Shown here piece after piece: positions 1-64,000 of a DNA stretch of 64,000 bases. Numbering within the stretch: position 1 is the stretch's first letter; each line of letters starts with the position of its first letter. Under the pieces are notes generated by a model. That model did not search any database. It had not been told where the DNA came from and worked only from the letters and a program-made list of their open reading frames with translations. This DNA is from Candidatus Shapirobacteria bacterium (GTDB taxonomy: Bacteria > Patescibacteriota > Microgenomatia > UBA12405), in contig JBAZYN010000002.1 of NCBI GenBank assembly GCA_041659325.1, positions 206,082 to 270,081 on the forward strand, written 5' to 3'. The translations under genes and the position numbers were made by a program.

Positions 1-1752
1 GTCGATCTTGACGGTTCTATTGATATCTTGGTGGGAGCTTTTATGACGGGGTACAACTCCCGGGAGGAATCCGGTTCGCTTTATACCATTTTGAATTTCC
101 CGCATACTATTGATGTTGAGGCGGTTTCCAACAATCAGCCGTTGTCGACGGTGGTTTTGACCGGTTCGGTGGGAGCGACGAATTCGGTGACTAATATAAG
201 CGGGGTTCAATACCGGGTGGACAGCAATCAATTGACAGGGACATGGAGCGCGTGTACGGCTGATGACGGGGCTTTTGACAGTCGATTGGAGGATTATAGC
301 TGCGAAATTAGCGGCCTTGCGAACGGATCACACACCGTTTATGTAAGGGCTTATGATGAGAATATTTCATATACGGTTCGGGGCAATTTTGCCTCGACGA
401 CATTTACGGTTTTGGCACCGACTCCGGATATCACGAATGTCGGGACTTCTTCTCTTGATACCGGAGTGACGATTACCTGGGTGACGGAAGAAGCAGCGTC
501 GTCTCAGGTTTATTACGGACTAACTTCCGGATATGGGACAACGACGACGGTGACGGATACTTCGCCGCTGGTGACCAACCATAGGGTGTCACTATCTTTA
601 CTTCAGCCCTGTGCTATCTATCATTATCAGGCGAAATCTGTTGATAGCGAGGGCAATGAAAAATTCAGCAGTGATGGGACTTTTTCAACGACAGGTTGTA
701 CGGTAGCAGCTGCCTCCGAGTCGATGTTTGACAAAGTAATTACCGATATTTCGGGCGGGGAGGTCCCGAAACAATTTGTTGATTCTCAGGGTAATAATTT
801 GGGAATTTCGCTGACGATACCTGCTTCTTCGATTGGTGTCTCTGAGGCTAGTTTCCAAATTCAACAATTTAATAAATTTACGACATTTTCTTTGATTCCG
901 TCGCCTCCCGACTATAATCCGGTGAGTGGTTATATCTATGAACTTCGGGCGTTTGATTTGGCGACTACTGAGGCGGTCGGCAGTTTTAGCCAACCGCTGG
1001 GTATTAGCATTAATTACAACCAGAGTGATTTGGGAAATGATATTGATGAATCGACTTTAACGATTTACCGGTATCATGATGCTGCCTGGAGCCAACTTTC
1101 TTCTTGCCAAATAAATACCGGTTTGCGACGGGTGACGTGCAGTACGACAGGTTTTTCGTTGTTTGTATTGGTGGGCAAAAACAAAGTTGTTTCTGCGGCT
1201 AATCTGACTCCGGAGTGTGGTGATCCAAAACCATTTTCGGCGCCCGATCTGTTTGAAGTTTATACCTTCGCCACCTCGGCCACCATGAAATTTACCCCGA
1301 TTAACAATACGAGCCAATTTTATATTTCATTTTCTTCGGTCAATACTAACGGCGAAGAACACGGGGAGCAAGTGACTCTTGGCCGGGAAGGAGAACAAAA
1401 TCACACGGTTTACCATCTTAAACCCAATACGGTCTATTACTTTAAAGTCAGAGGCCAATTGGGCTGTCAGCCCGGAGAGTGGAGCAAAATATTGACCGCC
1501 AAAACCACAACCGGAAAAAGAACGGCCAGATACTACCCTAATTCCTTAATTCTCAAACCGAAGGTTATGGTGTCGTCAAATTCTGCCAAAACTTCCTCTG
1601 TTCTGGGGGCTCAATCACCTACGCTTGAGGTAGAGGTGGAGCCAACTTTGACCCCAATCCCGACTGTTTCTGTCCCTCCCAAGCCTACTCCTTCTGCTTC
1701 CGTCACTCCAACTCCAAAATCATGTTTCCGTTTTTTGTGGTGGTGTTGGTGA
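1..1752 (+). CDS. cell-surface protein with FN3-like beta-sandwich repeats and a Thr/Pro-rich C-terminal tail; 5' partial (frame open to window start; first ATG at 28)
   Basis: The frame-1 ORF has no stop from base 1. FN3-like segments are present (TITWVTEEAASSQVYYGLTSGYGTT). The C-terminus is a PT-rich linker (EPTLTPIPTVSVPPKPTPSASVTPTPK). Confidence 0.5.
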   Translation, partial: VDLDGSIDILVGAFMTGYNSREESGSLYTILNFPHTIDVEAVSNNQPLSTVVLTGSVGATNSVTNISGVQYRVDSNQLTGTWSACTADDGAFDSRLEDYSCEISGLANGSHTVYVRAYDENISYTVRGNFASTTFTVLAPTPDITNVGTSSLDTGVTITWVTEEAASSQVYYGLTSGYGTTTTVTDTSPLVTNHRVSLSLLQPCAIYHYQAKSVDSEGNEKFSSDGTFSTTGCTVAAASESMFDKVITDISGGEVPKQFVDSQGNNLGISLTIPASSIGVSEASFQIQQFNKFTTFSLIPSPPDYNPVSGYIYELRAFDLATTEAVGSFSQPLGISINYNQSDLGNDIDESTLTIYRYHDAAWSQLSSCQINTGLRRVTCSTTGFSLFVLVGKNKVVSAANLTPECGDPKPFSAPDLFEVYTFATSATMKFTPINNTSQFYISFSSVNTNGEEHGEQVTLGREGEQNHTVYHLKPNTVYYFKVRGQLGCQPGEWSKILTAKTTTGKRTARYYPNSLILKPKVMVSSNSAKTSSVLGAQSPTLEVEVEPTLTPIPTVSVPPKPTPSASVTPTPKSCFRFLWWCW

Positions 1753-1789
1753 TGAGATGAGATGGGCAGAGATGATGACGGATATTGAC

Positions 1790-1818
1790 TTGACAAGAGG
1801 GGAGTAATACCTTAGAAT
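1790..1818 (+). promoter_or_regulatory. candidate sigma70-type promoter upstream of rho (TTGACA, 17-nt spacer, TAGAAT)
   Basis: ttgaca at 1790-1795 and tagaat at 1813-1818, about 80 bp upstream of the rho start. Confidence 0.3.
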
Positions 1819-1896
1819 TAGTTGTTTCATGAGTTTTTCCCGCACGATGTGTGTTATTGTACTTTTCCCCTATTTAGAAATTTCAAAAAATAAAAA

Positions 1897-3243
1897 ATGC
1901 TGAAGAAAGTTGGCGAGCCTGATGAGGCTAGTGTTAAGGTTGTTACAGCGGTCGAAGAAGTAAAAGTTGCTCTGCCGGAAGTGGCGGCAGCCAAAGATAA
2001 GCCGGTGCAGGTTGAAAAAACCGAGGTGCCAAGATCGAGGGTGGAGATAAAACAACCGGTAAGAATCGCTTCACAACCAATCCAAGTAAAGCCTCAGTTG
2101 CAACCACAGCCACAAGTACAGGCGCAATTAAATTCTAATTTTGAAAACATTAACGGTATTTTGGAGATAATGCAGGATGGACAGGGATATATTAGGCCTA
2201 AGTTTAATCCATCAGCAAAGGATGTGTTTATCGGCTCGATGCAGGTTCGGAGATACAACCTGAGGTTTGGGGATTTGATAAGCGGAGTGGCTAAATCACC
2301 CAAGGATGGGGACAGGTATTGGGGGTTGGTGAGGCTTGATAAGGTAAACGGAATGGAGTTGGCTTCAGCCGGTAGAAGACCGGATTTTAGAGATTTGGTA
2401 CCAATATATGCCCAAAAACAGATAAAGCTCGAGACGGACAAGGAAATATTGTCGACGAGGATTATCGATTTGTTTTGCCCGATTGGTTTCGGACAGAGGG
2501 GGATGGTAGTGTCGCCGCCAAAGGCAGGAAAGACGGTTTTGCTAAAAGAGATCGCGGCAGGGGTGACAAGAAACTATCCTGAAGTTCACCTAATGGCAGT
2601 ACTTGTGGGGGAAAGACCGGAGGAAGTGACAGATATGCAGAGATTCATAAAAGGAGAGGTAATTGCTTCTAGCTTTGATCAGAAACCTGAAGAACAGACC
2701 AGGGCGGCCGAGATTGCGATTGAGCGGGCAAAAAGATTGGTAGAACTGGGGAAAGACGTAGTGATGGTTTTTGATTCGATCACGAGACTGGCTCGGGCTT
2801 ATAATTTGGCGATTCCGACTTCAGGAAGAACACTGTCGGGAGGATTTGACCCGGCAGCGCTTTATCCATCGAAGAAATTTTTTGGAGCGGCAAGAAAAAT
2901 TGAAAACGGAGGATCGCTAACCATTATCGGGACGGCTTTGGTTGATACCGGGTCAAAAATGGATGAATTGATTTTTGAGGAATTTAAGGGCACAGGAAAT
3001 ATGGAACTGAGGCTTGACAGAAGGTTGGCGGAGAGAAGGATATTTCCGGCGTTTGACATCTTAAAGTCGGGGACGCGGAAGGAGGAATTGCTTTTGGGTG
3101 AAAGTGAGCTGAGTAAAATTATTGCAATCCGGAGGATGTTTGATGTTATTGATGACAGTAACGGAGCAACAGAGATGATTATCGAGCAGATGTTAAAATC
3201 AAAGAATAATGATGAATTTTTGGCAAAAGTGGGGAAAAAATAG
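1897..3243 (+). CDS. rho: transcription termination factor Rho (with N-terminal Q/P-rich extension)
   Basis: Rho RecA-like core including P-loop: FCPIGFGQRGMVVSPPKAGKTVLLKEIAAG...LVGERPEEVTDM...RRIFPAFDILKSGTRKEELL. Confidence 0.9.
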   Translation: MLKKVGEPDEASVKVVTAVEEVKVALPEVAAAKDKPVQVEKTEVPRSRVEIKQPVRIASQPIQVKPQLQPQPQVQAQLNSNFENINGILEIMQDGQGYIRPKFNPSAKDVFIGSMQVRRYNLRFGDLISGVAKSPKDGDRYWGLVRLDKVNGMELASAGRRPDFRDLVPIYAQKQIKLETDKEILSTRIIDLFCPIGFGQRGMVVSPPKAGKTVLLKEIAAGVTRNYPEVHLMAVLVGERPEEVTDMQRFIKGEVIASSFDQKPEEQTRAAEIAIERAKRLVELGKDVVMVFDSITRLARAYNLAIPTSGRTLSGGFDPAALYPSKKFFGAARKIENGGSLTIIGTALVDTGSKMDELIFEEFKGTGNMELRLDRRLAERRIFPAFDILKSGTRKEELLLGESELSKIIAIRRMFDVIDDSNGATEMIIEQMLKSKNNDEFLAKVGKK

Positions 3244-3262
3244 AGAGACAAACAGCCTTAAA

Positions 3263-3436
3263 GCCATGCCTGCCGGCAGGCAGGTCGAAAGTCTAAAAGT
3301 CGGAAAGTCGAAAGTCTAAAAGTCTGAAAGACTGAAAGATTAATAGTCTAAAAGTCGAAAGTCTAAAAGTCTGAAAGACTGAAAGATTAATAGTCTAAAA
3401 GTCGAAAGTCTAAAAGTCTGAAAGACTGAAAGATTA
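3263..3436. repeat. 24-bp palindrome GCCATGCCTGCCGGCAGGCAGGTC followed by about 3 tandem copies of a 47-bp unit built from GTCNAAA(A) sub-repeats ('KSESLK' family)
   Basis: Direct reading: tagtctaaaagtcgaaagtctaaaagtctgaaagactgaaagattaa x3. The interspersed segments are not unique, so this is not a CRISPR array. Confidence 0.8.
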
Positions 3437-3439
3437 AAG

Positions 3440-4540
3440 ATGATAAATAAAAAATTTTTTGAAGAAGAATCAAAATTAATTAGAGAGTTTTTTGTTGACC
3501 AAAGTCGTTTTTGGGAAGGGGTGTTGGCGGTGTGGTTGGGGTGGGCAGGAATTATAAAAAATAGCCTGAGCAAGATGATGTACCGGCAGAGAGGCCGATT
3601 TAGCCAAACTTTTGTTAATGTCAGTATGGCGGCGTTGTCGTTTCTGGTGATAGTGTTTTCCGGAAAAGTTGAAGAACTGATTACATTTTCGGGAAATAAA
3701 GATGCCGGAGGAAGTAATTATTTGATTATGGCGGCGGACGAAATCGGGGGAGCGGAGACGCAAATATCCAGTTTGCCAAAAGGGGAAACGACCGAGTATC
3801 GGGTGGAGGAGGGGGATACGATATCAGCGATTGCGGTGAAGTTTGGGGTGTCGATTGACACAATTATGTGGGAAAATAACTTAAAGTCAGTAGATCAAAT
3901 TAAGCCGAAACAGATACTAAAGATACTTCCTGTAACAGGGATGAGGTATAAGGTTACCAGAGGAGAGACTATTTATAGTATAGCCAAAAAATTACAGGTT
4001 GACGCACAAAACATTATTGATTACCCTTTTAATACATTTAGCAACGATGAAACTTTTGCTTTGTATGCCGGTCAGGAGCTGATAGTGCCGGACGGAATAA
4101 AACCGAAGGAAGTAGTTATTGATCAGGCCAGATACGTGGCCAGGACGGTGGCGCCAATTCCGGGAGTTCAGGGGGAAGGTAATTTTATGTGGCCAACTGC
4201 GGGGCGTATCAGCCAGAGGTCGTCTTGGTATCACACGGCAGTTGATATTGCTTCCAAAGACGGACCGAACATCCAAGCAGCTCAGGGCGGGACGGTGGTG
4301 ACGGCGGGATGGAATGCCGGAGGTTATGGCAACTATGTGATTATTGATCACGGTAATGGCTATAAAACTTTGTATGCACACTTATTGAGTAACTCGTTGG
4401 TGGTTCAGGCAGGGCAGAGGGTGGTGCAGGGGCAGAAATTAGGGGTGATGGGAAGCACCGGAAGATCAACCGGCCCTCATCTTCATTTTGAAGTGATTAG
4501 TCCAAAGGGGAAATTGGATCCGTTGACAGTGCTTAAATAG
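3440..4540 (+). CDS. LysM-domain M23-family peptidoglycan endopeptidase (start uncertain; ORF start lies in the repeat array, internal Met near 3575 possible)
   Basis: Two LysM motifs (YRVEEGDTISAIAVKFGVSIDTI; YKVTRGETIYSIAKKLQVDAQNI). M23 motifs HTAVD...GYGNYVIIDHGNGYKTLYAHL...GPHLHFEV. Confidence 0.8.
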   Translation: MINKKFFEEESKLIREFFVDQSRFWEGVLAVWLGWAGIIKNSLSKMMYRQRGRFSQTFVNVSMAALSFLVIVFSGKVEELITFSGNKDAGGSNYLIMAADEIGGAETQISSLPKGETTEYRVEEGDTISAIAVKFGVSIDTIMWENNLKSVDQIKPKQILKILPVTGMRYKVTRGETIYSIAKKLQVDAQNIIDYPFNTFSNDETFALYAGQELIVPDGIKPKEVVIDQARYVARTVAPIPGVQGEGNFMWPTAGRISQRSSWYHTAVDIASKDGPNIQAAQGGTVVTAGWNAGGYGNYVIIDHGNGYKTLYAHLLSNSLVVQAGQRVVQGQKLGVMGSTGRSTGPHLHFEVISPKGKLDPLTVLK

Positions 4541-4567
4541 GGAATATCTGATAAAGTTAGTGTGTAG

Positions 4568-5884
4568 ATGAGAAGAAATGGCCATGCCTGCGGGCAGGCA
4601 GGTTTTACAATTATTGAGTTATTGGTGGCGATATCGATAATGGCAGTATTGTCGGTTATTGCCTTTGGCCAATACAGGCAGTCGAAACTAAAGGCGAACG
4701 ATGTTCGGAGGAAGGCAGATTTGAATTCACTTTATAAAGCGATACTGACGGTATACAACGATTCGGGGGTCTTTCCCTCTAATAGTAGTATCCCCTGGGG
4801 AGTGGGGTTGACGGCCAGTGACGGGACTTCATATATGAAGCAAACACCGGTGGATACAAATCCGGCTTTGCCATATTATGTAGAAACGAGGGATGGGGGG
4901 AAGAAAGTAGCTATTTTTTCGAATTTGGAGAACGTGGAGGATTCGGAATATAACAAATATTGTCCGGGTTGCCCGGGTAATCCGTCGTGCCGGAATTCTA
5001 ATTTTGGTTATCGAGCGGGTAACGGACTGACTTATCACTATGTGGTTTTTAGCTCAAATACATCTTATGGGGATTTTGGATTGAATTGTGATATAGTGGC
5101 GTTACCCACCAGTACACCGGTACCTCCCACTAGTACACCAGTTCCACCGACCAGTACGCCGGTACCTCCCACTAGTACACCAATACCACCAACTAGTACA
5201 CCAGTGGCAGCCACCAGTACACCCGTGTCGGCAACCAGTACACCAGTCCCACCAACCAGTACACCGGTGGCACCGACCACTTCACCGCCGCCACCAACAA
5301 GTACACCGATAGTACCGACACCAACATCAACTTGCACTAATCCGGTGTGTCATAGAGATTGGGATACGGATGGGTACGGTGATCCGGGGGTGGCCAATAA
5401 TACCGGATGTGCATCGTGTGTGGCAGGATATGTTATTGATAATAGCGATTGTTGTGATAACAATAATTTGATAAGACCGGGATCGGCATATTATTCAACT
5501 CCTCACGCATCTTGTGTTGGGGTAGGGAGCACTTGGGATTATGATTGTAGTGGTACAGTTACATTCGCGGTAGGGGCGACTTCTGTGTCACTTGCGGGAA
5601 GGCTAAAATCCGGGGGATATTTTCGATACAGAGGGCCTGATTGTGCAGGATGGTCGCCATCGGAAACCGGATATCTGGGATTTGACGCTCAATATATAAC
5701 TCAGGCTGACTGTGGTAAAAACTATTATCTTTGCGACGATGAGGATCTGTCAGTGTTTGATGACGGCCAGGTGTATTCAAGAAAATCGGCAACAGGTGTT
5801 TGTGAAAATATTACCCCGTACTGGATGACAGCGCCCGGGGTTTGTACTTCTCTCGGGTGGCAACAGACAGTTAAGTGTCGATAA
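4568..5884 (+). CDS. type IV pilin-like protein (prepilin N-terminus) with (TSTPVPP)n linker and a Cys-rich C-terminal DTDGYG domain
   Basis: Leader MRRNGHACGQAG followed by FTIIELLVAISIM (class III signal, G/FTxxE). Ten or more TSTPVPP repeats. C-terminal domain CHRDWDTDGYGD...CCDNNNLIRPGSAYY...WDYDCSG, homologous to the ORF 9297-10733 product. Confidence 0.65.
   Translation: MRRNGHACGQAGFTIIELLVAISIMAVLSVIAFGQYRQSKLKANDVRRKADLNSLYKAILTVYNDSGVFPSNSSIPWGVGLTASDGTSYMKQTPVDTNPALPYYVETRDGGKKVAIFSNLENVEDSEYNKYCPGCPGNPSCRNSNFGYRAGNGLTYHYVVFSSNTSYGDFGLNCDIVALPTSTPVPPTSTPVPPTSTPVPPTSTPIPPTSTPVAATSTPVSATSTPVPPTSTPVAPTTSPPPPTSTPIVPTPTSTCTNPVCHRDWDTDGYGDPGVANNTGCASCVAGYVIDNSDCCDNNNLIRPGSAYYSTPHASCVGVGSTWDYDCSGTVTFAVGATSVSLAGRLKSGGYFRYRGPDCAGWSPSETGYLGFDAQYITQADCGKNYYLCDDEDLSVFDDGQVYSRKSATGVCENITPYWMTAPGVCTSLGWQQTVKCR
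4581..4603. repeat. copy of palindrome GCCATGCCTGC(C/G)GGCAGGCAGG, here encoding the pilin leader peptide (GHACGQAG)
   Basis: gccatgcctgcgggcaggcaggtt matches the copies at 3263, 28694 and 54771. Confidence 0.7.
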
Positions 5885-5952
5885 GATAAATTTGCGGTAA
5901 AAAGATATATTTTGTATTTGTGGATTGAGGTGGGGTTTGTTATTCTGAGTTC

Positions 5953-7983
5953 ATGCAGAAGATATTGAAGTGGTATGTAAGAATTGTTATTATGTTGTTT
6001 CCGATTTTCTTTTTGCCGGTAGTTACCGATATATTTGGATTTGGAAAGAGCTGGTTTTTGGGAGTAACGGCACTAATCGGTCTGGTTTTGTGGGTGGCAG
6101 AAATACTGATCACTAAAAAAAATAGTATCAGGGTAAACAAGCCCTTTTGGCTAGTATTGGGGTTGACTGTATGGGCGGGGATTGTGTGGACGAGGCTGAG
6201 TGTGGGAGTGCAGATGAGAACGATGATGGCGCCGATGGGGTGGGGTTTTTTGGTGGCGATGCTGATTTGGTTTTTTCTGTGGTTGCAGGTATCGGAAAAA
6301 GAGGAGACTAATAAACAATTGTGGTTTTTGTCGGTATCGGGGGTGGTGGTAGCGATAACTTCTATGGTGGTTTTTATGATTCCCACGGCTAGGCTGCCAA
6401 TTTTATTGCCGAAGGATAACCCGATCCTGTCTATCGGGCAGGGGTGGTCTGTGACGGGATCACTGATGAGCGAGGTAGCATTTATGCTTTTACTGGTGAG
6501 CCAGTGGGTAAAAAGATTGTTGGCGAAACTAAAAAATAAAGACGGAAGCGATGGGTATATGGTTGAGGCGGTAATGGCAGCGGTTTTCGGACTGGTATTG
6601 CTTTTGGATGTGTATAGACTGGCGACGGGCGGTCTTTTGATGCTGGATAAAAACAGCTCCTGGGTAATTGCAGCAGAGACGCTGAAGCGGTCACCATTTT
6701 TTGGAGTCGGTTTTGGGAATTTTTCCGAAGCATTTAGTCTGTACCGACCGGCACAATATAATTTGACAAAATATTGGGCGAACGGATTTAATACATCCTC
6801 GATGGGAATATTGAATATATGGACGGAACTGGGGATTGTGGGACTGTTGCTGGTAGTAATGTTGGTTAGTGCTTGGGCCAAGACGAAAAGAAGAGGTGAT
6901 TTTTGGTTGGTGGGGATGTTTTTGATTTTGTTTGTCATACTACCAATGGATTTGATGATCTGGTTTGCGGTGATGTGGTTACTAGCGGGAGGTTTGTTTG
7001 AGAGCCGGGAAATAAAATTAACTTTGAATGTGGGCGAAAATAACCTTAATATTGGGCCTTGGATTTTGGGTTTAATTTTGACGAGTGGAGCGATTTTTGG
7101 CGGATATCATTGGGTGAAAATTTTGCGAGGAGAGATGTTTTTGAGGGAGTCCTTTGTGGCTTCATCGAAGAATAACGGCGGGTTGACCTATGATTTGCAG
7201 ATTAAAGCAATCGGACAAAATAACACCTTTGCGGAATACAGAAGAATTTATTCACAAACGAATTTGGGGCTAGCTCAGGTGATGTTGTCAAACAAAGATG
7301 TAACCGACGATGATAAACAAAAAGCATCGACTTTGATTCAACAATCAGTGAGGGAGGCAAAATCAGCGGTAGCCCTGGAAAGTAACAATGCGGTTTATTG
7401 GACAAATCTGGCAGCAATTTATAAGGCCCTGGTGGGATTGGTAGACGGAGCGCCTGATTGGAGTTTTCAGGCATATCAGCAGGCGGCGACGTTGGATCCG
7501 GTTAACCCGTTGATTAAATTGGATATGGGATGGTTGCTGTTTGCGGCCGGAAGGTATGATGAAGCTGATAGGGTGTTTGAACAAGTGGTGGTCAATAAAA
7601 CCGATTATGCCAATGGTTGGTATAACTGGGCATATACGGCCAAAAAAAGTAACAGGTTGGCAGATGCGGTCCAGAGACTTTCTCAGGCGGTGGCGTTAGT
7701 ACCCGTGGATTCAGGTGATTACGAAAAAGCAACGAAAGAACTTTTGGATTGGAAAAAGGAACTGGATGAGGCGATGAAGAAGCAGGCTGATGCTGCGAAA
7801 GCGACGACTGCCAAGCAGGCCGAGACTTTGCAGACGTCTGAACCACTGCCGACTGCTGGAAAAGTGACAGTTCCAAATGAAGAGATGGAACCACCGGAGA
7901 CTCTGCCAATACCGACGGTGGAAGTGGTAACACCAACGCCAACGACTACCGGACCGACAATGACACCAACCGGATCGCCTTAA
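5953..7983 (+). CDS. polytopic membrane protein, O-antigen ligase (Wzy_C)-like, with C-terminal TPR repeats and a Thr/Pro tail
   Basis: More than 10 predicted TM helices in the first ~400 aa. TPR-like helical repeats follow (AVYWTNLAAIYKALVGL...AYQQAATLDPVNPLIKLDMGWLLFAAGRYDEADRVF). Confidence 0.45.
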   Translation: MQKILKWYVRIVIMLFPIFFLPVVTDIFGFGKSWFLGVTALIGLVLWVAEILITKKNSIRVNKPFWLVLGLTVWAGIVWTRLSVGVQMRTMMAPMGWGFLVAMLIWFFLWLQVSEKEETNKQLWFLSVSGVVVAITSMVVFMIPTARLPILLPKDNPILSIGQGWSVTGSLMSEVAFMLLLVSQWVKRLLAKLKNKDGSDGYMVEAVMAAVFGLVLLLDVYRLATGGLLMLDKNSSWVIAAETLKRSPFFGVGFGNFSEAFSLYRPAQYNLTKYWANGFNTSSMGILNIWTELGIVGLLLVVMLVSAWAKTKRRGDFWLVGMFLILFVILPMDLMIWFAVMWLLAGGLFESREIKLTLNVGENNLNIGPWILGLILTSGAIFGGYHWVKILRGEMFLRESFVASSKNNGGLTYDLQIKAIGQNNTFAEYRRIYSQTNLGLAQVMLSNKDVTDDDKQKASTLIQQSVREAKSAVALESNNAVYWTNLAAIYKALVGLVDGAPDWSFQAYQQAATLDPVNPLIKLDMGWLLFAAGRYDEADRVFEQVVVNKTDYANGWYNWAYTAKKSNRLADAVQRLSQAVALVPVDSGDYEKATKELLDWKKELDEAMKKQADAAKATTAKQAETLQTSEPLPTAGKVTVPNEEMEPPETLPIPTVEVVTPTPTTTGPTMTPTGSP

Positions 7984-8056
7984 AATGCGACCGAAATTGA
8001 TAAGGGGACGATTGAAGATGCCTTTTTGAACAGGAAGAAATTAAGAAATCGGGAAA

Positions 8057-9259
8057 TTAGTTGATTATCCACCACTTGAATTCAATCGGTTCAGGGATGG
8101 GGGAATCAAGACCGACAGTGAATGAAGTGTTGGTTTTGGAAATTACACGGAGACTCTGGTGCTTGCCACCTTTTATTACACTGAGATAGACCTGTGAGGA
8201 AGGAGCAAGGTTTTTATTTTGAAGATTGATTTCTTTGGTGGCTGAAGGAAGGGTGGTTTGGCCGGAAAAGGAATTAGTGTCGGTGAGGTTTTCAACATTG
8301 ATGCTTTTTGATGTTTCGGGGGCGGCGATAATCAGACCTGTCCCGATAGGCAAGCCGGAGTCTGCCTGAATGATGGGAGGATTGTCCTGAAGATGGATGG
8401 TGGGGGATGGTGACGTAATTGGTAATCTGTAATCTGTAATCGGTAATTGTTTTGAATCGCTAGAGCTTTGGGAGACTAATTTTTCCAGTGCGAGTTTTTC
8501 ATTTTCAACTTGGGTTTTTTGATCTAGATCGGTAATCAAGGGCAGAAGAGTGGTGTAGGTTTGAAGAGCTTGGGGGATCAGGCCGGTTTGTTGTTGGAGA
8601 CGGGCTAAATCGTAAAAATTTTGGGCTTTGGTGGGCTCCAGAACAACTGTTTGGGTGAGATAGGCAAGGGTTTGAGCAGCATCACCTTTTTTGGCGTACA
8701 TAGAGGCCAAATCACGGGTAATTTCGGCGGAATCGGGGTTGAGCTTTTCGGCGGAGGAGAGATCGGAAATGGCCTGATTAATCAGCTCGGGTTTTGAGCC
8801 GGCAAGGGATTGAAAGATGCGGCTGCGTTGATAATAGCCCCGGTAGTCTTGAGGGAATTCTTTGATGGAATCGGTGGCGGATAAGATGGATTGATTGAGA
8901 AGGCTGATGATAGTTGGTTGAGAGGGCGGACACGTCGGTCCGCCCGTACATGATTGTTGCAATTGGAGAGCTTGGCTGAAATATTGTTGGGAGGTCAGAA
9001 GATAGTGTTGAATTGATTTGGGGACTTGGGTTGGCGAAGGAGATGTAACTGGTAATCTGTAATCTGTAATCTGTAATTGATTAGAATTAGCAGAATCTTG
9101 GGATTTAAATAAAATTAGGGAGCCAAAAGATATGAGGGTGAGGCCGGAAATGGAGATGAGAGGAATAAGGGAGGGTCTCGTATTTTTTGGGGGAGTAGTA
9201 GAAAGTGGTCTAACCCCGAGGGATTCAAGTTTTTGGATTTGGTCGGGGGTGAGATCCAT
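8057..9259 (-). CDS. membrane-anchored TPR-like protein with ITDYRLP(I/V)TSPSPT repeats and C-terminal WWIIN domain
   Basis: N-terminal TM (LIPLISISGLTLISFGSLILF). ITDYRL segments are encoded by the GTAATCW repeat. A GC-rich hairpin copy (8924-8950) sits in frame. The C-terminus ...SFTVGLDSPIPEPIEFKWWIIN matches the C-terminus of the 2584-aa protein. Confidence 0.5.
   Translation of the reverse strand: MDLTPDQIQKLESLGVRPLSTTPPKNTRPSLIPLISISGLTLISFGSLILFKSQDSANSNQLQITDYRLPVTSPSPTQVPKSIQHYLLTSQQYFSQALQLQQSCTGGPTCPPSQPTIISLLNQSILSATDSIKEFPQDYRGYYQRSRIFQSLAGSKPELINQAISDLSSAEKLNPDSAEITRDLASMYAKKGDAAQTLAYLTQTVVLEPTKAQNFYDLARLQQQTGLIPQALQTYTTLLPLITDLDQKTQVENEKLALEKLVSQSSSDSKQLPITDYRLPITSPSPTIHLQDNPPIIQADSGLPIGTGLIIAAPETSKSINVENLTDTNSFSGQTTLPSATKEINLQNKNLAPSSQVYLSVIKGGKHQSLRVISKTNTSFTVGLDSPIPEPIEFKWWIIN
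8414..8448. repeat. GTAATCW heptad repeat in-frame in ORF 8057-9259
   Basis: gtaattggtaatctgtaatctgtaatcggtaattg; the reverse complement encodes ITDYRLPIT. Confidence 0.8.
9045..9078. repeat. GTAATCW heptad repeat in-frame in ORF 8057-9259
   Basis: gtaactggtaatctgtaatctgtaatctgtaatt. Confidence 0.8.
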
Positions 9260-9296
9260 AAATTAGTTTAAGGGATAATTTCGAAATTTTTAGGAG

Positions 9297-10733
9297 TTAA
9301 TGGCAGTTGGCGGTAGCACTGGTCGAGATAATGCAAGTTGCTTTGTTGCCACCGCCGGTGACTGCTTTACAGGTACCGCAAGAGCCGCTATAACTAGCTG
9401 AGCTGCCAATATTAGATTTCACAGTGCAATCGTTGGAACATAGATATGTGCTTGTTCCGCAAGGAGTATTGGCGGCAGTACGACAGGTATACCCGAGGGA
9501 ACCAGAGGTACAGTTGCTGCTTGTCCAATAACATTTGGCACTGGTGCTGTAGTAATAACCATATACGTTTTCCCTTTCAAGAGTATTACTGCAGTTATAA
9601 TCCCATGGAGAGCTGGCCCCGACGCAGGCGGTACTGGCAGCGTAATAAGCGGTGACGCCGGTATTGAAGCTTTTGCCAACTCCAACAACATCACAACAAT
9701 CATCGCCGGAGGCGACATATCCGCCCGGGGCGGCACCGCAGCTGCCGACACTGGACGTACCAACACCATAACCATCGGTATCAGCGTCACGGTAGAAGGT
9801 GGTACAACCAGCACCGGAGGTACAGTTGCCATCGGTAGCAATACAGGCAGAGGTAATATATTTGCTACTGCCGACACTGACGGCGCTGGAACCGGCGCCG
9901 GTATTATCGGACCTGGTACTTCCAGTCCCGCTACAGGCACGATAATAAATGGTGCCGGAACAGGTGTAATCGGTGCAGCTATAACCGGTACCGGCACTGG
10001 TACCGATGTCGGGGATAATATCTACGGCGGTAGTACCGGCTGATTTACATACATAGCCATCGGCGACGTTGATAGTGCCGTTGGCGGTATCGCAGGCACC
10101 GGCATTGTCGCAGTTGCCACTGGGACCGGTGCGGATACATTTGTCGGCGGAACAGGTGGTGTAGGTGGCGGCACATTCGGTAAATAAATCTTCTGCGGCG
10201 GATTGGTTGGCGACGGCGCCGGTGACACATTTGTTGCAGGTGCCGGCGGGATTGGCCCCGGAAGGACAGGAGGTATTTGGGTCGGAATCGATAGTATCTG
10301 GATAGGAGATGCCGATTTTTGGAGTGACATTGGCCGGAGGGGTGAGGGCGACGACAGGGAGGGTGGAACCCGGATAGCCATCGTTGTCGGTATCGGATAG
10401 ATAAGGGCGGTATTTAAGGTATATTTTTTTGTCGGCGGAGAGGGTAAGAAAACAGTCGGTACAACCTCTTAGGTCAATGCTACCAACAACCAGGGTGCCG
10501 CCAATAACCAGGCTAGTATTGGTGCCGGTTAAGGTAAGAGTGGAGGAATTTGCTACCCCCTGAGCCCCATTATCAAGATAAAGGTTGGTGACATTGCAGC
10601 TACTACCATCAGTGGCGCTATAGGAAGTAGTGCCGGAGGTGCAGGCGGCAAAAATTGATGATGAAGAACTAAAAAAATAAACATTAATAATAATTAGTAT
10701 TGCAACGATGGATTTAGCGCATGGGGAAGTCAT
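9297..10733 (-). CDS. secreted Cys-rich protein with DTDGYG domain (paralogous to pilin C-terminal domain)
   Basis: Signal/TM MTSPCAKSIVAILIIINVYFF. YRDADTDGYGVG...DDCCDVVGVGKSFNTGVTAYY...WDYNCSN aligns with the C-terminus of the 4568-5884 product. Confidence 0.5.
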   Translation of the reverse strand: MTSPCAKSIVAILIIINVYFFSSSSSIFAACTSGTTSYSATDGSSCNVTNLYLDNGAQGVANSSTLTLTGTNTSLVIGGTLVVGSIDLRGCTDCFLTLSADKKIYLKYRPYLSDTDNDGYPGSTLPVVALTPPANVTPKIGISYPDTIDSDPNTSCPSGANPAGTCNKCVTGAVANQSAAEDLFTECAATYTTCSADKCIRTGPSGNCDNAGACDTANGTINVADGYVCKSAGTTAVDIIPDIGTSAGTGYSCTDYTCSGTIYYRACSGTGSTRSDNTGAGSSAVSVGSSKYITSACIATDGNCTSGAGCTTFYRDADTDGYGVGTSSVGSCGAAPGGYVASGDDCCDVVGVGKSFNTGVTAYYAASTACVGASSPWDYNCSNTLERENVYGYYYSTSAKCYWTSSNCTSGSLGYTCRTAANTPCGTSTYLCSNDCTVKSNIGSSASYSGSCGTCKAVTGGGNKATCIISTSATANCH

Positions 10734-11283
10734 ATTTTAGAAGTTGGTTTTGGCTGTCGAGAGCCTGGAAAACCATATAATAAGTATAATCGTAAGAATC
10801 AGTGATGATGGAATCACCCTGCCAAGTACCATCGGTTGGGGTGCCGGAGATGAGTTTTAGGTTTATGGCAGCTGTTTGCGTGGTGTCAGTGGTAAGTTCG
10901 TAAAAGGCTTTGGTAATGGGAAGGGCACTTTTTAGTTTGATAGTGACAGTTTGGCGACCGGCAATTTGGGGATCGTAGGGATCGATGGTTAGGTGATAGG
11001 GAATGGGACCGGTTTTTTTGGTACTTTGAACGGTAAATTCCTGATATCCGCGAAGGGTCGGTTTTGATGGTTTAAGGGTGGGGGTAGCTTTTGTTGGAGA
11101 AATTGAGGTATTTTGGGAATTATTTTTAAAGATGAGAGGAGTTTTTTTTCTGGACTTGAGATTGAGATTGTAGTAAAAGATGCCAAAAATCAGAAAGATG
11201 AGAAATACACAAATCAGGATAAGGAAAATAAGCTCGGTGTCTTTGGCGAGATAGTGACTATTTTGATGAGGTTGGTCAATCAT
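10714..11283 (-). CDS. hypothetical single-pass membrane protein
   Basis: N-terminal TM (ELIFLILICVFLIFLIFGIFYY). No recognisable domain. Confidence 0.35.
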   Translation of the reverse strand: MIDQPHQNSHYLAKDTELIFLILICVFLIFLIFGIFYYNLNLKSRKKTPLIFKNNSQNTSISPTKATPTLKPSKPTLRGYQEFTVQSTKKTGPIPYHLTIDPYDPQIAGRQTVTIKLKSALPITKAFYELTTDTTQTAAINLKLISGTPTDGTWQGDSIITDSYDYTYYMVFQALDSQNQLLKYDFPMR

Positions 11284-11358
11284 GTCGGTTGGCGGTGATT
11301 AAGTATTATTATTTGTGAGATTAATGTCAAGCGGGGTGGGTGGGGTGTATGCAGATAC

Positions 11359-14300
11359 CTAATTTATAATCCACCAGTTGACATCAATGTCTTTGTCGAG
11401 CTCTTGGTCGAGGCCAATAGTAAATGAGTCGGCTGATTTTGATTTTAGATAGATAACCTGGTTTCTGGTTGAACCAACCGGAGTCAGATAGACCATGGAG
11501 TTTGGAGTCAATTTGTTGTTGACGATGGTAAGCTCGGTTTTCCCGGCGGGGAGGGTGAGAGTGCCGGCGGCGGCATTGGAACTGATTTGGGCAGAGGAGG
11601 AGGCTTGAGGGGAAGCGGAGTCGGCTGCTATTATGGTAGCGCTTTCGGTGGCGATGCTGATTTTTTGGGTATCGATTTCTTTAGCGGTTAATTTTCCACT
11701 TATGCTGGCGTCTTGAGTGGCTAACATATTGGCAATTAATGACCCAGAGACAGTAGCATCTTTAGTAGTAATATTACCGGTGGCGGTGATGTTGCCACCA
11801 ACATTAAGTTGGCCGTTTACAGTGACTTCACCGGTATCAGAAATAACTAAAGTGTCTGCCAGAATGTGAACCGAGCCAATACCAGAGTGTTGAAGATAGA
11901 GAGCGGTATTGGCGGTGTCGATGTAGTTATCTTTGATAATGACATCACCGACGGAAAGAGTGCCGGTGATGAAAGCATTGGCTAATTGAGAATCACCATT
12001 GATGGCTAGTTTACCGCCGACGACTAAGTTGTCAGTTAGAGTCAGGCTGCCGGTTAACTTGGCAGAGTCGGAAGCAATATCGGTAATCCATTCTTTTGAC
12101 TCGGCTAAAAGCGGGGAAGGAGTAGCCTCAGGGGGGGCGGTGATTAATTTTTGGATTTCGGCTCTAAGAGAGGAGATTTTTTCGGTCATGAGGTCGCCAA
12201 AGGAGCCTTCGCGACCGACGATACTGTCGGCATAAAGAGTGCCGGTGATGGTGGCGTCTTTGACTTCCAGGTTGTCCGTCTTGATATTTTTGGAAATCAG
12301 AGAATCTATATAGCCGGTTTTGACTTCGATATTTTCGGTAGTGATGTTTAGTGCTTCTAAATCATCTACCTGAACCAGGGGAGAAACAATTTTGTCCCGG
12401 ATGGTGAGGTTGTCGGTGACAATGTCTTTGGCGGTGATGGCGCCGGTTTTGAGGTTGGCAATGGTGGCAGAGAAGAAATTGCCGATTTCTTTGACGACAT
12501 TGTTTTGAGAATCAGTGAGAGTATAAATACCATCGCCATTTAGGGATAGGTTGTGCTGATAGTCGGCGGGGTTGAGTGAGGTTTGGATATCGAGATTGTC
12601 AATTTCATCGGGAGAGTCGATGATATAGCCAACCTCATCGGATTGGCGGGTGTTGTCTTGGTCGACAAAATCCCATCTGGGGGCGGTAAAACGGTAGGAA
12701 ATTTTGGATGGGGAGGAAGAATAGATATAAATAGTTTTGTTGGCTTCATCAAGTTCGTACCAAACTTTAGAGCTGTCGGAAGGAGTTAAGAGAACGGTTA
12801 GCCGGCTGATATTTTCGGCCATGTTGGTGGTTTTGCTGAATAGCCAGAGGTCAGAGCCGACGGGCTGAGAGGTTAGTTTAAAACCACCCCGATAGCCGAC
12901 TTGCGGAACATATTGAGAGGTGTTGATGCTGCCGACAACTTCTTCTTTTTGACCGGGCATGGCCGTTAACCAGGTGGCATATTTTGAGCCATTGATAGTG
13001 TAGGGAGGATCGATAAGACCAACGGTGATTTTACCGGCGCCGTCCTGAACTATTAAGGTGCCGCCGACATTAAGAGTACTGTTGACGGTAAGGGAACTAC
13101 CAATGGTGACGTTTCCGGTCATACCGATATTGCCATTGGTGCTCAAAAAAATTGCACTCCTGTCCCAAACAACAGCGTTTGCGGTGCTGCCAACGCCGGT
13201 ATTGCCAACGTTTAAAAGAAGGCCGCCGGCAGCACCACCAATACTTTCAATCTTGGCGGCGGGATCGGAACTGCTGTGTTTCCAACCACCGCTATAAAAG
13301 GCCCCAAATTTGATAGACCCAAGGTTAGCTAAAGAGAGTGAGGAACTGTTGGCGTCGGCATTGTTTAAGTCCAGATAAAACATTGGGTACTCAGAGGCAG
13401 TAGAGTCATAATATTTTGGGGCGGACAAGATACCGGCGGTTCCGACGGTGAGGTTGCCGGTAATACCGATGCCGCCGGCAAAAATGTTGGTTCCCGTTCC
13501 ACTAATGTTTATGGTTCCATCTAAGGTAAGGTCTCCGGCCGCAGTTAGGTTTAAAACTTCATTAAATTGGGTAGAATAGTCGCTCGAAACTTTGAGAACG
13601 CTGGTTGCGCCGGTAGTGGTTGTGGTGTAAAAGCGGAAATCTTTGTCGATTAAGGTGTCGAAATGTAAAGCACTGGCACTTTGATATATCTGAGCATAAC
13701 CGGTGCTTTCATAGTTCTGAAGCTTTAAGAATTTATTAGAGTTGGCCGCACCAGTGAGGTGCACCAGTCCGCCGTAGATGTCTAATTTTGCCGTAGGATT
13801 GGTGGTGCCAATCCCCACATAACCGGTGTTGGTAATGGTTAGAGCCTGAGTATTGTTATTTATACCCAAGAAAGAGAGACCAGAGGAAGCGGCACTAATG
13901 TTGATATTGGTAAAGCCGGTATCGGTTAAGGTGCCTCCGAGACCAAGAATATTGCCGGTTAAATGGAGACCATTATCAGCCGCATAAGTAGTACCAGTAC
14001 TGGTATTGGTAATGGTAATAGAGGTACCGACCTGAGAAATACTGATACCAACTCCATTGATAAAGTTAACCTGAGAGAGAGAAGTAACGGGAGTAGTGTC
14101 ACCACTGTTGGTTTGGAGTCCCCAGTTTCGATAGTTATCATAAGTACCGGAATCAAAAGCCATACTCCCGAGGACTCTTCTGGTAACGACATTGGTAGTG
14201 GGATCAATGAAGAGAGCGGTAGTACCGGAACCGACAACAGTAGAAGCAGATAAAGTCAGAGTCCCACCTATACCGACATTACCGACAGTGGAGAGAGAAG

Positions 14301-17300
14301 TACCAATCCGTAAGTTACCAAAGGTAACCATGGCAGCAGTATCAATGTTCTGGGGTAAGGAGAGACCAATGGCACCGGTATTGGCAGAGACACTGATCTG
14401 ATTGGCAGTACCGGTTAACCAGGTAACACCAGTATTGATAATCTTGTTACCGTTGAGACCTAACCCGGAACCATAATCAACCGAGAGGACATTGTCAGAT
14501 GAGAGAGTCAGACCGACACCAGCGGCATAAGTGGTACCAATACCATCGATCCATTGAAGGCCTGTTTGGGTGGATGATAAGATTTGACCGGTAGTACCGG
14601 TAGAACCAGAAGCAAGAATAGTACCGGTAAGGTTGAGGCTACCGGTTAAGCTAACATCTCCGGCAGAGTAAATACCGCCAAACCCGACATTTAGGCCGTT
14701 TCTAACATAGAGATTATTACCGATATTGGCATTTTCAGAAGTATTTAGGTTGTTGGTAAGGATATTGCCGGCATTGATAGCGGGAGTATCTATACCGTTG
14801 ATATCGATAATTTCAATACCGGAAGTACCGTCGGCGATATAGGCATATTTTCCATGGACATAAGCTTTGTAAGCATTGCCGGGGGTGTCATAGGTAGTTA
14901 CCAGAGAAGGCGAAGCGGGATTGCTAATATCGATTATGTGCAGACCGGAGGTGCCGTCGGCAACATAAGCGTAACGGCCGGCAATAAAGACACCGTTGGC
15001 ATTTCCTGCAGTGTTATATGAGCCAACTTGAGCGGGGGAGGTGTTGTTTGAGATATCTACAACGAGTAATCCACTAGTGTTGGCGGCGATGTAAGCATAT
15101 TTACCATCAGCATAAATGTCTAATGCGGTAACACCGAGGGACAGGGTGCTAACAAGGGATGGAGAGGTGGAATTTGATATATTTAGAATATCCAGACCGG
15201 CGCTGCCGACGGCATAGGCGTAATTGTTTACTACAGAAACTCCGTTATATAGCCCCGGGTTGGTCACATATTCTCCCGTTTCGATGGGGCGGGCGGGGTT
15301 AGTAATATCAACAATTTGGAGGCCTTGCTTATAATCGGCGAGGTAGGCATATTTTCCGGAGATGTAAATATCTTTTGAAACACCTCCGGTTTTAACGGTA
15401 CCGCCGATACTGAGATTTTGAGGATCAGAGATATCGATAATCTGAAGATCAGTGTTTACCCCGTCGGCCAGATAGGCGTATTTTCCGGCGATGGCAATGG
15501 CGTTTGAGGGGAAACCGGCGGTGTTATAATCGTTAGTGATTACCGGGAAAGTGTTGTTGGAAATATCGAGGACAATCATTCCGGTGTAAGTGGAAACATA
15601 AGCATATTGGCCGGAAACGACGATATCATAGGCAGTTTCGCCGATAGAGAAGGTGGAGAGCGCTTCCGGAACACCGGAGATAGTTTGAAGGAAATTACCT
15701 CCGGAGAGAGTTAGTTTTGCACCCGGATTGGTTGTCCCTATCCCCACATACCCATTTTCTCTAATGGTCAGAGCCTGAGTATTGCTATTAACACCTAAGA
15801 TTGAGAGACCGGAGGAGCCACTACCAATGTTGATATTGGTAAAGCCAGCCTGATCAAGTGTGCCCCCCAGACCAATGGCATTAGTGTAGTTGGTTAAACC
15901 ATTAGAGAGAGTAAAGGCTCCGGTATTGGAATTAATACTTAAGACACCGGTATTGGTAATGGTTCTACCAATACCGGAACCGGAAAGAAGAATACCGGAA
16001 CCACCAGTCAGAGTAGTAATGAAGTCACCAGTGGAACCGATACCGACAAAAGAAGCAGCATGAAGACCATCGAGAACATCAGCATTAAGATTGGTAACCA
16101 GATTGGTACTCCCGACACTGACAAAGGTACCACCGACAGTCAGATTGGTAAGAGTGGCACTACCACTAACACCAATCCCACCATTAAAGGTCTGATAACC
16201 AGTCCAGACATTACTGGAACCAAGGTTAAGCTGGAAGTCAGCACCGGAGAGAGTGATACCATTACTGGCGGTATAGACAGTACCGGCCGGTAAAGCACCT
16301 TTGGTGATAATACCGGAACTGTCAATGTAGAGAACAGTACTGCCAACAGCAACATTGGTACCGGTGAGAGATAGAGTCCCACCGATACCGACATTACCGG
16401 AAACACCTAACCCGGAAGTGAAGTAACCATCGCCGACCACATGTAATTTGAAAAGAGGATCAGTGGTACCGATGCCGACGTCACCATTGCTATCTATTCT
16501 GATTCTGTAGTTTTCTCCTTGTTTAAGATCTATAACACCATAGCTTCCACTGGTAATATTACCTGTTCCTAATGTTAGAGCACCTGAATTACCAGAAGAT
16601 GATCCACCAGCGCCAGTAATAAGATTTACGTATCCGCCGTTGGCAGCAGAACCGGCTCGACCTGCTGTTATGGAAATGTGACCACCATTGCCGGCAGAAT
16701 AATCGACAGCACCGGCGAGGAGTTCGATATTTCCAATATCGCTTCTGCTCCCCCAGGCACCTGTGTTTTGGCCGTAAATATAGACATTACCACCAATAGT
16801 ATTACCGGTGTATGTTTGTTTACCGACATAGACATCTCCTCCATACCCAGCGCCACTTGTGTCGTATTGTCCTCCCTCCAGATAAATATTCCCGCCACGG
16901 AAGCCACTACCCCCTCCACGGGTTCCACCTCTGATATAAACCTCTCCTCCGTTGGCATTGCTAATTCCTGCACCACCAATAATATAGGCATCTCCGGCAT
17001 TGTTACCATCACTTTTCCCCCTCATGGTGACATCACCTGTTGACAGTGTATTTATGGACAGTTGTATTGTCCCGGCAGGATTAACTACTTCGAGTTTGTT
17101 GGTTGGAGCGGTGGTGCCAATGCCGACGTTACCACTAGAAGCGATATACAGACTTTGACTATTCCCCAGACCTAAAAATGACAAAGAGAAGGAAGAAGTA
17201 CCGATATTAGTATTTTGATCAAGAGTGCCACCTAGACCAATTCCGGTATTGCCAATAGCCTGGAGACCATTGGTGGCCATGTTAAAGAAACCGGTGCCAC

Positions 17301-19113
17301 CGATCTGGAGAAAACCAGCAGAAGAGATACCATCAAGATAATCAGCAGAAAGATTGGTAACAGTATTGGTGCTACCAACAGAGACAAAGGTACCACCGAC
17401 AGTCAAATTAGTGAGAGTGGTACTACCACTGACACCAATCCCACCATTAAAGGTCTGATAACCAGTCCAGACATTACTGGAACCAAGGTTAAGACGAAAA
17501 TCGTTTCCCGAAAGAGTGATCCCGGTGCTAGCGGTGTAGGCAACACCTTCAGGCAGGTCGATCCAGGTAGGAGTGTCGGCGCCATTGCTAGCAAGGATTT
17601 GGCCGGAGTTACCCACAGACGAATTGGCTAGTTTTGTACCATTTCCATAGATGATTGATCCATTGGTGGCGGCTAAGTTATCGAGTAAATTTAGTTGGGT
17701 AGCGGTGGCTGAGATGAGAGTGTTGCCGATTGATATATTGGTAGAACTGAGGGTAGCGCCAACATAGACATTTCCGGCGGCAGTAACTTCAAAGCGGGTA
17801 TGAAGCTCAGACGTGTCGCCGAGGCCGGTATTGTAATTTTGAAATTGAAGAAAGTTGTAGCCCCGAAGTTGGTTGCCCACCTGGCCACTGAATAAGTTTC
17901 CGGTGGCTAAATTGGCGTTGGTGGCATCGATGAAGCCGCCGATACCGGCAGGAGGAGTGGTGCCTTCTGTTAAAAATTGAATCACTCCGGCCCCATCGGG
18001 GTTGATGGTAATGTCGCCACCGCTGCCGTCGGTGGCCTTGATCAATACCCCCTGACCCTCGATGCCAAGTGAGCCGTTGGTGGCTTTGATAGTGGGGACA
18101 TAGGCGCCACTATCGCCAAGATTTAGGTTGCCCTGTTCGTCGAGGACGACCACGTTGTTGCGATAGGCGACACCGGAGGGACCAATGCCTAATCCCTGAA
18201 GTGTTTCTGAGTTTAAGGCGTAGGCGACAGTGGCGATTTGCTGACGGGGATCCATGACCTCATCGTCGGCGGTGATTTCTAGCCAAACGGCAGTGTGTTC
18301 AGAAAAAACGCTAGAGGGAATTTCTAAACCATGAGTTTTACCTATAATTACGGAAAATATACCGTTGGTATCGGGAGTAACTACTTGGCTAGCGCCGGTT
18401 TCAGAGGTGTAAAGTGAAGTGCCGACACCCAGGGTGGGGTCGTCAAAGAATTTGAAGACGATGCCAGTTTCGGAGCTAATCGGGTTGCCATCCTGGTCGG
18501 TTAGACGACCCTGAAAGGAAAATTGACGGGTGGGACTTTTGGGAGCGTTGGCGGTGGAATAGGCAAGTTGCCTTTTGGCTTTGAGAATGGTTTGTGAGTA
18601 GAGCCCATAGCCGAGGCCGGAGAGGATGATAAGAATTATGGAGACGAGAAGGTATTGGTTAAAAAGAGAAAAGCCTGGTCGTTTTACACCTGGTAAGGGA
18701 GTGGGTGGGTTAAGTAGGTTTTTGATATACTTTCTTATATTTGATTGAGGCGTGTTTTGAGATTTTAGGTAGTATTTGAAGCTCTCGACAAGCTTGGTTG
18801 GAGAAGGTCTCTGGTGTTTTTTTAGGGCGGACTTGAAAAAGTTTGAAGTAATCAGTTTTTGATCAAGGGCGAATTGGCAGAACTTGTTTAAGGATGCCAG
18901 GCGTCTGGCGGAATTGTTTTGAGTGGAAAGATAGGAGACGTATTGGCCAAAGGCAGCTTTGGAAAATATGTTGACAACTCTCTCCTCGGTGTAGGCGATA
19001 AATTTCCTGGTATCGACTAGATAATTACGAATCGTATTGGGATTGTAACTGCGCTTTTCAAGCCAGGAATGGAAGCTATTGAGCACAAGCTCAATATTTT
19101 GTCGATCACCCAT
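11359..19113 (-). CDS. giant (2584 aa) membrane-anchored surface protein: N-terminal integrase-SAM-like cytoplasmic domain, TM, Gly-rich beta-helix-like repeats, GIGTTNPxxKL repeats, LVIVD beta-propeller repeats, C-terminal WWIIN domain
   Basis: N-terminus IELVLNSFHSWLEKRSYNPNTIRNYLVDTRKFIAY. TM LLVSIILIILSGLGYGLY. LVIVD repeats (GLQIVDITNPARP, GLHIIDISNPASP, GIEIIDINGIDTP). VGIGTT(N/A/D)P motifs x5. C-terminus ...SFTIGLDQELDKDIDVNWWIIN. Confidence 0.7.
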   Translation of the reverse strand: MGDRQNIELVLNSFHSWLEKRSYNPNTIRNYLVDTRKFIAYTEERVVNIFSKAAFGQYVSYLSTQNNSARRLASLNKFCQFALDQKLITSNFFKSALKKHQRPSPTKLVESFKYYLKSQNTPQSNIRKYIKNLLNPPTPLPGVKRPGFSLFNQYLLVSIILIILSGLGYGLYSQTILKAKRQLAYSTANAPKSPTRQFSFQGRLTDQDGNPISSETGIVFKFFDDPTLGVGTSLYTSETGASQVVTPDTNGIFSVIIGKTHGLEIPSSVFSEHTAVWLEITADDEVMDPRQQIATVAYALNSETLQGLGIGPSGVAYRNNVVVLDEQGNLNLGDSGAYVPTIKATNGSLGIEGQGVLIKATDGSGGDITINPDGAGVIQFLTEGTTPPAGIGGFIDATNANLATGNLFSGQVGNQLRGYNFLQFQNYNTGLGDTSELHTRFEVTAAGNVYVGATLSSTNISIGNTLISATATQLNLLDNLAATNGSIIYGNGTKLANSSVGNSGQILASNGADTPTWIDLPEGVAYTASTGITLSGNDFRLNLGSSNVWTGYQTFNGGIGVSGSTTLTNLTVGGTFVSVGSTNTVTNLSADYLDGISSAGFLQIGGTGFFNMATNGLQAIGNTGIGLGGTLDQNTNIGTSSFSLSFLGLGNSQSLYIASSGNVGIGTTAPTNKLEVVNPAGTIQLSINTLSTGDVTMRGKSDGNNAGDAYIIGGAGISNANGGEVYIRGGTRGGGSGFRGGNIYLEGGQYDTSGAGYGGDVYVGKQTYTGNTIGGNVYIYGQNTGAWGSRSDIGNIELLAGAVDYSAGNGGHISITAGRAGSAANGGYVNLITGAGGSSSGNSGALTLGTGNITSGSYGVIDLKQGENYRIRIDSNGDVGIGTTDPLFKLHVVGDGYFTSGLGVSGNVGIGGTLSLTGTNVAVGSTVLYIDSSGIITKGALPAGTVYTASNGITLSGADFQLNLGSSNVWTGYQTFNGGIGVSGSATLTNLTVGGTFVSVGSTNLVTNLNADVLDGLHAASFVGIGSTGDFITTLTGGSGILLSGSGIGRTITNTGVLSINSNTGAFTLSNGLTNYTNAIGLGGTLDQAGFTNINIGSGSSGLSILGVNSNTQALTIRENGYVGIGTTNPGAKLTLSGGNFLQTISGVPEALSTFSIGETAYDIVVSGQYAYVSTYTGMIVLDISNNTFPVITNDYNTAGFPSNAIAIAGKYAYLADGVNTDLQIIDISDPQNLSIGGTVKTGGVSKDIYISGKYAYLADYKQGLQIVDITNPARPIETGEYVTNPGLYNGVSVVNNYAYAVGSAGLDILNISNSTSPSLVSTLSLGVTALDIYADGKYAYIAANTSGLLVVDISNNTSPAQVGSYNTAGNANGVFIAGRYAYVADGTSGLHIIDISNPASPSLVTTYDTPGNAYKAYVHGKYAYIADGTSGIEIIDINGIDTPAINAGNILTNNLNTSENANIGNNLYVRNGLNVGFGGIYSAGDVSLTGSLNLTGTILASGSTGTTGQILSSTQTGLQWIDGIGTTYAAGVGLTLSSDNVLSVDYGSGLGLNGNKIINTGVTWLTGTANQISVSANTGAIGLSLPQNIDTAAMVTFGNLRIGTSLSTVGNVGIGGTLTLSASTVVGSGTTALFIDPTTNVVTRRVLGSMAFDSGTYDNYRNWGLQTNSGDTTPVTSLSQVNFINGVGISISQVGTSITITNTSTGTTYAADNGLHLTGNILGLGGTLTDTGFTNINISAASSGLSFLGINNNTQALTITNTGYVGIGTTNPTAKLDIYGGLVHLTGAANSNKFLKLQNYESTGYAQIYQSASALHFDTLIDKDFRFYTTTTTGATSVLKVSSDYSTQFNEVLNLTAAGDLTLDGTINISGTGTNIFAGGIGITGNLTVGTAGILSAPKYYDSTASEYPMFYLDLNNADANSSSLSLANLGSIKFGAFYSGGWKHSSSDPAAKIESIGGAAGGLLLNVGNTGVGSTANAVVWDRSAIFLSTNGNIGMTGNVTIGSSLTVNSTLNVGGTLIVQDGAGKITVGLIDPPYTINGSKYATWLTAMPGQKEEVVGSINTSQYVPQVGYRGGFKLTSQPVGSDLWLFSKTTNMAENISRLTVLLTPSDSSKVWYELDEANKTIYIYSSSPSKISYRFTAPRWDFVDQDNTRQSDEVGYIIDSPDEIDNLDIQTSLNPADYQHNLSLNGDGIYTLTDSQNNVVKEIGNFFSATIANLKTGAITAKDIVTDNLTIRDKIVSPLVQVDDLEALNITTENIEVKTGYIDSLISKNIKTDNLEVKDATITGTLYADSIVGREGSFGDLMTEKISSLRAEIQKLITAPPEATPSPLLAESKEWITDIASDSAKLTGSLTLTDNLVVGGKLAINGDSQLANAFITGTLSVGDVIIKDNYIDTANTALYLQHSGIGSVHILADTLVISDTGEVTVNGQLNVGGNITATGNITTKDATVSGSLIANMLATQDASISGKLTAKEIDTQKISIATESATIIAADSASPQASSSAQISSNAAAGTLTLPAGKTELTIVNNKLTPNSMVYLTPVGSTRNQVIYLKSKSADSFTIGLDQELDKDIDVNWWIIN

Positions 19114-19950
19114 GATTATTTCCAGAGCCAGATAAAGCTGGCAGCGATTATGAGAAAGGGGAATAACTTTTCGGCGATAATTACCAAAGGGCTTTGCGGG
19201 TGCGGTGATAAAGAATCAGGTATAAAATGGTATTTTTTATACGTTTTTAAGTGGCGTCTGATAGGGTACATAGAATAACTATCTACTATTAGAAAAAAGC
19301 TGTCAATAGTCGGTTTTTAGGGGAAAATGATACGTTATGATAGTATCTTGTAACTGGTAATTTGTAATCAGTAATCTGTAATCTGAATTTCACGGGGCGA
19401 CAATACACGAATAGAACTACTATCATTTAAAAACATATACAATCAAATACATAATAAAGTGGATAGGTGGAAAAATATTGAGATGCGGGGAAATGCGGAA
19501 TAGATATTCTGATATTAAAAGATAGTAATAAGACATACCAAACTTGTTTTTTATCTATTGGTTTGATGGGGTTGGTGAGAATAGTTTAAGGAGAGCCGGT
19601 GTGTGGCAAATAGTATCATCAGTATTGACGGTGGCGGTTTTGCGGAGATGAAGACATGATGTAGTAAAATAGACCAAGTGATGAAATTAGATGAATCTGA
19701 GAAAAATGTAACGCGAACTAACAGAATACATAGGGTTAGCTTATGTAATAGAGTGATATATAAAATTAATAATATGGTCAATCTGTCGTCGGGGTAAGGA
19801 AAACGGGAATAATCGGGTAAGGTGTTTATGCAAAATAACCCTAAGAAAAGACTAAACAAGGATAAATATTTTGTTGGCAGCTTAGAGTAAATATTGCCAA
19901 AAAGGTAATTTATAATATGATTTGTGGTAGATGTGATATGATATTTTTAT
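19114..19950. promoter_or_regulatory. 837-bp AT-rich divergent intergenic region (contains GTAATCW repeat at 19351-19387)
   Basis: No ORF over 70 aa lies here. The flanking genes diverge (minus-strand giant gene start at 19113; plus-strand gene start at 19951). Confidence 0.3.
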
Positions 19951-20385
19951 ATGATCAGTAAGAGGAGAAATGTTGTTTTGGTAGCGGCAGCGGTTTTTGG
20001 TATCGGTTTTGTATATTTTCTGGCGACTTTTGTAGTACCAAAGATTCTGGTCACTATGACAAAGGCGGCACCGGCAACGAAAATATCAATGTCAAATTCC
20101 TATCTTTTGGGATCAAAGATATTGTGTAAAGCTGACGGGACGGATAAATGTGGAGTGAATGTTTTTTTGGGTGATTCTGAGGGGAGGCCGGTGGCGGGAA
20201 AGATGGTGGCTTTGTCGACGACAGGGGTGGAAGCGGAAGTGTCGCCCGAAGCGCAAAAGTCAGATCAGACGGGCAAGACCGGTTTTACATTGACGTCGAA
20301 TAAAGAGGGTCAGGTAACTGTTGCGGCGAGTGTGGATGGGACACCGATGGAGAAATCGGTGGTGGTGACTTTTAGAGGAAACTAG
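19951..20385 (+). CDS. small membrane-anchored protein with one bacterial Ig-like (Big_1-like) domain
   Basis: N-terminal TM. NSYLLGSKILCKADGTDKCGVNVFLGDSEGRPVAGKMVAL...QVTVAASVDGTPMEKSVVVTF. Confidence 0.5.
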   Translation: MISKRRNVVLVAAAVFGIGFVYFLATFVVPKILVTMTKAAPATKISMSNSYLLGSKILCKADGTDKCGVNVFLGDSEGRPVAGKMVALSTTGVEAEVSPEAQKSDQTGKTGFTLTSNKEGQVTVAASVDGTPMEKSVVVTFRGN

Positions 20386-20805
20386 CTAGGGGGTAAAGGT
20401 AACCTTTACTTTTTGGGAAATTTCTTTTGAGTTTACCTTGGCAACAATTTCATATTTTCCGGGAGTGGAGGAAGTAAGGTCGAAAACGCTTTTTCCCATG
20501 TCGTCGCTGGTGGCCTGGATATCAGTTAAATTTATCGCTGGAGGTTTGGTCAGCTCTACCTCCTGGTTTCCGACGCCCATGCCCCGACCGTCCAGTAAAA
20601 AAACAGTAATGCGGATTTTTTCTTTACCATCGGCCTTGGCCTGGAGGGGGGAGGCAAAAAGATAGGAGTTTTCTAAAGTAATCGGACTAGTGCTGTTGAG
20701 CCCGGTGGCCCGGCCGGAATAGATAGCGGGGCGAACGACCAGATAGGTGACGGCAATGAGAGCGAGAAGGAGGATTGCGATGGTAAGCAGGGACTTGGTT
20801 GACAT
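20386..20805 (-). CDS. paralog of 19951-20385: membrane-anchored Big_1-like Ig domain protein (convergent, stop codons abut)
   Basis: NSYLFASPLQAKADGKEKIRITVFLLDGRGMGVGNQEVEL...KYEIVAKVNSKEISQKVKVTF. Stop codons at 20383-20385 (+) and 20386-20388 (-) are adjacent. Confidence 0.5.
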   Translation of the reverse strand: MSTKSLLTIAILLLALIAVTYLVVRPAIYSGRATGLNSTSPITLENSYLFASPLQAKADGKEKIRITVFLLDGRGMGVGNQEVELTKPPAINLTDIQATSDDMGKSVFDLTSSTPGKYEIVAKVNSKEISQKVKVTFTP

Positions 20806-20848
20806 CCTGGTTAATTATCGATGATTGCTGATTAATTAGCAACTTCCT

Positions 20849-23800
20849 TCAGTCAGAAAACTTGATGGCGGCGTTGGAATTAAAAATTGTTTTTATCTGA
20901 GTAGGTGTGAGAGGGTAGTTATATATTTGGACATCGTCAATGAGGCCGGAATAGTATGTAGAGCCGACTTTGCCTAGGTTAACCGTATTGGCAGGAAGAG
21001 AAGCAGAGGAAACAACAGTAATGTGGTGCCAGTTAGTATCGGGAATGGTGGAGGATAGACGACCATCAACATAAACAGTTTCGGTACCAAAACCGGTAAC
21101 AGTAATAGTACCGGAGGATATAGCGATACTGTCGGAGGCGGATAATTCAAGAATACTTTGACTTGTAGAAGAAGGTTTAATCCAGAAACTGACAGCAGTA
21201 GCACTGGTACCGATATCACCAACAGAGACATAATCATCAGAACCATCAAGGTTGAGACTGCTGTTTATCTTTCCGGTGGCACCATTGAACCAAACACCGG
21301 AAGTAGTGCAGGTACCGGCAGAGGTTTGGGTGCCGGAGGCACCAACGGAAAGGGTACCATGAAAAGTGTCGGAGGAGGAATTGTGGACAGCGGTGCCCTG
21401 GCATTCGTCCATTTTGTAGTGAGCAATTGGTCTACCGTGGTTGTAGTCAAGGGCGATTTGGGCGGGGGAACGAGCGTAGTTATAAACCAGGATTTGATCA
21501 ATTATTGCGTCGGCAAAATCGTCGTTATCAATATCCGAACCGGAAGGTCTAGTTCTTAATCCGATTCCCATATATGGATTTGAAGCATAGGTTTGGATAT
21601 TGCTGCTGGTCACAGAGGTGTTCTGTCCCCTGAGAATTCCATCGACAAATAACTTTGAAGAAGTACCATCAACGACATAAGTTAAAAAATGCCATTTATT
21701 GTCCCTATACGAAGCCTGGGAATTGGTGTATAAGTGGCTGGAGTTATTACAATAGTTGCTGACCGACAGAACTCCGTTCGCGCTTCTCCAGCCGATAGCT
21801 TCGTCTGCGTTTGCAGAAGTAGCGGGGAGATTGGCATCTCCAAACTGGATGAGCGGTCCGGATGAGGCGGCGGAAGTTTTAAACCACAAGGCGATAGTAT
21901 GAACTTGATTACCGGAAGTCCGTATCGGAATTCGAATGTTTTTGATATAGTTATTTACACCGTTAAAACGCAAACTCTTACCGATTCTTCCTGATAACCA
22001 GCTGGCATTTACTATTTCACCGGTGTTATTGTTTCCGCTAGTGTCATAAGTAGAGTTGCCGACACCCTCATTAAAATCCCACCTACCAACAGGTGGTAAA
22101 CAGGCGGCACTATCGCCGGGGATACAATATTCCTGGCTGGCGGCAGAGGAGGGAGCGGTGTTGCCGGTGCCGGAGGAGAGAGTGCCAAAGACAACAGCCG
22201 AGCCAAGGTTATAGTCCTGTTTTATTTCGTCGCCGGTGAGAGCATGGTTGTAAATCTTGACTTCGTCAAGGAGGCCAGTATAAAAATCATTATTATATTC
22301 AGGATTCCTTCCAAGACTGGGGAGAACTCCACCTATGAGATTGGAATTGTTATAACTTGAGTTAGATCCTGTTGCATCCAACTTACCGTCAATATATAAA
22401 CTTAAAGTTGTATCGCTTGTTTTGACTAAGGCGACATAGTGCCAATTATCATCGTTAACAATTTTTGTCCCGCCGACAGAGAGTATGAAAGTTCCACCAT
22501 CTCTAAAACTGCCTGATGCTTTTCCGCCGGAGATTGTAAGGAAACCATTGAGTGTATTATTTGCAGCATAATCCCCGTAGAGTGTTCCGCTGCTTGCGGT
22601 TGTTTTAAACCAAAGAGAAATGGAAGGGTTTACACTGGTGAGATCAAATTCCGCACCTGTAGAGAGGGTGACATAATCATTGCCATCAAAACTTAACGCC
22701 TTGCCGAATTTTCCATCGTTGGACCAATTGGGGGCGGAGGAGCCGGTGCCGAATGTGCCATTGTTAGTCCCGACAGAATCATGAGCGATGGTGTTATAGC
22801 CTTCATCAAATTTCCAATGAGCGACGAGTTTTTTGGAAATGGGAGTGACTACCGGTTGGCCGGGTTCTTCACCAATGACGACAGCTTTACCAAGATTAGT
22901 TTCTTTTTTGATTTCAGAAGAGGACAGAACATAGGGAAAAACTTTGATTTCATCCAGGAAGCCGGAAAAGAAGTCGGCGCCTGATTGGCCAATTTTGAGA
23001 GAGGAGAGACCAAAAGAAGTCGAAGAAGTGATAAGAACCTGGGACCAGATATCAGAAGGGACGGCAGAGGTAGCGGCGCCATTGACATAGATAGAGGGAG
23101 AGGTAAGGCCATTGGCTTGAAGAATGTTGTTTGTTAGAGTAACCGTTTGGATGCCATTTAAATCAAAAATCGGGGTAGAAGAGGCAGACGGCTTGATCCA
23201 AAAGGAAAGACTTTTTAAACCGGTCAGACTGCCGTTGACGATGGCATAGTCATCGGAACCATCAAAACTAAGGCAGGAGTTGACGGCACAGGAGGTGCCA
23301 ATAGCCCAGGTAGGTGAGGAGCTACCGGAGCCCAGAGCCCCGTGGTTGATGTTGATAGAATCATTGAGAATAGTACCGGTATTTTCGTCAAGTTTCCAAT
23401 AAGAGGTTGACGGTTCGCCGTCGGTAAAGCGCTCGGTATAGCCTGATTGTTGTTGATGAGAGCCGAGGCCGGAATAGTAAAGGTCGGCGACTTCGGCGGC
23501 GGTAAGAGGATCGTCATAGAATTTAGCGTTAGAAATGGTGGTGCTATGTGGTGAGCCGTAACTGGTAGGAATGAAATCCACTCGGCCATCATCGGTGTGG
23601 GTATTAAAGGTAATGGCTGAACTGGCGACGTTATTGACGAACAGTTGGGCGGTTGTTTCGTTCCAGGTATAAACAAGGTGATACCATTTATCTTTGGTGA
23701 TAGTGGTTGAAACAGTAGCGGTGCCACTGCCTGTGCCATAATGACCGACTCTGAAACTACTTATTGTGTCGCCGGGATTGTTAGAGTAATTTCCTATAAA

Positions 23801-26800
23801 AAACCCATTTCCCCAGCCGTAACCTCCCGAACCTATTTTTAGATAAGTTAAAGTGTCCCATTGTTCAGCGGGGCCGTCGGATCCGTTCCAATTAGGTTTA
23901 ACCCAGAGGCTGACGGTTCCGGTAGTATCGTTTGTAGGGATGGCGGTATTGTAAATTGTTTGAGCGATAGCTCTGGTGCTGGTTGATTCGTTGGCAGTTC
24001 CTGTCCAAGAATAACCTATTCCCATATTACCGTCGGTATAAGTGGTTAGGGTTTGGTTTTGTTCCAACTGAAAACCATCGACATAAATAGTTTTTCCGGA
24101 TTTAACCTGAAGGCCGTAGTTTTGAGAATCGGAACCGGCTGTACCCCGATACCAGAGTCGCCACCAACCACCACCAGCATCGACATAGGTAGTGCCAACA
24201 GCAACACCATTGAAAATTAGTTGGGCGACGGTCGAGGAAACAGCCCCACCCATGTTGCCGGTAGTACCATCGTAGACGTAGGCGGAGAGAGTGTGAGTGG
24301 CGGTGGAGCCGGTGTTGATGGGTATTACAAAACCTCTGGGATCAGATGCAAGTGAGTTATTGATGGTGGTTGATTTTGCCCCAAATTTGAAATAGGGAGA
24401 GATGGTGTTTTGAATAAAGCTGGCGGGCTGAGGTAAAAAGGTGGCATCAGCTTGATTTAGTCCAGTTTGGTTGGTGCCCCAAAAGGCAGTAGAAGGGGCG
24501 GTGCCAAAATTAGCCGGGATGGAGGATAAAGAGATTCGGGAGGTGCCGTCAAGGATAAAGGACATAGTACCGCCACCGGTATAACCAATGGACATTTGAT
24601 AGGTGGTACCGGCGGTGACAGCACTGGCGTCCCAGGTGGCACTGGCGGTGGAGCCAACCATAGAATAATCAAGTTTGATGGTGTTGGCAGCTGACCAATA
24701 TAGCCTGATATAGTCATCGGAATCGCCGTAAAATTCGGCTATATATGGCATGGTAGATCCGAATTTATTAATGATTGAGGCGGAATGTCGGGGAGTGTAA
24801 TCAAAGACGACTGAACCAATCGTTGTGCCCGTTCCCAGGAGGGTATGGGTGTAAGTATCGGTACCGTCGATTCGGATTCGGTTGGATTCGAGAGAATTGG
24901 TAGAAGTTGCCGGGGTAACCGTAAGAGAAACGTCGGAGAGCCGAAAAGCATATAGATCGTCAACGATGCCTACAGTCCAAGAGTAAAAAGAAAGATAAGA
25001 TCCTTCCCCGCATAAGGTTGGCATTCTGACAGCATTAAAGAAATTTTTCCATGTACTGCCTCCGGTACTGGTGGCGACCATATTTCTATAGGGGTCTGGG
25101 CATTCATGAAATCCAAAGTTGGCATCCGATGCTCCTTTTGCAGCAAAACCAACATTTATAAACGATCCCGTAGAGAACGTTGTATCTAGGTCGTAAGTAC
25201 CGTTTTTCCCGTATGTGCTCATCCCGTTGATTTGCCAGGCTGATAAACCAGAATTAACATCAGATAATTCTTGTTCGGCTTCGCCTTCGGTTCCACTTGT
25301 AATTGTAAAACCCGTTGGTAACCACGGAGTTCCGGAGCCTGTTTCCATTGAGGGTCCGTTGACCTGATTTGGCAGTAATTCTACTTGATGCCAATGAACA
25401 GTGCCCGAGTTAGCAGCATTAACGAGCTTGACTGTTATGGAGGTACAATCTGCAGATACTCCATGTTTTGCAATTGTCGGTAGTTCAAAGGTAAATAACA
25501 TTACGTCGGGTGCGGTTCTGCCGGAGCCTACAGTGCCGGTGTAACTAGTAATATCTGCCCCGTTTGTTTCATCATAAATAAAGATTTTGGGTTGACCAGT
25601 GCCATCGCCACTGTTGGCGATAGCTCTGACAACATAATTTTGGCCGGCGGTAAGACCTGTTTTCGTTGTACTAATACCTTGGTTAGCACCGGTAGTGGTA
25701 AATTTATAGCCGCCTGCATATATTTTTTCGCTGGCTGCCAGAGGGGCTACCGAAAGGTAGGTGCCACCCGCATCAAGTGTCTCCATAGCATCCGTAACAT
25801 TTGCTACCTGGTCGGCGGTGAGGGTGGTGTTGTAGATGGCGGCGGCCTGGATTTTTCCGGGTAGGAAAGAATCGGCTCCGGAATTAGTATTTTTTGCCCC
25901 GATATATAGGTTTTTATTTGGCGGATTTATTATTGGTATAGTACCTGGTTCTGAGGTTCCGTTAAGGTAACCTTTGTTATAGGACATGCCCATCACGCCG
26001 GAAGCTACCGCACCGGAGAGATATAAGCTATCATAATGTCCGTTGTAATATGCTTTATAGCCGCCACCCCCAGCTATAGGGTATACTGCAACGGACCAGT
26101 TATTGTTATCGGTTGTACCGATAATAGCTCTCCAGTAATCAGAGGTATTCGCATCAGAGAATCTTACTAGATAGCTCCAGGTATTTGCAGAAGGTGTTAA
26201 ACCTGTTGTTAAGAATTGGTTGGTTCCGTTAAATGTCCAGCCTGTTGAAGCTGACCATGTGGGTGCGGTGCCGGAGGTTAGATTGTATGTTCCCGGATTA
26301 GCCAGATTGACATAACTTGCCGCTGAACTTCCAGCTCCAATTGCCTGATAAGCTGCCACTTGCCCGGTTGTGCCACCCACTTTATACCAAGGGATTACGT
26401 TCCAGCCATCATTGGGGGCAGTACCGCTCATCATAAATCCACCTGTATTGGTAGTCGATGTATATAGCACATTGGAAGCATGGGGGTGGGACCAGGCCTC
26501 TCCGGTTGCTGTTGTGCCTAAACCCAATGTCCCTGTCGAAGAGTTGGTAGGCAGGGCAAAGACGACGTCCCAAGAACCGGTTATTGTAGCGGGATCTTTG
26601 CCGATTCCGCTACCGTGGATTAAGGCTATCTCATCTCCGTTGCCGGCGTTTATGCCATAGGCGCCATCCCAAAGGGGACGACGATAGATAGTTAAACCTT
26701 CGATAATTCCATCTGCTACCCCGATACCGCCGCTAATTCCTTTCCCGATATAGATATTTGAATTCGTAGCATCAATAGTTGGGGCAGAGGTTCCCCCATA

Positions 26801-28651
26801 AGAATGAGAGTCACCCACAGAGATGCTTAAGTAATTTGTTCCATCAAGATTATAATCAGACGACCATCTTGCTGTGATTAAATAGGTGGCTCCGGCAACT
26901 AAGGTTTGGCTTTTAGTTGCATATTTTTCGTCTACTCCCAAGGAAAAATATTTATAACCCACCCTACTGTCATACACTAGTTCTATGCCGTTCCAATCGC
27001 TACTAAAAGCAAATAATCCATGTACTGAGGTGTCGTCATCAGAATTAAACTCCGGGGTGTACCAAAAGGTAATACTTCCTTGTTTTCTATCGAATTGGTT
27101 ATAAAGATTGCCAGCAATTTGAGAACCAAGGGGGAAAGCGAGCGAGTCTCCGTTAGCATCTCCCCAGCGATCTCCCTGGATAAGAACGCCTGCAGCAAAA
27201 GGGGCGGTGGCGCCGGTGCCGGCATTTCTTTTGGCGATATTTGGGGTAAAGGTGGAAAAATCATTTCCACCATCGGTCCAGCCAATACTATATGTGCCGT
27301 GTTCGAAACTGGGATTAGTAATTTTGTTGGTAGTGGCCTCTTCCAGAAAAATTCCCGGGTGTGCGGCATAAGATTGGGTGGGGAGAGTGCCGGTGTCGAG
27401 AGTTGAGGAGTCGATGCCAACAAGCCCACCGACATATTTGGCACCGGTGATAGTGCCGTGGTTGGCGTTGCCCGAATCGTCGATGGCCTTGCCGGAGTTT
27501 CTGGGGTCATCCCCGTTTTCGTCAAAATGAAGAAGAAGTTTGGTGAATTCATCGCGGACAAAGGGGGTGGTTTGGGGGGTAAAGTCGGTGGTGTAACGAG
27601 CGACACTGGAAACTCTTACTTCGTCAACAATCCCGTTGTAGTTATTGGAGCCAATATTAAATCCTGACCATATGGTTGGTGTTGTGCAAAGCCCGGTTCC
27701 GGTAGCATAATTGTTGCCGTTTAAATAATATTTTATATCGGCACCGTTTCGGACAATGGCGATGTGATACCAGAGATTATGAGTTATGTTTGCGCTTGAA
27801 GCGCTATAATCTTTACAACCGTTAAAAGTATATGCTTGAATGTCATGTCTTCCGTCTCCCCAGTAATGAAAAACGCCTGACCCTCCGTCTCCTCCTCCGT
27901 TTGTTAGCGACATAATTTGCGAGCTTATCGGGTTGTCGGCAGCTTTAAACCAAAATTCTACAGTAAAAAAATTTGAGCCGGACAATAGGGTGCCTGTTTT
28001 GCTTACATTGTCTCCACTTCCAAAACTTAAAGCACTATTGGCTCCGGAATAGCGAATGGCACCGGAGGAAGTGGTGGGGGTGGTGGTACCGGAGGCGGTA
28101 GCGCAGGTGGTGTTGCCGTTGAAACCACAATAAAAGGTAGCCTGTTTGGAGCCAATATTAAAAGCGGAAATGGACGAGGCGTCAACAGCATTTGGGTTGG
28201 AATAGTAAAGAAAGTAATTGGGATCGACGGCAGAGTTGGCCATATCCGCCTGGAGGGGGAAATGAATAATGGTACTGGCAGAGGTGGCACATGTGGCGGA
28301 GGAGGGGAGATCAACATAGTAGTTTAACTGAGCGTTGGTGGTGAGAGATTGATAATAAACTCTAAGATCAGCGCAGTCTGATTGAAGGTCACCGGAATCA
28401 ACTAGAGCTTTGGTATTGAGGGTAAGGGAATAGGTGGTATTGGCGTCGAGAGTTTGGCCGGAGTTGTTGGCCAGGGTAAGCTGTTTGCGTTTTAACCACT
28501 CACCGGCGGTGACAGGCCAAGAAGCGGCTTTAATAGAGGCTCTTTTTTGATTGATACGAATGAGAAGAACAATAGGGATGAGAAGAAAGACAAGGATAAT
28601 AAGAAGGGTTTTGTAAGAAAAAGAGCTGGCCCTTTTGTGAAATGACATCAA
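20849..28651 (-). CDS. giant (2600 aa) membrane-anchored surface protein with multiple concanavalin A-like/LamG (Laminin_G_3-like) lectin domains
   Basis: N-terminal TM (KTLLIILVFLLIPIVLLIRI). Repeated LamG-like cores: FTVEFWFKAADNPISSQIMSL, SLSFWIKPSASSTPIFDL, SISLWFKTTASSGTLYG, TIALWFKTSAASSGPLIQFGD, AVSFWIKPSSTSQSILEL, each followed by WYHIAIV/WHYVALV/WHFLTYV-type strands. Confidence 0.7.
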   Translation of the reverse strand: MMSFHKRASSFSYKTLLIILVFLLIPIVLLIRINQKRASIKAASWPVTAGEWLKRKQLTLANNSGQTLDANTTYSLTLNTKALVDSGDLQSDCADLRVYYQSLTTNAQLNYYVDLPSSATCATSASTIIHFPLQADMANSAVDPNYFLYYSNPNAVDASSISAFNIGSKQATFYCGFNGNTTCATASGTTTPTTSSGAIRYSGANSALSFGSGDNVSKTGTLLSGSNFFTVEFWFKAADNPISSQIMSLTNGGGDGGSGVFHYWGDGRHDIQAYTFNGCKDYSASSANITHNLWYHIAIVRNGADIKYYLNGNNYATGTGLCTTPTIWSGFNIGSNNYNGIVDEVRVSSVARYTTDFTPQTTPFVRDEFTKLLLHFDENGDDPRNSGKAIDDSGNANHGTITGAKYVGGLVGIDSSTLDTGTLPTQSYAAHPGIFLEEATTNKITNPSFEHGTYSIGWTDGGNDFSTFTPNIAKRNAGTGATAPFAAGVLIQGDRWGDANGDSLAFPLGSQIAGNLYNQFDRKQGSITFWYTPEFNSDDDTSVHGLFAFSSDWNGIELVYDSRVGYKYFSLGVDEKYATKSQTLVAGATYLITARWSSDYNLDGTNYLSISVGDSHSYGGTSAPTIDATNSNIYIGKGISGGIGVADGIIEGLTIYRRPLWDGAYGINAGNGDEIALIHGSGIGKDPATITGSWDVVFALPTNSSTGTLGLGTTATGEAWSHPHASNVLYTSTTNTGGFMMSGTAPNDGWNVIPWYKVGGTTGQVAAYQAIGAGSSAASYVNLANPGTYNLTSGTAPTWSASTGWTFNGTNQFLTTGLTPSANTWSYLVRFSDANTSDYWRAIIGTTDNNNWSVAVYPIAGGGGYKAYYNGHYDSLYLSGAVASGVMGMSYNKGYLNGTSEPGTIPIINPPNKNLYIGAKNTNSGADSFLPGKIQAAAIYNTTLTADQVANVTDAMETLDAGGTYLSVAPLAASEKIYAGGYKFTTTGANQGISTTKTGLTAGQNYVVRAIANSGDGTGQPKIFIYDETNGADITSYTGTVGSGRTAPDVMLFTFELPTIAKHGVSADCTSITVKLVNAANSGTVHWHQVELLPNQVNGPSMETGSGTPWLPTGFTITSGTEGEAEQELSDVNSGLSAWQINGMSTYGKNGTYDLDTTFSTGSFINVGFAAKGASDANFGFHECPDPYRNMVATSTGGSTWKNFFNAVRMPTLCGEGSYLSFYSWTVGIVDDLYAFRLSDVSLTVTPATSTNSLESNRIRIDGTDTYTHTLLGTGTTIGSVVFDYTPRHSASIINKFGSTMPYIAEFYGDSDDYIRLYWSAANTIKLDYSMVGSTASATWDASAVTAGTTYQMSIGYTGGGTMSFILDGTSRISLSSIPANFGTAPSTAFWGTNQTGLNQADATFLPQPASFIQNTISPYFKFGAKSTTINNSLASDPRGFVIPINTGSTATHTLSAYVYDGTTGNMGGAVSSTVAQLIFNGVAVGTTYVDAGGGWWRLWYRGTAGSDSQNYGLQVKSGKTIYVDGFQLEQNQTLTTYTDGNMGIGYSWTGTANESTSTRAIAQTIYNTAIPTNDTTGTVSLWVKPNWNGSDGPAEQWDTLTYLKIGSGGYGWGNGFFIGNYSNNPGDTISSFRVGHYGTGSGTATVSTTITKDKWYHLVYTWNETTAQLFVNNVASSAITFNTHTDDGRVDFIPTSYGSPHSTTISNAKFYDDPLTAAEVADLYYSGLGSHQQQSGYTERFTDGEPSTSYWKLDENTGTILNDSININHGALGSGSSSPTWAIGTSCAVNSCLSFDGSDDYAIVNGSLTGLKSLSFWIKPSASSTPIFDLNGIQTVTLTNNILQANGLTSPSIYVNGAATSAVPSDIWSQVLITSSTSFGLSSLKIGQSGADFFSGFLDEIKVFPYVLSSSEIKKETNLGKAVVIGEEPGQPVVTPISKKLVAHWKFDEGYNTIAHDSVGTNNGTFGTGSSAPNWSNDGKFGKALSFDGNDYVTLSTGAEFDLTSVNPSISLWFKTTASSGTLYGDYAANNTLNGFLTISGGKASGSFRDGGTFILSVGGTKIVNDDNWHYVALVKTSDTTLSLYIDGKLDATGSNSSYNNSNLIGGVLPSLGRNPEYNNDFYTGLLDEVKIYNHALTGDEIKQDYNLGSAVVFGTLSSGTGNTAPSSAASQEYCIPGDSAACLPPVGRWDFNEGVGNSTYDTSGNNNTGEIVNASWLSGRIGKSLRFNGVNNYIKNIRIPIRTSGNQVHTIALWFKTSAASSGPLIQFGDANLPATSANADEAIGWRSANGVLSVSNYCNNSSHLYTNSQASYRDNKWHFLTYVVDGTSSKLFVDGILRGQNTSVTSSNIQTYASNPYMGIGLRTRPSGSDIDNDDFADAIIDQILVYNYARSPAQIALDYNHGRPIAHYKMDECQGTAVHNSSSDTFHGTLSVGASGTQTSAGTCTTSGVWFNGATGKINSSLNLDGSDDYVSVGDIGTSATAVSFWIKPSSTSQSILELSASDSIAISSGTITVTGFGTETVYVDGRLSSTIPDTNWHHITVVSSASLPANTVNLGKVGSTYYSGLIDDVQIYNYPLTPTQIKTIFNSNAAIKFSD

Positions 28652-28662
28652 TTAAGTATAGA

Positions 28663-28724
28663 GTCTGAAAGTCGGAAAGTCGAAAGTCTAAAAGCCATGC
28701 CTGCCGGCAGGCAGGTCTAAAAGT
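28663..28724. repeat. GTCNAAA ('KSESLK') repeat plus palindrome GCCATGCCTGCCGGCAGGCAGGTC in intergenic spacer
   Basis: gtctgaaagtcggaaagtcgaaagtctaaaagccatgcctgccggcaggcaggtctaaaagt. Confidence 0.8.
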
Positions 28725-28738
28725 AATAAAGTAGAAAA

Positions 28739-29566
28739 TTAGTAAGGTAGGCGGGGGACGAAGCGGGGGTAGATTTGGAGAGTGGATTCAATTTTGTGAG
28801 ATTTGAATAAAAGAATGAAAAAGATAAAGAGGGTTAAAAGGAAGACGGGGATGAGGACGATAAAGAAGTAGTATTGCTGCCAATAGAACCACCAAAGGGA
28901 GGGAAGAGTATAAAGAAGAGTATTCGATTTCGGTGAATTGCTGTCAAGATATTTTACAGAGGTGTACAGGCGGTAATTGCTGGAGTAGGCGGTGGGGAGG
29001 TTAAATTCATAATTTCCGGCGGTATTGGTTTTGGTGGTGAGGGATGGGAGAGAATAGGCTTGAACTTCTTTTGGAAAAGAAAGGGCGGAGTTGGTCACCT
29101 TGAAAAATTCAATTTTTATCTCTGAGTCGGGGATGGCTTGGCCGGAGGCAAGAGCGGTAGAATTTGGTTTTATTTTGGCAGTGTCAATTGTCAGGGTGGG
29201 AGAGAGGAGGATGGGGCCGGTTTCGGTGTGATAGTTAGTTTCCGGTGGAGGGGGGATACAGACGGGAACGGATTGACGAAAACTATCGTCGGTGGAGCGG
29301 AAACAGAGTTCTGAGGGTAGTTTTGGTAAGAGGGTTTTGAGAAATATAAAATAACCGGTGGTATCGCTGTATGTCTGGGAGTAAACATTGGTGCTTTCCA
29401 TCTCTACTTTTGAGAGAGGAGAGGTATAGCCGTAGACGGTGATTTCGTTTTCGCCGATTGAAGCGGAAACCAAAACTGCTGACGGTTGGACGGTATACAG
29501 AGAAGCAAGAGAGTCTTTCGGAGTAAATGCCTGTGCCAGAAAAAAAAGGAACAGGATGAAGCTCAT
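28739..29566 (-). CDS. secreted protein with C-terminal TM anchor; contains AGNYE motif
   Basis: Signal peptide MSFILFLFFLAQAF. ...TNTAGNYEFNLPTAY... C-terminal TM WWFYWQQYYFFIVLIPVFLLTLFIFFILLF. Confidence 0.5.
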   Translation of the reverse strand: MSFILFLFFLAQAFTPKDSLASLYTVQPSAVLVSASIGENEITVYGYTSPLSKVEMESTNVYSQTYSDTTGYFIFLKTLLPKLPSELCFRSTDDSFRQSVPVCIPPPPETNYHTETGPILLSPTLTIDTAKIKPNSTALASGQAIPDSEIKIEFFKVTNSALSFPKEVQAYSLPSLTTKTNTAGNYEFNLPTAYSSNYRLYTSVKYLDSNSPKSNTLLYTLPSLWWFYWQQYYFFIVLIPVFLLTLFIFFILLFKSHKIESTLQIYPRFVPRLPY

Positions 29567-29570
29567 GGGA

Positions 29571-30566
29571 TTATTTGCTGTCTTTGTATTTTTTCTTGAG
29601 CTCTGAGAGTTCTTCTTCGAGTTTTTCGACTTTTTGGGCGTCCTTTTTGGGCGGATTGGTTTGGCCGATCAGTTTTATCAAGATGAGCAAAAGGGCGAGG
29701 GTGGCGACAACCAGGACAATAATCTTCCATGGGATTACCCAGAAGAAAATGGTGGCGGCCAATAGGCCTCCGGCAGTACCATAGCCGGCCTGAAGGTTGG
29801 CTTTGTAGCGACCAAATAACCATTTTTTGCTAAAGGTATTTTCGAAAGTTCGGCTAGTATAGGGGAAAATGTTGGTGTTGTTGAGAGGGAGATTAATGAC
29901 GTTTTTGCCGAAGATATTTGAAATAGCGATGTGGCCAATCGGGTTGATATGGATATCGGAGAGGTTTTTTATGGTGGTAGTGAAATCGACGGGGCCATAT
30001 TCAAGAAAGATGGGGGCGGAAAAATCGGTGATTTGAGCGTCCTGCTTTATGTCTCCGGCGATGGTGATGTAAACAAGAGTACCGACATTGGTCTCGATGG
30101 AAGAGCCGGTGGCATCCAGGACAGCTTCGTTTTGGGGACTGTGAAGAACCATGGCATAGTGACCGCCGGGGATGGCATCGTCGGGAGCCAGGACTGACAA
30201 CATTAATGATTTTGTTTCTCCGGGTTTAAGCTTTATCTGAGAGGGGGAGACCTGAACCCAATTGCTAGCGGCCCAGCGATTTTGGGTTTCATCAGTGGCG
30301 ACCCTTACCGGGGTGCCATCGTCGGTGTTGACAATGAAGTCTGAGGTGATGGTGGTAATAACTCTTTCGGTGGAGGATTCGTTTCGGACTTTGATTTCTC
30401 TGGTGACGACTTCACCCGGATTGAGGGAGATTTCAAGTCGGGGGGGAATAGCGGAAAGGCCAAGGGCGGATTGGGCATTTGCCTGGGTAACCTGTAATTT
30501 GTAACCGGTAATCAGTAACAAAAATAGGGCCAGAATTTGTGATAATTTCTTTTGATTTGTTTTCAT
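29571..30566 (-). CDS. secreted protein with C-terminal TM anchor and Lys/Glu-rich cytoplasmic tail (4-bp overlap with downstream gene)
   Basis: Signal MKTNQKKLSQILALFLLLITG. C-terminal TM FFWVIPWKIIVLVVATLALLLILIKLIG, then KKDAQKVEKLEEELSELKKKYKDSK. Confidence 0.5.
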   Translation of the reverse strand: MKTNQKKLSQILALFLLLITGYKLQVTQANAQSALGLSAIPPRLEISLNPGEVVTREIKVRNESSTERVITTITSDFIVNTDDGTPVRVATDETQNRWAASNWVQVSPSQIKLKPGETKSLMLSVLAPDDAIPGGHYAMVLHSPQNEAVLDATGSSIETNVGTLVYITIAGDIKQDAQITDFSAPIFLEYGPVDFTTTIKNLSDIHINPIGHIAISNIFGKNVINLPLNNTNIFPYTSRTFENTFSKKWLFGRYKANLQAGYGTAGGLLAATIFFWVIPWKIIVLVVATLALLLILIKLIGQTNPPKKDAQKVEKLEEELSELKKKYKDSK

Positions 30567-30608
30567 TTTAATTACAGATTACTAATTACAGATTACCGTT
30601 TACAAATT
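30493..30608. repeat. GTAATCW heptad repeats in both orientations at the gene boundary
   Basis: cctgtaatttgtaaccggtaatcagtaac ... ttaattacagattactaattacagattaccg. Confidence 0.7.
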
Positions 30609-32101
30609 TAAAATGTTGCCGTGGCGGTGTATACCAATTTGCCTTCGTAATTTCCGGCCTCTTGGAAGTTGGTAACCGATAAGCGATAACAAACCCAGGC
30701 GGTTTCGCTGGTAGTGGGCGGACTGGCGCTAGAGAGAATGGTTTGGGCACTGGTGGAGCCTATACCGAAAGATTTGTAGCCTGTGTTGTAATCAAAGATG
30801 GAGGTGCCGACATTAATATTTTCGATTGAATAACCCCACTCTGACCGAGCCGTGTCAACGGCCGTCCAGGCGGCGGCGGTGGTGAATGAACAGCCACCAT
30901 TGCAGTCGGTGTCGGGGATGGTGGTGGTGGTGTTGATATTTTTCATATTATTTTCCTCAAAAACTGTGACGGCATAACCGTTGTCGGCATTGGTGACACA
31001 GGACAGGTGTTGGGCGAGATCGTTGAATACGGACAAGTTTAGAGATCCGAAATTGACAGCGGTAGCGGTAGTGTTGGGAGCGGCGGCGCTTAGAGGGGAA
31101 CCGCAAAGTGAGTCTCCGGCGCTTAGAACTCCGGAAGTGCCGATGGTAAAGGTAAGTGTCGGGTCGACGGTGGCAGTAACACGAACTGCTTCTACCAAGG
31201 CAATTCGGCCGGCGGTGGTGTCGGAGCTATATACTGCACCAGTGCTGTCGGTATGGCGAACGTAATAGAAATATGTGTCTCCGGAAGAATCGGCCTGACC
31301 CGGGGTGTGGCTAGAAGAGGCACTCGGATTAATTAACTGACTGCCGGTGGCGAGGTCTGTTCCAATAACCATGGAGACACCGACATCAACAGGATTGGTG
31401 GTGCCAGCAGCAAGGGCGCATTCGATGATATGAAAGGAACTGGTGGTCGACCCATTGGTAATAACGGCGGTGGTACCGGTGGCGGAAGCGGTAACGCCAA
31501 AAGGACAGGTAATATCGGCAAGGTTAACCCTGGTACCCAGGCCGGTTTGGGTGCCACCGACATCCTGACCGAGGTCAAAACCGTCTTGGTCGGGAATACC
31601 GTCGGCTTCTTTACCGGTGACCGAGGTGGCTTTGATGAGAAACTGCCATTTGTTTCCCGGAGACGTGGATTTGGGGGTGAAATGGACAGTATGGACGGCG
31701 GATCTGGTGGCGACAATGGCAGCACCGGCAAAATTATTGCTAACACCGATGCCGGTATTTAGTTGGATAGAGGCGGTATTACCAATGTCCCGAACTGTAT
31801 AGACGGTCATCGGACCGTTTAGGTCAGCTCCGGTAAAACCGATTGCGATGGTGTCTCCCACGAATAAATTGGAGGTGTTAAGTGATGGGGCGGTGCCAGC
31901 GGTCATTGATACTCTGATAACATTGTCGCCGGCAGAACTTCCGGCGCTAAGCCGGGCAAAATATGAGAGTTGGGAGGTGGAGAGAACGTCCTTGACGTTG
32001 GTGGAGGGGGCGGATTCGAGTTTTTTGGTCCGAGCAAAAAAGAAAAAACAAACGATTAACAGGCAGGAAAAAACGGAGAGCTCACGAATGGTACGTTTCA
32101 T
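30608..32101 (-). CDS. secreted beta-rich protein ending in AGNYE motif (paralogous C-terminus to 38110-38859)
   Basis: Signal MKRTIRELSVFSCLLIVCFFFFA. C-terminus ...VTNFQEAGNYEGKLVYTATATF. Confidence 0.5.
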   Translation of the reverse strand: MKRTIRELSVFSCLLIVCFFFFARTKKLESAPSTNVKDVLSTSQLSYFARLSAGSSAGDNVIRVSMTAGTAPSLNTSNLFVGDTIAIGFTGADLNGPMTVYTVRDIGNTASIQLNTGIGVSNNFAGAAIVATRSAVHTVHFTPKSTSPGNKWQFLIKATSVTGKEADGIPDQDGFDLGQDVGGTQTGLGTRVNLADITCPFGVTASATGTTAVITNGSTTSSFHIIECALAAGTTNPVDVGVSMVIGTDLATGSQLINPSASSSHTPGQADSSGDTYFYYVRHTDSTGAVYSSDTTAGRIALVEAVRVTATVDPTLTFTIGTSGVLSAGDSLCGSPLSAAAPNTTATAVNFGSLNLSVFNDLAQHLSCVTNADNGYAVTVFEENNMKNINTTTTIPDTDCNGGCSFTTAAAWTAVDTARSEWGYSIENINVGTSIFDYNTGYKSFGIGSTSAQTILSSASPPTTSETAWVCYRLSVTNFQEAGNYEGKLVYTATATF

Positions 32102-32218
32102 TTATAAATAGTTATAAAAATGGCAATAATTCCTATACCTTAAAGATAGACCAAGTTATTAACTATTGTCAATGAGTAGGTGGGTAAATTTTATTACAAA
32201 GGGAGTTGGGGCGGGATG

Positions 32219-32792
32219 TGTATTTAATAGGTTGATTTTTAAAGAATATAGGTCTATAATGGGTTATGGCTGAGTATGAAGTTGAGGTGTTGAGAAAAGG
32301 AGAATCTTTGGAGGGGGAAGGAGTTGTCGCTGTAGTTTCTAGTGGAGATCTTTTCGAAATAGATGGAATACGAGTTGATAATTGCTCAAGCCCGACTTCG
32401 GGTGTTATTGGGCAAGTGTGGGTTCCGGAAGGGGGCTTTAGGGTAAGCCTAGAAATGTTCGGGTCGAGGGTAGAAGTTGGTGGGAGGGTCTGTAAAGAAA
32501 AGTGCGTCCGGGGGGCTTAGTTTTAATGAAAATGCAGGTATAGGGGGGCAAGGTGTGGTGGCAGAGATTTTTAGAAGGGGTGAGGTGATTGATCAACAAA
32601 AATCGAAAGGGGAAAGTGTGGTGATGGTTAAAGACTCGCCAGTATCTGTTATTGTAGAAAAACCGAAAGGGGACACAATCGTTTTCAGGTATAGACAAGC
32701 TGTTTGAGGGTTTAATTCTTTGGCAAGGTTGAGAGAGACCGGAGTTTTTTATAAGTGAGGTTGTAGGTGTGTATTTAATAGGTTGATTTTTG
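32219..32792. repeat. 24-bp direct repeats (tgtgtatttaataggttgattttt) bracketing a 550-bp segment with two overlapping small ORFs
   Basis: Copies at 32219-32243 and 32769-32792. ORFs 32266-32520 and 32477-32707 are in adjacent frames and share internal similarity (GVVAVV/GVVAEI). Confidence 0.5.
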
Positions 32793-32826
32793 GTGGTCAA
32801 AAGGATAAAGTAAACGAGTCTAAAAG

Positions 32827-32862
32827 TTAAAAGTCTAAAAGTCGAAAGTATGAAAACATCAA
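32827..32862. repeat. GTCNAAA repeat overlapping the ppdK start codon
   Basis: gtctaaaagttaaaagtctaaaagtcgaaagtatgaaaac. Confidence 0.7.
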
Positions 32863-35597
32863 AAACAGAAAAAATGAAAAAATACGTCTATTTTTTTGGT
32901 AGTGGAAAAGCCGAGGGTGACAAGGATATGAAGTTTATATTGGGCGGAAAAGGGGCAAATTTAGCGGAAATGACAAACTTGGGGATTCCGGTACCGGCGG
33001 GTTTTACGATTTCAACTGAAGTTTGTAAATATTATGCAGAAAGTCTCAAAGTCGAAAAGTCCGAAAGTCTCAAAGTCGAAAAGTCTGAAAGTCTGAAAGC
33101 CGGAAAGTCGGAAGACAGATATCCGAAGGGGCTGGTAGAAGAGGTTGAGGAAGTACTGAAGAAACTGGAAAAAAATACGGGAAAAAGGTTTGGGGATGCA
33201 AAAAATCCGCTTTTGGTATCGGTTCGGTCCGGAGCAGCCGCCTCAATGCCGGGGATGATGGATACTATTTTAAATTTAGGTCTTAATGATAAAGTGGTGG
33301 CGGGAATGATTGAAAAAACCGGAAATGGGCGGTTTGTGTGGGATTCGTACCGAAGATTTATGCAGATGTTTGGCAATGTAGTCGATGGGGTGGAGCATGA
33401 GAAGTTCGAGCATGTGATAACTGAGGTTAAGGCCAAAAAGGGGATAAAGGCCGATACGGAAATGAAAGCCGAGGATTGGCAAGAGGTGGTATCGGGTTAT
33501 AAAAAGATTTACAGAATTGAGAAAGGCAGCGAATTTCCCGAAGATGCCAAAGAGCAGATGTGGCGGGCAATTAATGCGGTTTTTGGGTCGTGGAATAACC
33601 CTAGGGCCAATGTTTACCGCCAACTAAATAAAATCGATGAAAAGAAAATATTTGGGACGGCCGTGAATGTGCAAAGCATGGTGTTTGGAAATATGGGTGA
33701 TGACTGTGGGACGGGGGTGGCATTTACCCGAAATCCCTCAACCGGAGAAAACAAAGCTTACGGAGAATATTTGATGAATGCTCAGGGAGAAGACGTGGTG
33801 GCGGGAATAAGAACGCCAAAGCACTTGGAGTCCCTGAAGGAAGATAACGAGAAGGTGTATGCCCAGTTGATCAACATCTTTGAGAAGTTGGAGAAGCATT
33901 ATAAAGATATGCAGGATGTGGAATTTACGATTGAAAATGGAAATTTGTTTATCCTGCAGACTCGGAACGGCAAGAGAACGGCAGCGGCCATGGTTAGAGT
34001 GGCGTGTGATTTGGTAAAGGAAGGGTTGATTGACGAAAAGACGGCCTTGGTTCGGGTTGAGGCTGACAAGTTAGATCAGTTACTTCACCCGACATTGGAT
34101 GCAAAAGCCAAGGCAAATTTTAAAGTAATAGCCAAGGGGTTACCGGCTAGTCCGGGAGCAGCTTCGGGAAAAGTGGTGTTCAATGCCGAGGCGGCAGTTG
34201 AAGCCAAAGAAAAAGGAGAGAAAGTAATACTGGTTCGTCAGGAAACAAGCCCAGAGGACATTTCGGGAATGAATGCAGCCCAGGGGATTTTGACGGCCAG
34301 GGGCGGGATGACTTCTCATGCGGCAGTAGTGGCCAGAGGTATGGGTAAATGTTGTGTGTCTGGCGCTGAGAACGTAATAGTGCTAGAAGCAGGAAAGATG
34401 TTTAAAGTAGGTGATTTGGTGGTAAATGAGGGGGACATAATAACTCTGGATGGAGGAACAGGCGAAGTGCTTTTGGGCCAAGTACCGACAATGGCGCCCG
34501 AGTTATCGGGATATTTTGAGCAGATTATGAAATGGGCGGATAAGTATCGAAAATTGGGAGTAAGAACCAATGCAGATACACCCAAGGATGCAAAGACAGC
34601 CCGGGAGTTTGGGGCGGAGGGGATCGGGCTTTGCCGAACCGAACATATGTTCTTTGCCGAGGATAGGATTTTTGCGGTCCGCCAGATGATTGTGGCGGAT
34701 ACTTTGGAGCAGAGGGAAGTGGCTCTGAAAAAGATTTTCCCAATGCAAAAAAATGATTTTAAACAATTGTTTGAAATTATGAGGGGGCTGCCGGTGAAAA
34801 TAAGATTATTGGATCCACCGCTTCACGAATTTTTACCTCAAAAGAAAGAGGATGTTGAAGCTTTGGCCAAAGAGATGGGAATAACTACCGAAAAATTGCA
34901 GGAGAAAATAGATTCTTTGCATGAGTTTAATCCAATGATGGGACACAGAGGCTGTAGATTGGGAATTACTTTCCCGGAGATTTTTGTGATGCAGGTAAAG
35001 GCAATAATGACAGCCGCCTGCGAGGTGTCAAAAGAAGGGCAGACACATCGGTCTGCCCATACAATCAAGCCGGAAATCATGATTCCGTTGGTGGGTGATG
35101 TGGAAGAATTGAAGTGGCTTAAGGTCAGATTGGTTCCGGCAATTGAGGAAACCATGAAAGAGATGGGGGTAAAGCTTGACTATGAGATTGGGACAATGAT
35201 TGAGATTCCGAGAGCAGCAGTAACGGCTGATGAGATTGCGGTAGAGGCTGATTTCTTCTCGTTTGGGACGAATGATTTGACCCAGATGACCTATGGATTT
35301 TCGAGAGATGATGCCGGAAAGTTTTTGAAGGATTATATCAGCCAAAAAATATTGGTGGAAGATCCTTTCAAGAGCGTTGATCAGGTGGGAGTAGGTAAAT
35401 TGATGAAAATGGCAGTAGAGCTTGGTAGGGGAACTAAAAAGCATCTGCACGTAGGGATTTGCGGTGAGCAGGGCGGAGATCCTGATACTGTAAAATTTTG
35501 CCATAGAATAGGACTAGATTATGTATCCTGTTCGCCTTATCGGGTGCCGATTGCCAGATTAGCAGCAGCTCAGGCGGCGGTGGAAGAAAAGAAATAA
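32850..35597 (+). CDS. ppdK: pyruvate, phosphate dikinase
   Basis: PEP-utilising phosphohistidine domain GGMTSHAAVVARGMGKCCVSGA. N-terminal ATP-grasp and C-terminal PEP/pyruvate domain (ICGEQGGDP). Carries an in-frame insert ESLKVEKSESLKVEKSESLKAGKSE encoded by the GTCNAAA repeat at 33041-33115. Confidence 0.9.
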   Translation: MKTSKTEKMKKYVYFFGSGKAEGDKDMKFILGGKGANLAEMTNLGIPVPAGFTISTEVCKYYAESLKVEKSESLKVEKSESLKAGKSEDRYPKGLVEEVEEVLKKLEKNTGKRFGDAKNPLLVSVRSGAAASMPGMMDTILNLGLNDKVVAGMIEKTGNGRFVWDSYRRFMQMFGNVVDGVEHEKFEHVITEVKAKKGIKADTEMKAEDWQEVVSGYKKIYRIEKGSEFPEDAKEQMWRAINAVFGSWNNPRANVYRQLNKIDEKKIFGTAVNVQSMVFGNMGDDCGTGVAFTRNPSTGENKAYGEYLMNAQGEDVVAGIRTPKHLESLKEDNEKVYAQLINIFEKLEKHYKDMQDVEFTIENGNLFILQTRNGKRTAAAMVRVACDLVKEGLIDEKTALVRVEADKLDQLLHPTLDAKAKANFKVIAKGLPASPGAASGKVVFNAEAAVEAKEKGEKVILVRQETSPEDISGMNAAQGILTARGGMTSHAAVVARGMGKCCVSGAENVIVLEAGKMFKVGDLVVNEGDIITLDGGTGEVLLGQVPTMAPELSGYFEQIMKWADKYRKLGVRTNADTPKDAKTAREFGAEGIGLCRTEHMFFAEDRIFAVRQMIVADTLEQREVALKKIFPMQKNDFKQLFEIMRGLPVKIRLLDPPLHEFLPQKKEDVEALAKEMGITTEKLQEKIDSLHEFNPMMGHRGCRLGITFPEIFVMQVKAIMTAACEVSKEGQTHRSAHTIKPEIMIPLVGDVEELKWLKVRLVPAIEETMKEMGVKLDYEIGTMIEIPRAAVTADEIAVEADFFSFGTNDLTQMTYGFSRDDAGKFLKDYISQKILVEDPFKSVDQVGVGKLMKMAVELGRGTKKHLHVGICGEQGGDPDTVKFCHRIGLDYVSCSPYRVPIARLAAAQAAVEEKK
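33041..33115. repeat. GTCNAAA ('KSESLK') repeat inserted in-frame in ppdK
   Basis: aagtctcaaagtcgaaaagtccgaaagtctcaaagtcgaaaagtctgaaagtctgaaagccggaaagtcg. Confidence 0.85.
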
Positions 35598-35619
35598 AGC
35601 TCTTGAAGGTGGAATTAAA

Positions 35620-35646
35620 GCCCCGCTTAAACGGCGGGGTTTTTGG
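35620..35646 (+). terminator. rho-independent terminator after ppdK
   Basis: aaagccccgcttaaacggcggggttttt: GC stem, loop and T-tract 23 bp after the stop. Confidence 0.6.
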
Positions 35647-35654
35647 TATGGGTA

Positions 35655-35683
35655 TTGAAATAAATCCTATAATATGATATAAT
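35655..35683 (+). promoter_or_regulatory. candidate promoter (TTGAAA, 17-nt spacer, TATAAT) for lipoprotein gene
   Basis: ttgaaa at 35655-35660 and tataat at 35678-35683. Confidence 0.35.
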
Positions 35684-35795
35684 GGGGGTGTTCTTTAAGT
35701 ACCTTAAAAACTGATGCCAGACAAGTGGTTTTTCCGGTCCAAAAGTGAAAAATCAGGTATTTTTTACTTTTGGGTCGTGAAAGATCACTTATGTT

Positions 35796-36377
35796 ATGAA
35801 AAAGGAGATGATTGTGAAGAAGCGCTATGTTTTGCTATTCGTCGCGCTGCTGGCTATGTTGGTGGTTGGGTGTGAGGTTACTCCGGGTGTTGCGCCTGCG
35901 CCTGTGCCTGCAGACACCCTCGAAGGGATGACTGAAGCGGAAGTCGAGGTTGTGCCGACGATAGTGTTGGTGCAACTGCCACTCGAGTCATTTCCGGACG
36001 ATGCACTCTGGAGTTTGACCGTGGAGATTGTAGACTCTACCGAGGGTACGGTTTGGGATGAGGCGCGAGGTCAGCGCAGATCTGGGGATTTTGCCATTTC
36101 TGTGTTTGGGTGGGAAAAAGGATATATTCTCTACCCTTGGGATGGGAATACCCGTATTGGCGCGGTGAAGCAGGTAGAGGTCGATTTTGGTCTTGTTCCA
36201 AGCATCCGTGAAGAGGATAAGACGTATATCACAGAAGCGCTTTCGCGGATTGCGGGGACCAACGATATGGGAATCCAAGACCTGGTGTGGAAGGTCACGA
36301 ATGCGACCTATACGGACGAAGGTCTAAGCATGAACCTGGTGTTCTTCTCTCTTGAGGGGAGGAAACCAGCGAACTAG
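35796..36377 (+). CDS. lipoprotein (lipobox VVGC) of unknown function; GC-rich, atypical codon usage, probable foreign origin
   Basis: MKKEMIVKKRYVLLFVALLAMLVVGC signal plus lipobox. The gene is visibly about 50%+ GC with GCG/CGC/CTG codons, against an AT-rich background. Confidence 0.55.
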   Translation: MKKEMIVKKRYVLLFVALLAMLVVGCEVTPGVAPAPVPADTLEGMTEAEVEVVPTIVLVQLPLESFPDDALWSLTVEIVDSTEGTVWDEARGQRRSGDFAISVFGWEKGYILYPWDGNTRIGAVKQVEVDFGLVPSIREEDKTYITEALSRIAGTNDMGIQDLVWKVTNATYTDEGLSMNLVFFSLEGRKPAN

Positions 36378-36525
36378 TTCGGCGGGCGCAGTCTGGCGTT
36401 AGGAGGTCCGGAAGAGGGCAAAGGAGAAGGTGGGAAGCGCTACGCTTTCTATTTTTGATTTTGTTTCTCTTCCGGGCCGGTGTGTGTGTTTTTCTTTTTT
36501 CTGTTTTAAAAAGATGATTTTTTAA

Positions 36526-37173
36526 TTGGGAAAAGAGAAAAAATTTAAATCACCCTTTTTTAACGCTCCCCTGTCAAGGGGAGCTGTCCGTAGGACTGAG
36601 GGGTTTGAGATTAAAACCCCTTTTGTGTTTAAACCCTGTCCTAACCTTTCCCTTGACAGGTCAAGGCATAATATGTCATCTTCTCCCTATCAAGAGGAGG
36701 ATTTAAAATTCAAACCCCTCTTGTATTCTCCCCTTGACAGGGGAGAAAATGGGACGGGGATGAAAACCGGTATTATTTTTGAGGCTAAAACTAAAAAATA
36801 TCATTTGAAATATAGGGATTCTTTAACATGGGCAGCAAAAAATAATCGTAAAAATGAAACAGAAAGTGAAAAATTATTATGGAATAAGTTATTGAGGAAA
36901 AAGAATTTAGGTTATAAATTTACCAGACAAAAACCAATAAACAGGTTTATCGTTGATTTTTATTGTTCTGAATTAAGTTTAGCTATTGAAATAGACGGTG
37001 ATTCTCATAACCTTAGGAAGGACAGAGATAGTCTAAGAGATAAATATTTATATACCTGTGGAATTAAAACGTTAAGAATAAGCGATAAGGATGTGATAAA
37101 TGATATTGGAAAAGTAGAAAAAGAAATTAATGAATTTATTAGATGCTCCCCTGTCAAGGGGAGCTGTCCGTAG
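36526..37173 (+). CDS. DUF559 (Vsr-like endonuclease fold) domain protein; true start probably near 36760 (upstream part of ORF is repeat-encoded)
   Basis: LLWNKLLRKKNLGYKFTRQKPINRFIVDFYCSELSLAIEIDGDSHNLRKDRDSLRDKYLYTCGIKTLRISDKDV is the typical DUF559 core. Confidence 0.6.
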   Translation: MGKEKKFKSPFFNAPLSRGAVRRTEGFEIKTPFVFKPCPNLSLDRSRHNMSSSPYQEEDLKFKPLLYSPLDRGENGTGMKTGIIFEAKTKKYHLKYRDSLTWAAKNNRKNETESEKLLWNKLLRKKNLGYKFTRQKPINRFIVDFYCSELSLAIEIDGDSHNLRKDRDSLRDKYLYTCGIKTLRISDKDVINDIGKVEKEINEFIRCSPVKGSCP

Positions 37174-37187
37174 GACTGAGGGGTTTG
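36565..37187 (+). mobile_element. DUF559 gene bracketed by identical 43-bp direct repeats (gctcccctgtcaaggggagctgtccgtaggactgaggggtttg), with extra partial copies inside
   Basis: Copies at 36565-36607 and 37145-37187. Related hairpin fragments at 36640-36665 and 36722-36748. A homologous copy lies in-frame in leuS (56085-56180). Confidence 0.5.
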
Positions 37188-37249
37188 GAGGTAGGGTTTG
37201 CCGGTCGACAGGGGAAGGGTTTGGGGTAAGGTTCGAAGTGGGGGTAGAT

Positions 37250-38107
37250 TTAGGAACGTGTAACACTGCCATGCTTTGCTCGTAATGACGATTGGGTTTT
37301 GATGATGAAGATTAGTGCAGGGATAATCAGCAAAATCAGCAGGGAAAAAGGAAAGACAAAAAAGGTAGTAGAAAAGGACTTGGCGGAAATGGAGGGGTCA
37401 AAGTTGATGGTGGCGGTATAAGCACCCGGCCAAAAGGGAGGGGAGATGGTACAACTTTCCTGGCACTGGAGATTACGGCGGTGGTTTGAAAGGACATTGA
37501 GAGGGCTCAGCTCGATTCTTTTGATGACGAGGCCATTTTTGGAAATAGTAAGGTCACCGATAGTTTTAAAATAGAAGCCGGAGTCATTTCTAATTTGAGC
37601 CGAGAAGGTAACAGGGGTGAAGAAAATATCTTTTATTTTTGGGGTGGCTTTAAAGTTATCAACAGAAATATCGGTGGCGGGGTTTTCGGTTTGGGAAACG
37701 GAGAGAAGGATATGAGACCCGATTTTACCCGAAGTTCCGGAAAAAGAACCAGAGGTAGCAGAGGTTTGTCGCTGCGAGATAAAAAAGGTGTAGTAATAAT
37801 CACCAAGGTTGGCATCGGGGGCAACTTCAATTTTGAGGACAAGTTGACGGGTGGATTTTGGCATCAGGACAAAGGGGCTATCAAGCCGGTTATCCTGATT
37901 GGTTAGGGAAAACTGAAGGTAATTGGTGGAAGCGACGTTGTCGTAGGTGACGGAACCGTCGGGTCCGGTTGGTTTCCAGGGGAGGACAGAGGCGTCGACG
38001 GCAAGGCTGGTGTTGGAGTTATTGGTGACGTTATAAACCTGAGTAATGACACCACCGGGGAGAACGACGAATTCGGTTTGGGCTGGTTTTAGGGTAATAT
38101 CAAACAT
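37250..38107 (-). CDS. hypothetical protein with C-terminal TM anchor
   Basis: C-terminal FFVFPFSLLILLIIPALIFIIKT. No N-terminal signal is evident. There is a 2-bp gap to the upstream gene. Confidence 0.45.
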   Translation of the reverse strand: MFDITLKPAQTEFVVLPGGVITQVYNVTNNSNTSLAVDASVLPWKPTGPDGSVTYDNVASTNYLQFSLTNQDNRLDSPFVLMPKSTRQLVLKIEVAPDANLGDYYYTFFISQRQTSATSGSFSGTSGKIGSHILLSVSQTENPATDISVDNFKATPKIKDIFFTPVTFSAQIRNDSGFYFKTIGDLTISKNGLVIKRIELSPLNVLSNHRRNLQCQESCTISPPFWPGAYTATINFDPSISAKSFSTTFFVFPFSLLILLIIPALIFIIKTQSSLRAKHGSVTRS

Positions 38108-38109
38108 AG

Positions 38110-38859
38110 TTAATATTTGGGAATGGCAATAAAGGTAATGGCGTTTTCGTAGTTGCCGGCGGATTGAGTGGCTAGGATGTTGACTTTGTAGGTAATAGAA
38201 GCAGTCCGACTTCGGGACGGGACGTTTTCAGACATAAAAATATGGCCTGAGGTGGCAAAGGGACGGTAGTGGCTGGAAGTGGGGAAATAAGTGGCACCGA
38301 TGCCGGAAACATTGTAGCCAAAGCCGTAGGCGGTGGGCGAGTTCCAGACATTGGAGGAAGAAACGGTACACGAGGTGGCCTGGTCGCAGGAAGTATCGGG
38401 AATGGTGGTTTGTGAACCGACTAGGGTCAGGGGGTGGTTTTCCAAAACATAGATATCATAGCCATGGCCGGAAGGAGAGGAGACAGTGACAGTATGGCTT
38501 TGGGTGGTGCCGATGTCGGGGGTAAGGGTGCCAAAATTTATGGCCAGGTCGGGATTGTTGATTTTGAAAGAAAAATCGAATAAAAGATCGTAGATGTATT
38601 GAAAACCGGATTTGACAATATAGCCACCGTCAAGGCTGAATTTCCCTGGGGCAAATTGACCGACAGTGTCGGTAAGCTGATAAGTAGTGGAGGATTTTTT
38701 GCCGGAGGTCATGTTGAAATTCCCCATGTCGATAATGTAGCTATCGGAGGAGAAACGTTGAGCGTGGCTGGTAATTGGTAACCAGTAATTAGTAATTAGT
38801 AATAAGAAAAGAGTTAGAAAGATTTTAGATTTCATCAATGGTTCTGTCGCTATCTTCAT
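38110..38859 (-). CDS. secreted beta-rich protein ending in AGNYE motif (paralogous to 30608-32101 C-terminus)
   Basis: Signal MKIATEPLMKSKIFLTLFLLLITNYWLPITSHA (partly encoded by the GTAATCW repeat at 38770-38803). C-terminus ...ATQSAGNYENAITFIAIPKY. Confidence 0.5.
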   Translation of the reverse strand: MKIATEPLMKSKIFLTLFLLLITNYWLPITSHAQRFSSDSYIIDMGNFNMTSGKKSSTTYQLTDTVGQFAPGKFSLDGGYIVKSGFQYIYDLLFDFSFKINNPDLAINFGTLTPDIGTTQSHTVTVSSPSGHGYDIYVLENHPLTLVGSQTTIPDTSCDQATSCTVSSSNVWNSPTAYGFGYNVSGIGATYFPTSSHYRPFATSGHIFMSENVPSRSRTASITYKVNILATQSAGNYENAITFIAIPKY

Positions 38860-39475
38860 TGATATAGTTTGATACTTTATTGGAGGAATTGGATATATAT
38901 TTTAGGTCGTTTTTTATTTTTGTCAGAGAGACTTTTTGGGAAGAGGTAAGGTCGGAGCTGCCAAGAAGGTTAGTGATGGAATCGGTGGTGTTTTTGATGA
39001 AACCTTTAAATTTTAGGGAATGCCAGAGGAGAATGTCGGTTTCTTCCTGGGAAATCTGGCGATCAAGGGTAGTCTTTTCCAAATACTGACGGCTGACAAA
39101 CCAGGCAAGGGGATCAATTAGGAGAAGAGAAAGAAGAGGAATGAGGGAGGAAGCGGAGTTTAGAGATTGGGAGAGAAAAATAATAATGATTAGAGAGTAC
39201 GCCAGGGTGAAGGAGGGCGAAAGCCGGAAGGCAGAAATAAATAAAAGAAAGTAGACGAGAAAAAAGCCGGGGGAATTGAGACCGCCGGTGGTGAAAATAA
39301 TGACGTTAACAATAGCGCCGATAAGATTGAGGTATAGAGTTTTTTTGTAAATCGAGAGTCCGAGGGTGATGATAGCCAGGAGAGCGATTAGCTGAGGGGT
39401 CAGATGAGTATAGGGGGAAATGGAAAAGAGATAGGCAAGAGTGGTGGTGATGAAAAAATAGGCAATGGATTGCAT
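38825..39475 (-). CDS. polytopic membrane protein (ORF track 38825-39871; likely starts at the internal Met near 39475 because the upstream part overlaps comEA)
   Basis: Several TM helices (AYLFSISPYTHLTPQLIALLAIITLGL; GFFLVYFLLFISAF; LIIIIFLSQSL). The 5' 400 bp of the long ORF is antisense to the well-supported comEA. Confidence 0.4.
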   Translation of the reverse strand: MQSIAYFFITTTLAYLFSISPYTHLTPQLIALLAIITLGLSIYKKTLYLNLIGAIVNVIIFTTGGLNSPGFFLVYFLLFISAFRLSPSFTLAYSLIIIIFLSQSLNSASSLIPLLSLLLIDPLAWFVSRQYLEKTTLDRQISQEETDILLWHSLKFKGFIKNTTDSITNLLGSSDLTSSQKVSLTKIKNDLKYISNSSNKVSNYINEDSDRTIDEI

Positions 39476-39878
39476 TAATATTATGGTAGCATTTTTGGAG
39501 ATGGGCAAGAAATGGTGGAGGTCCAAGTGGATTATTGATTTAATCTTGGTTTTGGGGATATTAATGGTGGCGTTGGGGGTGGGAATGGAAATCGAGGGCC
39601 AAAAACAGGTTTCTGAAGTGGTGGTGGAGAAGGGAGCAGTAAAGGGAGTAGTGGTGGCCCCGTCGGCGGCGGGAACAGGAATTAGAACAGGGATAAATAT
39701 CAACAAGGCCACGGCCGAAGAGTTGGACGTTTTGCCTGGTATCGGGCCGGCGATAGCTAAAAGAATAATAGAGTATAGGGAGAAAAACGGTGGTTTTTTG
39801 AATACAGAGGAAATTAAGTTAGTCAGCGGGATAGGAGAGAAATTGTTTGAAAAAATTAAGGACAAGATCACTATCTGA
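39465..39878 (+). CDS. comEA: competence protein ComEA (TM + helix-hairpin-helix DNA-binding domain); probable start at 39501 (MGKKWW...)
   Basis: GININKATAEELDVLPGIGPAIAKRIIEYREKNGGFLNTEEIKLVSGIGEKLFEKIKDKI is the ComEA HhH signature. Confidence 0.75.
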   Translation: MDCINIMVAFLEMGKKWWRSKWIIDLILVLGILMVALGVGMEIEGQKQVSEVVVEKGAVKGVVVAPSAAGTGIRTGININKATAEELDVLPGIGPAIAKRIIEYREKNGGFLNTEEIKLVSGIGEKLFEKIKDKITI

Positions 39879-40914
39879 ATGGATGGTAATGGCGGGATTG
39901 GTATTGGTGGGAATGGGGGTGGTTTCGATGTACAAGTTTATAAATAAGGATAGTTTGATTGGGGTAATAAATCAAAGTTTGCCGCCGCGGGAGGCGGGAT
40001 TGTTGGCCGGAATGCTTCTGGGGGATAGAAGTGGGTTTGAAAAAGATTTTTGGAAAGACTTAAAGGTGTCGGGAGTGGTGCATTTGGTGGTAGTGAGCGG
40101 GACAAATGTGGTGTTATTAAGCAGCTTATTGATTGAAAATTTGGCCCAATTTTTGGGGCGGAAAAAGACAATTGTGGGAGTATTGACTTTGGTATGGGGG
40201 TATGCCGGGATGGTAGGGTGGGAACCACCGGTAATCAGGGCAGTTTTGTTGGTCTCGATTTTATATTGGGCGCAACTTTTGGGAAGAAAATTCGATGTTT
40301 GGAGAAGTTTGATTTTGGTGGTAGCGATGATGGTGATTGCTGACCGGACAATGATTGGTGGGGTTAGTTTTTGGCTGTCGTTTCTGGCGTTTATTGGAGT
40401 AATAAGTCAATTACGAATTAACAATTACGAATTACGAATTAAAAATAAATATATATTAAATATGGTTGGTAATTTTATCACGACGGTGTGGGTGAGCTTG
40501 TGGATTACGCCGGTGATGGCAATGGTGTTTGGAAAAATTAGCCTGATATCGCCTTTTACAAATCTTTTGGTAATGTTTTTGGCGGAAACAGTATTTGTTG
40601 TGGGCGGAGTGGGGGTGGCGGCGGGGTTGATTTGGCCGTTTTTGGGCGAGGTGGTGTTGATATTAATTTTGCCCCTGTTGAAATATTTTGTAGTGATAAC
40701 GGAGTGGATGGGGAATATGAAATGGGCGAGTTTTGAAGTGAAATTTAATTGGTTGATGTTGGCGGGGTGGTATTTGATTTTGGGGTGGTTTTTGTTAAGA
40801 AGAAAGGGCGGACACGCCGGTCCGCCCGTACAGAAAATCGTGGGGGCGGGCCCAATTGATGCGCCCCCACAGAATAATGTAGGGGTCGACCGGGGTGTCG
40901 ACCCAAAAGGATAA
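39847..40914 (+). CDS. comEC: ComEC/Rec2 N-terminal part (DUF4131 + Competence TM domain); C-terminus is read-through into REP-like repeat
   Basis: LLAGMLLGDRSGFEKDFWKDLKVSGVVHLVVVSGTNVVLL...VLLVSILYWAQLLGRKFDVWRSL is the competence-domain motif. It carries an in-frame ATTACGA insert (QLRINNYELRIKNKY). The tail KGGHAGPPVQKIVGAG is encoded by the GC-rich hairpin repeat. Confidence 0.7.
   Translation: MKKLRTRSLSEWMVMAGLVLVGMGVVSMYKFINKDSLIGVINQSLPPREAGLLAGMLLGDRSGFEKDFWKDLKVSGVVHLVVVSGTNVVLLSSLLIENLAQFLGRKKTIVGVLTLVWGYAGMVGWEPPVIRAVLLVSILYWAQLLGRKFDVWRSLILVVAMMVIADRTMIGGVSFWLSFLAFIGVISQLRINNYELRIKNKYILNMVGNFITTVWVSLWITPVMAMVFGKISLISPFTNLLVMFLAETVFVVGGVGVAAGLIWPFLGEVVLILILPLLKYFVVITEWMGNMKWASFEVKFNWLMLAGWYLILGWFLLRRKGGHAGPPVQKIVGAGPIDAPPQNNVGVDRGVDPKG
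40409..40442. repeat. ATTACGA heptad repeat in-frame inside comEC
   Basis: caattacgaattaacaattacgaattacgaatt. Confidence 0.8.
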
Positions 40915-41620
40915 AAATGATATTTGGAAATAGAAAATCAATTAGATTGAAGGGATATGATTATTCGATGGGTGGGTATTATTTCGTGACGATATGTACG
41001 CAGGATAGGCGATGTTTATTTAGGGCGGACACCCGCCAGAGGCGGGTAGGCGTCGTCCGTCCGTACACGGAAATAAATGATATTGGAATTATGATGGATT
41101 ATTGGTGGAACGAATTGTCTAATCATTTTGATAATAAAATTAATTTGGATGAATACGTGATTATGCCTAATCATATACACGGAATAATTGTGATTAAAAA
41201 TATTAATAAGGGCGGACACGCCGGTCCGCCCGTACAGAAAATCGTAGGGGCAGGCCGATGTGCCTGCCCAAATGATCCGCCCGTACAGAAAATGGTAGGG
41301 GTCGACCGATGTGTCGAACCAAATGATGCACCCGTACAGAAAATTCCCATTAAATTAGGAGATGTTATTCGATGGTTTAAAACAATAACCACCAATGAAT
41401 ATATTAAGGAAAGAACATTAAACAATTGGCCGAAATTTGATAAGCGAATTTGGCAAAGAAATTATTATGAAAGGATTATCAGAAATGAAAAAGAATATAT
41501 AAAGGTCAAGAATTATATTAAGGCAAACATGTCTACCGGTGGGCAGGTTTTGTGACAATATGTACGCAGGATAGGCGATGTTTATTTAGGGCGGACACAC
41601 CGGTCCGCCCGTACAAAATT
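40806..41620 (+). mobile_element. RAYT/IS200-like element: Y1 (HuH) transposase gene flanked and interrupted by REP-like hairpin repeats GGGCGGACACGCCGGTCCGCCCGTACA
   Basis: Hairpin copies at 40806-40832, 41023-41069 (variant), 41210-41236, 41270-41295 (half), 41328-41345 (half) and 41589-41615. Additional GC hairpins at 40842-40870 and 40877-40908. Confidence 0.65.
40917..41555 (+). CDS. IS200/IS605-family Y1 transposase, REP-associated tyrosine transposase (RAYT)-like
   Basis: RLKGYDYSMGGYYFVTICTQDRRCLF...YVIMPNHIHGIIVI (HuH motif HIH)...EYIKVKNYIKAN (C-terminal Tyr region). REP-encoded in-frame inserts (KGGHAGPPVQKIVGAG). Confidence 0.7.
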   Translation: MIFGNRKSIRLKGYDYSMGGYYFVTICTQDRRCLFRADTRQRRVGVVRPYTEINDIGIMMDYWWNELSNHFDNKINLDEYVIMPNHIHGIIVIKNINKGGHAGPPVQKIVGAGRCACPNDPPVQKMVGVDRCVEPNDAPVQKIPIKLGDVIRWFKTITTNEYIKERTLNNWPKFDKRIWQRNYYERIIRNEKEYIKVKNYIKANMSTGGQVL

Positions 41621-41631
41621 AGGAATAATTT

Positions 41632-42450
41632 ATGAAAATTAAAATATTATTAGTAGTTAGCCTGATAGGGCTGGGAATTTGGTGGTGGGTTAACAGGCCA
41701 AACAATAATTTTAAAATGGTGTTTTGTGATGTCGGTCAGGGGGATGCGGCACTGGTGGTTTATGGTAATTTCCAGATGCTTATAGATGCAGGTCCCGAGA
41801 ACAGAAAGGTATTGAATTGTTTGGAGGATAATTTGCCGTTTGGGGATAAGCAACTGGAGTTAGCGGTAATAACCCACTGGGATTTGGACCACGCCGGTGG
41901 TATAAGAGATGTTTTGAATTATTACAAGATTGAAAAAGTGTTTTCCGGCACTAAACCGGAAGCGGGTTTTGAACAAATAAATTATACAGGTAATTTAAAG
42001 AGCGGTGATGTCATCAAATATGGATTGATGAGTTTTGAAATACTGTCAACGGAGGGAGTTGAGGGAAAAGGAGAGGATGAGGATAACGCTAATTCGGTGG
42101 TTGGGGTGTTAAGTTATAAGGACTATGTGTTTTTCATGATGGGAGATGCGCCGTTGGTAGTGGAGCAAAGACTGGTGTGGAGACAGATAGTCGAAAAGTC
42201 TCAAAGTCTTAAAGCCTCAAAGTCTGAAAATCTGAAAGTAGTATTAAAGGTGAGTCACCATGGGTCGGATACGGCTACGGGCGAGGAATTGTTGGAAGCG
42301 GTAAAGCCGAATATGGCGGTAGTTAGTGTGGGAAAAAATAATTTTGGGCATCCGGCGGAGGAGGTGATAAAAAGGCTTAACGAGAGGGGGATACAGATAT
42401 TAAGAACTGATATGATGGGGGAGATAGAGTTTGTAATCAGTAATCAGTAA
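41632..42450 (+). CDS. comEC: ComEC C-terminal metallo-beta-lactamase domain (separate ORF downstream of RAYT insertion)
   Basis: TM then MLIDAGPEN...AVITHWDLDHAGGIRDV...VSHHGSDTATGEELLEAVKPNMAVVSVGKNNFGHPAEEVIKRL. In-frame GTCNAAA insert (KSQSLKASKSENLKV) at 42190-42240. Confidence 0.65.
   Translation: MKIKILLVVSLIGLGIWWWVNRPNNNFKMVFCDVGQGDAALVVYGNFQMLIDAGPENRKVLNCLEDNLPFGDKQLELAVITHWDLDHAGGIRDVLNYYKIEKVFSGTKPEAGFEQINYTGNLKSGDVIKYGLMSFEILSTEGVEGKGEDEDNANSVVGVLSYKDYVFFMMGDAPLVVEQRLVWRQIVEKSQSLKASKSENLKVVLKVSHHGSDTATGEELLEAVKPNMAVVSVGKNNFGHPAEEVIKRLNERGIQILRTDMMGEIEFVISNQ
42190..42240. repeat. GTCNAAA repeat in-frame in comEC MBL domain
   Basis: gtcgaaaagtctcaaagtcttaaagcctcaaagtctgaaaatctgaaagt. 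Confidence 0.8.
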
Positions 42451-42475
42451 TCAGTAATCAGTAATCTGTAATCTG
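42432..42475. repeat. GTAATCW heptad repeat x6 spanning the comEC stop
   Basis: gtaatcagtaatcagtaatcagtaatcagtaatctgtaatctgg. Confidence 0.85.
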
Positions 42476-42531
42476 GTATGGAGTGTAAATCTGCAGGCAT
42501 GGGCGGAGCGATGCAATAAGGGGAGATTAGG

Positions 42532-43515
42532 TTAATTCTCTTGGTTAATTTCAGAGAAAATGGTGGCGGAGGTTTGTTTGATGAAACTGGCGAGCTTGGT
42601 AAAATCTTGACCGCGGGTCATAATACAAAGAAGATATTGTTTTTGGGGGAGATGGACAATGCCACAATCATGAAGTTGCTTTTCTTCGATATCAAGAAAC
42701 TGTCTTTCGCCAAATTTGTGGGAAACTTCTATGTTGGTTGGAGTGCCACCGACAATCCCAAGGTTAAAATTAGATTGAGTGAGCAGCTTTAGGGCTTTTT
42801 CTGACATATTTTTGTTGAGATACGAAGAGTTATAAAGGACGCGAAAGAAAGAAGCGTAATCCTTGACGGAGAGAATATTACCGGCCGGATTGCCGGATTG
42901 TTTTGTCTGAATATCAATACTCATATCGTTGTAAACCTGAAAGACGAAACGACCGTCGATGTTTTTGAGGAGAAGTTCGTAGGCGAGATTGTCGGAGTAG
43001 GTGATCATGATGTCGATGAGTTCATCGACAGAATAAGACCGGTTGGGGGTTAGGGTGACTTCGGGGATGATATTTTGGGAATTGGAGGCATCATCAACTT
43101 GCGTGTTGGTAATTTTTTGTTCCAGGATAGTGGGGTCAGTTTCGGCTTGTTTGTAGTAAGCGATCATTAGGGGGACCTTGATAAGACTAGCCGGGGAAAA
43201 ATCATCTTTTTCATTGATACCAAACCAGGGGCCGTTGTTGAGATCCCGAAAGTAAACAGAGGCGTAGGAGATATTACCGGTTTTAGTCTCGGTTGAGATG
43301 GCGTTTTTTATTTGGTCGCGGAGGTGGTTTAGGTTGGTGGCGTTGCTTAAATTAACAGAGTCGCATTCCAGCAGGGGATTGGTGTATTGATAACTGCCCT
43401 TAAGGCGGATTTCTTTGACGAGAGAATTGCCCGGAGGGGAGATGATATAGCCGACGGCAAAGGAAACAATAATCATAATTGCTTTTGGGTAATGTCGACG
43501 GATAAATGTTTTCAT
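42532..43515 (-). CDS. class A beta-lactamase-related serine hydrolase (PBP/D-Ala-D-Ala carboxypeptidase-like), membrane anchored
   Basis: SxxK (PASLIKVPL) and SDN (MITYSDNLAYELL) motifs. KFG at the KTG position. N-terminal TM. Confidence 0.5.
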   Translation of the reverse strand: MKTFIRRHYPKAIMIIVSFAVGYIISPPGNSLVKEIRLKGSYQYTNPLLECDSVNLSNATNLNHLRDQIKNAISTETKTGNISYASVYFRDLNNGPWFGINEKDDFSPASLIKVPLMIAYYKQAETDPTILEQKITNTQVDDASNSQNIIPEVTLTPNRSYSVDELIDIMITYSDNLAYELLLKNIDGRFVFQVYNDMSIDIQTKQSGNPAGNILSVKDYASFFRVLYNSSYLNKNMSEKALKLLTQSNFNLGIVGGTPTNIEVSHKFGERQFLDIEEKQLHDCGIVHLPQKQYLLCIMTRGQDFTKLASFIKQTSATIFSEINQEN

Positions 43516-43668
43516 GGCACTCTTGTCTAGTATATAGGTGAGGGTTGGGTTTTATTAATAGTAAAGTGCATGTAGAGCAAGTAATAGATAATGTAGAATA
43601 AATGGTAAATAAAGATGCAGTAGTATCTAGCGCTTGCAATGGATAAAGTGGATGTATAGACTGAATTA

Positions 43669-43968
43669 GTGGACAAGTGGAGACAGAGAATTCATAGATT
43701 AAGTATGAACCAACTAAAAGCGTTGGGGGTGTTGGCGGCGAGTAAAAACGGGATTGTGGAAGCATTGGAATCATCGGGTAATTTGCGTTTATACGGAAAA
43801 GCGTTGGGAGGAGTATTTTCGTCGCTGTCGCGACAAGTTTTGAACGGTCAGCATTTGATCGAGGCCTGGGGTCGTGTCGAACGCGGTAGGGGGTTGAGGT
43901 GGAAGCTGAACTTGGAAGCAATTAGTCAGCGGGAATTGAAAAAAGCGGTAGAGGAGGTACTGGGGTGA
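43669..43968 (+). CDS. small hypothetical protein, stop overlaps start of giant gene (ATGA)
   Basis: 99-aa ORF. The 4-bp overlap suggests translational coupling. Confidence 0.3.
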   Translation: MDKWRQRIHRLSMNQLKALGVLAASKNGIVEALESSGNLRLYGKALGGVFSSLSRQVLNGQHLIEAWGRVERGRGLRWKLNLEAISQRELKKAVEEVLG

Positions 43969-46900
43969 AATTTATCAATTACGAATTACGAATTACTAAT
44001 TACGAATTTAAAAAAATAGTAATTGTTCTGGTTTTGTGGGCGGTGGGATTGGGGGTGGGGTTAATTGGTGGGAATTATTGGTGGAATAATCGAAATGAGG
44101 TGTCGGCGGCAGACAGGGTGTTGACGACAACGGCAGATTTTGACGGGGGAAGATATATGAACATGGAGGCGGATTCAAAACAGGGGCAGCTTAAGTTAAA
44201 GGCTGACGGCTCCTGGGGGCCGAGAGTTTTTACGGTGCCCAACGTTAATTTGGGAAATGAGTCGCCGATAGCTTCGGATGGAAATTATATATATGTGATA
44301 GCTAGTGCGGATAATTATTTTGCCAGGTATATACCGGCGGAGGATAAATGGGAAACTTTGGCATCGGCACCTCACTATGCATATCCCGGTTCGGATATGG
44401 TGGTTTTGGGTGATTATGTATATGCGGTCTTTGGGGGATACCAGCGGGAGTTTAGCCGATATTCGATTGTCAATGACACCTGGGAGGAGATGGCAATGCT
44501 ACTGGATATAACATATGGAGGGACATCGCTGTCAACTGATGGGAATGAGATTTATTGTCTGCGGGGACATAATACGAATGATTTTTGGAAATATGATGTG
44601 CAAGCGGACAGGTGGACTCCGATTGGTAGTACTCCTTTGACGATCAGGTATGGAGCTGATTTGTCATATAGCAGTGAAACCAATAAAATGTATACCCCGA
44701 GGGGTAATAGTTCAAACGTTTTTTATATATATGATTTGGGAACAAGTATCTGGTCGATAGGACCAACATTGCCGGAGACGATGACCGAGGATAGCAACAG
44801 CGATATTGGCGGAACCGTGATTTATGTGCCCAGAGGAATCGGGACAAGTACTTTTTGGGCATTTAACGTGGGAACTACGCAGTGGAGTATTTTAACGGGA
44901 ACTCCCCAGATAACCAGATATGTGGGAGCGGTTTATAATGCGGCGGAAGACAAGGTTTATGTATTTAGGGGCAACGGAACCCCCGACTTTTGGAAATATG
45001 ACCCGGGGGCCAATAGCTTTCCGGGACCAACAGATTTGCCGGCGGCACCGGGGACGGGGTCGGATTTGATATATTCCGATGGATATTGGTATTACAATCG
45101 CGGAGGGACGACGGCAATGTATAGGTATAATGGGGCAGTGGGAGCGACTTGGCAGACAATGGCGGTGGGCTCATCGGTATTTTCGTCGGATACAAAAGGG
45201 GTAGCGGTAAATGGACTATTATATTATCTTCAGGGAGGTGGGGCAAGAAACTTTTTCAGCTTTAGTCCATCGGTGGGGGTGGGAGGAAGCTGGGGGACTT
45301 TGGCGACAATACCGGCGGCGATAGCACCAAATTATGGGGCGGGATTGGCATACCCAGGGAGCGGTGATTATATTTATGCTACCCGGGGAGTCGGAACCAG
45401 AACGTTTATGAGATATGATATGCCCGGCAATGTTTGGAGTGATGTTGGAGTGACGGATTTACCGGATGATGCAGAGGCGGGATATGGGTCGCGGATTATT
45501 GGAGTGGGAACGACGGAATTGTTTTATATTGCCGGAAACGGGGTTGCAAAATTTTTAAAATACAATATTACCAGTGATGCCTGGACGGTGTTGGGAAATT
45601 TGCCATTCTCTCCGTATTATGGGACAGATATGACATATTATGGTGGAAAGATGTATTTCCAGGCGGGATACTACAAGAGGGATATTTGGGAATATACGTT
45701 GGCAACAGGTGAGTGGAGACGTCTGGCGGATATTTCCGGATACAATGCGTCTGATAGCGGGCCTTATAACGGAGGATCGTTGGAGTCGGACGGGGCAGGG
45801 AATTTGTATTCGATTAATGGGGCGAATGTTTTGTGGATCAGAAGTTACTCGATAGGGAGCAGTAGGTATCCGGGTGGGGGGAGTTGGAATTCCGGGACAA
45901 TTGATTTGGAATATGCGGCGGGTTGGTCGGGAATAAATGTGGGAAAGACAACCCCCGGTGATTCGTCGGTGTCGGTGTATACCAGAAGTAGTAGTAACCA
46001 GACTAGTTGGTCGCCATGGCAGGAGGCGGTGGGGATGGGGATCTCCAGCCCCATAAATAGATACCTACAAATAGGAGTTTCGATGCATTCTTCAAGCGGG
46101 GGGAGTGAGACACCAATAATTAATGATATTACGGTGAGTTATATTGGGGATACCGGAGTGCCGACTAATCCGACGTCGATTAGCGGTTTGTCACAGCAGG
46201 TCGCCGGAGTAGGATTAACTTCCGGGCAGAGCTATTCTTATAACCAACCGTATTTTGATTGGAGTGGGGGGGGAGACACAGAAACATCGGTGGCAGGGTA
46301 TTATGTGTATTTTGGGACCGGAACAACGGCGACGGTCGACCCGGCGATCAGCGGCAGCTATCAGACGGACTCTAGCTATTTGGTAACAATGCCGATGCAA
46401 ACCGGGACTTATAGTTTGTTGATTAAAACAAAAGATCTGGGCGGGAATGTAAGCAATACTTGGCAGGCATTTGTGTATGTTTATAACGGAGTATCTCCTT
46501 TTATAAGTTTTGCTCAAGCGTCGACGCCTGAATTTTCGATAGGGACAACGGCGGGGGTGGATATTAGCAATAATAGAATCAGACTGATGGGGACAAGTGG
46601 GTTTTGGGAACAGGAGAGGTTGAGCTTGTTACAGGCTAATGTTACGGTTGGTAACGGGGGCGATGTGGCGGTAATGGGTAACAAGCTTTATATTATGAGA
46701 GGTAACGGAGGAAAGGAATTTTCTATTTATGATTTGTCTACCGATGTAGTATCGGTGGGACCGACAATGCCGGCAACGGTGGCGGCCGGAGGAGCTTTGG
46801 TAGAAGGACCGCCTGGGTATTTGTATGCTATGAGAGGAGGAGGGACATCGACTTTTTGGAGGTATGACATTGGGGCTAGTCTGTGGTCTGATGCTTTGGC

Positions 46901-49900
46901 GATGGATACACTGCAACAGACGAATTCGGGAGCGGCAATGGTGTATGACGAGGGAAATTATATTTATGCACTGAAGGGGAACGGAGACGATACTTTTATG
47001 AGATATGATGCTTCAATTGATAACTGGGAAGTGATGGCAAACAACGTTGTTTTTGGAGCACCAGAAAATCAGGCCGATAATTTAGTGAACTTAGGAGGGG
47101 ACTTGGCTTATGACGTGGGGACTAGCAGGGTTTATGCGATTCAGGGAAATTTAAGAACGGGGTTTGCTGTTTATGATGTCAATGCGGATTCGTGGTCTCA
47201 GCTACCAAATTTGCCGGCATTATCTTATTATGGGGCGAGGATCGAGTATGACTCGGGGACCGGGGCAGTGTTTTATATCCCCGGATGGGATAAACCATTT
47301 TTGTATAAGTATGATGTGGGGGAACAGGTTTGGACAAAGATATCAGACGCGCCGGCGGGGTTGGGATATGGGGCTAATTTGAGAAAGGTAGGAGGGTATC
47401 TTTATGTGACCCGAGGGGCATCGACAACGACGATATACAAGTATAATATTGCCAAAAATTCCTGGGTAGTGCCGAGTTGGAATCTATTTGGGGGTTGGTG
47501 GAGGGGGTCGGATAGCCGGACTTTTGCTGATGGGGCTGACATAATTCGGGGGGATGGAAACAATATGTATATTTTCAGGGGAAATTATGACAATTTGTTT
47601 GTAAAATATAATGCGACCACGGGTGAGGTGACAAAATTGACGGATGTTCCAGCCGGGATATTTAGGGGGTCAGAATTGGTGTATGATAGCGTAAATAATA
47701 AAATTTATGCCTCAACCAGTATCTATGATAAAAAGTTTATGGTTTATGACATAGCGACTGATGAGTGGTCTCAGGTGGTGGGAAGCGGGGGAACAATGCC
47801 CACCGATGCCGGGGAGGGATCATCTCTGGTGTTTGACGGGAGTGAATATATTTATCGGTTGAGGGGTGGCAATACGCAGACATTTCACAAATTTAGCGTG
47901 AATACCGGCTTGTGGTCGACACTGCCTAATACGCCGAGGGCGATGCAGTATGGGTCGGATTTGGAGATATACAACAGTAATTATTATGCTACCCGAGGAG
48001 CCGGAACGACTGAATTTTTTATGTTTAATCCAACTTTGGGGGTGTGGTCTTCGTCGCCGGCGATTGCCAGATTGCCGACGGGGATGACCTTTAATTATGA
48101 TGGGTTTTTGGTGAAAGGAGCGAGTGATAAAATGTATGGCTGTCGGGGAGGAAATACGGCTGATTGTTTTGTGTATTCGGTAATAAGTAATACCTGGACA
48201 TATATCGGGACAAGTATGCCGGCAAATTTAACCTACGGAGGAGCGGGGGCGATAAACCAAACCGGGGATAAAATGTATGTAATTGCCGGGGCGGGAACGA
48301 ATACCTATAGCAATGGACTCTATTCCTATGTGATTTCGACCGATAATTCATCGGTGGGTGAAAGCGGAACTTTTATATCGGGGGCTCATGATTTGGGAGA
48401 AGTGTTTAGGTATGCCAATTTAGAGGTGGGTTATAGTGCGGCGCCAAATACAACACTTATGGTATGGACGAGGACTTCTGACGATGGAGTAGGGTGGGGC
48501 AGTTGGGTGCAGGCATCATCGGAAAAACAGATTGGGAGTGATTTTTATTATCGAATTGGATCGACGGCGAAGCGGTATATTCAGGTTCGGTTTGATTTGG
48601 CCTCGGGAGACAAGATGTATTCGGGAACAATATATGACTATAAAATTAATTATTATCAGGATTCGGCCCCGCCAACCAATCCGACAATAATATCGGCTTT
48701 TGATAACGGCGGAATGGGGTCAACTTTGGTGTCGGGGACTTTTTATGCTACAACCGCCCCTTATTTTGATTGGCCGGGGGTGGGAGAAACCGGAGCGGCG
48801 GGTGATGGTAACGGTGGGTCTGGAGTAAATGGGTACTATGTTTATTTTGGCTTGGGAGAGACGGCTAATCCGGTATCCGGAGCCGGAACAACTTATACAA
48901 TAGCAACAGCGCATACCGGAACAGGAATGACAACGGGCAACCTGTATTATTTAAGACTTAAAGCAAAAGATGAGGCGGGGAATGTGGCCAGTGAGGTGGG
49001 GACGACATTTGTGTTTGGTTATGATGGGTCACCACCAACTAATCCGACAACGATTACAGCCGATCCACCGGGATACACGGCAACAAATAGTTTTGCTTTT
49101 TCTTGGAGTGGGGCCGGTGATACCGGGGCGGGGGTAGAAGGATATTATTATAAAACCGGTTCGGTAGGGGCGACAGAAGTCTTTACCACTGACTCAAATG
49201 TGGCGGGGATAGCAGCTTACCAAACAGGGACAAATACTTTTTATGTGAGGACAAAGGACTTGGCAGGAAATGTGTCGGAATATACCACTTCGTCATATTA
49301 TTGGAGCTCGACGGCGCCGGGAGCGCCGAGGGATTTAAGACTGACTTATCCTGATGTGGGGACAAGTAATACGGTTAATGAGTTTGCATTTGCCTGGTCG
49401 AGCCCGGATCCGGAAACGTATTTTGGGCAATTAAGCGGGCTGCGGTATTATTATTCGTTTAATGAAACGCCATCGGTAAGCAATGTTAATGAGGTTGGAT
49501 TAGCGGTGACTTATCTGTCGAAAGGGGCATATGCAACGCGTAGAGATACAAACACTTTATACGTGGTGGCGATGGATGAAGCAGGAAATATTGACTATAG
49601 AAATCGTGCCTCAATAGATTTTGAGGCATCAACTTCAGCACCGGGGACACCGGGAGATATTGATATTTCTGATGTGTCAATAAAAGAAAGCAGTGCCTGG
49701 AGATTGGCGCTGACTTGGGATACGCCGGTGGCAACCGGGTCGGGGGTATCAATGTATAAGGTTTATAGATCGACAACGACAGGAGCAGTTTGTACCAGTG
49801 ATTTTTCAGACTTTGAATATGCGTCGTCAACAACAGGGGTATCTTATGTGGATATCGGCCTAACTCAGGTGAAATATTATTATTGTGTGAAAGCCTGTGA

Positions 49901-51197
49901 TTCGACCAATGAATGTAGTGCCCCGTCCGGGACAGTGAGCTATAAGCCGGACGGAAAGTGGAAGGTAGCCCCGACAATGACGGCTAGCCCGTCGGCGACG
50001 ATTAAAACAAAGTCGGCAACAATAAGTTGGTCGACAAACAGAACCAGTAATTCGTTTGTAAAATACGGAAAGACATCGGGGACTTACGGGGAAGAAGTGG
50101 GATCGTCTGACCAGGTATCGTTGCACGAAATTACTTTAACCGGATTGGACCCGGGAACGACGTATTATTATATTACTCAATGGACTGACGAGGATGGGAA
50201 TACCGGATCTTCGGCCGAGCTGAACCTGACGACTAATGCGGCACCATTTGTGTCGGCAGTAAAAGTGGTAGATACCGGATTGTACTCGGTCTATGTGGAG
50301 TTTAATTTAAGCAATGCAACAACGGCGACGGTGCAGTACGGGAAAACAATAAGTTACGGAGGGGTGCAAACGGTAACAACATCCCGGGAGGCGAGTAGTT
50401 ATACGGTAAAAATAGAGGGATTAGACGAGGGAACGGAATATCATTTGCGGATTGCCGCCAATGACGAGGAGGGTAATACTTTTGCTAGCGATGACTATAC
50501 CTTTGAAACATTGCCGGTACCAAAGATTAGCGGGGTAAAAATTCAGCAGGTCAAGGGTATGCCGACGGCGACGGTGCGGTTTTTATGGAAGACGAATACC
50601 GGAGTCAGTTCAATTATTACCTATTATCCTGAAGGAAGGGCGGAAATGGCCCGGGATCAAATATCGTTGCCTTTGACGTTAAATCATGAAATGATGATAA
50701 AAGATTTGTTGGATGATACGCCATATGTGTTTGTAATAAAGGGGAAAGATGTGATAGGAAACAGCGCTGAGCCCAGTCCTCAGAAATTTACAACATCGAC
50801 TGATTTGAGGCCGCCATCTATTTCTAACTTAAGACTAGAGGCTTCGGTGGCCGGGGTAGGCGAAGAGGCGAAAGCGCAAATTACTTTATACTGGGATACC
50901 GATGAGCCGTCGACGGCTCAGGTGGAGTACGGAGCCGGGACCGGATCTGATTATCCGAGTAAAACTCAGAAAGATGTGATTATGGTAATGAACCACACAG
51001 TAACAGTGACGGATTTGGCGCCGGGGCAGGTATACCACTTGCGGGTTTTGGCAGAGGATAGGGTGCAAAATTTGACAATGTCCTATGATAACGTGGTGAT
51101 TACACCAAAGGCGACCAGATCAGCCCTGGATTTGGTGGTAGAAAATTTGTCAAAGAGTTTTGGATTCTTTAATAATTTGTCGCAAGTAGCTAAATAA
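43965..51197 (+). CDS. giant (2410 aa) membrane-anchored surface protein with many Kelch-type beta-propeller blades and C-terminal FN3/PKD-like domains
   Basis: N-terminal TM. Dozens of repeats of the form YxxxG..x(F/Y)xxYDxxxxxW (e.g. DKVYVFRGNGTPDFWKYD). FN3-like segments (SATISWSTNRTSNSFVKYGKTSGTYGEE...HEITLTGLDPGTTYYY). The N-terminus KFINYELRITNYEF is encoded by the ATTACGA repeat. Confidence 0.7.
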   Translation: MKFINYELRITNYEFKKIVIVLVLWAVGLGVGLIGGNYWWNNRNEVSAADRVLTTTADFDGGRYMNMEADSKQGQLKLKADGSWGPRVFTVPNVNLGNESPIASDGNYIYVIASADNYFARYIPAEDKWETLASAPHYAYPGSDMVVLGDYVYAVFGGYQREFSRYSIVNDTWEEMAMLLDITYGGTSLSTDGNEIYCLRGHNTNDFWKYDVQADRWTPIGSTPLTIRYGADLSYSSETNKMYTPRGNSSNVFYIYDLGTSIWSIGPTLPETMTEDSNSDIGGTVIYVPRGIGTSTFWAFNVGTTQWSILTGTPQITRYVGAVYNAAEDKVYVFRGNGTPDFWKYDPGANSFPGPTDLPAAPGTGSDLIYSDGYWYYNRGGTTAMYRYNGAVGATWQTMAVGSSVFSSDTKGVAVNGLLYYLQGGGARNFFSFSPSVGVGGSWGTLATIPAAIAPNYGAGLAYPGSGDYIYATRGVGTRTFMRYDMPGNVWSDVGVTDLPDDAEAGYGSRIIGVGTTELFYIAGNGVAKFLKYNITSDAWTVLGNLPFSPYYGTDMTYYGGKMYFQAGYYKRDIWEYTLATGEWRRLADISGYNASDSGPYNGGSLESDGAGNLYSINGANVLWIRSYSIGSSRYPGGGSWNSGTIDLEYAAGWSGINVGKTTPGDSSVSVYTRSSSNQTSWSPWQEAVGMGISSPINRYLQIGVSMHSSSGGSETPIINDITVSYIGDTGVPTNPTSISGLSQQVAGVGLTSGQSYSYNQPYFDWSGGGDTETSVAGYYVYFGTGTTATVDPAISGSYQTDSSYLVTMPMQTGTYSLLIKTKDLGGNVSNTWQAFVYVYNGVSPFISFAQASTPEFSIGTTAGVDISNNRIRLMGTSGFWEQERLSLLQANVTVGNGGDVAVMGNKLYIMRGNGGKEFSIYDLSTDVVSVGPTMPATVAAGGALVEGPPGYLYAMRGGGTSTFWRYDIGASLWSDALAMDTLQQTNSGAAMVYDEGNYIYALKGNGDDTFMRYDASIDNWEVMANNVVFGAPENQADNLVNLGGDLAYDVGTSRVYAIQGNLRTGFAVYDVNADSWSQLPNLPALSYYGARIEYDSGTGAVFYIPGWDKPFLYKYDVGEQVWTKISDAPAGLGYGANLRKVGGYLYVTRGASTTTIYKYNIAKNSWVVPSWNLFGGWWRGSDSRTFADGADIIRGDGNNMYIFRGNYDNLFVKYNATTGEVTKLTDVPAGIFRGSELVYDSVNNKIYASTSIYDKKFMVYDIATDEWSQVVGSGGTMPTDAGEGSSLVFDGSEYIYRLRGGNTQTFHKFSVNTGLWSTLPNTPRAMQYGSDLEIYNSNYYATRGAGTTEFFMFNPTLGVWSSSPAIARLPTGMTFNYDGFLVKGASDKMYGCRGGNTADCFVYSVISNTWTYIGTSMPANLTYGGAGAINQTGDKMYVIAGAGTNTYSNGLYSYVISTDNSSVGESGTFISGAHDLGEVFRYANLEVGYSAAPNTTLMVWTRTSDDGVGWGSWVQASSEKQIGSDFYYRIGSTAKRYIQVRFDLASGDKMYSGTIYDYKINYYQDSAPPTNPTIISAFDNGGMGSTLVSGTFYATTAPYFDWPGVGETGAAGDGNGGSGVNGYYVYFGLGETANPVSGAGTTYTIATAHTGTGMTTGNLYYLRLKAKDEAGNVASEVGTTFVFGYDGSPPTNPTTITADPPGYTATNSFAFSWSGAGDTGAGVEGYYYKTGSVGATEVFTTDSNVAGIAAYQTGTNTFYVRTKDLAGNVSEYTTSSYYWSSTAPGAPRDLRLTYPDVGTSNTVNEFAFAWSSPDPETYFGQLSGLRYYYSFNETPSVSNVNEVGLAVTYLSKGAYATRRDTNTLYVVAMDEAGNIDYRNRASIDFEASTSAPGTPGDIDISDVSIKESSAWRLALTWDTPVATGSGVSMYKVYRSTTTGAVCTSDFSDFEYASSTTGVSYVDIGLTQVKYYYCVKACDSTNECSAPSGTVSYKPDGKWKVAPTMTASPSATIKTKSATISWSTNRTSNSFVKYGKTSGTYGEEVGSSDQVSLHEITLTGLDPGTTYYYITQWTDEDGNTGSSAELNLTTNAAPFVSAVKVVDTGLYSVYVEFNLSNATTATVQYGKTISYGGVQTVTTSREASSYTVKIEGLDEGTEYHLRIAANDEEGNTFASDDYTFETLPVPKISGVKIQQVKGMPTATVRFLWKTNTGVSSIITYYPEGRAEMARDQISLPLTLNHEMMIKDLLDDTPYVFVIKGKDVIGNSAEPSPQKFTTSTDLRPPSISNLRLEASVAGVGEEAKAQITLYWDTDEPSTAQVEYGAGTGSDYPSKTQKDVIMVMNHTVTVTDLAPGQVYHLRVLAEDRVQNLTMSYDNVVITPKATRSALDLVVENLSKSFGFFNNLSQVAK
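43977..44009. repeat. ATTACGA heptad repeat encoding the N-terminus of the 2410-aa protein
   Basis: caattacgaattacgaattactaattacgaatt. Confidence 0.85.
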
Positions 51198-51232
51198 TTA
51201 ATTACGAATTATGAATTACGAATTACGAATTA
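51198..51232. repeat. ATTACGA heptad repeat at giant-gene stop / ABC-gene upstream
   Basis: taattaattacgaattatgaattacgaattacgaatt. Confidence 0.85.
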
Positions 51233-51242
51233 AAAACTAAAA

Positions 51243-52064
51243 ATGTATCAGCGAACAGGACAAGGAGAGGCAATACTGAAGGTAGAAGAGGTGAAAAAGA
51301 ATTTCTACATCGGGGGACAGGATTTGCCGGTGCTAAAGGGGATAACCTTACAGGTTAACCGGGGGGATTTTGCAATAATTTTCGGGCCGTCAGGGTGTGG
51401 GAAATCAACCTTGTTACACGCTATTTTGGGGATGGAACCGCCAACCTCGGGCAAAGTATGGATTGACGGAGTGAATTTGTACAATATGGACGAAGACGAG
51501 ATTGTCCGACATAGAAAAGAGAGAATCGGGATTGTTTTTCAGCAATCGATTTGGATAAAGTCACTAACCGTGTTGGAAAATGTAAGTTTCCCAAACAGGC
51601 TTAAAGGGATGAGCAAGGAGGAGGCGGAATCGTTGGCCTTGGAGACTCTAAAGTCAGTGACACTGGATAATTGGGCTCATCACCACCCTTCGGAACTGTC
51701 TTCGGGGCAGCAGCAAAGGGTGAGTTTGGCCAGGGCGTTGACGATTGATCCTTTGGTGATTGTGGCGGATGAACCGACGGGGAATTTGGATACGGTTTCG
51801 GGAGATGAGTTAATGGAATTGGTATCGGAGCTAAATACAAAAAGAGGGAAAACGGTGCTAATGGTGACTCACGACTTGGAATATTTGAGATACGCAAATA
51901 AGCTGTTTCATATAATTGATGGGGAACTAGTAGAAGAAGTGGACGGGAAGGGGGCGATGGAATTGGCACAAAAGTTGAAAAGTAAAAAAGGTCTGCGAAC
52001 GAGAACGACGGTTCGCGATAAGAATTTTTTAGTCAGTAATAAAGAAAAATATGTGGCAAAATAG
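51243..52064 (+). CDS. ABC transporter ATP-binding protein (MacB/LolD/FtsE-like)
   Basis: Walker A GPSGCGKST. Signature LSSGQQQRVSLARAL. Walker B IVADEPTGNLD. H-loop VTHD. Confidence 0.85.
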   Translation: MYQRTGQGEAILKVEEVKKNFYIGGQDLPVLKGITLQVNRGDFAIIFGPSGCGKSTLLHAILGMEPPTSGKVWIDGVNLYNMDEDEIVRHRKERIGIVFQQSIWIKSLTVLENVSFPNRLKGMSKEEAESLALETLKSVTLDNWAHHHPSELSSGQQQRVSLARALTIDPLVIVADEPTGNLDTVSGDELMELVSELNTKRGKTVLMVTHDLEYLRYANKLFHIIDGELVEEVDGKGAMELAQKLKSKKGLRTRTTVRDKNFLVSNKEKYVAK

Positions 52065-54180
52065 ATTGATAAAAATTAAGGAAAAATTTTTAACAACAGG
52101 GGTGTTTTTGTGGTCCAATGTGGTGTTTATTGCCATACTTTATGTCTATGTAACCAGGGCGCTAATTATCCGCTTGTTAAGGCTAAGGGTATTAGGTTTT
52201 GTGCCCAGATTGATACACTTAGAGATATTGGTAAAAATACTTGATAAGGTAACCAAGTCGATTGATTTTGACGTAAAAAACCAAGTTTCCCGGGGCTATT
52301 TGGTAGAACTGGCTTTTAGGAACATGAAATCGAAAAAGAATCGGACGGTGGTGACAATCGGAGGAGTGGCCCTGGGGGTGGGAGCAATCGTGTTTTTGGT
52401 GTCGATGGGGTATGGGCTGGAGCGGATGGTGATTTCCAAGGTGGCCAGGTTGGATGAACTAAAAATGGCAGACGTATCGTCGGGAAAGGCGGCATCGCTG
52501 ACGATGAATGATGAAATAATTAAAAGAATAAAGGGTCTCGACGGAGTGGCGGAAGTTATTCCGATGGTGTCGATGGTGTCGAAGGTGAGATACAACAATT
52601 CTGTTTTGGATGTAATGACGTATGGGGTTGACGAAAGATATCTAAAAGCAGTCAATGCCAAATTTTTAAACGGGGAGCCGTTTAAGAATAAAAATGGAGA
52701 CATAATGTCGATGGTCCCAATTGAATATTCGGGTGAGGGGGAGGTGGCGGGGATAGAACAGGAAGTGGTTTGGGTGCAAAAAGGGGAAAAGGTGGAAGAC
52801 GGGGTAATCAGATTTAATGTGGCAGAGGGGAAGAAAGTTTTGGTGTATGAAGATTGTGACACGGATTCGACGGCTGCCGGTGAGGTAATTAGAAGTGAGG
52901 GTGGGTATATCGGGGAAGAAGTGTGGGGCGAGGTCTATGGTGAGGCCGATTCAGCCGTGGTGGGCAAAGATGTCTATCAGGAAGTAACTTATTCTAAGTG
53001 GGTCAGGACAAAGGCGCCTCTCTGGAAGGTGGATGATAAGGGAGTGGCGATTCCGTATCTGGATGGAGTGGGGAAGCAAAAATGGACAATCGGCTGTATT
53101 AAATCAGAGGATCTAATCATTGAGGCGCAGAGCATGGAAGAGTTTAATGCGGATAATCTGGACGAGTATATCTTTGGGTTGGAAAACAAGATTTTGGGAG
53201 AGACAATTTCTTCTGCCTCGGCTAGCCGGACGGCTTCGACCTCGGCGGAGTTGGTAGCGGTAGAGGCCAGTTCGAGTGCGGTCCTATTTGAGACGATAGT
53301 GGCCACAGATTCGGCCGGGGTAGAATGGGTGGAATTAAGAAAGATTGGAGAGGACAAAAATAAGCTGATGGAAATTGAGTACACGACGGAACCGGTGGCA
53401 GAGGCTTATGTGACCACCGGTTTGCTAAAGATGTTGGGTTTGGCCTCCAGTGAAGCGGCGGGGAAAAAGTTTATGGTTTCATATATTATCCCCGACGGAC
53501 TAGTAGAGGGGAAAAGTGGCAGGATGCAATCGGTCGAGAGGGAGTACAAGATTATGGGAGTGGTGGAGGATGATGGCAATAACTTTTATTATTTTCATTT
53601 GACAGATACAAAAAGTTTAGGGGCTAAAAGTTATTCACAGCTCAAAGTGACGGTGGTTGATAAAGCTAAGTTGGCTGAAGTCAGAAAAGCGATTGAGACG
53701 ATTGGTTTTAAAACAACTAGCACGGTAGATACGGTGGCGGGGATTGAGCGGATTTTTGGAACTTTGAGATTGATTTTGGGGCTGTTGGGAACAATTGCTT
53801 TGGCGGTGGCCTCGTTGGGGATGTTCAATACTATGACGGTGTCGCTTTTGGAGCGGACCAGGGAGGTGGGGGTAATGAAGTCAATGGGAATGTTGTCGAA
53901 AGAAGTGAGAGAATTATTTTTGGCCGAATCGATGATTATGGGAATGGGAGGAGGGACATTGGGGGTGCTGTTTGGATTTATGATGGGTTGGACTTTATCG
54001 ATAACATTGTCGGCGGTATCGGTGCTAAAGGGGCAGGGGGTGATAAATATTTCGTATGTGCCATGGTTTTTTGTAGCTTTTATTATGTTTATTTCTTTTA
54101 TGGTGGGGATGGTGACCGGGTGGTATCCCAGTAAACGGGCGAGAATGATTTCGGCTTTGAATGCGTTGAGGTATGAATAA
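52051..54180 (+). CDS. ABC transporter permease, MacB/FtsX-like with large extracytoplasmic domain
   Basis: N-terminal TM plus long periplasmic region. C-terminal FtsX 4-TM module (LGTIALAVASLGMFNTMTVSLLERTREVGVMKSMG...). Confidence 0.75.
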   Translation: MWQNRLIKIKEKFLTTGVFLWSNVVFIAILYVYVTRALIIRLLRLRVLGFVPRLIHLEILVKILDKVTKSIDFDVKNQVSRGYLVELAFRNMKSKKNRTVVTIGGVALGVGAIVFLVSMGYGLERMVISKVARLDELKMADVSSGKAASLTMNDEIIKRIKGLDGVAEVIPMVSMVSKVRYNNSVLDVMTYGVDERYLKAVNAKFLNGEPFKNKNGDIMSMVPIEYSGEGEVAGIEQEVVWVQKGEKVEDGVIRFNVAEGKKVLVYEDCDTDSTAAGEVIRSEGGYIGEEVWGEVYGEADSAVVGKDVYQEVTYSKWVRTKAPLWKVDDKGVAIPYLDGVGKQKWTIGCIKSEDLIIEAQSMEEFNADNLDEYIFGLENKILGETISSASASRTASTSAELVAVEASSSAVLFETIVATDSAGVEWVELRKIGEDKNKLMEIEYTTEPVAEAYVTTGLLKMLGLASSEAAGKKFMVSYIIPDGLVEGKSGRMQSVEREYKIMGVVEDDGNNFYYFHLTDTKSLGAKSYSQLKVTVVDKAKLAEVRKAIETIGFKTTSTVDTVAGIERIFGTLRLILGLLGTIALAVASLGMFNTMTVSLLERTREVGVMKSMGMLSKEVRELFLAESMIMGMGGGTLGVLFGFMMGWTLSITLSAVSVLKGQGVINISYVPWFFVAFIMFISFMVGMVTGWYPSKRARMISALNALRYE

Positions 54181-54186
54181 GAAAAA

Positions 54187-54250
54187 GAAAGTCTAAAAGT
54201 CTGAAAGTCTTAAAGTCGAAAGTTATAAAGTTCATAAAGTTTATAAAGAG
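54187..54250. repeat. GTCNAAA repeat (intergenic)
   Basis: gaaagtctaaaagtctgaaagtcttaaagtcgaaagttataaagttcataaagtttataaag. Confidence 0.8.
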
Positions 54251-54330
54251 GGGGAAAAAATAACGTCATTGCCACACTTCTTCCGGCAGAGGCGGACAAG
54301 CGCAATGGTGGGTAAACCGGCAGGCGGGTT

Positions 54331-54366
54331 TGTAATCAGTAATTGGTAATTTGTAATCTGCAATAA
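54331..54366. repeat. GTAATCW heptad repeat (intergenic)
   Basis: tgtaatcagtaattggtaatttgtaatctgcaat. Confidence 0.75.
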
Positions 54367-54385
54367 ACAGAAGATATAATTAGGT

Positions 54386-54658
54386 ATGCCAATAATCAGG
54401 GGAGTAGAACACGGGGAGCTGATTGGGGAGAATGGTGAAAAAATTGAACTGCCGGTTTCTCCCAGGAAAGTGCCTAAACCAAAACGAAAAATTCTAGTGG
54501 CACCACAATCGGACGAGTTGAGAGAAGCAGGATGCAGAAGGGAGGAATTTAACGAGATAGCGGAGGGTACAACCGATACGCAGGTGGTGGCAGTAGAATT
54601 ACCGATTAGAAGGAAAACAAGTCGGTCTAGAAGGAAAAGAGCCGCACCCGAGGAATAG
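54386..54658 (+). CDS. small Arg/Lys-rich hypothetical protein
   Basis: 90-aa ORF, basic C-terminus (RRKTSRSRRKRAAPEE). No recognisable domain. Confidence 0.25.
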   Translation: MPIIRGVEHGELIGENGEKIELPVSPRKVPKPKRKILVAPQSDELREAGCRREEFNEIAEGTTDTQVVAVELPIRRKTSRSRRKRAAPEE

Positions 54659-54680
54659 CCTGATTGTGCTAGAATAAGCC

Positions 54681-57383
54681 ATGAATTTTGCTGAAATCGA
54701 GCCAAAATGGTTAAAGTTTTGGAATGAGCATCCGGAGCTTTATAGAGCCACTGAGTCTGAAAGTCTGAAAGCCATGCCTGCCGGCAGGCAGGTCTTAAAG
54801 TCTGAAAGTAAAAAAGATAAAAAATACATTTTGGTGGAGTTTCCGTATCCGAGTGGAAGCGGATTGCATGTTGGTCATGCTTTTAGTTTTACGGCAGCAG
54901 ACATATATGCCAGGTTTAAGAGAATGCAGGGGTATAATGTGATGTTTCCTATGGGGTGGGATGCGTTTGGACTGCCGACTGAGAATTATGCAATAAAGAT
55001 GAAGCGGAAACCACAAGAGATTGCCCGGGAGAATATTGATATGTTTAGGGAGCAGGCGAAGAGGTTGGCGCTTTCTTTTGATTGGGAGAGAGAAGTAAGC
55101 ACGATTGATCCAAATTATTATAAATGGACTCAATGGATTTTTATACAATTATTTAAGAAGGGATTGGCATACAAGAAAGAGATGCCGATTAATTGGTGTC
55201 CTTCATGTAAAATCGGTTTGGCAAATGAAGAAGTAGTGGATGGGAAGTGTGAACGGTGTGGGGCAGAAGTTTCAAGAAGAAATATTTCCCAATGGGTGGT
55301 AAAAATTACTAATTATGCAGACCGACTGCTAGAAGGGTTAAAAAATACCGATTTTATCGATAAAGTAAAACAGGCGCAGATAAACTGGATTGATCGTAAA
55401 GAATGGATCGATATTACTTATCCGATTGAAGGAACGAAAGAAACAGTGACAGTGGCAACGACCAGGCCGGATACAAATTTTGGAGCGACTTTTATTGTGT
55501 TGGCGCCGGAACATGATTTGGTAAGTAAGTTGACAACCGGAATGCTAAAAACGGATCAGGACTTAAAAGAGATAAAGAACTATGTGGTTAAAGCTAAGAG
55601 GAAATCGGAATTAGAAAGGCAGCGGGAAGTAACCGGTAGGGATAAAACGGGGGTGTTTACCGGATTGTATGCAATTAACCACTTAACAAATAAAAAAATG
55701 CCGATTTGGATAACGGATTTTGTATTGGCAACAGTGGGAACGGGGGCGGTGGTTGGAGTGCCGGGACACGATATTCGTGATTTTGAATTTGCCAAGCAAT
55801 TTGGTCTGGAGGTGAAAAGAGTAGTAGTAGGTAAAGATGGTGATAAATCGGAAATAATCAAAAAGGAACAGGTTCAGGAAGAGGAGGGGGAGATGGTCAA
55901 TTCCGGTTTTCTTGACGGACTCGGTATCCATGAGGCAACAAAAAAGGTTATGGATTATTTGGAAGAGAAGGGGTGGGGGAAAAGATCGATCAGATATCAC
56001 TTAAGAGACTGGATATTTTCCAGGCAGCATTATTGGGGAGAGCCAATACCGATGATTTTTTGCGAAAAATGCGCAGAAAATCAAACCCTACCCCCGGCCC
56101 CTTCCCTTGACAGGGCAGGGGAAAAAGAAATTCTCCCTTGTCAAGGGGAGATGGCCGAAGGCCAGAGGGGTTTGAATTGCGGTTGGGTTCCGGTGCCGGA
56201 GGATCAACTGCCAATTAAGTTGCCGGAGGTTGAGGCGTATGAGCCGACTGAGGACGGGAAGAGCCCGTTGTCAAAAATTGAAAGCTTTGTGAAGTGCAAA
56301 TGCCCGGTATGCGGGGGCGAGGCAAAGAGGGAAACGGATACAATGCCAAACTGGGCGGGATCTGACTGGTATTATCTCGCATATTTATTACCTAATATGC
56401 GAGAGTCTGAAAGTCAAAAGTCAAAAGTCGAAAGTAATAAGGGAAATATTTTTATTGAAAATCAAGAGAAACTAAGAGAATGGATGCCGGTTGATATATA
56501 TATTGGCGGGGATGAACACAATACTTTGCATTTGCTGTATTCCCGGTTTATTTACCAGTTTTTATGGGATTTGGGAGTGGTCCCCAAAGAGTATCCGGAG
56601 CCGTATATAAAGCGGGTATCGCATGGGGTGATTTTGGGGCCGGATAATCAGAGGATGAGTAAGTCGAAGGGAAATATAATAGTGCCGGAAAAGGTGTCTG
56701 AGGTATATGGAGTGGATGTGATTAGGTGCTATCTAATGTTTATGGGACCGTTTGATGCAGTAATGGCATGGAATGAAAAAACTTTAATGGGGGTGAAGAG
56801 GTTTTTGGATAGGTTTAGTAAATATATTAATGATCAATTACGAATTACCCACCTCGGCGGGCAGGCGAATTACGAATTAGACATAGTGTCTGCTAGCAAA
56901 GCCGAGGATAAAGTGTTTATCAATAAGATGGTGGCCGGGGTGACAAAGGACTTAGAAGAATTTGGCTATAACACGGCGATAGCGAAGATGATGGAAGGAA
57001 TAAATCAATTACGAATTAATAATTACGAATTACGAATTGAGGAAATAAAAACGTTAATTAAATTAATTGCGCCGTTTGCGCCGTATTTGGGGGAGGAGCT
57101 TTGGAGCATGTGTGGAGAAAAGGGGTCGGTACATGTTTCTGCCTGGCCGGTGGCAGAGGATAAGTATTTGGTTGAGAAGACAATTACAATAGCGGTGGCG
57201 ATTAATGGAAAAGTGAGGGATCAGATAGAAGTCGAAAGTCTAAAAGTCTTAAAGTCTGAAAGTAAAGAAGAAATTATTGCGGAGGCAAAGAAATTGGAAA
57301 AGATTCAAAAGTGGCTGGAAGGAAAGAAGATTATCAGAGAAATATATGTGCCGGGGAAGATGGTTAATTTTGTAGTAGAGTAG
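54681..57383 (+). CDS. leuS: leucyl-tRNA synthetase carrying five in-frame repeat-derived insertions
   Basis: HIGH-class motif PYPSGSGLHVGHAFSFTAADIYARF. KMSKS as RMSKSKGN. Editing and anticodon-binding regions. Inserts at 54754-54812, 56085-56180, 56401-56436, 56836-56879 and 57007-57040/57231-57266. Confidence 0.9.
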   Translation: MNFAEIEPKWLKFWNEHPELYRATESESLKAMPAGRQVLKSESKKDKKYILVEFPYPSGSGLHVGHAFSFTAADIYARFKRMQGYNVMFPMGWDAFGLPTENYAIKMKRKPQEIARENIDMFREQAKRLALSFDWEREVSTIDPNYYKWTQWIFIQLFKKGLAYKKEMPINWCPSCKIGLANEEVVDGKCERCGAEVSRRNISQWVVKITNYADRLLEGLKNTDFIDKVKQAQINWIDRKEWIDITYPIEGTKETVTVATTRPDTNFGATFIVLAPEHDLVSKLTTGMLKTDQDLKEIKNYVVKAKRKSELERQREVTGRDKTGVFTGLYAINHLTNKKMPIWITDFVLATVGTGAVVGVPGHDIRDFEFAKQFGLEVKRVVVGKDGDKSEIIKKEQVQEEEGEMVNSGFLDGLGIHEATKKVMDYLEEKGWGKRSIRYHLRDWIFSRQHYWGEPIPMIFCEKCAENQTLPPAPSLDRAGEKEILPCQGEMAEGQRGLNCGWVPVPEDQLPIKLPEVEAYEPTEDGKSPLSKIESFVKCKCPVCGGEAKRETDTMPNWAGSDWYYLAYLLPNMRESESQKSKVESNKGNIFIENQEKLREWMPVDIYIGGDEHNTLHLLYSRFIYQFLWDLGVVPKEYPEPYIKRVSHGVILGPDNQRMSKSKGNIIVPEKVSEVYGVDVIRCYLMFMGPFDAVMAWNEKTLMGVKRFLDRFSKYINDQLRITHLGGQANYELDIVSASKAEDKVFINKMVAGVTKDLEEFGYNTAIAKMMEGINQLRINNYELRIEEIKTLIKLIAPFAPYLGEELWSMCGEKGSVHVSAWPVAEDKYLVEKTITIAVAINGKVRDQIEVESLKVLKSESKEEIIAEAKKLEKIQKWLEGKKIIREIYVPGKMVNFVVE
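54754..54812. repeat. GTCNAAA repeat + GCCATGCCTGCCGGCAGGCAGGTC palindrome in-frame in leuS (ESESLKAMPAGRQVLKSESKKD)
   Basis: agtctgaaagtctgaaagccatgcctgccggcaggcaggtcttaaagtctgaaagt. Confidence 0.85.
56085..56180. repeat. copy of DUF559-element terminal repeat (CCCTTGTCAAGGGGAG...GAGGGGTTTGA) inserted in-frame in leuS
   Basis: ccttcccttgacagggcagggg...ctcccttgtcaaggggagatggccgaaggccagaggggtttgaattg. It encodes PAPSLDRAGEKEILPCQGEMAEGQRGLNCG, which is absent from E. coli LeuS at this position (recalled from memory). Confidence 0.7.
56401..56436. repeat. GTCNAAA repeat in-frame in leuS (ESESQKSKVESNKG)
   Basis: gagagtctgaaagtcaaaagtcaaaagtcgaaagt. Confidence 0.8.
56836..56879. repeat. ATTACGA repeat (interrupted by cctcggcgggcaggcg) in-frame in leuS
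   Basis: caattacgaattacccacctcggcgggcaggcgaattacgaatt. Confidence 0.75.
57007..57040. repeat. ATTACGA repeat in-frame in leuS (QLRINNYELRIEE)
   Basis: caattacgaattaataattacgaattacgaatt. Confidence 0.85.
57231..57266. repeat. GTCNAAA repeat in-frame in leuS (VESLKVLKSESKEE)
   Basis: gtcgaaagtctaaaagtcttaaagtctgaaagt. Confidence 0.8.
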
Positions 57384-57386
57384 TCT

Positions 57387-57956
57387 ATGGGCGAAGATGA
57401 TGTTGCTGAGATGACTACTCCTGCAGAAGAGATAGATATAAAGGACGTTTATAAGGGGCCGATGATAAATGTAGTGGAGGAAAGCAGGAAAGGTCTGATT
57501 AGTAACCAGAGAGTATCAGAGATGTTGGAGGTATTAGGTAAAGGTGGAGTAGTGATGGTGGAATCCGCCTTCCCTCGATTTGCTATGTATGATAGTGGTA
57601 AATTGGAATTTGGTTTGCCGAAGGAACCGGAAACGGAAGTTGGTGTGATACATGAGTTAGTCCATGCTGAACAGTGGCTCGGGGTTTTTAGGGAAGGTAT
57701 TACTCCCGAACAATTTATGCAATGGCTCGATGGAGATGATTCTGGTATTGCAGAAGTACTCGCTGAAATATCAGCGTATAGAGTTCAGCTAGAACAGCTC
57801 TTTTTTAGAGGGATTGCCGAAGGCGAAATTGTAGAAGAATTACGAAGGAGGGTTGGTTGGGGGGAGGAAATAGTTAGAGAGGCTGGTTATGAGGTTCCGG
57901 AGGATATAAAAAATCCGTATTGTGATTTTATGGGTATAGAACATCTTAATGAATAA
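57387..57956 (+). CDS. hypothetical protein with HExxH zinc-metallopeptidase-like motif; 8-bp overlap with downstream M16 peptidase gene
   Basis: VGVIHELVHAEQW (HELVH). Confidence 0.4.
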   Translation: MGEDDVAEMTTPAEEIDIKDVYKGPMINVVEESRKGLISNQRVSEMLEVLGKGGVVMVESAFPRFAMYDSGKLEFGLPKEPETEVGVIHELVHAEQWLGVFREGITPEQFMQWLDGDDSGIAEVLAEISAYRVQLEQLFFRGIAEGEIVEELRRRVGWGEEIVREAGYEVPEDIKNPYCDFMGIEHLNE

Positions 57957-59193
57957 AAAGTACGAAATTATTAACCTAGATAATGGAATAAGGGCGTTGG
58001 TAGTGCCACTTCGGGGGTTGAAGTCGGTGACGGTGGAGGTGTTTGTAAAGATCGGGTCGAAATATGAAGGCCCGGGTGAACATGGGATGAGCCATTTTTT
58101 GGAACACATGGCTTTTAAGGGAACTATGAAGAGGCCTAGTGCCAGATCTATAGTTAATGAAATTGACAGTCGGGGGGCGGCACACAATGCCGGGACGGGT
58201 CATGAATATACGTCTTACTACATAAAGACGGTACAAGAAAATGTACCATGGGCGTTGGAGCTGTTGGCGGATATTTTGTTTAATTCAAAATTTGATGGTG
58301 AAGAGATAAAAAAGGAGAAGGGGGTGATTGTTGAAGAGATAAGAATGTACAAAGATAATCCGGTAATGGGATTATCTTCGGAATTTGTAAAATTTCTTTA
58401 CGGAAAGTCAAAAATTGGTTGTTGGAACATATCGGGAGAGGAAAAGGATATATCTGTTATTAATAGAGGTACTTTGATTGATTACCGGGAAAGATACATG
58501 ATGCCAGATGATATATTGGTTGTGATTGCGGGGGATGTAGACACGGACTTTAAGGAAACTACAAAATATTTTTCTTCTTTTACAAGTGCATCAGGCGTTG
58601 GTCTACCAAGCATTCAAATAGTGTTGAATGATAATATGAGTATCAGAAAGACACAAGAGACAAATCAGGGTCATTTTTGTGTGGGGGTGCCGACTATTTC
58701 ATGGAGAGATGACAGAAGATACGCGATGAAACTATTAGAGATTATTCTTGGTGGATACAGCTCTTCAAAGCTGCAGCAGAGGATTAGGGAGGATGAGGGA
58801 ATGGCATATTATATTCATTCGATAAGTGATAGTTTTGAGGAAGCAGGATACTTGGCTTTTCAGGCGGGAGTGAGGCCGGAGGTGCTTGATAGGGCGATTG
58901 CGTTGACAATTGAGGAGATGACGGCGGTTGGGGACAGGGTTGATGAAAGTGACTTGGTAAGGGCAAAGGATTACTTGACCGGGAGGATAAGGTTACTGAT
59001 GGATCAAAGTGATTTCTGGTCTGGCTACCTTGGCCAGAAGATGCTCTTGGAGGGGAAAATCATGAGTCCCGAAGAGGAGCTTGCCAAGTACAGATCTGTG
59101 AAAATAGAGGATGTCTACAAGCTTGCCGACCAGTACCTGACAAAAGATCAGGTAAGATTGATAACTGTATCGGGGAATAAAAGTAGAGTATAA
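57949..59193 (+). CDS. M16-family (pitrilysin/insulinase-like) zinc peptidase
   Basis: Inverted zinc motif HFLEHMAFKGT (HxxEH) and the typical M16 N-terminal domain. Confidence 0.8.
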   Translation: MNKKYEIINLDNGIRALVVPLRGLKSVTVEVFVKIGSKYEGPGEHGMSHFLEHMAFKGTMKRPSARSIVNEIDSRGAAHNAGTGHEYTSYYIKTVQENVPWALELLADILFNSKFDGEEIKKEKGVIVEEIRMYKDNPVMGLSSEFVKFLYGKSKIGCWNISGEEKDISVINRGTLIDYRERYMMPDDILVVIAGDVDTDFKETTKYFSSFTSASGVGLPSIQIVLNDNMSIRKTQETNQGHFCVGVPTISWRDDRRYAMKLLEIILGGYSSSKLQQRIREDEGMAYYIHSISDSFEEAGYLAFQAGVRPEVLDRAIALTIEEMTAVGDRVDESDLVRAKDYLTGRIRLLMDQSDFWSGYLGQKMLLEGKIMSPEEELAKYRSVKIEDVYKLADQYLTKDQVRLITVSGNKSRV

Positions 59194-59760
59194 GAATACT
59201 AACAGAGTATTGTAAGTATTTGGAGTATTTTTAGCAAAAAGGTTTTTGACTGCCAGACTAAATATATGAGTAAATAGTGCCTAATGTTTCGGATCTAGTT
59301 GATATGAAGTGGTTGATAGTTTGTGAATATTTTCGGATAATTATTGTTAGTCTAGGACTAATATTGCTTTGTGAACAATGTATATCACTTAAGAACATCG
59401 ATATTTTAGGCTTAGAGAATAATGTTTTGTGAAAATCAAAGCGGTGAAATAAGTGGTTTTGAAGGTAGAGGGAGCCCTTTTTTCAGAAATATAACTAGGG
59501 TGCGGTTATTAGGATGTAGTTAGGGTTTATATGATATATAAAGGTAAGGTTACCAGACACTCCTATTTGCGGATATGAAATTTTACCGAAAATATATTTT
59601 TGAGAGAAAAAGTAGAAGAGAAAGTGCGGGGAATAAGCGGTAAGGTGCGGAGATAGGGGTATAGTAGGTATAAAAGATGCGGTAAAATTGTGAAACGTAA
59701 TATCAGTTTAAGCTGATAAACGTTTCAACAACGTAAGTTCCTGAAAGGAACTGTACGTTG

Positions 59761-59832
59761 TGTCCCCACCGAGAATCGAACTCGGATCTGCTGCTTAGGA
59801 GGCGGCTATTCTATCCATTGAACTATAGGGAC
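59761..59832 (-). tRNA. tRNA-Arg (anticodon CCU); CCA not encoded
   Basis: Hand-folded cloverleaf on the minus strand. Acceptor GUCCCUA/UGGGGAC. T-arm CCGAG-UUCGAUU-CUCGG. Anticodon loop CUCCUAA. One C-A mismatch in the anticodon stem. Confidence 0.55.
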
Positions 59833-59850
59833 GGAGTAAAATAATTATAA

Positions 59851-59876
59851 ATTACGAATTACGAATTACGAATTGG
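59851..59876. repeat. ATTACGA heptad repeat between the two tRNA genes
   Basis: aattacgaattacgaattacgaatt. Confidence 0.85.
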
Positions 59877-59955
59877 TATCGACTAGATTTGTTATTTATT
59901 AAAGTTCTGCAGTGGGTGGTCGCCATCGCTTTGATAAATTTGCTACGGTGACCGA

Positions 59956-60067
59956 TGTCGGGGTTACTGGATTTCCCCCATTCGGGGGATAAACTTCTCA
60001 TCCAGTAACTTGGTCGGGGTTACTGGATTTCCCCCATTCGGGGGATAAACTTCTCATCCAGTAACTT
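59956..60067 (-). repeat. two tandem 56-bp units each starting with a copy of the tRNA-Pro 3' end (gtcggggttactggatt) followed by a hairpin-containing 39-bp tail
   Basis: Units at 59956-60011 and 60012-60067. The third occurrence of the 17-mer (60068-60084) is the genuine 3' end of tRNA-Pro. Confidence 0.7.
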
Positions 60068-60142
60068 GGTCGGGGTTACTGGATTCGAACCAGCAGCCTC
60101 AGCGTCCCGAACGCTGCGCGCTAGCCAATTGCGCCAAACCCC
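60066..60142 (-). tRNA. tRNA-Pro (anticodon CGG) with encoded CCA
   Basis: Minus strand. Acceptor CGGGGUU/AACCCCG (C1-G72, typical of bacterial tRNA-Pro). D-stem GCGC. Anticodon loop UUCGGGA. T-arm GCUGG-UUCGAAU-CCAGU. A73 then CCA. Confidence 0.75.
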
Positions 60143-60484
60143 GATAAGGATTCTCTTATATCTTAATGTACAGGCAAAAAGGGATGGAAAGTTAAGGTTC
60201 TGTCAGAAATTCCCAGAGCCTTTTTGCAAGGACTATTATATCCTATTTGAGGTGTTTTTTCCGATGGTATGTATTTATATAGAAGGAATAGGATAGGAAT
60301 ATATTGATGTGTTAGGCGAAAATGACGAGGTTATAAAATTGGCAAAAGGAGTGGGGCGGTGCTAAAAGATTTATTGTTTTATATTGATGAAAAGTGAGGG
60401 GAAAACATGAGTTTGAGGCAATATGGGTTTTGGTGGAAAAAGAATGAATTGGATATGATAGTAGAAAGGGGTTTTTTGATAATT

Positions 60485-60615
60485 TATATGTCAACAGACC
60501 GGAAAAACTCCAATAATGGTTGCCCAATGGTTTTTTGCCAGAATAAATCCCGTTCCGGCTGTGTCATTTCGGAGAGATGTTTGCCGGTCTCAGCGTCTAT
60601 CTGAATTGAATCGAG
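60485..60615. repeat. degenerate 131-bp copy of the 3' end (last ~44 codons) of gene 62141-62773
   Basis: About 95% identical to 62142-62273 (tatatgtcaacagaccggaaaaac...ctatctgaattgaatcgag). Confidence 0.8.
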
Positions 60616-60632
60616 CATTAACGTAAAGATAT

Positions 60633-61232
60633 CTATAAAATATCAATCTCTTGAGAAAGAGCTAATTGGTCAAGTCCCCAGAAATCACTGGCTTTCGCGC
60701 TAAAATGTATCTTTCCGTCTTCTGACATTCCGGCAGTTCTTAGGCCGACGGTTTCCCCCACGGCATATATTATTTTTTCATCCGGACGAAAATCGCCTAT
60801 CTTAATCCCTTCCGGCGAAGATGACCTGTTGCACGCCATAACCACTTGGACGGGAGGTTCTCCCTTGTCTTCCAGGTATTTATTTACTGCTCTTACGGTT
60901 TCAACCACGGGATATCCGTCTTCTATGGAACTAAACTGCCACTTTCCACCCTCCTCTCTTCCTCCGTGCATAAAAATTACCTGGACGTTTTCTAAAATCA
61001 CCCCTTCTGGGTGTTTTTCGTCGTATAAACTCATTACATCCGCTTTAAAAACATAAGGTGGACCCGATAAATTTCTCATTACTTCTCTGTCAACCGACCT
61101 CGTCTCTCTATTCATGGGAAAACCTCGCCTAATCCATATGTTTCTTTCTAAATCCACACAAACCAAAGTCTCTACCTGAATATCTCTTTCTGTAATTTTG
61201 ATAGGAGTTTCATCGTTCTTACCCATATACAA
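60633..61232 (-). CDS. hypothetical protein (cassette gene 1); higher GC than surroundings
   Basis: 199-aa ORF, no recognisable motif. Lies between the 131-bp direct repeats. Confidence 0.4.
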   Translation of the reverse strand: MYMGKNDETPIKITERDIQVETLVCVDLERNIWIRRGFPMNRETRSVDREVMRNLSGPPYVFKADVMSLYDEKHPEGVILENVQVIFMHGGREEGGKWQFSSIEDGYPVVETVRAVNKYLEDKGEPPVQVVMACNRSSSPEGIKIGDFRPDEKIIYAVGETVGLRTAGMSEDGKIHFSAKASDFWGLDQLALSQEIDIL

Positions 61233-61390
61233 TTATAAACACAATTCAACGACCTGATGTTAAGCCAAAGCACCTTTTATCTATACCAATAGTTCTATAA
61301 TGTTTTCGCCGACGGAAACTGATGTTTTAGCAGCTGCGGGTAGGCACCCCGTGGGTATATCTGGCGGTGTTTGTTTGCCCTGGTTTTCAA

Positions 61391-61981
61391 CTACCCTTTT
61401 GGGGTTTCTAGGCTTGGTCTACTAAGGATGCTTTTCATAATCTCAAACTTTTCATGAGGTTCTGGACCTATAGTACTAACTGTCGGATTTTCCCTTCTTG
61501 ATTCCTCTGCCGCGCTTGCATGTCTTTTATCATCCTCATGTGTTGATTGTAATGCATCACTGAACTTGAGGTTATCGGGATCCCGATTATCAACTGGGGT
61601 GGACAAAAAGGCATCAAGCATTTTGAAGCCTTTTTTGGCAATGTCAACTAATTCAAGTAAACCTGCTTTAGATTCTCCTTCCATAGGCGAGCCTATAAGG
61701 ACAGACCCTTCTTCCCATGGTATTACCGAAAAAGATATTTGGTCATTTTGGCCATCTTCGCCTTCGGGTTGGGGTATAATTCTGGAAGATATATAAACAT
61801 AGGGGGGGCGTTCATGGTGAAGATCATCTCTTTGTAGACCGACACTGACTAGTCTTGCACCGCCTTCGGGCAAAGCTTGATATACTCTTATATCTCCAAT
61901 CCTATCCCTTACGACGGATATGTCAGGATAAGAACGAGTTAGCTCCAGTAGAGATGGGGCGCCCTCGATTTCTCTTTTCAT
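61391..61981 (-). CDS. hypothetical protein (cassette gene 2)
   Basis: 196-aa ORF, acidic C-terminal half, no recognisable domain. Confidence 0.4.
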   Translation of the reverse strand: MKREIEGAPSLLELTRSYPDISVVRDRIGDIRVYQALPEGGARLVSVGLQRDDLHHERPPYVYISSRIIPQPEGEDGQNDQISFSVIPWEEGSVLIGSPMEGESKAGLLELVDIAKKGFKMLDAFLSTPVDNRDPDNLKFSDALQSTHEDDKRHASAAEESRRENPTVSTIGPEPHEKFEIMKSILSRPSLETPKG

Positions 61982-62140
61982 ATACGAAATTCTAACATGT
62001 ACACGTGTCTATTAGCAATAATTTACAGGTAAATTATTCAACCTTGATTATTATAAAACGGGCTTTGGGGTTGTAGGGTAAATTTTTGATTAATTAAAAA
62101 GAAAGATCAAACAATAGTGGATTTAGTAGTTTCGGGATGG

Positions 62141-62773
62141 TTATATGTCAACAGACCGGAAAAACTTCAATAGTGGTTGCCCAATGGTTTTTTGCCAGAA
62201 TAAATCCCGTTCCGGCTGTGTCATTTCAGAGAGATATTTGCCGGATTCGGGGTCTATCTGAATTGAATCGAGGGGATAGCCTTCAACTATTTGTGGGCTG
62301 GGTTGAGCGGTAAAGGTTCTGGGAGATTTTATTGTTGTTTCCCAAGTTTTACCTTCGGGGGTGGCGATACATAGGCCAAATTCCCAATATCCGCCAACTT
62401 CTCCTCCCAACCCAAGTATTAGATCGGAGTAGTATTTAAGCATTTGTTCGTCGGAAGATATATTTGGGTAACCGTTAATTCTCCGGACATTTAATCCCGG
62501 CTGGTTTTCTGGTGGCAGGCCATTAATGTATAAAGCGTTATCCATAGAAAAAACAGGTTCTCCAAGCGTCTTGGCGTAGGCGATGGCCTTTTTGTGGGCA
62601 TTTTCAGCAGCTGTTTTCCCGTTTTCATCGACAGTCGGGAGTAATCCTTTGTCGGTGATTCCTTTTACTATAATGTGAGCCGGAGCAAGGGCACCTTCGA
62701 TTTGTTTAATTTTTGCGTTATTAGTAGTGCCAAAGAGTATTGCTTTCATTTTTTGAGTATAGCAAGGTAGCAA
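62141..62773 (-). CDS. putative Ham1/RdgB-like non-canonical NTP pyrophosphatase (tentative)
   Basis: N-terminal MKAILFGTTNNAKIKQIEG resembles the RdgB N-terminal motif, and C-terminal LSEMTQPERD resembles the RdgB C-terminal motif. Weak. Confidence 0.35.
   Translation of the reverse strand: MLPCYTQKMKAILFGTTNNAKIKQIEGALAPAHIIVKGITDKGLLPTVDENGKTAAENAHKKAIAYAKTLGEPVFSMDNALYINGLPPENQPGLNVRRINGYPNISSDEQMLKYYSDLILGLGGEVGGYWEFGLCIATPEGKTWETTIKSPRTFTAQPSPQIVEGYPLDSIQIDPESGKYLSEMTQPERDLFWQKTIGQPLLKFFRSVDI
62142..62273. repeat. intact copy of the 131-bp repeat (3' end of gene 62141-62773)
   Basis: See the copy at 60485-60615. Confidence 0.8.
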
Positions 62774-62832
62774 GGGGAGAGGCAGGCACTATGTGGACAA
62801 GATAATATTCCTTGTATAATCGGTGTATCTAA

Positions 62833-63465
62833 ATGAAGTTTCAACTAGTTTGCTTTGATCTAAATAAAACTCTAATTTCTGAAAACACCTGGTATGAACT
62901 AAATCTGGCCATGGGGATGACTGCTGAAGAAGATCAGGCCCTGTTCGCTCTTTATCAAAAAGGGGAATTGACATACGTTGATTGGCAAAAAGAACTGGAA
63001 AGAATTTATATAAAAAATGGCAAAGCTACACGGGAGAATATATCGAAGGTTATTTATAACTACACCTATCGTGTTGGGGCAAAGGAGGTAATAGAGTACC
63101 TAAAATCAAAAGGCTATACTCTTGCTCTTATTAGTGGGTCAATTGATGTTTTGGTTGAGAGAGTTGCGAGGGAGTGTGGAATTTCGCACTATTTGGCCAA
63201 CAACACATTTGTTTATGACAAAAATAACTATTTAAAAGAAATTAAATGTCTGGGTGGTGATGTAGAGGTAAAAGGTTTACAACTGCGGCAACTCTGTGAG
63301 GAATTAAAAATTGATATTACCCAAGTAGTATGTGTGGGGGATGGAGATAATGACTTCGAAATTTTTAAACTATCGGGGCACGGAATAACTTTTGAAGGAT
63401 CAAAGATAGAGCCGTATGCCTGGAAGACAATCGGGCAATTAACGGATCTCCGGTTAATTTTGTAG
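62833..63465 (+). CDS. HAD-superfamily hydrolase, subfamily IB (phosphoserine phosphatase-like)
   Basis: Motif I FDLNKTL (DxDxT). Motif IV GDGDND. ISGSID motif. Confidence 0.7.
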   Translation: MKFQLVCFDLNKTLISENTWYELNLAMGMTAEEDQALFALYQKGELTYVDWQKELERIYIKNGKATRENISKVIYNYTYRVGAKEVIEYLKSKGYTLALISGSIDVLVERVARECGISHYLANNTFVYDKNNYLKEIKCLGGDVEVKGLQLRQLCEELKIDITQVVCVGDGDNDFEIFKLSGHGITFEGSKIEPYAWKTIGQLTDLRLIL

Positions 63466-63654
63466 AGCCACCCTTCGGGGTTCGACTTTTACGCACAAGA
63501 GGCCTCCAATGGCTTATTTCAAATAAGGTCCTAAAAAGGCATTGCGCGAACGTACCAGGTAAAACCTTTCCTTTAACGACTAAACCATCCTTACAAGTTT
63601 ATAGACGAGTGATATTCGCTCCTCAATGGGAACTGTAGGCAAAAAACGGTTTTA

Positions 63655-64000
63655 TTAATAACCGCCGCCCCAGCTGATAACATCATTGACAAGAGCACAG
63701 GAGCGAAGCCCCGAACATTCGGAACCGCCAACAGTTTTCCCTGAAATCGCCCAGGCATTAAAACGGCACTCTGGTGATCCGGTGCATTTATCGGTGCCGG
63801 TGGTTAAATCACAATTGCTTGCATACATATACTTAAAGCGTCGGGTAGTCGAATCATAATTGCTAACCATATTGGTGATATTAGGATAAGTAAAAGTACA
63901 AGCCAGGCTATTACCATTGCCGGTGCATTGGCTGCCGGTAGGTAGCACCTGGTAGTAATATTTGGTCCGGCCATTTGGAAGAACTTGGGTAACTTCTTTT
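63655..64000 (-). CDS. Cys-rich hypothetical protein, 5' partial (frame open to window end; GTG at 63946-63948 is only the first in-window start)
   Basis: The reading frame continues without a stop to base 64000. Cys/Gly-rich (CTGNGNSLACTF...CTGSPEC). Confidence 0.35.
   Translation of the reverse strand, partial: KEVTQVLPNGRTKYYYQVLPTGSQCTGNGNSLACTFTYPNITNMVSNYDSTTRRFKYMYASNCDLTTGTDKCTGSPECRFNAWAISGKTVGGSECSGLRSCALVNDVISWGGGY

Follow-up and report, generated by a model that had tools for sequence, protein, structure and literature searches.

The window, a 64,000-nt stretch of a Candidatus Shapirobacteria contig, carries a DUF559 gene set among short palindromic repeat units. We put at about even the chance that this region is the home locus of a palindromic repeat family, part of a system like REP/REPIN-RAYT but with a Vsr-fold nuclease as its enzyme. 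The pairing of hairpin repeats with DUF559 recurs across distant phyla and therefore looks like an undescribed counterpart of REP/RAYT. The observations reported here concern the anatomy of the locus, the association of repeats with the gene, the genome-specific dispersal of the units, covariation in their stems, a block that is present or absent, a deletion polymorphism, and filled and empty in-frame sites. A literature search returned no description of such a DUF559-repeat system, and none of the searched papers mentioning DUF559 deals with repeats. To our knowledge, no function has been assigned to DUF559, a very large family for which a structure (3hrl) has been solved, and the short palindromic repeat families of bacteria other than REP/RAYT are mostly without a known enzyme. 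The cross-phylum link between the two offers a testable function for orphan repeats and an orphan protein family.

The DUF559 gene and the repeat units around it

A 43-mer (GCTCCCCTGTCAAGGGGAGCTGTCCGTAGGACTGAGGGGTTTG) is found in exactly two plus-strand copies in the window, at 36565-36607 and 37145-37187; shuffles of the window gave an expectation of 0. A sequence-only reading of this DNA had described identical 43-bp repeats bracketing the DUF559 open reading frame, and the repeats are indeed exact. In general, a unit is made up of a C/G-rich hairpin followed by a G-rich box; between them there is usually a second, smaller hairpin whose loop is C-GNA-G. The features of the region are as follows.

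36565-36607, plus strand: unit U1, 100% identical to the unit at the DUF559 3' end
36565-36584: hairpin of U1, GCTCCCCT-GTCA-AGGGGAGC
36586-36596: mini-hairpin of U1, GTCC-GTA-GGAC
36598-36607: G-box of U1, GAGGGGTTTG
36599-36621, no strand assigned: junction hairpin made of the U1 G-box and the C-box of the next inverted unit, AGGGGTTT-GAGATTA-AAACCCCT; the junction of a tail-to-tail doublet
36614-36663, minus strand: unit U2, degenerate and inverted, of a second subtype (AAACCCTGTCCTAACCTTTCCCTTGACAGG...); kept in L008
36683-36709, plus strand: unit U3, degenerate, forward (CTCCCTATCAAGAGGAG GATTTAAAAT); intact in the orthologous L008 copy
36711-36747, minus strand: unit U4, C-box CAAACCCCTC and then hairpin TTCTCCCCTTGACAGGGGAGAA; ends 13 nt before the ATG
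36760-37173, plus strand: DUF559 gene, 137 aa, Vsr-fold PD-(D/E)xK nuclease-like protein
37145-37187, plus strand: unit U5, at the DUF559 3' end, overlapping the stop codon
37178-37235, plus strand: G-rich telomere-like tail of repeated G-boxes (GAGGGGTTTGGAGGTAGGGTTTG...GGGGAAGGGTTTGGGGTAAGG); similar tails in L008 and L012

The defining geometry is the inverted unit pair formed by U4 (36711-36747, minus) and U5 (37145-37187, plus), not the direct repeat. The upstream 43-mer (U1) duplicates the 3' unit exactly and is an additional copy, recently made or homogenised, and U5 is probably its master copy. U1 is missing from L008, the closest syntenic relative, and the position and orientation of U4 are the same in L008, L009 and L012. 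The U4 stem is complementary to both 43-mers at 18 of 18 positions. The partial hairpin copies noticed earlier upstream of the gene are real and correspond to the degenerate inverted unit at 36614-36663, whose subtype also flanks the DUF559 paralog P0038 in L100, and to the well-kept inverted unit at 36711-36747. Units start with (G/C/T)CTCCCC, end in GAGGGGTTTG and carry no GTAG or CGTC tag.

Folded as DNA, U1 reaches -11.5 kcal/mol (z -4.1). Covariation was found at pairs 1-20 and 23-31, with three Watson-Crick types each; 98.6% of cells were paired, and 0 of 500 shuffles matched the score. A permissive Rfam search of 36300-37400 gave chance-level matches only. Reading the main hairpins as terminators was rejected because they have no T-tail. 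The only hairpin of the region with a T-rich tail, and the sole terminator-like score, is the G-box/C-box junction (36598-36622).

The open reading frame enclosing the gene runs from 36526 to 37173, and alignment of homologs places the true start at ATG 36760. The 137-aa protein is made up of one domain and lacks a separate DNA-binding one. It matches PF04480 (DUF559) with an E value of 1.7e-27 (95.9 bits, cutoff 20.6, profile positions 4-108 of 109), and its Pfam matches are DUF559, MTES_1575 and DUF2726. A PDB profile search found 3hrl (2.7e-22) and 3r3p, which is I-Bth0305I (4.6e-4). Foldseek comparison of the AlphaFold2 model (pLDDT 82) gave 3hrl (E 6.6e-7, TM-score on target 0.84) and 3r3p (E 2e-4), with 1vsr scoring lower (TM-score about 0.55); mitoribosomal (RAP-like) proteins are also in the list, with a TM-score of about 0.55. 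The Vsr-like endonuclease fold named in the sequence-only reading is supported by both the PF04480 match and these structures. Residues D66, E77, D79, H83, D90 and R93 are invariant in an alignment of 24 DUF559 homologs. Conserved acidic and histidine residues of this kind would be expected in an active metal-dependent nuclease, and a catalytic role for them is probable on the strength of the alignment.

The Vsr model had no match to the protein in Pfam (NCBIfam gave only a sub-threshold DUF559 model), and no match to a Y1 transposase was found in Pfam or NCBIfam. The neighbouring ORFs (35796-36377 and 37250-38107) matched no Pfam family. Very-short-patch repair of the Vsr/Dcm type was rejected because the protein has no match to the Vsr family and no methyltransferase gene adjoins the locus. 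A role as a defence system was also rejected, PADLOC having returned weak partial matches only (DpdF, mREase_II and HEase; HEase 1.8e-4). The promoter scan found none upstream of the DUF559 gene. At the 3' end of the gene, the final nine codons (CSPVKGSCP) and the stop codon are overlapped by U5. In homologs, hairpins encode the C-termini and also many annotated N-termini, with sequence types that vary from one homolog to another. The link between repeats and gene would explain these hairpin-encoded tails, which contaminate DUF559 gene models.

A role at the RNA level was considered, in which the hairpins would be mRNA stabilisers, processing sites or autoregulatory sites, DUF559 would bind or cut RNA like the related RAP/FASTK domains, and the repeats would spread by other means. 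This would suit the location of the hairpins at both ends of the transcript of the gene itself, 5' and 3', the 3' one overlapping the stop codon, as well as the RAP-like mitoribosomal proteins in the Foldseek list (TM-score about 0.55). REP-type hairpins are known mRNA stabilisers (PMC3733652), which also counts in its favor. However, units are found in both orientations and several frames, a poor fit to a strand-specific RNA signal, the main hairpins lack a T-tail and are not terminator-like, and Rfam gave no matches. The C-GNA-G loop of the mini-hairpins is a motif especially stable in DNA, which counts against an RNA role as well. The presence/absence block, the deletions and the G-box would be left unexplained, and we regard the RNA-level role as quite improbable.

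Hairpin units at DUF559 loci of other genomes

We compared 76 diverse DUF559 loci, whose phylogenetic independence is only partly controlled because metagenomic loci carry no taxonomy, with 383 control ORFs. Hairpins are present upstream of 57 of the 76 DUF559 genes (75%) and 24 of the 383 controls (6%; Fisher p 8e-37), downstream of 51 and 23, respectively (67% and 6%; Fisher p 7e-31), and on both sides of 38 and 6 (50% and 1.6%; Fisher p 5e-28). It had been suggested earlier to check whether the repeats regularly flank DUF559 genes; hairpin-plus-G-box units were found in most of the 76 loci and also in cyanobacteria from culture, in Deinococcus and in Neisseria. The DUF559 zone has 2.36 hairpins per kb, compared with 0.19 elsewhere and 0.46 in other intergenic DNA. 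Outside the DUF559 zone, C/G-rich hairpins are commoner between genes (0.46 per kb) than in coding DNA (0.115 per kb).

Of 24 DUF559 loci that could be scored, 23 have proximal flanks in inverted orientation (p 3e-6), and the direct repeat was dropped as the defining feature it had been taken for; direct-repeat brackets are found in about a fifth of DUF559 loci. Two opposite inverted geometries exist, one with the boxes facing the gene (16 loci) and the other at 7 loci. The order C-box-hairpin, gene, hairpin-G-box is seen in CPR (Candidate Phyla Radiation) and Deinococcus. Flanks within a locus are far more alike than flanks of different loci (p 4e-15). The flanking unit type is found elsewhere at 0.039 per kb in the same locus and at 0.002 per kb in other loci (19-fold). 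These dispersed copies are sparse, about 1 per 26 kb in the sampled loci. L030 carries 92-nt doublets. On the L100/L005 contig the dispersed units are partly of another subtype than those flanking its DUF559 gene, and near 7 dispersed units of other genomes no DUF559 gene was found within roughly 8 kb.

The same layout is found in records of Pseudanabaena, Picosynechococcus, Synechocystis, Deinococcus and N. gonorrhoeae; the Deinococcus gene is located between paaD and paaZ, inside the paa operon. Carriers of this DUF559 subfamily include Picosynechococcus PCC 7002/7003, Pseudanabaena ABRG5-3, Deinococcus psychrotolerans and N. gonorrhoeae (NGO0050). Phage-borne DUF559-like genes served as a negative control, and 2 of 59 have hairpins on both sides. 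A phage origin was rejected since the relatives found on viral contigs are all distant (45% identity or less) and for the most part have no hairpins. We tentatively propose, at somewhat less than even confidence, that this DUF559 subfamily comprises the dedicated nucleases of unrecognised REPIN-like mobile palindromes (hairpin plus G-box) in CPR, Cyanobacteria, Deinococcota, Neisseria and probably others.

Coincidental hitch-hiking would give a different account of the association: repeats would gather in intergenic hot spots, DUF559 would be an unrelated repair or defence nuclease, and the 43-bp identity would result from gene conversion or slippage. This account gains from the vertical inheritance of the locus, from the plausibility of gene conversion over the 580 nt that separate the copies, and from the many short-repeat families with no relation to DUF559 in the genome, coding DNA included. 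The enrichment is gene-specific, however (both sides, 50% against 1.6% of controls), and amounts to about tenfold relative to other intergenic DNA. The association holds across phyla and across unrelated hairpin sequences, the inverted orientation is steady (23 of 24), and hairpins are mostly missing from phage-borne relatives. Hitch-hiking is already disfavoured by these controls and we assign it very little probability. Two other origins of the association are conceivable: the gene may instead target the repeats, or gene and repeats may simply share a niche. An analogy with integron cassettes and attC sites was set aside, the locus having no integrase and the gene being flanked by hairpins on either side.

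In-frame units and the presence or absence of the gene block

A further copy in the window is found in leuS.

54681-57383, plus strand: leuS, 900 aa, host gene of the doublet
56082-56121, minus strand: left half of the leuS doublet, C-box CAAACCC and then hairpin CCCTTGACAGGG
56133-56174, plus strand: right half of the leuS doublet, 73% identical to the 43-mer

The sequence-only reading had pointed to a related sequence inside leuS, which proved to be an inverted doublet (56082-56174). Together with its 11-nt spacer it adds LeuS residues 465-499, about 35 codons, and it folds at -25.8 kcal/mol (z -3.7). The left half shares 24 identical nt with the 5' flank of the L100 DUF559 paralog, and the mini-hairpin of the right half (GGCC-GAA-GGCC) shows a compensatory change. 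The ortholog alignment proposed at that time as a check confirmed the insertion: with T. thermophilus LeuS (1h3n) as reference, residues 465-499 are inserted exactly between the CxxC motif and GVVPVPEE, and the site is empty in about half of 54 close CPR orthologs. The doublet is found at the same position in at least two other Shapirobacteria LeuS, proteins that are 60-65% identical (P0128; P0125/L094). To judge from these alignments, it is old or maintained and not a recent spread in the window genome. leuS carries three further repeat-derived in-frame segments besides the doublet.

PPDK (pyruvate phosphate dikinase) contains a 28-aa in-frame doublet in L008, and the site is empty in L012. 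The left half of the L008 doublet is identical at 36 of 38 positions to the unit beside the L008 DUF559 start. In-frame units were also found in further ORFs, among them an RNase HII-like one; of the 10 full units that we examined, 5 are located within long ORFs. Relative to their host genes, the units occur in both orientations and several reading frames. The earlier proposal that the repeat is entering coding DNA stands as far as the in-frame units in LeuS, PPDK and the RNase HII-like ORF are concerned, and the part that fell is recency, the leuS doublet not being recent. Other short-repeat families with no link to DUF559 are abundant in the window genome and enter coding DNA as well.

Four Shapirobacteria genomes share the DUF559 gene near PPDK in syntenic position (70-84% identity); there it is therefore vertically inherited and not freshly mobile. 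One intergenic site allows filled and empty states to be compared.

7984-8056, no strand assigned: empty site, a 73-nt spacer between genes 5953-7983 (plus) and 8057-9259 (minus)

The orthologous spacer in L100 holds a C-box-hairpin, DUF559, hairpin-G-box block. This gene-containing block and the gene-less doublets alike end in inverted C-box/G-box units. The gene enclosed by units is DUF559 only, and no DDE-type or similar transposase is found there. L100 also has an identical 45-nt unit at 6466-6510 and 8703-8747, and the exact 2.2-kb deletion variant is found in L101. The idea of a small selfish unit made of nuclease and repeat is in part upheld by the association and by the presence/absence block; the synteny of the PPDK-adjacent gene in the four Shapirobacteria speaks against fresh mobility. 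The search for a target-site duplication that had been suggested gave no consistent one. None was found around 9 single units, the only candidate is GATAG...GATAG around the L008 PPDK doublet, and the filled (L100) and empty (7984-8056) intergenic sites are too diverged to align for this purpose.

The filled and empty sites may also be read as those of a homing-type selfish gene. The nuclease would cut empty palindromic doublets and double-strand break repair would copy the gene in, the repeats being landing pads and not products of the enzyme. The sequence and fold similarity to the catalytic domain of I-Bth0305I is in line with homing. So are the position of the CPR/Deinococcus gene, which occupies the place of the short spacer in gene-less doublets (leuS, PPDK), the presence or absence of the whole block at an orthologous intergenic site (L100 vs 7984-8056), and the Deinococcus gene inside the paa operon. 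But at 16 of the 23 loci that could be scored the boxes point towards the gene, which therefore lies between doublets, not inside one. The gene is also syntenic and apparently single-copy per sampled region while doublets of the same genome stay empty, and the protein lacks the extra DNA-binding domains of I-Bth0305I. Homing would leave the spread of the repeats, their homogeneity and their entry into coding DNA unexplained. We consider it unlikely, although less so than an RNA-level role.

Proposed mechanism and comparison with known systems

The REP/REPIN-RAYT-like system that we favor would have the following layout: the gene between two inverted units, more units nearby, and doublets or single units scattered genome-wide, including in-frame ones in surface loops of essential proteins (LeuS here, PPDK in a relative). 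The model borrows its logic from REP/REPIN-RAYT systems and from I-Bth0305I, a related homing endonuclease. In it, the DUF559 protein would recognise the unit in its folded form, which is probably a hairpin of single-stranded DNA or a cruciform, and would nick or cut at or beside it. Units would be copied via repair or replication, preferentially near the gene. We propose that the extra 100% identical copy 580 nt upstream exists because copying favours the vicinity of the gene. The same copying process would keep the units homogeneous within a genome, and directly oriented identical units would be substrates for deletion or insertion of the intervening DNA. We infer the action of the nuclease on the units, the form of the substrate and the copying mechanism by analogy. 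Judging from synteny, the DUF559 copy near PPDK is not obviously moving, yet RAYTs appear to behave likewise.

If the subfamily does comprise such dedicated nucleases, this would be the first function for DUF559 and a second, mechanistically different enzyme class (PD-(D/E)xK vs HUH-Y1) that maintains short palindromic repeats. It would also be a source of in-frame peptide insertions and new loops in essential enzymes (LeuS, PPDK) of reduced CPR genomes. Identical units would also drive kilobase-scale deletions in natural populations.

REP/REPIN-RAYT systems (Bertels and Rainey, 2011, PMC3116915; Di Nocera et al., 2013, PMC3733652) resemble the system described here in several respects. The short palindromic units are dispersed as a genome-specific family (as seen by same-locus sampling and in the further window copy 19 kb off), paired inverted units with a short spacer between them form one long hairpin (leuS, L008 PPDK, L030), and the cognate gene is flanked by inverted units and is seemingly vertical and syntenic, not multi-copy. 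They differ in the enzyme (PD-(D/E)xK DUF559 here, an HUH/Y1 IS200-like transposase there) and in the conserved motif (a G-rich box here, a GTAG/CGTC tag there). Location may differ as well: many copies here are within coding sequence, although C/G-rich hairpins are denser in intergenic DNA, and those of REP/REPIN-RAYT are predominantly extragenic. Copy density is much lower in the DNA sampled here.

Rickettsia palindromic elements are about 90-150 nt long and lie in frame in protein genes, including those of housekeeping enzymes (PMC10969869). They too are palindromes open in several frames that add surface peptide segments, the likeness being one of architecture, and the in-frame insertions with empty orthologs found here (LeuS, PPDK of L008 vs L012, the RNase HII-like ORF) are of the same kind. 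They have no known partner gene, whereas a nuclease gene is consistently associated here. I-Bth0305I (PDB 3r3p) belongs to the VSR/DUF559/DUF2726 clade of PD-(D/E)xK nucleases (PMC3424549) and shares with the DUF559 protein the catalytic fold, the tie of a nuclease to a selfish DNA element and the presence or absence of a gene block. Here, however, the gene is chromosomal and intergenic, with no intron, intein or phage context; its flanks are repeated hairpins and not halves of a unique target site, and the protein is a single domain with no added DNA-binding region.

IS200/IS605 and other hairpin-dependent single-strand transposons also have subterminal hairpins at both ends of a small gene, an arrangement that suggests recognition of a folded DNA strand; identical, directly oriented hairpin units are likewise found near the DUF559 gene. 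Unlike them, the locus has no Y1 transposase and no TnpB, and its end hairpins are mainly inverted. The doublets and the gene block have terminal inverted repeats like those of MITE/TIR transposons, but the partner here is not a known (DDE or similar) transposase. Elhai and co-workers reportedly described small palindromic repeats of cyanobacteria and others in 2008. We know of no nuclease partner proposed for untagged small palindromic repeats. Such untagged repeats of cyanobacteria, Deinococcus and others (PMC3733652) resemble the present units in being very short, mobile-looking palindromes with no known enzyme. Some of them may be the same as those found beside cyanobacterial and Deinococcus DUF559 genes.

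Repeat units around the DUF559 gene

The 43-mer GCTCCCCTGTCAAGGGGAGCTGTCCGTAGGACTGAGGGGTTTG has two exact copies in the window, both on the + strand (36565-36607 and 37145-37187), and no exact match was expected by chance in shuffles. The sequence-only reading, in which identical 43-bp repeats bracket a DUF559 ORF, was thus confirmed. The downstream copy covers the final nine codons and the stop codon of the gene. Folded as single-stranded DNA, it has an 8-bp hairpin and a 4-bp mini-hairpin, and its G-rich end is unpaired (-11.5 kcal/mol, z -4.1). We defined a unit as a C/G-rich hairpin (CTCCCCT-GTCA-AGGGGAG in the window), a variable middle which is nearly always a small palindrome (GTCC-GTA-GGAC) and a G-box (GAGGGGTTTG). 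Read on the opposite strand, a C-box (the G-box complement) precedes the hairpin. Four units are found 5' of the DUF559 gene:

36565-36607, + strand: U1, the upstream 43-mer
36614-36663, inverted: degenerate unit of a second subtype
36683-36709, forward: degenerate unit
36711-36747, inverted: well-preserved unit, 13 nt from its end to the ATG, stem 18/18 complementary to the 43-mers

The two inverted units correspond to the partial hairpin copies noticed earlier in this upstream region. Because the unit at 36711-36747 and the 3' 43-mer flank the gene, it is enclosed by an inverted pair in the order C-box, hairpin, gene, hairpin, G-box. A telomere-repeat-like run of G-boxes (GGGTTTG, GGGTTAGGG) was seen 3' of the 3' unit in the window (37178-37235) and at two relatives' loci, L012 (~6395-6425) and L008 (4542-4572).

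Across twelve 42-nt units from nine genomes, pairing is 98.6%. Pair 1-20 takes three Watson-Crick types (GC, CG, UA), as does pair 23-31 (UA, CG, GC), and the observed covariation was reached in 0/500 shuffles. An RNA-level role of the hairpins is one rival explanation. Of the twelve units, 11 have C-GNA-G as their mini-hairpin loop, a DNA triloop of unusual stability; this hints at the DNA strand as the folding form but does not prove it. Other units have unrelated palindromes of 10-20 nt in place of the middle module. In the unit alignment (A3), the base after hairpin 1 (column 20; C, A or G) and the base before the G-box (column 33; T, A or G) covary in 11/12 units, with no Watson-Crick pair possible between them.

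The DUF559 protein and its association with the units

The ORF between the 43-mers is a strong match to Pfam DUF559 (PF04480, E 1.7e-27). Since homologs begin MK(T/N)..., the true start is ATG 36760 and the product is 137 aa; 1778 homologs were detected. A 24-homolog profile matched PDB entries 3hrl (N. gonorrhoeae NGO0050, E 2.7e-22) and 3r3p (catalytic domain of homing endonuclease I-Bth0305I, E 4.6e-4). The AlphaFold2 model (pLDDT 82) gave the same two as best Foldseek matches, with PvuRts1I and Vsr ranking lower. The proposed Vsr/restriction-endonuclease-like fold stands to that extent; membership in the Vsr family was rejected, as the family match is absent and no methyltransferase gene adjoins. 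VSR, DUF559 and DUF2726 have been grouped in one PD-(D/E)xK clade, whose functions lie in repair and homing (Steczkiewicz et al., PMC3424549). D66, E77, D79 and H83 are invariant in the homolog alignment. In nearly all inspected homologs the conserved domain ends at one shared point and a hairpin-encoded tail follows (CSPVKGSCP, PLPCQGKG, ALSREGVGEGF, LALSRERVRDRV and IPLLSKRG among them). Overlong homolog N-termini carry the same hairpin-encoded peptides.

We fetched 80 metagenomic loci (relatives at 35-66% identity) and syntenic Shapirobacteria loci, and scored perfect hairpins (≥6 bp) that include CCC or GGG. Hairpin density was 2.36 per kb in the DUF559 zone (from 300 nt 5' of the gene to 150 nt 3' of it), compared to 0.19 in the remainder of the same loci, 0.46 in other intergenic DNA and 0.115 in other coding DNA.

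Hairpins beside DUF559 genes and control ORFs
Upstream: DUF559 genes 57/76, control ORFs 24/383, Fisher p 8e-37
Downstream: DUF559 genes 51/76, control ORFs 23/383, Fisher p 7e-31
Both sides: DUF559 genes 38/76, control ORFs 6/383, Fisher p 5e-28

A coincidence of repeats and DUF559 genes is disfavoured by these controls, and the expectation that the genes are flanked by such units was upheld in most loci, with unit sequences that are lineage-specific. Inverted pairs were found in 23 of the 24 loci where a box could be recognised at each proximal hairpin (p 3e-6); the boxes point toward the gene in 16 loci and away from it in 7, including the window. Upstream and downstream flanks are far more alike within a locus than across loci (Mann-Whitney p 4e-15 for inverted and 1.5e-7 for direct alignment), and the hairpin sequence itself varies from lineage to lineage. 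A locus's own flanking unit recurs elsewhere in it at 0.039 per kb vs 0.002 per kb in other loci.

The same layout is present in cultured-organism records from Pseudanabaena sp. ABRG5-3, Picosynechococcus PCC 7003, Synechocystis sp. B12, Deinococcus psychrotolerans (gene between paaD and paaZ, near-perfect inverted pair) and N. gonorrhoeae, where the locus matches the protein sequence of 3hrl. DUF559-like genes on viral contigs (≤45% identity) mostly lack hairpins (5/59 upstream, 3/59 downstream, 2/59 both), and no DUF559 gene was found within the ~8 kb surveyed around seven dispersed units from other genomes. On the Picosynechococcus PCC 7003 (L096) and Synechocystis B12 (L097) plasmids, the DUF559 gene adjoins DUF1156 and DUF499 genes; the DUF1156 ORF of the latter is just 174 aa and may have been split by insertion. 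Locus L075 (1-1872) was the sole case of a multi-copy array, with three DUF559 genes in tandem (one truncated) and the same two hairpin units between successive copies.

Signs of movement or rearrangement, inheritance and a proposed partnership

Contig JAPLYY010000069.1 (L100/L005) is syntenic with window 1897-9259, the neighbouring proteins being ~80% identical. Between orthologs of 8057-9259(-) and 5953-7983(+) it has a filled site, in which a DUF559 gene (P0038, 67% identical) stands between C-box-hairpin and hairpin-G-box; the window's empty site (7984-8056) is 73 nt alone, with neither unit nor gene. The 3' unit in L100 (6466-6510) has a second, 100% identical copy at 8703-8747. L101, a contig from another sample, is identical to L100 minus the 2.2-kb gene between the unit copies, and a single copy remains. 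In the window, U1 matches the 3' unit, 580 nt away, at 100% identity and is missing from L008, the nearest syntenic relative. L009 has the same type of bracket (51/51 identical) with a different middle module; in each genome, therefore, the flanks are identical to one another and differ from those of other genomes. About a fifth of the loci have direct-repeat brackets, 30-140 nt long. We read the 43-bp direct repeat as the gene's 3' unit recently copied nearby, or as a product of conversion from that unit. No target-site duplication recurs consistently around the units; one flank pair, GATAG...GATAG, borders a doublet in the pyruvate phosphate dikinase (PPDK) gene of L008.

Synteny of the DUF559 gene beside PPDK in four Shapirobacteria genomes (70-84% identity) indicates vertical inheritance there, as for RAYTs (PMC3116915). 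The earlier suggestion of a small selfish unit of nuclease plus repeat holds for the filled/empty block and the repeat association, and is tempered by this inheritance. The best-supported reading of the locus is a REP/REPIN-RAYT-like partnership, in which a palindromic repeat family would keep its best-preserved copies, inverted, around a single vertically inherited nuclease gene, and the putative nuclease would act on the units. RAYT is an HUH-Y1 transposase, whereas a Vsr-fold DUF559 protein takes its place here. A literature search, with most subscription journals outside it, turned up 25 papers naming DUF559, none of which treats repeats. REP reviews mention untagged palindromic repeats without known protein partners (PMC3733652); Rickettsia palindromic elements are the chief in-frame case in MITE reviews and have no enzyme (PMC10969869).

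Units in coding DNA and other repeat families

The repeat-related sequence noticed inside leuS proved to be an inverted doublet, with halves at 56082-56121 (left) and 56133-56174 (right) around an 11-nt spacer, that folds as a single long hairpin. Its configuration is that of the DUF559 locus with the spacer replacing the gene. A homing-type gene targeting doublets is a rival explanation, compatible with the REP/REPIN-RAYT-like partnership. LeuS residues 465-499 are an insertion relative to T. thermophilus LeuS, exactly between the CxxC motif and GVVPVPEE. The site is a variable loop: among Candidate Phyla Radiation orthologs, 29/54 have no insert and ~20/54 have unrelated K/N-rich inserts. 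The insertion claimed from the sequence is thus real, and the doublet type is shared at the same position with P0128 (60% identical) and P0125/L094 (65%). Because L094 leuS preserves both hairpins via different sequences, the doublet is old, having been kept either by selection or by repeated homogenisation. That the repeat alone is spreading into coding DNA consequently does not fit leuS; it agrees with units within other ORFs and with PPDK. In L008, PPDK contains a 28-aa in-frame doublet whose left half is 36/38 identical to the unit by that genome's DUF559 start, 2.8 kb off; the orthologous site is empty in L012 and filled by a different repeat family in the window. Single units within long ORFs of other genomes occupy at least three reading frames and both orientations.

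Units differing at 2-3/40 positions from the window's were found in MAGs labelled Sumerlaeota and Gammaproteobacteria (L001 629-668, L003 7837-7876), the Gammaproteobacteria-labelled copy in frame within an RNase HII-like ORF. The GC content of the two contigs is ~41-42%, as in the Shapirobacteria loci, and either horizontal transfer or mis-binning accounts for these copies.

Other repeats in the window
3264-3460, 28659-28715, 32798-32885, 33025-33143, 42164-42255, 54173-54259, 57211-57275: tandem octamers (AAAGTCNN), intergenic, plus in frame in PPDK (SLKVEKSESLKVEKSESLKAGKSE), LeuS (VESLKVLKSESKEE) and ORF 41632-42450
40393-40462, 43947-44030, 51184-51253, 56991-57060, 59827-59896, also at 8414, 9044, 19349, 30486, 38770, 42432, 54331: tandem heptamers AATTACG and GTAATCN at gene boundaries
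3251-3307, 4581-4619, 28682-28738, 54759-54815: four copies of palindrome GCCATGCCTGCCGGCAGGCAGG with flanking AAAGTC repeats
8922-8970, 35035-35083, 40804-40852, 41208-41256, 41259-41307, 41587-41635: palindrome GGGCGGACACGCCGGTCCGCCC(GTACAG) family
59960-60143: tRNA-Pro(cgg) (60067-60143, minus strand), then its 3' end repeated twice in tandem as 56-nt copies, both with hairpin TCCCCCATTCGGGGGA
59760-59832: tRNA-Arg(cct), adjoining an AATTACG array

The loop filled by the PPDK octamers carries the hairpin doublet in L008 and nothing in L012. AATTACG repeats are also in frame in LeuS (INQLRINNYELRIEE), in common with LeuS P0123. One GCCATGCCTGCCGGCAGGCAGG copy is in frame towards the N-terminus of LeuS (KAMPAGRQV); most orthologs have an empty loop there. 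One GGGCGGACACGCCGGTCCGCCC copy is read in frame within PPDK (GQTHRSAHT), at a position taken by another, larger insert in L008. The tRNA-Pro/tRNA-Arg region may be an integration-site remnant.

Follow-up and report, generated by a model that had tools for sequence, protein, structure and literature searches.

The DNA analysed here, hereafter the window, is a stretch of 64,000 nt from a Candidatus Shapirobacteria bacterium, and the locus under study comprises two co-oriented tRNA genes, tRNA-Pro(CGG) and tRNA-Arg(CCT), with a tandem array that starts inside tRNA-Pro(CGG) and occupies part of the spacer ahead of tRNA-Arg(CCT). The features are given below in transcribed order, with positions in the window, strand and, in parentheses, the basis of each call.

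60067..60143, minus strand: tRNA-Pro(CGG) with encoded CCA (ARAGORN; Rfam tRNA, 64.2 bits)
60069-60085, minus strand: 17-mer copy 1, AATCCAGTAACCCCGAC, the last 17 nt of tRNA-Pro before the final CA (repeat positions)
60030..60068, minus strand: tail 1, 39 nt (exact second copy; inverted repeats; fold)
60056-60065, minus strand: inverted arm GTTACTGGAT of tail 1 (inverted-repeat search)
60031-60044, minus strand: GC hairpin CCCCC-GAAT-GGGGG of tail 1 (inverted-repeat search)
60013..60029, minus strand: 17-mer copy 2, a perfect T-loop/T-stem/acceptor 3' strand of tRNA-Pro to C74 (repeat search)
59974..60012, minus strand: tail 2, identical to tail 1, with its arm at 60000-60009 and its hairpin at 59975-59988 (repeat search)
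59957..59973, minus strand: 17-mer copy 3, followed by the unrelated flank ATCGGTCACCG, without CCA (repeat search)
59833..59956, minus strand: the remaining spacer between tRNA-Pro and tRNA-Arg, 124 nt, outside the unit (sequence)
59760..59832, minus strand: tRNA-Arg(CCT), without encoded CCA (ARAGORN; Rfam)

Analysis with TRF resulted in the identification of a 56-bp period with 2.3 copies, 100% matches, no indels and a score of 258 at 59957-60085, and a repeat search of the window returned two identical 56-nt copies at 59957-60012 and 60013-60068. The 17-mer, which reads GTCGGGGTTACTGGATT on the forward strand, is present in three perfect copies starting at 59957, 60013 and 60069. An earlier note on this DNA had described a tRNA-Pro 3' end triplicated at 56-bp spacing, and these results bear that description out; the array is real, with the single amendment that the positions then given for the three copies (59956, 60012 and 60068) were one base low. 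The window contains exactly two copies of the 39-nt tail vs 0 in 100 shuffles, and the three occurrences of the 17-mer were reached in no shuffle. Copy 1 is the genuine T-loop/T-stem/acceptor 3' strand of tRNA-Pro up to C74. Read along the transcribed strand, tRNA-Pro ends in ...GGTTCG-AATCCAGTAACCCCGAC and is followed by CAAGTTACTGGATGAGAAGTTTATCCCCCGAATGGGGGA and a 17-mer, by the same 39 nt and another 17-mer, and then by ATCGGTCACCG... (124 nt) and tRNA-Arg; the first two 17-mers are each followed by CA, giving an encoded CCA, and the third is without CA.

The surroundings of the array are ordinary chromosome, with genes for LeuRS, an M16 peptidase, a Ham1-like protein, a HAD protein, an ABC transporter, Rho, PPDK, ComEC and giant surface proteins, and the nearest GTDB species representatives show only about 50% identity. 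A long hairpin follows tRNA-Arg on the transcribed strand. Logan contigs of the same organism end at 59872 and ~60541, before the array is reached. The 124-nt spacer contains (AATTCGT)x3.6 at 59850-59874 (TRF); its local alignment to four unit variants was no better than that of shuffles, and the notion that it is an older, decayed third unit was therefore rejected. A replication terminus or dif region was also considered and discarded, as the dip in GC skew at 60.5-62 kb is confined to that stretch, after which positive values resume.

Anatomy and predicted fold of the unit

The 17-mer spans the last three bases of the T-loop, the 3' strand of the T-stem, the 3' strand of the acceptor stem, the discriminator and C74. 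The tail begins with the CA that finishes the CCA, followed by an A, the arm GTTACTGGAT, GAGAAGTTTAT, the hairpin CCCCC-GAAT-GGGGG and a single A, and it carries a conserved RAGAAGTTTAT motif. The arm is a perfect 10-nt inverted copy of ATCCAGTAAC, part of the T-stem/acceptor 3' strand of the tRNA, and when the arm is extended by GAGAA it matches the reverse complement of tRNA TTCGAATCCAGTAAC at 13 of 15 positions. Both hairpins that had been attributed to the repeated 39-bp tail, CCCCC-GAAT-GGGGG and GTTACTGGAT/ATCCAGTAAC (10 bp, perfect), exist. Together with the upstream 17-mer, the arm makes up a 29-bp site, ATCCAGTAAC-CCCGACCAA-GTTACTGGAT, in which 10-bp arms enclose a 9-bp centre; together with the downstream 17-mer, it makes up a 47-nt hairpin that encloses the GC hairpin.

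A single unit is predicted to fold at -23.1 kcal/mol (z = -4.2 vs shuffles). In the prediction for the entire precursor, either adjacent 17-mer serves as the pairing partner of the arms, and the ensemble centroid shows the first arm in competition with the 3' strand of tRNA-Pro itself. A covariance scan with Rfam 15 matched only the two tRNAs, with the best score within the unit at 11.6 bits (E = 5.5), and the hammerhead and other known ribozymes and RNAs were set aside with no Rfam match at E <= 10. An intrinsic terminator was likewise rejected, as the hairpin is followed by AAATCC with no U-tract and a terminator scan reports none in the units. Nor is the tail a widespread, generic terminator unconnected with the tRNA, a condition under which the earlier note would have been withdrawn: in the sequence searched, it occurs only at tRNA-Pro loci. 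The segment between consecutive 17-mers is hereafter called the filler.

Related loci with and without the unit

Relatives of the locus were obtained by scanning metagenomes with the last 21 nt of the tRNA, which yielded eight loci, and by look-ups of M16 homologues (71-73% identity), which yielded more. Five loci, window included, are occupied by the unit and come from independent assemblies of different samples. The other four are listed below, with conservation scored on the alignment vs the window over 32 non-loop positions of the filler core.

L068: tRNA-Pro(CGG), identical tRNA; at least two tandem units, each having the loop GCGTA; contig breaks off within unit 2; filler core 32/32; second 17-mer 17/17
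L077: tRNA-Pro(CGG); one unit, TTGATCGGCATTACTGGATAAGAAGTTTATCCCCCGCATAGGGGGA + 17-mer; filler core 30/32; second 17-mer 17/17
L081: tRNA-Pro(CGG); one unit; filler core with 3 substitutions and 1 indel; second 17-mer disrupted by a 20-nt insertion
L074: tRNA-Pro(GGG), same 3' end; one diverged unit, AAAATACAATGGGTTAATGGATGAGAAGCAAGGTACCCTTTAGGGTA + 17-mer; filler core about 22/32 (~69%); second 17-mer 17/17

L068 is a separate metagenome assembly in which the same tRNA is followed by at least two tandem units, and the 20-nt insertion in L081 itself contains another inverted GGGTTAC. No unit was found at the CGG gene of L069 (the same locus as L078), L079 and L080, where tRNA-Arg lies 4 nt after the CCA, at the GGG gene of L070, L071, L072 and L075, or at tRNA-Pro genes with other acceptor stems (L003, L004, L016, L085-L087 and L089-L098); among the unit-free relatives, tRNA-Arg begins 4-12 nt after tRNA-Pro. 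The comparison of related tRNA-Pro loci that the earlier note had proposed therefore gives 0, 1 or at least 2 units per locus. Neither the window nor ~0.9 Mb of related loci contained the core motif away from tRNA-Pro, and in the sequence searched the unit is confined to tRNA-Pro genes ending AATCCAGTAACCCCGAC, at two different genes (CGG and GGG). It is a real insertion that is small, non-coding, tRNA-specific and lineage-specific; a small ORF within it was rejected, the ATG of GGATGAGAAG being missing from L077 and L081. Full-text literature searches returned no prior description of such a unit.

Across lineages, the filler measures 39-47 nt and is composed of the inverted copy, RAGAAG(TTTAT) and a GC hairpin with a variable loop, and in the window and L068 it provides the CA that completes the CCA. 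The 10-9-10 palindrome is present in the window, L068 and L081, perfect save for one arm mismatch in L081; the inverted arms are thus 9 bp apart in three lineages, and they are separated by 15 bp in L077 and by 14-18 bp in L074. Coding DNA of the L069/L077 species shows only 71-76% identity to the window. The filler is more conserved than this, which suggests that it is either constrained or recently spread. At the rate at which the L074 filler has diverged, we estimate the chance of a 17/17 second 17-mer at ~0.002, and the perfect 17-mer beside a diverged filler suggests that selection, gene conversion or regeneration from the target has preserved this copy. No two lineages share a hairpin loop (GAAT, GCGTA, GCATA, GAGTA and TTTA), and the L074 stem, TACCC/GGGTA vs CCCCC/GGGGG, carries two double changes, for which one diverged sequence is the basis. 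Within one array the copies are identical and between lineages the arrays differ, which points to recent amplification or homogenisation in each lineage.

A strain-level comparison was afforded by L077 and L078, two loci from separate assemblies whose flanks of 4.8 kb and 1.75 kb are 99.85-100% identical. The only difference, of 69 nt, falls in the spacer between tRNA-Pro and tRNA-Arg; L078 has no unit and otherwise matches L077, yet the adjoining 6-12 nt have also changed, with the bases before tRNA-Arg reading CAAACTATATCT in L077 vs CATCTT in L078. This altered flank indicates that the difference is neither the precise product of a site-specific reaction nor a clean loss between 17-mers. 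A spacer swap by homologous recombination via the two conserved tRNA genes would be a simpler account than at least two separate mutations, and the ComEC competence gene within the window makes DNA uptake plausible.

Readings of the array

Partial copies of a tRNA next to the intact gene invite a reading as an integration site, and the array shares the direct repeats and the intact tRNA of such sites (three perfect 17-mers; tRNA-Pro at 64.2 bits). A recombinase was found neither inside the insert, which is 39 nt long, nor adjoining it: a Pfam scan detected no integrase or transposase domain in the ORFs of at least 150 aa scanned across the 64-kb window, and no integrase was found near tRNA-Pro(GGG) in L070, the one related locus with flanks scanned, whose neighbours are a small coiled-coil/zinc-finger-like ORF (weak Pfam matches only) and then RecA, RecX, RNase Y and HU. 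Searches for a matching attP in viral, phage and plasmid collections were negative as well. Scans of IMG/VR with the junction, the hairpin, the gapped unit pattern and the 17-mer returned no attP-like copy, the sole 17-mer match (L076) sitting in an ORF and being taken as chance, and blastn against phages and plasmids matched the tRNA body only, with no attP-like copy. At no locus examined were the filler halves separated by cargo. A weak inverted half-site (B') at loci without a unit was also considered; by eye it agreed at anywhere from 2/10 to 7/10 positions, its spacers shifted, and it was discarded as unusable.

Other classes of short repeated DNA were also compared with the unit. A MITE was rejected, as the bases abutting the 10-12-bp inverted arms differ in L077 and L074, leaving no consistent TSD, and as no dispersed copies were seen, the core motif occurring at tRNA-Pro loci only (window and ~0.9 Mb of related loci). 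CRISPR arrays have 23-47-nt repeats, differing spacers and usually cas genes; here the repeat would be 17 nt or the "spacers" identical, and the scanned ORFs contain no cas domains. An attC site of an integron is a 57-141-nt imperfect hairpin of the form 5'-RYYYAAC...GTTRRRY-3', and in the unit, by inspection, the 47-nt hairpin reads GTT...AAC whichever strand is taken, only 9 nt lie inside the AAC...GTT palindrome and the R-box consensus is unmatched. The array does have the properties of a minisatellite-type tandem repeat, with 2.3 copies in the window, at least 2 in L068, 1 in L077, L081 and L074, and 0 in L078.

We tentatively read the array as an att-like miniature cassette without cargo that sits at the 3' end of tRNA-Pro in a small, Shapirobacteria-like clade of CPR bacteria, and we put the probability of this reading at roughly 0.4. 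It is favoured because the repeat runs from the T-loop to the 3' end, because the CCA is restored and because the 10-9-10 layout is shared by three of the five lineages. The block from T-loop to 3' end is the identity block expected of tRNA-targeting integrases. The 17-mer would consist of one 10-nt half-site, ATCCAGTAAC, and the adjoining overlap (CCCGAC...), with the inverted half-site GTTACTGGAT placed beyond a 9-bp centre; of the junctions, the one that follows the tRNA would resemble attL, that between units attP, and the last 17-mer with its flank attR. Such a cassette may have originated by att-type insertion without cargo, and the comparative pattern suggests that it is now propagated and varied by host recombination, with arrays that would grow, shrink and homogenise via recombination or slippage between 17-mers and with whole spacer alleles that would be exchanged between strains by homologous recombination through the tRNA-Pro and tRNA-Arg genes. 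The unit would presumably be co-transcribed in the pre-tRNA, where the inverted arm may pair with the extra 3'-end copy and thereby spare the folding of tRNA-Pro. Partial tRNAs flanking integrated elements are a hallmark of att sites, and stacks of them result from successive integrations in tycheposons (10.1101/2020.12.28.424599). Any part played by a site-specific recombinase is one that we infer from the anatomy only, and against the att-like cassette stand the imprecise difference between L077 and L078 and the lack of a recombinase in the scanned ORFs and of a free or larger form in the collections searched. The variable arm spacing (15 bp in L077, 14-18 bp in L074) is not expected of an active core site, the conserved structure of the inner hairpin is not predicted by site-specific recombination alone, and a 56-bp circle is too small for a plausible free intermediate.

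The same anatomy could have arisen with no recombinase at all, through a local duplication-inversion (template switching or a quasi-palindrome) followed by slippage or unequal crossing-over and spread by homologous recombination, in which case the unit would be neutral or selfish DNA; we regard this as possible, though somewhat unlikely. The filler does hold an inverted partial copy of the tRNA from T-loop to acceptor (13/15 in the window, about 15/19 in L074), the nested inverted GGGTTAC in the second 17-mer of L081 suggests that palindrome-generating mutation is ongoing, slippage or unequal crossover could yield perfect tandem copies that are homogenised in each lineage, the scanned ORFs contained no recombinase, and the change between L077 and L078 fits allele replacement better than precise insertion. 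A duplication-inversion leaves unexplained, however, why the block extends from the T-loop to the tRNA 3' end in every lineage, why 21-22 nt of non-tRNA filler (TTTAT and the hairpin) lie between the inverted and direct copies, and why the filler is conserved above the level of coding DNA. A functional, structured trailer RNA in the tRNA-Pro/tRNA-Arg precursor is another reading, which we consider unlikely. The modelled RNA would have an acceptor/T-stem-like helix (GTT+ACTGG with CCAGT+AAC), a GC-hairpin cap and the end ...CCCCGACCA, and it could serve as a processing signal (e.g., for an RNase P-type cut just 3' of the tRNA-Pro CCA), as a spacer or insulator, or as a decoy for factors that act on the tRNA-Pro 3' end. 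The unit sits between two co-oriented tRNA genes on their transcribed strand, its predicted fold is stable (z = -4.2) with the same architecture in four variants, the L074 stem is kept by double changes while the loops are hypervariable, the internal loop retains RAGAAG, and the second 17-mer remains perfect where the filler has diverged by 31%. Yet no Rfam family matches even at E <= 10, the covariation comes from a single diverged sequence, the outer stem is broken in L081 and the arm competes with the tRNA-Pro 3' strand in the ensemble centroid; the helix leads into an 8-nt tail and not into NCCA, which makes it a poor minihelix mimic, and the close relatives L078 and L087 have a 4-6-nt spacer in its place, which indicates that the unit is dispensable. 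That the array embodies a new kind of miniature element or RNA tied to a single tRNA end, either a cassette without proteins that a host recombinase mobilises in trans and that homes to the tRNA-Pro 3' end via a half-site and overlap copied from the tRNA, or an acceptor/T-stem-mimicking trailer RNA in tRNA-Pro maturation or 3'-end protection, seems to us rather doubtful.

The earlier note had seen in the two stacked units the residual scars of integrase-mediated insertion and excision, or else a miniature element that targets this tRNA. A relic attL/attR pair of a large integrative element (a prophage or island) whose interior has been deleted would have ends matching CAAGTTACTGGATGAGAAG... 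and ...TTTATCCCCCNNNNGGGGGA, and it would explain direct repeats of a tRNA 3' end that flank foreign sequence; other tRNA genes in related CPR contigs hold real inserts, e.g., a GIY-YIG cassette in tRNA-Tyr (L053), and repeated integrations are known to leave stacks of partial tRNAs (10.1101/2020.12.28.424599). We nevertheless judge such a relic to be improbable, as no full-length relative was found in any viral, phage or plasmid collection searched, and as one shared short-filler form, with the same junctions, occurs in five lineages and at two genes, which indicates that the short form was inherited or spread and is not an accidental product of deletion. Precise excision, moreover, leaves no scar. 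The view of the array as integrase scars thus found little to sustain it: the scanned ORFs contained no integrase, the collections searched contained no attP-like copy, and the one strain-level pair (L077/L078) is not a clean att x att product; nor can a filler of the same short length (39-47 nt), conserved in five lineages, be a random deletion remnant. What stands of the alternative is a tRNA-Pro-specific, cargo-free insertion that is present or absent in close relatives (L078/L069 vs L077) and occurs at two genes, and that may involve a recombinase.

An assembly artefact or a chance repeat might be suspected, given that perfect tandem repeats are error-prone in short-read assemblies, that the L068 contig ends within its second unit and that neither Logan contig from the organism of the window crosses the array. 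We consider this exceedingly improbable. The five independent assemblies, made from different samples and showing lineage-specific differences, exclude artefact and chance for the unit itself, and shuffles gave zero matches; two of the five assemblies contain at least two tandem copies, the tandem form of the window recurring in the independent assembly L068, and the copy number in the window is given as assembled.

Insertions bounded by direct repeats of a tRNA end are a known kind, and the conserved, short, cargo-free unit is a new variation on them. Repeated tRNA 3' ends are usually read as the footprints of large integrative elements; here, ~40 bp of structured non-coding DNA persists by itself, and a conserved unit of this size that varies on its own implies that repeated tRNA 3' ends need not mark lost islands. 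The mobile DNA of CPR bacteria is poorly known. If a recombinase does act on the unit, it would be a minimal natural att cassette in these bacteria, and should its RNA have a role, the unit would represent a new class of structured, tRNA-linked trailer; interest in the unit would be greater were a trans-acting recombinase or an RNA role shown. The locus is in any case a strain-variable and practical marker, and, lying between a pair of conserved tRNA genes, a natural recombination slot.

Comparison with known systems

The attL/attR sites of tyrosine integrases in tRNA genes, including those of cargo-poor cis-mobilizable elements (CIMEs) and tycheposons, resemble the array in that an insert is flanked by direct repeats identical to the tRNA 3' end. 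As at such sites, the tRNA is reconstituted, with the CCA coming from the insert in the window and L068, putative inverted half-sites surround a short centre in the unit, and the units stack in tandem, as tycheposons and similar stacked islands do. Unlike integrative elements, the insert here is 39-47 bp long and is without integrase, excisionase or arm-type repeats; unlike att elements, no free attP was found in the collections searched, the spacing of the arms is variable and different species share a conserved short form. At strain level, the polymorphism between L077 and L078 is imprecise, unlike an att product.

Likenesses to repeats that spread or amplify by other means were also evident. 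In common with MITEs, REP palindromes and the GC-rich palindromes that flank tRNA genes in fungal mitochondria, the unit is short, non-coding, hairpin-forming and intergenic, is polymorphic for presence or absence, and shares a setting that is often beside tRNA genes in AT-rich genomes. Unlike MITEs and REPs, it sits at one kind of target only, tRNA-Pro with this 3' end, and is not dispersed; unlike the TIR of a MITE, its "TIR" is itself tRNA sequence, and there is no consistent abutting TSD (L077 and L074 lack one). The head-to-tail identical copies, their variable number (0, 1 or at least 2) and their homogenisation in each lineage are shared with minisatellites, but the unit, unlike these, embeds a piece of a functional gene together with its inverted complement, and its internal structure is conserved between species.

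Integrase-less modules that use host Xer recombinases, such as IMEX and the pdif modules of Acinetobacter, are small or cargo-poor and have ~28-bp sites with inverted arms, a short centre and no recombinase of their own. By analogy, the unit appears to share the small size, the poverty in cargo, the inverted arms, the short centre and the absence of a recombinase, whereas its site would be made of a tRNA 3' end and apparently has no similarity to the dif consensus. The closest functional likeness may be to an att site pair without its element, comparable to a CIME or to the Xer-dependent modules.

Short tandem arrays and other open reading frames of the window

Numerous short arrays built from two or three simple motifs, all heptamers or octamers, were found in the window, mainly at gene boundaries. 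Two such arrays lie within the LeuRS ORF, in its 3' part, and one heptamer array (59850-59874) lies inside the spacer between tRNA-Pro(CGG) and tRNA-Arg(CCT). The heptamer arrays of L069, a related contig whose CGG gene does not carry the tRNA-Pro unit (the 56-bp tandem unit that re-copies the last 17 nt of tRNA-Pro(CGG)), cross-match those of the window. Longer tandem repeats were present within two ORFs.

Tandem arrays and repeats in the window
40409-40441, 43977-44008, 51200-51232, 57007-57038, 59850-59874: (AATTACG)n
8422-8447, 9052-9077, 42433-42473: (GTAATCT/GTAATCA)n
28662-28694, 32817-32849, 33039-33113, 42195-42239, 54187-54231, 57235-57263: (GAAAGTCT)n
3287-3441: (GAAAGTCT)n, with a perfect 47-bp unit x 2.9 at 3304-3437 (made up of AAAGTCT-type octamers), between Rho and an M23 peptidase gene
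41225-41344: 51-bp unit x 2.4, 85% matches, within ORF 40917-41555
5104-5307: 21/63-bp unit x 3-10, within pilin-like ORF 4568-5884

Other ORFs in the window include three giant ones with LVIVD, Laminin_G_3 and Kelch/fn3 repeats, which probably encode surface proteins.

Other ORFs in the window
11359-19113: giant ORF, 2584 aa
20849-28651: giant ORF, 2600 aa
43965-51197: giant ORF, 2410 aa
39847-40914: ComEC
41632-42450: metallo-beta-lactamase-fold ORF, accompanying ComEC
36526-37173: DUF559 endonuclease-like ORF

DnaA-box-like 9-mers and GC skew

Between the M16 peptidase gene and tRNA-Arg (59500-59690) we observed a cluster of several TGCGG(T/A)... 9-mers, four of which fit the pattern in a pattern search, with inspection by eye showing more. 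Reverse-complemented, the 9-mers read T(T/A)NNCCGCA, a sequence like that of a DnaA box, and similar CTCCGCA/ACCGCA motifs occur at the equivalent position both in L069 and in L004, a more distant relative. The GC skew of the plus strand was very strong across positions 1-60000 (+0.2 to +0.45) and independent of gene orientation. A dip at 60.5-62 kb was purely local.

Inserts and partial tRNA copies in other loci

The tRNA-Tyr of the related locus L053 (9328-9960) is split by an insert of ~540 bp holding a small ORF alongside a second, complete tRNA-Tyr; by eye, the ORF looks like a GIY-YIG nuclease. This insert is flanked by a ~50-nt direct repeat of tRNA-Tyr, running from anticodon loop to T-loop, and has the appearance of a mobile cassette within a CPR tRNA gene.

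Additionally, a GC-rich hairpin element, GCAATTTCAGCCAMAGGCTGATSGGCCTCTGGCC, accompanies partial tRNA-Pro copies in two loci, L073 (1-151) and the more distant L003 (8080-8200, minus strand). The element in L003 has a 13-nt copy of the tRNA 5' end on one side and the real tRNA-Pro on the other. In L073, a chimeric tRNA 3' fragment comes after it, combining a local-type T-stem 5' strand with a window-type 3' strand and acceptor, which puts a recombination junction in the T-loop.

At locus L024 (11007-11155), the 41 nt after tRNA-Thr(GGT) end in a perfect palindrome, CCCCGAGTACTCGGGG. Next comes a 32-nt copy of part of this tRNA, from the variable loop through the T arm to the acceptor 3' strand. 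This layout is similar to that of the tRNA-Pro unit, with a hairpin immediately ahead of the tRNA 3' copy.

Follow-up and report, generated by a model that had tools for sequence, protein, structure and literature searches.

In a 64,000-nucleotide stretch of a Candidatus Shapirobacteria genome (hereafter the window), the 3′ end of a Ham1-like gene occurs twice, as near-identical direct repeats on either side of a 1.5 kb insert that carries two genes. With a probability of about 0.5, we read this cassette as an integrase-less remnant of a Campbell-type insertion that regenerated the end of its target gene, similar to a CIME, i.e., a cis-mobilizable element without integration and transfer genes that retains attL and attR (PMC5704250). 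From the target gene to the neighbouring tRNA gene, the features of the region are:

62141..62749, minus strand, Ham1/RdgB-like non-canonical NTP pyrophosphatase gene (PF01725), 202 aa from its likely start, intact, the target
62141..62272, minus strand, repeat copy X, attL-like, spanning L160-I202 and the stop codon of the Ham1-like gene
61982..62140, minus strand, spacer of 159 nt directly past the Ham1 stop codon (read from the sequence)
61391..61981, minus strand, gene A, 196 aa, of a small, fast-evolving family
61227..61390, minus strand, spacer of 164 nt between gene A and gene B (read from the sequence)
60633..61226, minus strand, gene B from its most likely start, 197 aa, a conserved protein found only in Patescibacteria
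60484..60615, minus strand, repeat copy X′, attR-like, orphan 3′ fragment of the Ham1-like gene
60144..60483, no strand, non-coding spacer of 340 nt from X′ to tRNA-Pro
60067..60143, minus strand, tRNA-Pro(CGG), neighbour outside the cassette (ARAGORN and Rfam)

The duplicated end of the Ham1-like gene

The product of the target gene matches Pfam family PF01725 with 44.4 bits (cut-off 22.5) over residues 12-115. NCBIfam equivalog models match it far below their cut-offs (54 vs 234 bits), which places the gene in a divergent Patescibacteria subfamily. Translation likely starts from the ATG at 62749, which makes the protein 202 aa long, like all homologues. A total of 181 Ham1-like homologues were found, most of them 200-203 aa long and from Patescibacteria, and a Candidatus Shapirobacteria MAG has an annotated protein identical to it. 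The gene keeps every family-invariant residue.

Positions 60484-60615 and 62141-62272 form a gapless direct repeat of 132 nt, with 124 of 132 positions identical (94%, 8 mismatches) and a start-to-start spacing of 1657 nt. It is the longest near-identical dispersed repeat of the window, and about 1e-54 such repeats would be expected by chance in 64 kb. The repeat extends exactly from codon L160 of the Ham1-like gene to the stop codon, i.e., over 43 codons plus the stop. The initial annotation, which had proposed aligning the two copies, was thus right that the gene end is duplicated and that the stop is included, but its coordinates were off by one, and it gave 131 bp, roughly 95% identity and roughly 44 codons.

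Outside either edge of the repeat no homology was detected (local alignment against shuffled sequences, p 0.27-0.78), and the continuation past the stop codon that a MAFFT alignment hinted at was rejected as not exceeding shuffled sequences. Since only 4 of the differences within the repeat are of the synonymous type, the flanks differ by origin and are not diverged homologues. Within the repeat, both copies share an identical core of 54 nt (60517-60570 and 62174-62227), and the mismatches are clustered, with six of the eight falling within 24 nt (P about 0.011) and the variant clusters separated by 55-61 nt; the 3′ variants of copy X′ are at 60510 and 60516. Such clustering would be expected if the segments flanking the core differed in history or in constraint.

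The two copies also differ in how well they preserve the family consensus. Copy X, which ends the intact gene, has the family-typical residues P167, S169 and Y172. Copy X′ carries A167, T169 and H172 instead; at the same positions, 24 homologues have P in 21 cases and A in none, S or T, and Y in all 24. Together with an ATG at 60616-60618, copy X′ makes up a 44-codon ORF that starts 14 nt past the gene B stop. Judging by its residues, the orphan seems to be a relic in decay.

The two inner junctions, namely that of gene B with X′ and that of X with the spacer before gene A, are also present in an independent assembly (Logan, run SRR18595301). One contig of the Logan data (L001, 1663 nt) was considered as evidence of a circular form and rejected: at each end it extends into the 54-nt shared core by exactly the overhang of k-1 = 30 nt, which identifies it as a unitig between two branch points of the assembly graph.

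Genes and spacers of the insert

Both genes that the initial annotation had placed between the copies are real, although gene B most likely starts at 61226 and not at 61232. A word-indexed search with gene A returned only gene A itself. Five distant relatives could be identified (25-34% identity, E 2e-8 to 8e-4), all of which share the motif AYPDxSVxRxRxG with it, and one of them, at locus L095, belongs to an array of small accessory genes that share one strand. Gene A has no match in Pfam, PHROG, PADLOC or NCBIfam, and its single-sequence AlphaFold2 model has a pLDDT of 49.

Gene B has about 28 homologues with 47-74% identity, all in Patescibacteria, and contains the motifs NLSGPPYVF, VIFMHGGR, GYPVVETV and ACN. 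Its AlphaFold2 model reaches a pLDDT of 90.5, and a Foldseek search with this model gave no match in PDB or BFVD (best E 0.5-0.6). The sequence likewise had no match in PDB, nor in the Pfam, NCBIfam, PHROG and PADLOC family libraries. The homologues of gene B occupy unrelated housekeeping contexts and never adjoin Ham1, and no direct repeats were found around them in other genomes. A 188-aa neighbour of one homologue (at locus L006), considered as a possible relative of gene A, proved unrelated. Given the unrelated contexts of gene B's relatives and the small, divergent family of gene A, both genes behave as accessory genes.

The 159-nt spacer between copy X and gene A contains a promoter-like site (62018-61989, TTGCTA-18-TAGAAT with TG) and, also upstream of gene A and read from the sequence, the palindrome AATAATTTAC..GTAAATTATT. 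On the other side of the cassette, the 340-nt spacer contains no credible ORF, has no Rfam match and shows no homology to 61982-62140, the spacer that follows copy X. We infer that it is the original sequence downstream of the Ham1-like gene.

Base composition

The claim that GC content and codon usage of the cassette genes differ visibly from those of their neighbours turned out to be wrong. The two genes have GC contents of 0.426 and 0.435, compared with 0.446 +/- 0.040 for the 33 ORFs of the window and 0.42-0.44 for the immediate neighbours, and their synonymous-codon log-likelihoods of -1.117 and -1.179 fall within the window distribution of -1.156 +/- 0.056. The sole low value for the cassette is the GC3 of gene A (0.325, about 2 SD low), and two undisputed neighbour genes are similarly low (0.347 and 0.355). 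The change in GC skew at the cassette is a switch of coding strand. Compositional foreignness was therefore rejected, both GC content and codon usage being native-like.

Searches for mobile-element machinery and related loci

Pfam domains of integrases, excisionases or recombinases were found neither in the insert nor in any of the 32 scanned ORFs of the window, in agreement with the initial annotation, which had noted that no integrase remains there. The phage, plasmid or defence-island affiliation for which it had proposed to search did not emerge, as neither gene A nor gene B could be tied to phages, plasmids, IMG/VR, PHROG or PADLOC. Using gene A, gene B and the peptide motif of the repeat as queries, we found no second copy and no attP-like free form of the unit in the IMG/VR, phage and plasmid collections.

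Related loci were surveyed by exact-protein look-ups, a family-profile scan of GTDB that gave 66 loci and a scan of metagenomes that gave 15. A second Ham1 C-terminal copy, or the same arrangement, was seen at none of the 66 GTDB and about 19 metagenome/Logan loci. Even the closest Ham1 relative shares just 70% of its residues, which accounts for no empty site having been found, and the roughly 85 related loci lack synteny with the region. The sole partial echo is at locus L025, where Ham1 abuts an M16 peptidase gene in a different orientation. A 43-aa ORF after Ham1 at L077 and L079 proved not to be a Ham1 fragment.

Ham1-like pseudogenes and fragments do occur elsewhere. Homology begins at residue 62 at L074 and at residue 137 at L075, at L087 it is lost past residue 160-163, and the orphan fragment of L088 starts with residue 164. 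Nothing in the cassette resembles the sequences on either side of L087 and L088. With these flanks and the breaks at 62 and 137, a recombination hotspot at Ham1 codons 160-165 is no more than a weak lead. At L076, a relative, two Ham1-family genes lie side by side.

Origin of the cassette

In the reading that we prefer, a small circular DNA would have entered the 3′ part of the chromosomal Ham1-like gene by a single, Campbell-type crossover. The circle would have borne a near-identical version of the final 43 codons and stop of Ham1, and the recombinase, most probably a site-specific one, would since have been lost. The Ham1-like gene would have stayed intact, now ending in copy X, with the insert and its genes A and B coming directly after its stop codon, and the other gene end would have been left as the orphan X′ before the original downstream DNA and tRNA-Pro. 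What remains would be a 1657-bp integrase-less unit between attL/attR-like direct repeats. We infer that the intermediate was circular, what kind of recombinase acted and which of the copies is derived from the element. The 54-nt identical core should also make RecA-mediated loss of the cassette possible, which would leave an intact chimeric Ham1 gene, as is seen for icd/icdC.

Several observations argue for such an insertion. The repeat has sharp limits, codon 160 on one side and the stop codon on the other, and no homology in its flanks; an edge exactly at the stop codon is what one would expect if only a functional gene end had been carried. The orphan X′ has non-family residues where the gene copy keeps P, S and Y, genes A and B behave as accessory genes, and both inner junctions recur in the Logan assembly. 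Of the site-specific, terminus-regenerating integration that the initial annotation had put forward, the anatomy therefore stands (intact target, insert on its 3′ side, distal orphan), but its compositional argument does not, and neither an integrase nor a mobile-element affiliation has come to light. The lack of a recombinase in the insert and the 32 scanned ORFs, of a second copy or free form in the IMG/VR, phage and plasmid collections, and of an empty site for comparison all weigh against the preferred reading, as does the native-like composition and codon usage. In addition, the 17 nt between the end of gene B and X′ are too few for a non-coding recombinase-binding arm on that side, no second instance of the arrangement occurs among the 66 GTDB and about 19 metagenome loci of this Ham1 family, and 132 nt is long for an att site, although the repeat of e14 (see below) is longer.

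A more far-reaching reading, which we regard as very unlikely, may be mentioned. In it, the unit would be a live, minimal (1.66 kb) recombinase-less cassette of Patescibacteria that depends on an integrase gene at another locus for its movement in trans. It would attach at the conserved part of the Ham1-like gene from GYPL(D/E)SIQ to the stop, and L087 and L088, broken within five codons of the same point, would be other occupancy states. In a lesser variant, the 44-codon orphan ORF behind gene B, with its own ATG, would be expressed.

DNA of a sister strain could also have been inserted by RecA or by illegitimate recombination, with no dedicated recombinase or mobile element involved, which we consider rather unlikely. 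Either a circularised fragment bearing the Ham1 3′ end would have entered by RecA-mediated single crossover, or homology-facilitated illegitimate recombination would have been anchored in or upstream of Ham1 with the other end joined at codon 160; the duplication would be a by-product. A 54-nt identical run would suffice for RecA, and a donor of the same species or genus is implied by the 94% identity, given that database relatives reach no more than 70% protein identity. The native-like composition and codon usage also speak for this alternative, as do the missing recombinase and mobile-element affiliation. However, the stop of homology at the exact stop codon is left unexplained: at 6% divergence the downstream DNAs should align as well, barring a further event at that very base, and the ends of the donor fragment would be needed at two very specific places. 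The same boundary speaks against a local origin, in which a second Ham1 paralogue or a segmental duplication downstream of genes A and B would have lost its first 159 codons, with both genes as ancestral residents. Decayed Ham1-like pseudogenes and fragments with various limits (L074, L075, L087 and L088), the two adjoining Ham1-family genes of L076 and the native-like composition lend this some credit. Nevertheless, a duplication normally takes flanking DNA with it, whereas homology here ends at the stop, both a duplication and a precise deletion would be required, and the clustering of mismatches is not expected if a stub decays uniformly, so that we judge a local origin unlikely.

Finally, in an assembly artefact, two strain variants of the Ham1 3′ end would have been threaded into one contig, and the true structures would be either an unoccupied site with a second molecule beside it or another linear arrangement. 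The sequence does come from a metagenome-assembled genome, and a short-k graph cannot phase through the 54-nt identical core, exactly where L001 breaks. However, the inner junctions lie at the repeat edges and not in shared sequence, both were reproduced independently, and variant clusters 55-61 nt apart can be phased by ordinary reads and large-k assemblers, which makes such an artefact most improbable. Even if the contig were threaded the other way, into an empty site and a circle of 1657 bp, these would represent the same element after excision.

Comparison with known elements

The anatomy of the cassette is the same as that of e14 (and of phage 21) in icd of E. coli K-12 with its icdC pseudogene. 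Both have the 3′ part of a protein-coding gene as target, a near-identical replacement end, an intact gene and a distal orphan of the original end. We measured the icd/icdC repeat of e14 at 165 nt with 12 mismatches (92.7% identical), ending 1 nt past the stop; as in the cassette (132 nt, 94%), homology sets in abruptly inside the gene and halts at the stop. Upon excision of e14, the icd and icdC copies recombine and restore a chimeric functional gene (PMC13626634). In contrast to the cassette, with its 1.5 kb insert, two genes and no recombinase, e14 spans 15.2 kb and carries intE, xisE and phage genes. The host of the cassette is a Patescibacterium and its target a Ham1-like gene, and its excision is putative.

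CIMEs, decayed remnants of ICEs or IMEs such as those at the 3′ end of fda in Streptococcus thermophilus, resemble the cassette in that they sit at a housekeeping gene's 3′ end and carry only cargo. The cassette likewise lacks integration and transfer genes, and its flanking repeats are present as candidate att sites. The att repeats of CIMEs measure tens of bases, compared with 132 nt here. For CIMEs, autonomous relatives with the cognate integrase are known and mobilisation in trans has been shown; for the cassette, no autonomous relative with an integrase of the same specificity was found in the window or the searched collections.

Islands linked to tRNA genes also duplicate the 3′ end of their target, and a tRNA-Pro with duplicated 3′ ends does lie 340 nt away, the distance that had been reported. 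The suggestion that the cassette belongs with these att-like scars is not tenable. The duplicated ends lie at 59957-60085, 3′ of the tRNA, and the cassette at 60484-62272, 5′ of it; being on opposite sides of tRNA-Pro, scars and cassette cannot bound one island. An island at tRNA-Pro was rejected for the same topology, as the cassette is not between the tRNA 3′ end and the distal repeat.

With integron cassettes the unit shares its small size, paucity of promoters, one or two genes and lack of a recombinase of its own. An integron cassette was rejected given that there is no attC-like hairpin and no intI and that the repeats are direct copies of the host gene end; compared with shuffled sequences, single-strand folding of the repeats gave z values of -0.2 to -0.8 on three of the four strands and a weak -2.3 on the fourth. 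Transposons and insertion sequences typically produce target-site duplications of 2-15 bp and have terminal inverted repeats and a transposase. This class was rejected as well, since the insert encodes no transposase, its ends are not paired by any inverted repeat and the duplication measures 132 nt.

Significance

The case repeats a principle known since e14 and icd and adds no new mechanism, and the cassette is plausibly an ordinary-looking relic. Nevertheless, the mobile DNA of Patescibacteria (Candidate Phyla Radiation) is poorly charted, and their tiny genomes are often called static. The cassette points to two accessory genes specific to the lineage as cargo shuffled horizontally, one of which has a confident predicted structure without a detectable structural relative, and its 132-bp repeat offers a built-in handle on excision via attB/attP-type junctions. 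If our reading is true, the cassette is a clean scar of Campbell-type integration into protein-coding genes having shaped a Patescibacteria genome.

Locus organization and the duplicated gene end

The source of this DNA is a metagenome-assembled Candidatus Shapirobacteria genome (Patescibacteria), and a 335,373-bp NCBI/JGI contig encodes the exact Ham1-like, gene A (WC841_04415) and gene B (WC841_04410) proteins. Read along the minus strand, with a divergent neighbor listed last, the locus is laid out as follows.

62749 to 62141, minus: Ham1-like gene, first in the local order
159 nt, minus-strand reading: spacer between the Ham1-like gene and gene A
61981 to 61391, minus: gene A
164 nt, minus-strand reading: spacer between gene A and gene B
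61226 to 60633, minus: gene B
60618 to 60484, minus: orphan copy of the Ham1 3' end, a 44-codon ORF beginning 14 nt past gene B
340 nt: non-coding DNA between the orphan ORF and tRNA-Pro
60143 to 60067, minus: tRNA-Pro(CGG)
Beyond tRNA-Pro: two perfect 56-nt tandem units, then tRNA-Arg(CCT)
62833-63465: HAD-family hydrolase gene, divergent from the Ham1-like gene

The initial annotation had described a 131-bp repeat bracketing the two genes, and the repeat is indeed present, but its coordinates were one base off: the copies at 60484-60615 and 62141-62272 align without gaps over 132 nt, with 124/132 positions identical. The chance expectation of such a repeat in 64 kb is about 1e-54, and a chance origin is excluded. 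It is the longest of the near-identical dispersed repeats in the window; direct repeats of greater length are confined to the interior of giant ORFs, at 77-80% identity. In the sense of the gene, the repeat opens with codon L160 (between ...GYP and LDSIQ...) and closes on the last base of the stop codon. Next to the stop codon, 60, 120 and 200 nt of flank were aligned locally, and at the opposite edge 60 and 120 nt; none of these alignments outscored shuffled sequence (p 0.27-0.78). As the repeat itself carries only four synonymous-type differences, the flanks are not old homologous DNA that has drifted; judged from these alignments, the two copies are flanked by DNA of different origin, with a sharp junction at either edge of the repeat.

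A 1663-nt contig from the Logan assembly of SRR18595301 is identical to the window from inside the orphan copy, across both cassette genes, to within the copy at the Ham1-like gene end, and so verifies the two inner junctions. At either end it stops with precisely the 30-nt overhang of a 54-nt core shared by the copies, making it uninformative on a circular form and on the outer junctions, for which support comes from the MAG assembly alone. We consider misassembly very improbable.

Differences between the two copies

The eight mismatches between the copies result in four amino-acid changes.

Table. Amino-acid differences between the copies and residue counts among 24 homologues
Residue; gene copy; orphan copy; homologues
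167; P; A; P 21, A 0
169; S; T; S 18, T 6
172; Y; H; Y 24, H 0
195; K; E; E 15, K 4

The orphan copy deviates from the family at one strongly preferred and one invariant residue, which fits a fragment free of selection. Six of the eight mismatches crowd into 24 nt close to the 5' edge (P about 0.011), followed by the identical 54-nt core (60517-60570 = 62174-62227), beyond which there are only two differences. A crossover within this core would give a pre-insertion gene end reading P, S, Y, E, all family-typical, and an element-borne copy reading A, T, H, K, the untranslated 5' part of which would have been free to drift while its translated 3' part was constrained.

Composition and content of the cassette

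Contrary to the earlier claim of deviant GC content and codon usage, both cassette genes are native-like. GC content is 0.426 for gene B and 0.435 for gene A, against 0.446 +/- 0.040 for 33 window ORFs, and neighboring genes have similar values (Ham1 0.437, M16 peptidase gene 0.422, LeuRS 0.422). Synonymous-codon likelihoods of both genes fall within the window distribution, and GC3 is low only for gene A (0.325), with comparable values in ORF 57387-57956 (0.347) and the HAD gene (0.355). The observed GC-skew shift reflects a coding-strand switch.

Gene B is a genuine conserved gene, with 28 homologues (47-74% identity), all on Patescibacteria-type metagenome contigs, in a family of about 29 members restricted to Patescibacteria. 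The family alignment shows invariant His, Trp and Asp and a nearly invariant Cys; invariant residues include H72, H87 and W96, and there are motifs such as VIFMHGGR. AlphaFold2 models the protein with confidence (pLDDT 90.5, pTM 0.86). The model had no Foldseek match in PDB or BFVD (best E 0.5-0.6, TM <0.2), and profile searches against Pfam, NCBIfam, PHROGs, PADLOC and PDB sequences were likewise empty; the predicted structure may represent an uncharacterized enzyme fold. The surroundings of the homologues are unrelated and mostly housekeeping: for instance, one adjoins hrcA-grpE-dnaK and a toxin-antitoxin pair (contig L005), and two are near a ribosome hibernation factor gene (L002, L006). 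No gene B homologue lies beside a Ham1 gene or has flanking direct repeats.

Gene A had appeared to be an orphan in a word-indexed search, which an exhaustive HMMER scan overturned by retrieving five relatives of similar length (25-34% identity) sharing an N-terminal AYPDxSVxRxRxG motif. One, a distant relative, is on contig L095 (L095:1-12519) in a long run of small, unrelated accessory genes that all share one strand. The run looks like a cassette array and includes GNAT acetyltransferases (several), a HigB/HigA-like pair, NYN, HIT and SHOCT. Neither gene matched phage, plasmid or IMG/VR collections, and both behave as lineage-specific accessory genes.

Ham1-like relatives and relics

Within Patescibacteria the Ham1-like family shows good conservation (181 matches, typically 200-203 aa), the closest homologue being only 70% identical. 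The C-terminal 43 residues include the invariant W185, G190 and F196, and given their conservation, truncating the gene at codon 159 would probably leave it defective. The 66 loci from GTDB species representatives, four Logan loci and 15 metagenome loci searched had neither cassette gene, no HAD neighbor and no repeated C-terminal end near Ham1. At L076:7287-8609 (also L077-L079), the closest, 70%-identical homologue stands back-to-back with a shorter, 169-aa Ham1-family gene, so paralogous pairs of this family exist in related genomes.

Decayed Ham1-like genes and isolated fragments are present in other genomes, including relics from residue 62 (L074) and residue 137 (L075). On one metagenome contig a frameshifted gene (L087:2323-2860) loses homology after GYPL...NSI, residue 160-163, and on another an orphan fragment (L088:100-253) starts with IDPESGKY, residue 164, with stop codons before it. 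The breakpoints of these last two of the four relics thus lie within 5 codons of the window junction, inside the motif that the family conserves best; their flanks have nothing in common with the cassette. A recombination hotspot at Ham1 codons near 160 is an unproven lead.

Recombinases, tRNA-Pro and other repeats

The initial annotation's statement that no integrase is left in the window was borne out, as none of the 32 ORFs scanned (0/32) had an integrase, resolvase or typical transposase domain above threshold. The sole exception, a weak sub-threshold IS200/Y1-like match at 40917-41555 with REP-like hairpins, is about 20 kb away and has no evident link to the cassette. This 212-aa ORF (E 4e-4) lies between the halves of a seemingly split ComEC-like gene (39883-42450), namely a 'Competence' ORF (39883-40914) and a metallo-beta-lactamase ORF (41632-42450). 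It is flanked by REP-like hairpins GGGCGGACACGCCGGTCCGCCC, found at 8922, 35035, 40804, 41208, 41259 and 41587, and by a 51-nt direct repeat of 96% identity (40982 and 41548), and may on this pattern be a RAYT-like element.

The proposal of a single decayed island with tRNA-Pro scars did not hold. Three copies of the final 17 nt of tRNA-Pro stand 56 nt apart (59957, 60013, 60069), and two full 56-nt units (59957-60085), 100% identical, each end in these 17 nt, with a 39-nt spacer comprising the reverse complement of part of the tRNA 3' end and a TCCCCCGAATGGGGGA hairpin. These units lie 3' of tRNA-Pro (lower coordinates) and the cassette 5' of it; a tRNA-integrated island would sit on the side opposite the cassette, so the two signatures are independent. 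Either a mini integration event or slippage could account for the units, and slippage explains a perfect tandem repeat as easily.

Several other repeats were observed. Arrays with 8-nt periodicity (GAAAGTCT/AAAAGTCN) occupy intergenic DNA and extend into coding regions (3264-3460, 28659-28738, 32798-33143, 42164-42255, 54173-54260, 57211-57275); in LeuRS (54681-57383) they encode ...LKSESKKDKK... and ...ESLKVLKSESKEE.... A palindrome, GCCATGCCTGCCGGCAGGCAGG, lies within the arrays of 8-nt repeats at 3251-3307, 28682-28738 and 54759-54815, one site being in the 5' part of LeuRS and translated as KAMPAGRQV. Arrays of 7-nt repeats, AATTACG(n) and GTAATCN(n), are dispersed across the window (40393-40462, 43947-44030, 51184-51253, 56991-57060, 59827-59896, and further at 8414, 9044, 19349, 30486, 38770, 42432 and 54331), one within LeuRS translated as INQLRINNYELRIEE and another adjoining tRNA-Arg.

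Proposed origin of the cassette

The best-supported explanation, to which we assign a probability of about one half, is that a small circular DNA bearing a Ham1 gene-end mimic entered by Campbell-type insertion. The recombinase responsible would most likely have been site-specific and since lost, the outcome being a two-gene remnant without an integrase. The geometry is the same as that of the textbook case, cryptic prophage e14 at icd in E. coli K-12, and the numbers are nearly the same: by our measurement, e14 begins 165 nt before the icd end, and the pseudogene icdC at its far end repeats the same 165 nt with 12 mismatches (92.7%), the homology starting abruptly inside the gene and ending one base past the stop codon. 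Upon e14 excision, icd and icdC recombine into a functional chimera (PMC13626634). The content differs, as e14 is 15 kb with intE and xisE, whereas the Ham1 insert is 1.5 kb without a recombinase. The closest named state is a CIME (cis-mobilizable element, an integrase-less remnant keeping attL and attR), although no cognate autonomous element was found in the window or the collections searched. Folding of the repeat gave no integron-type attC-like hairpin, and transposon target-site duplications are far shorter than 132 nt.

Recombinase-independent insertion of DNA from a sister strain would agree with the native composition of the cassette, but it leaves the junction at the stop codon unexplained, and we hold it to be possible at clearly longer odds than the Campbell-type insertion. 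Still less likely is that the orphan copy is what is left of a decayed local Ham1 paralogue, which requires a duplication and then a deletion with unlikely limits. A scar of this kind is already known and not surprising in itself; this instance of it is new, and it comes from an under-studied phylum.
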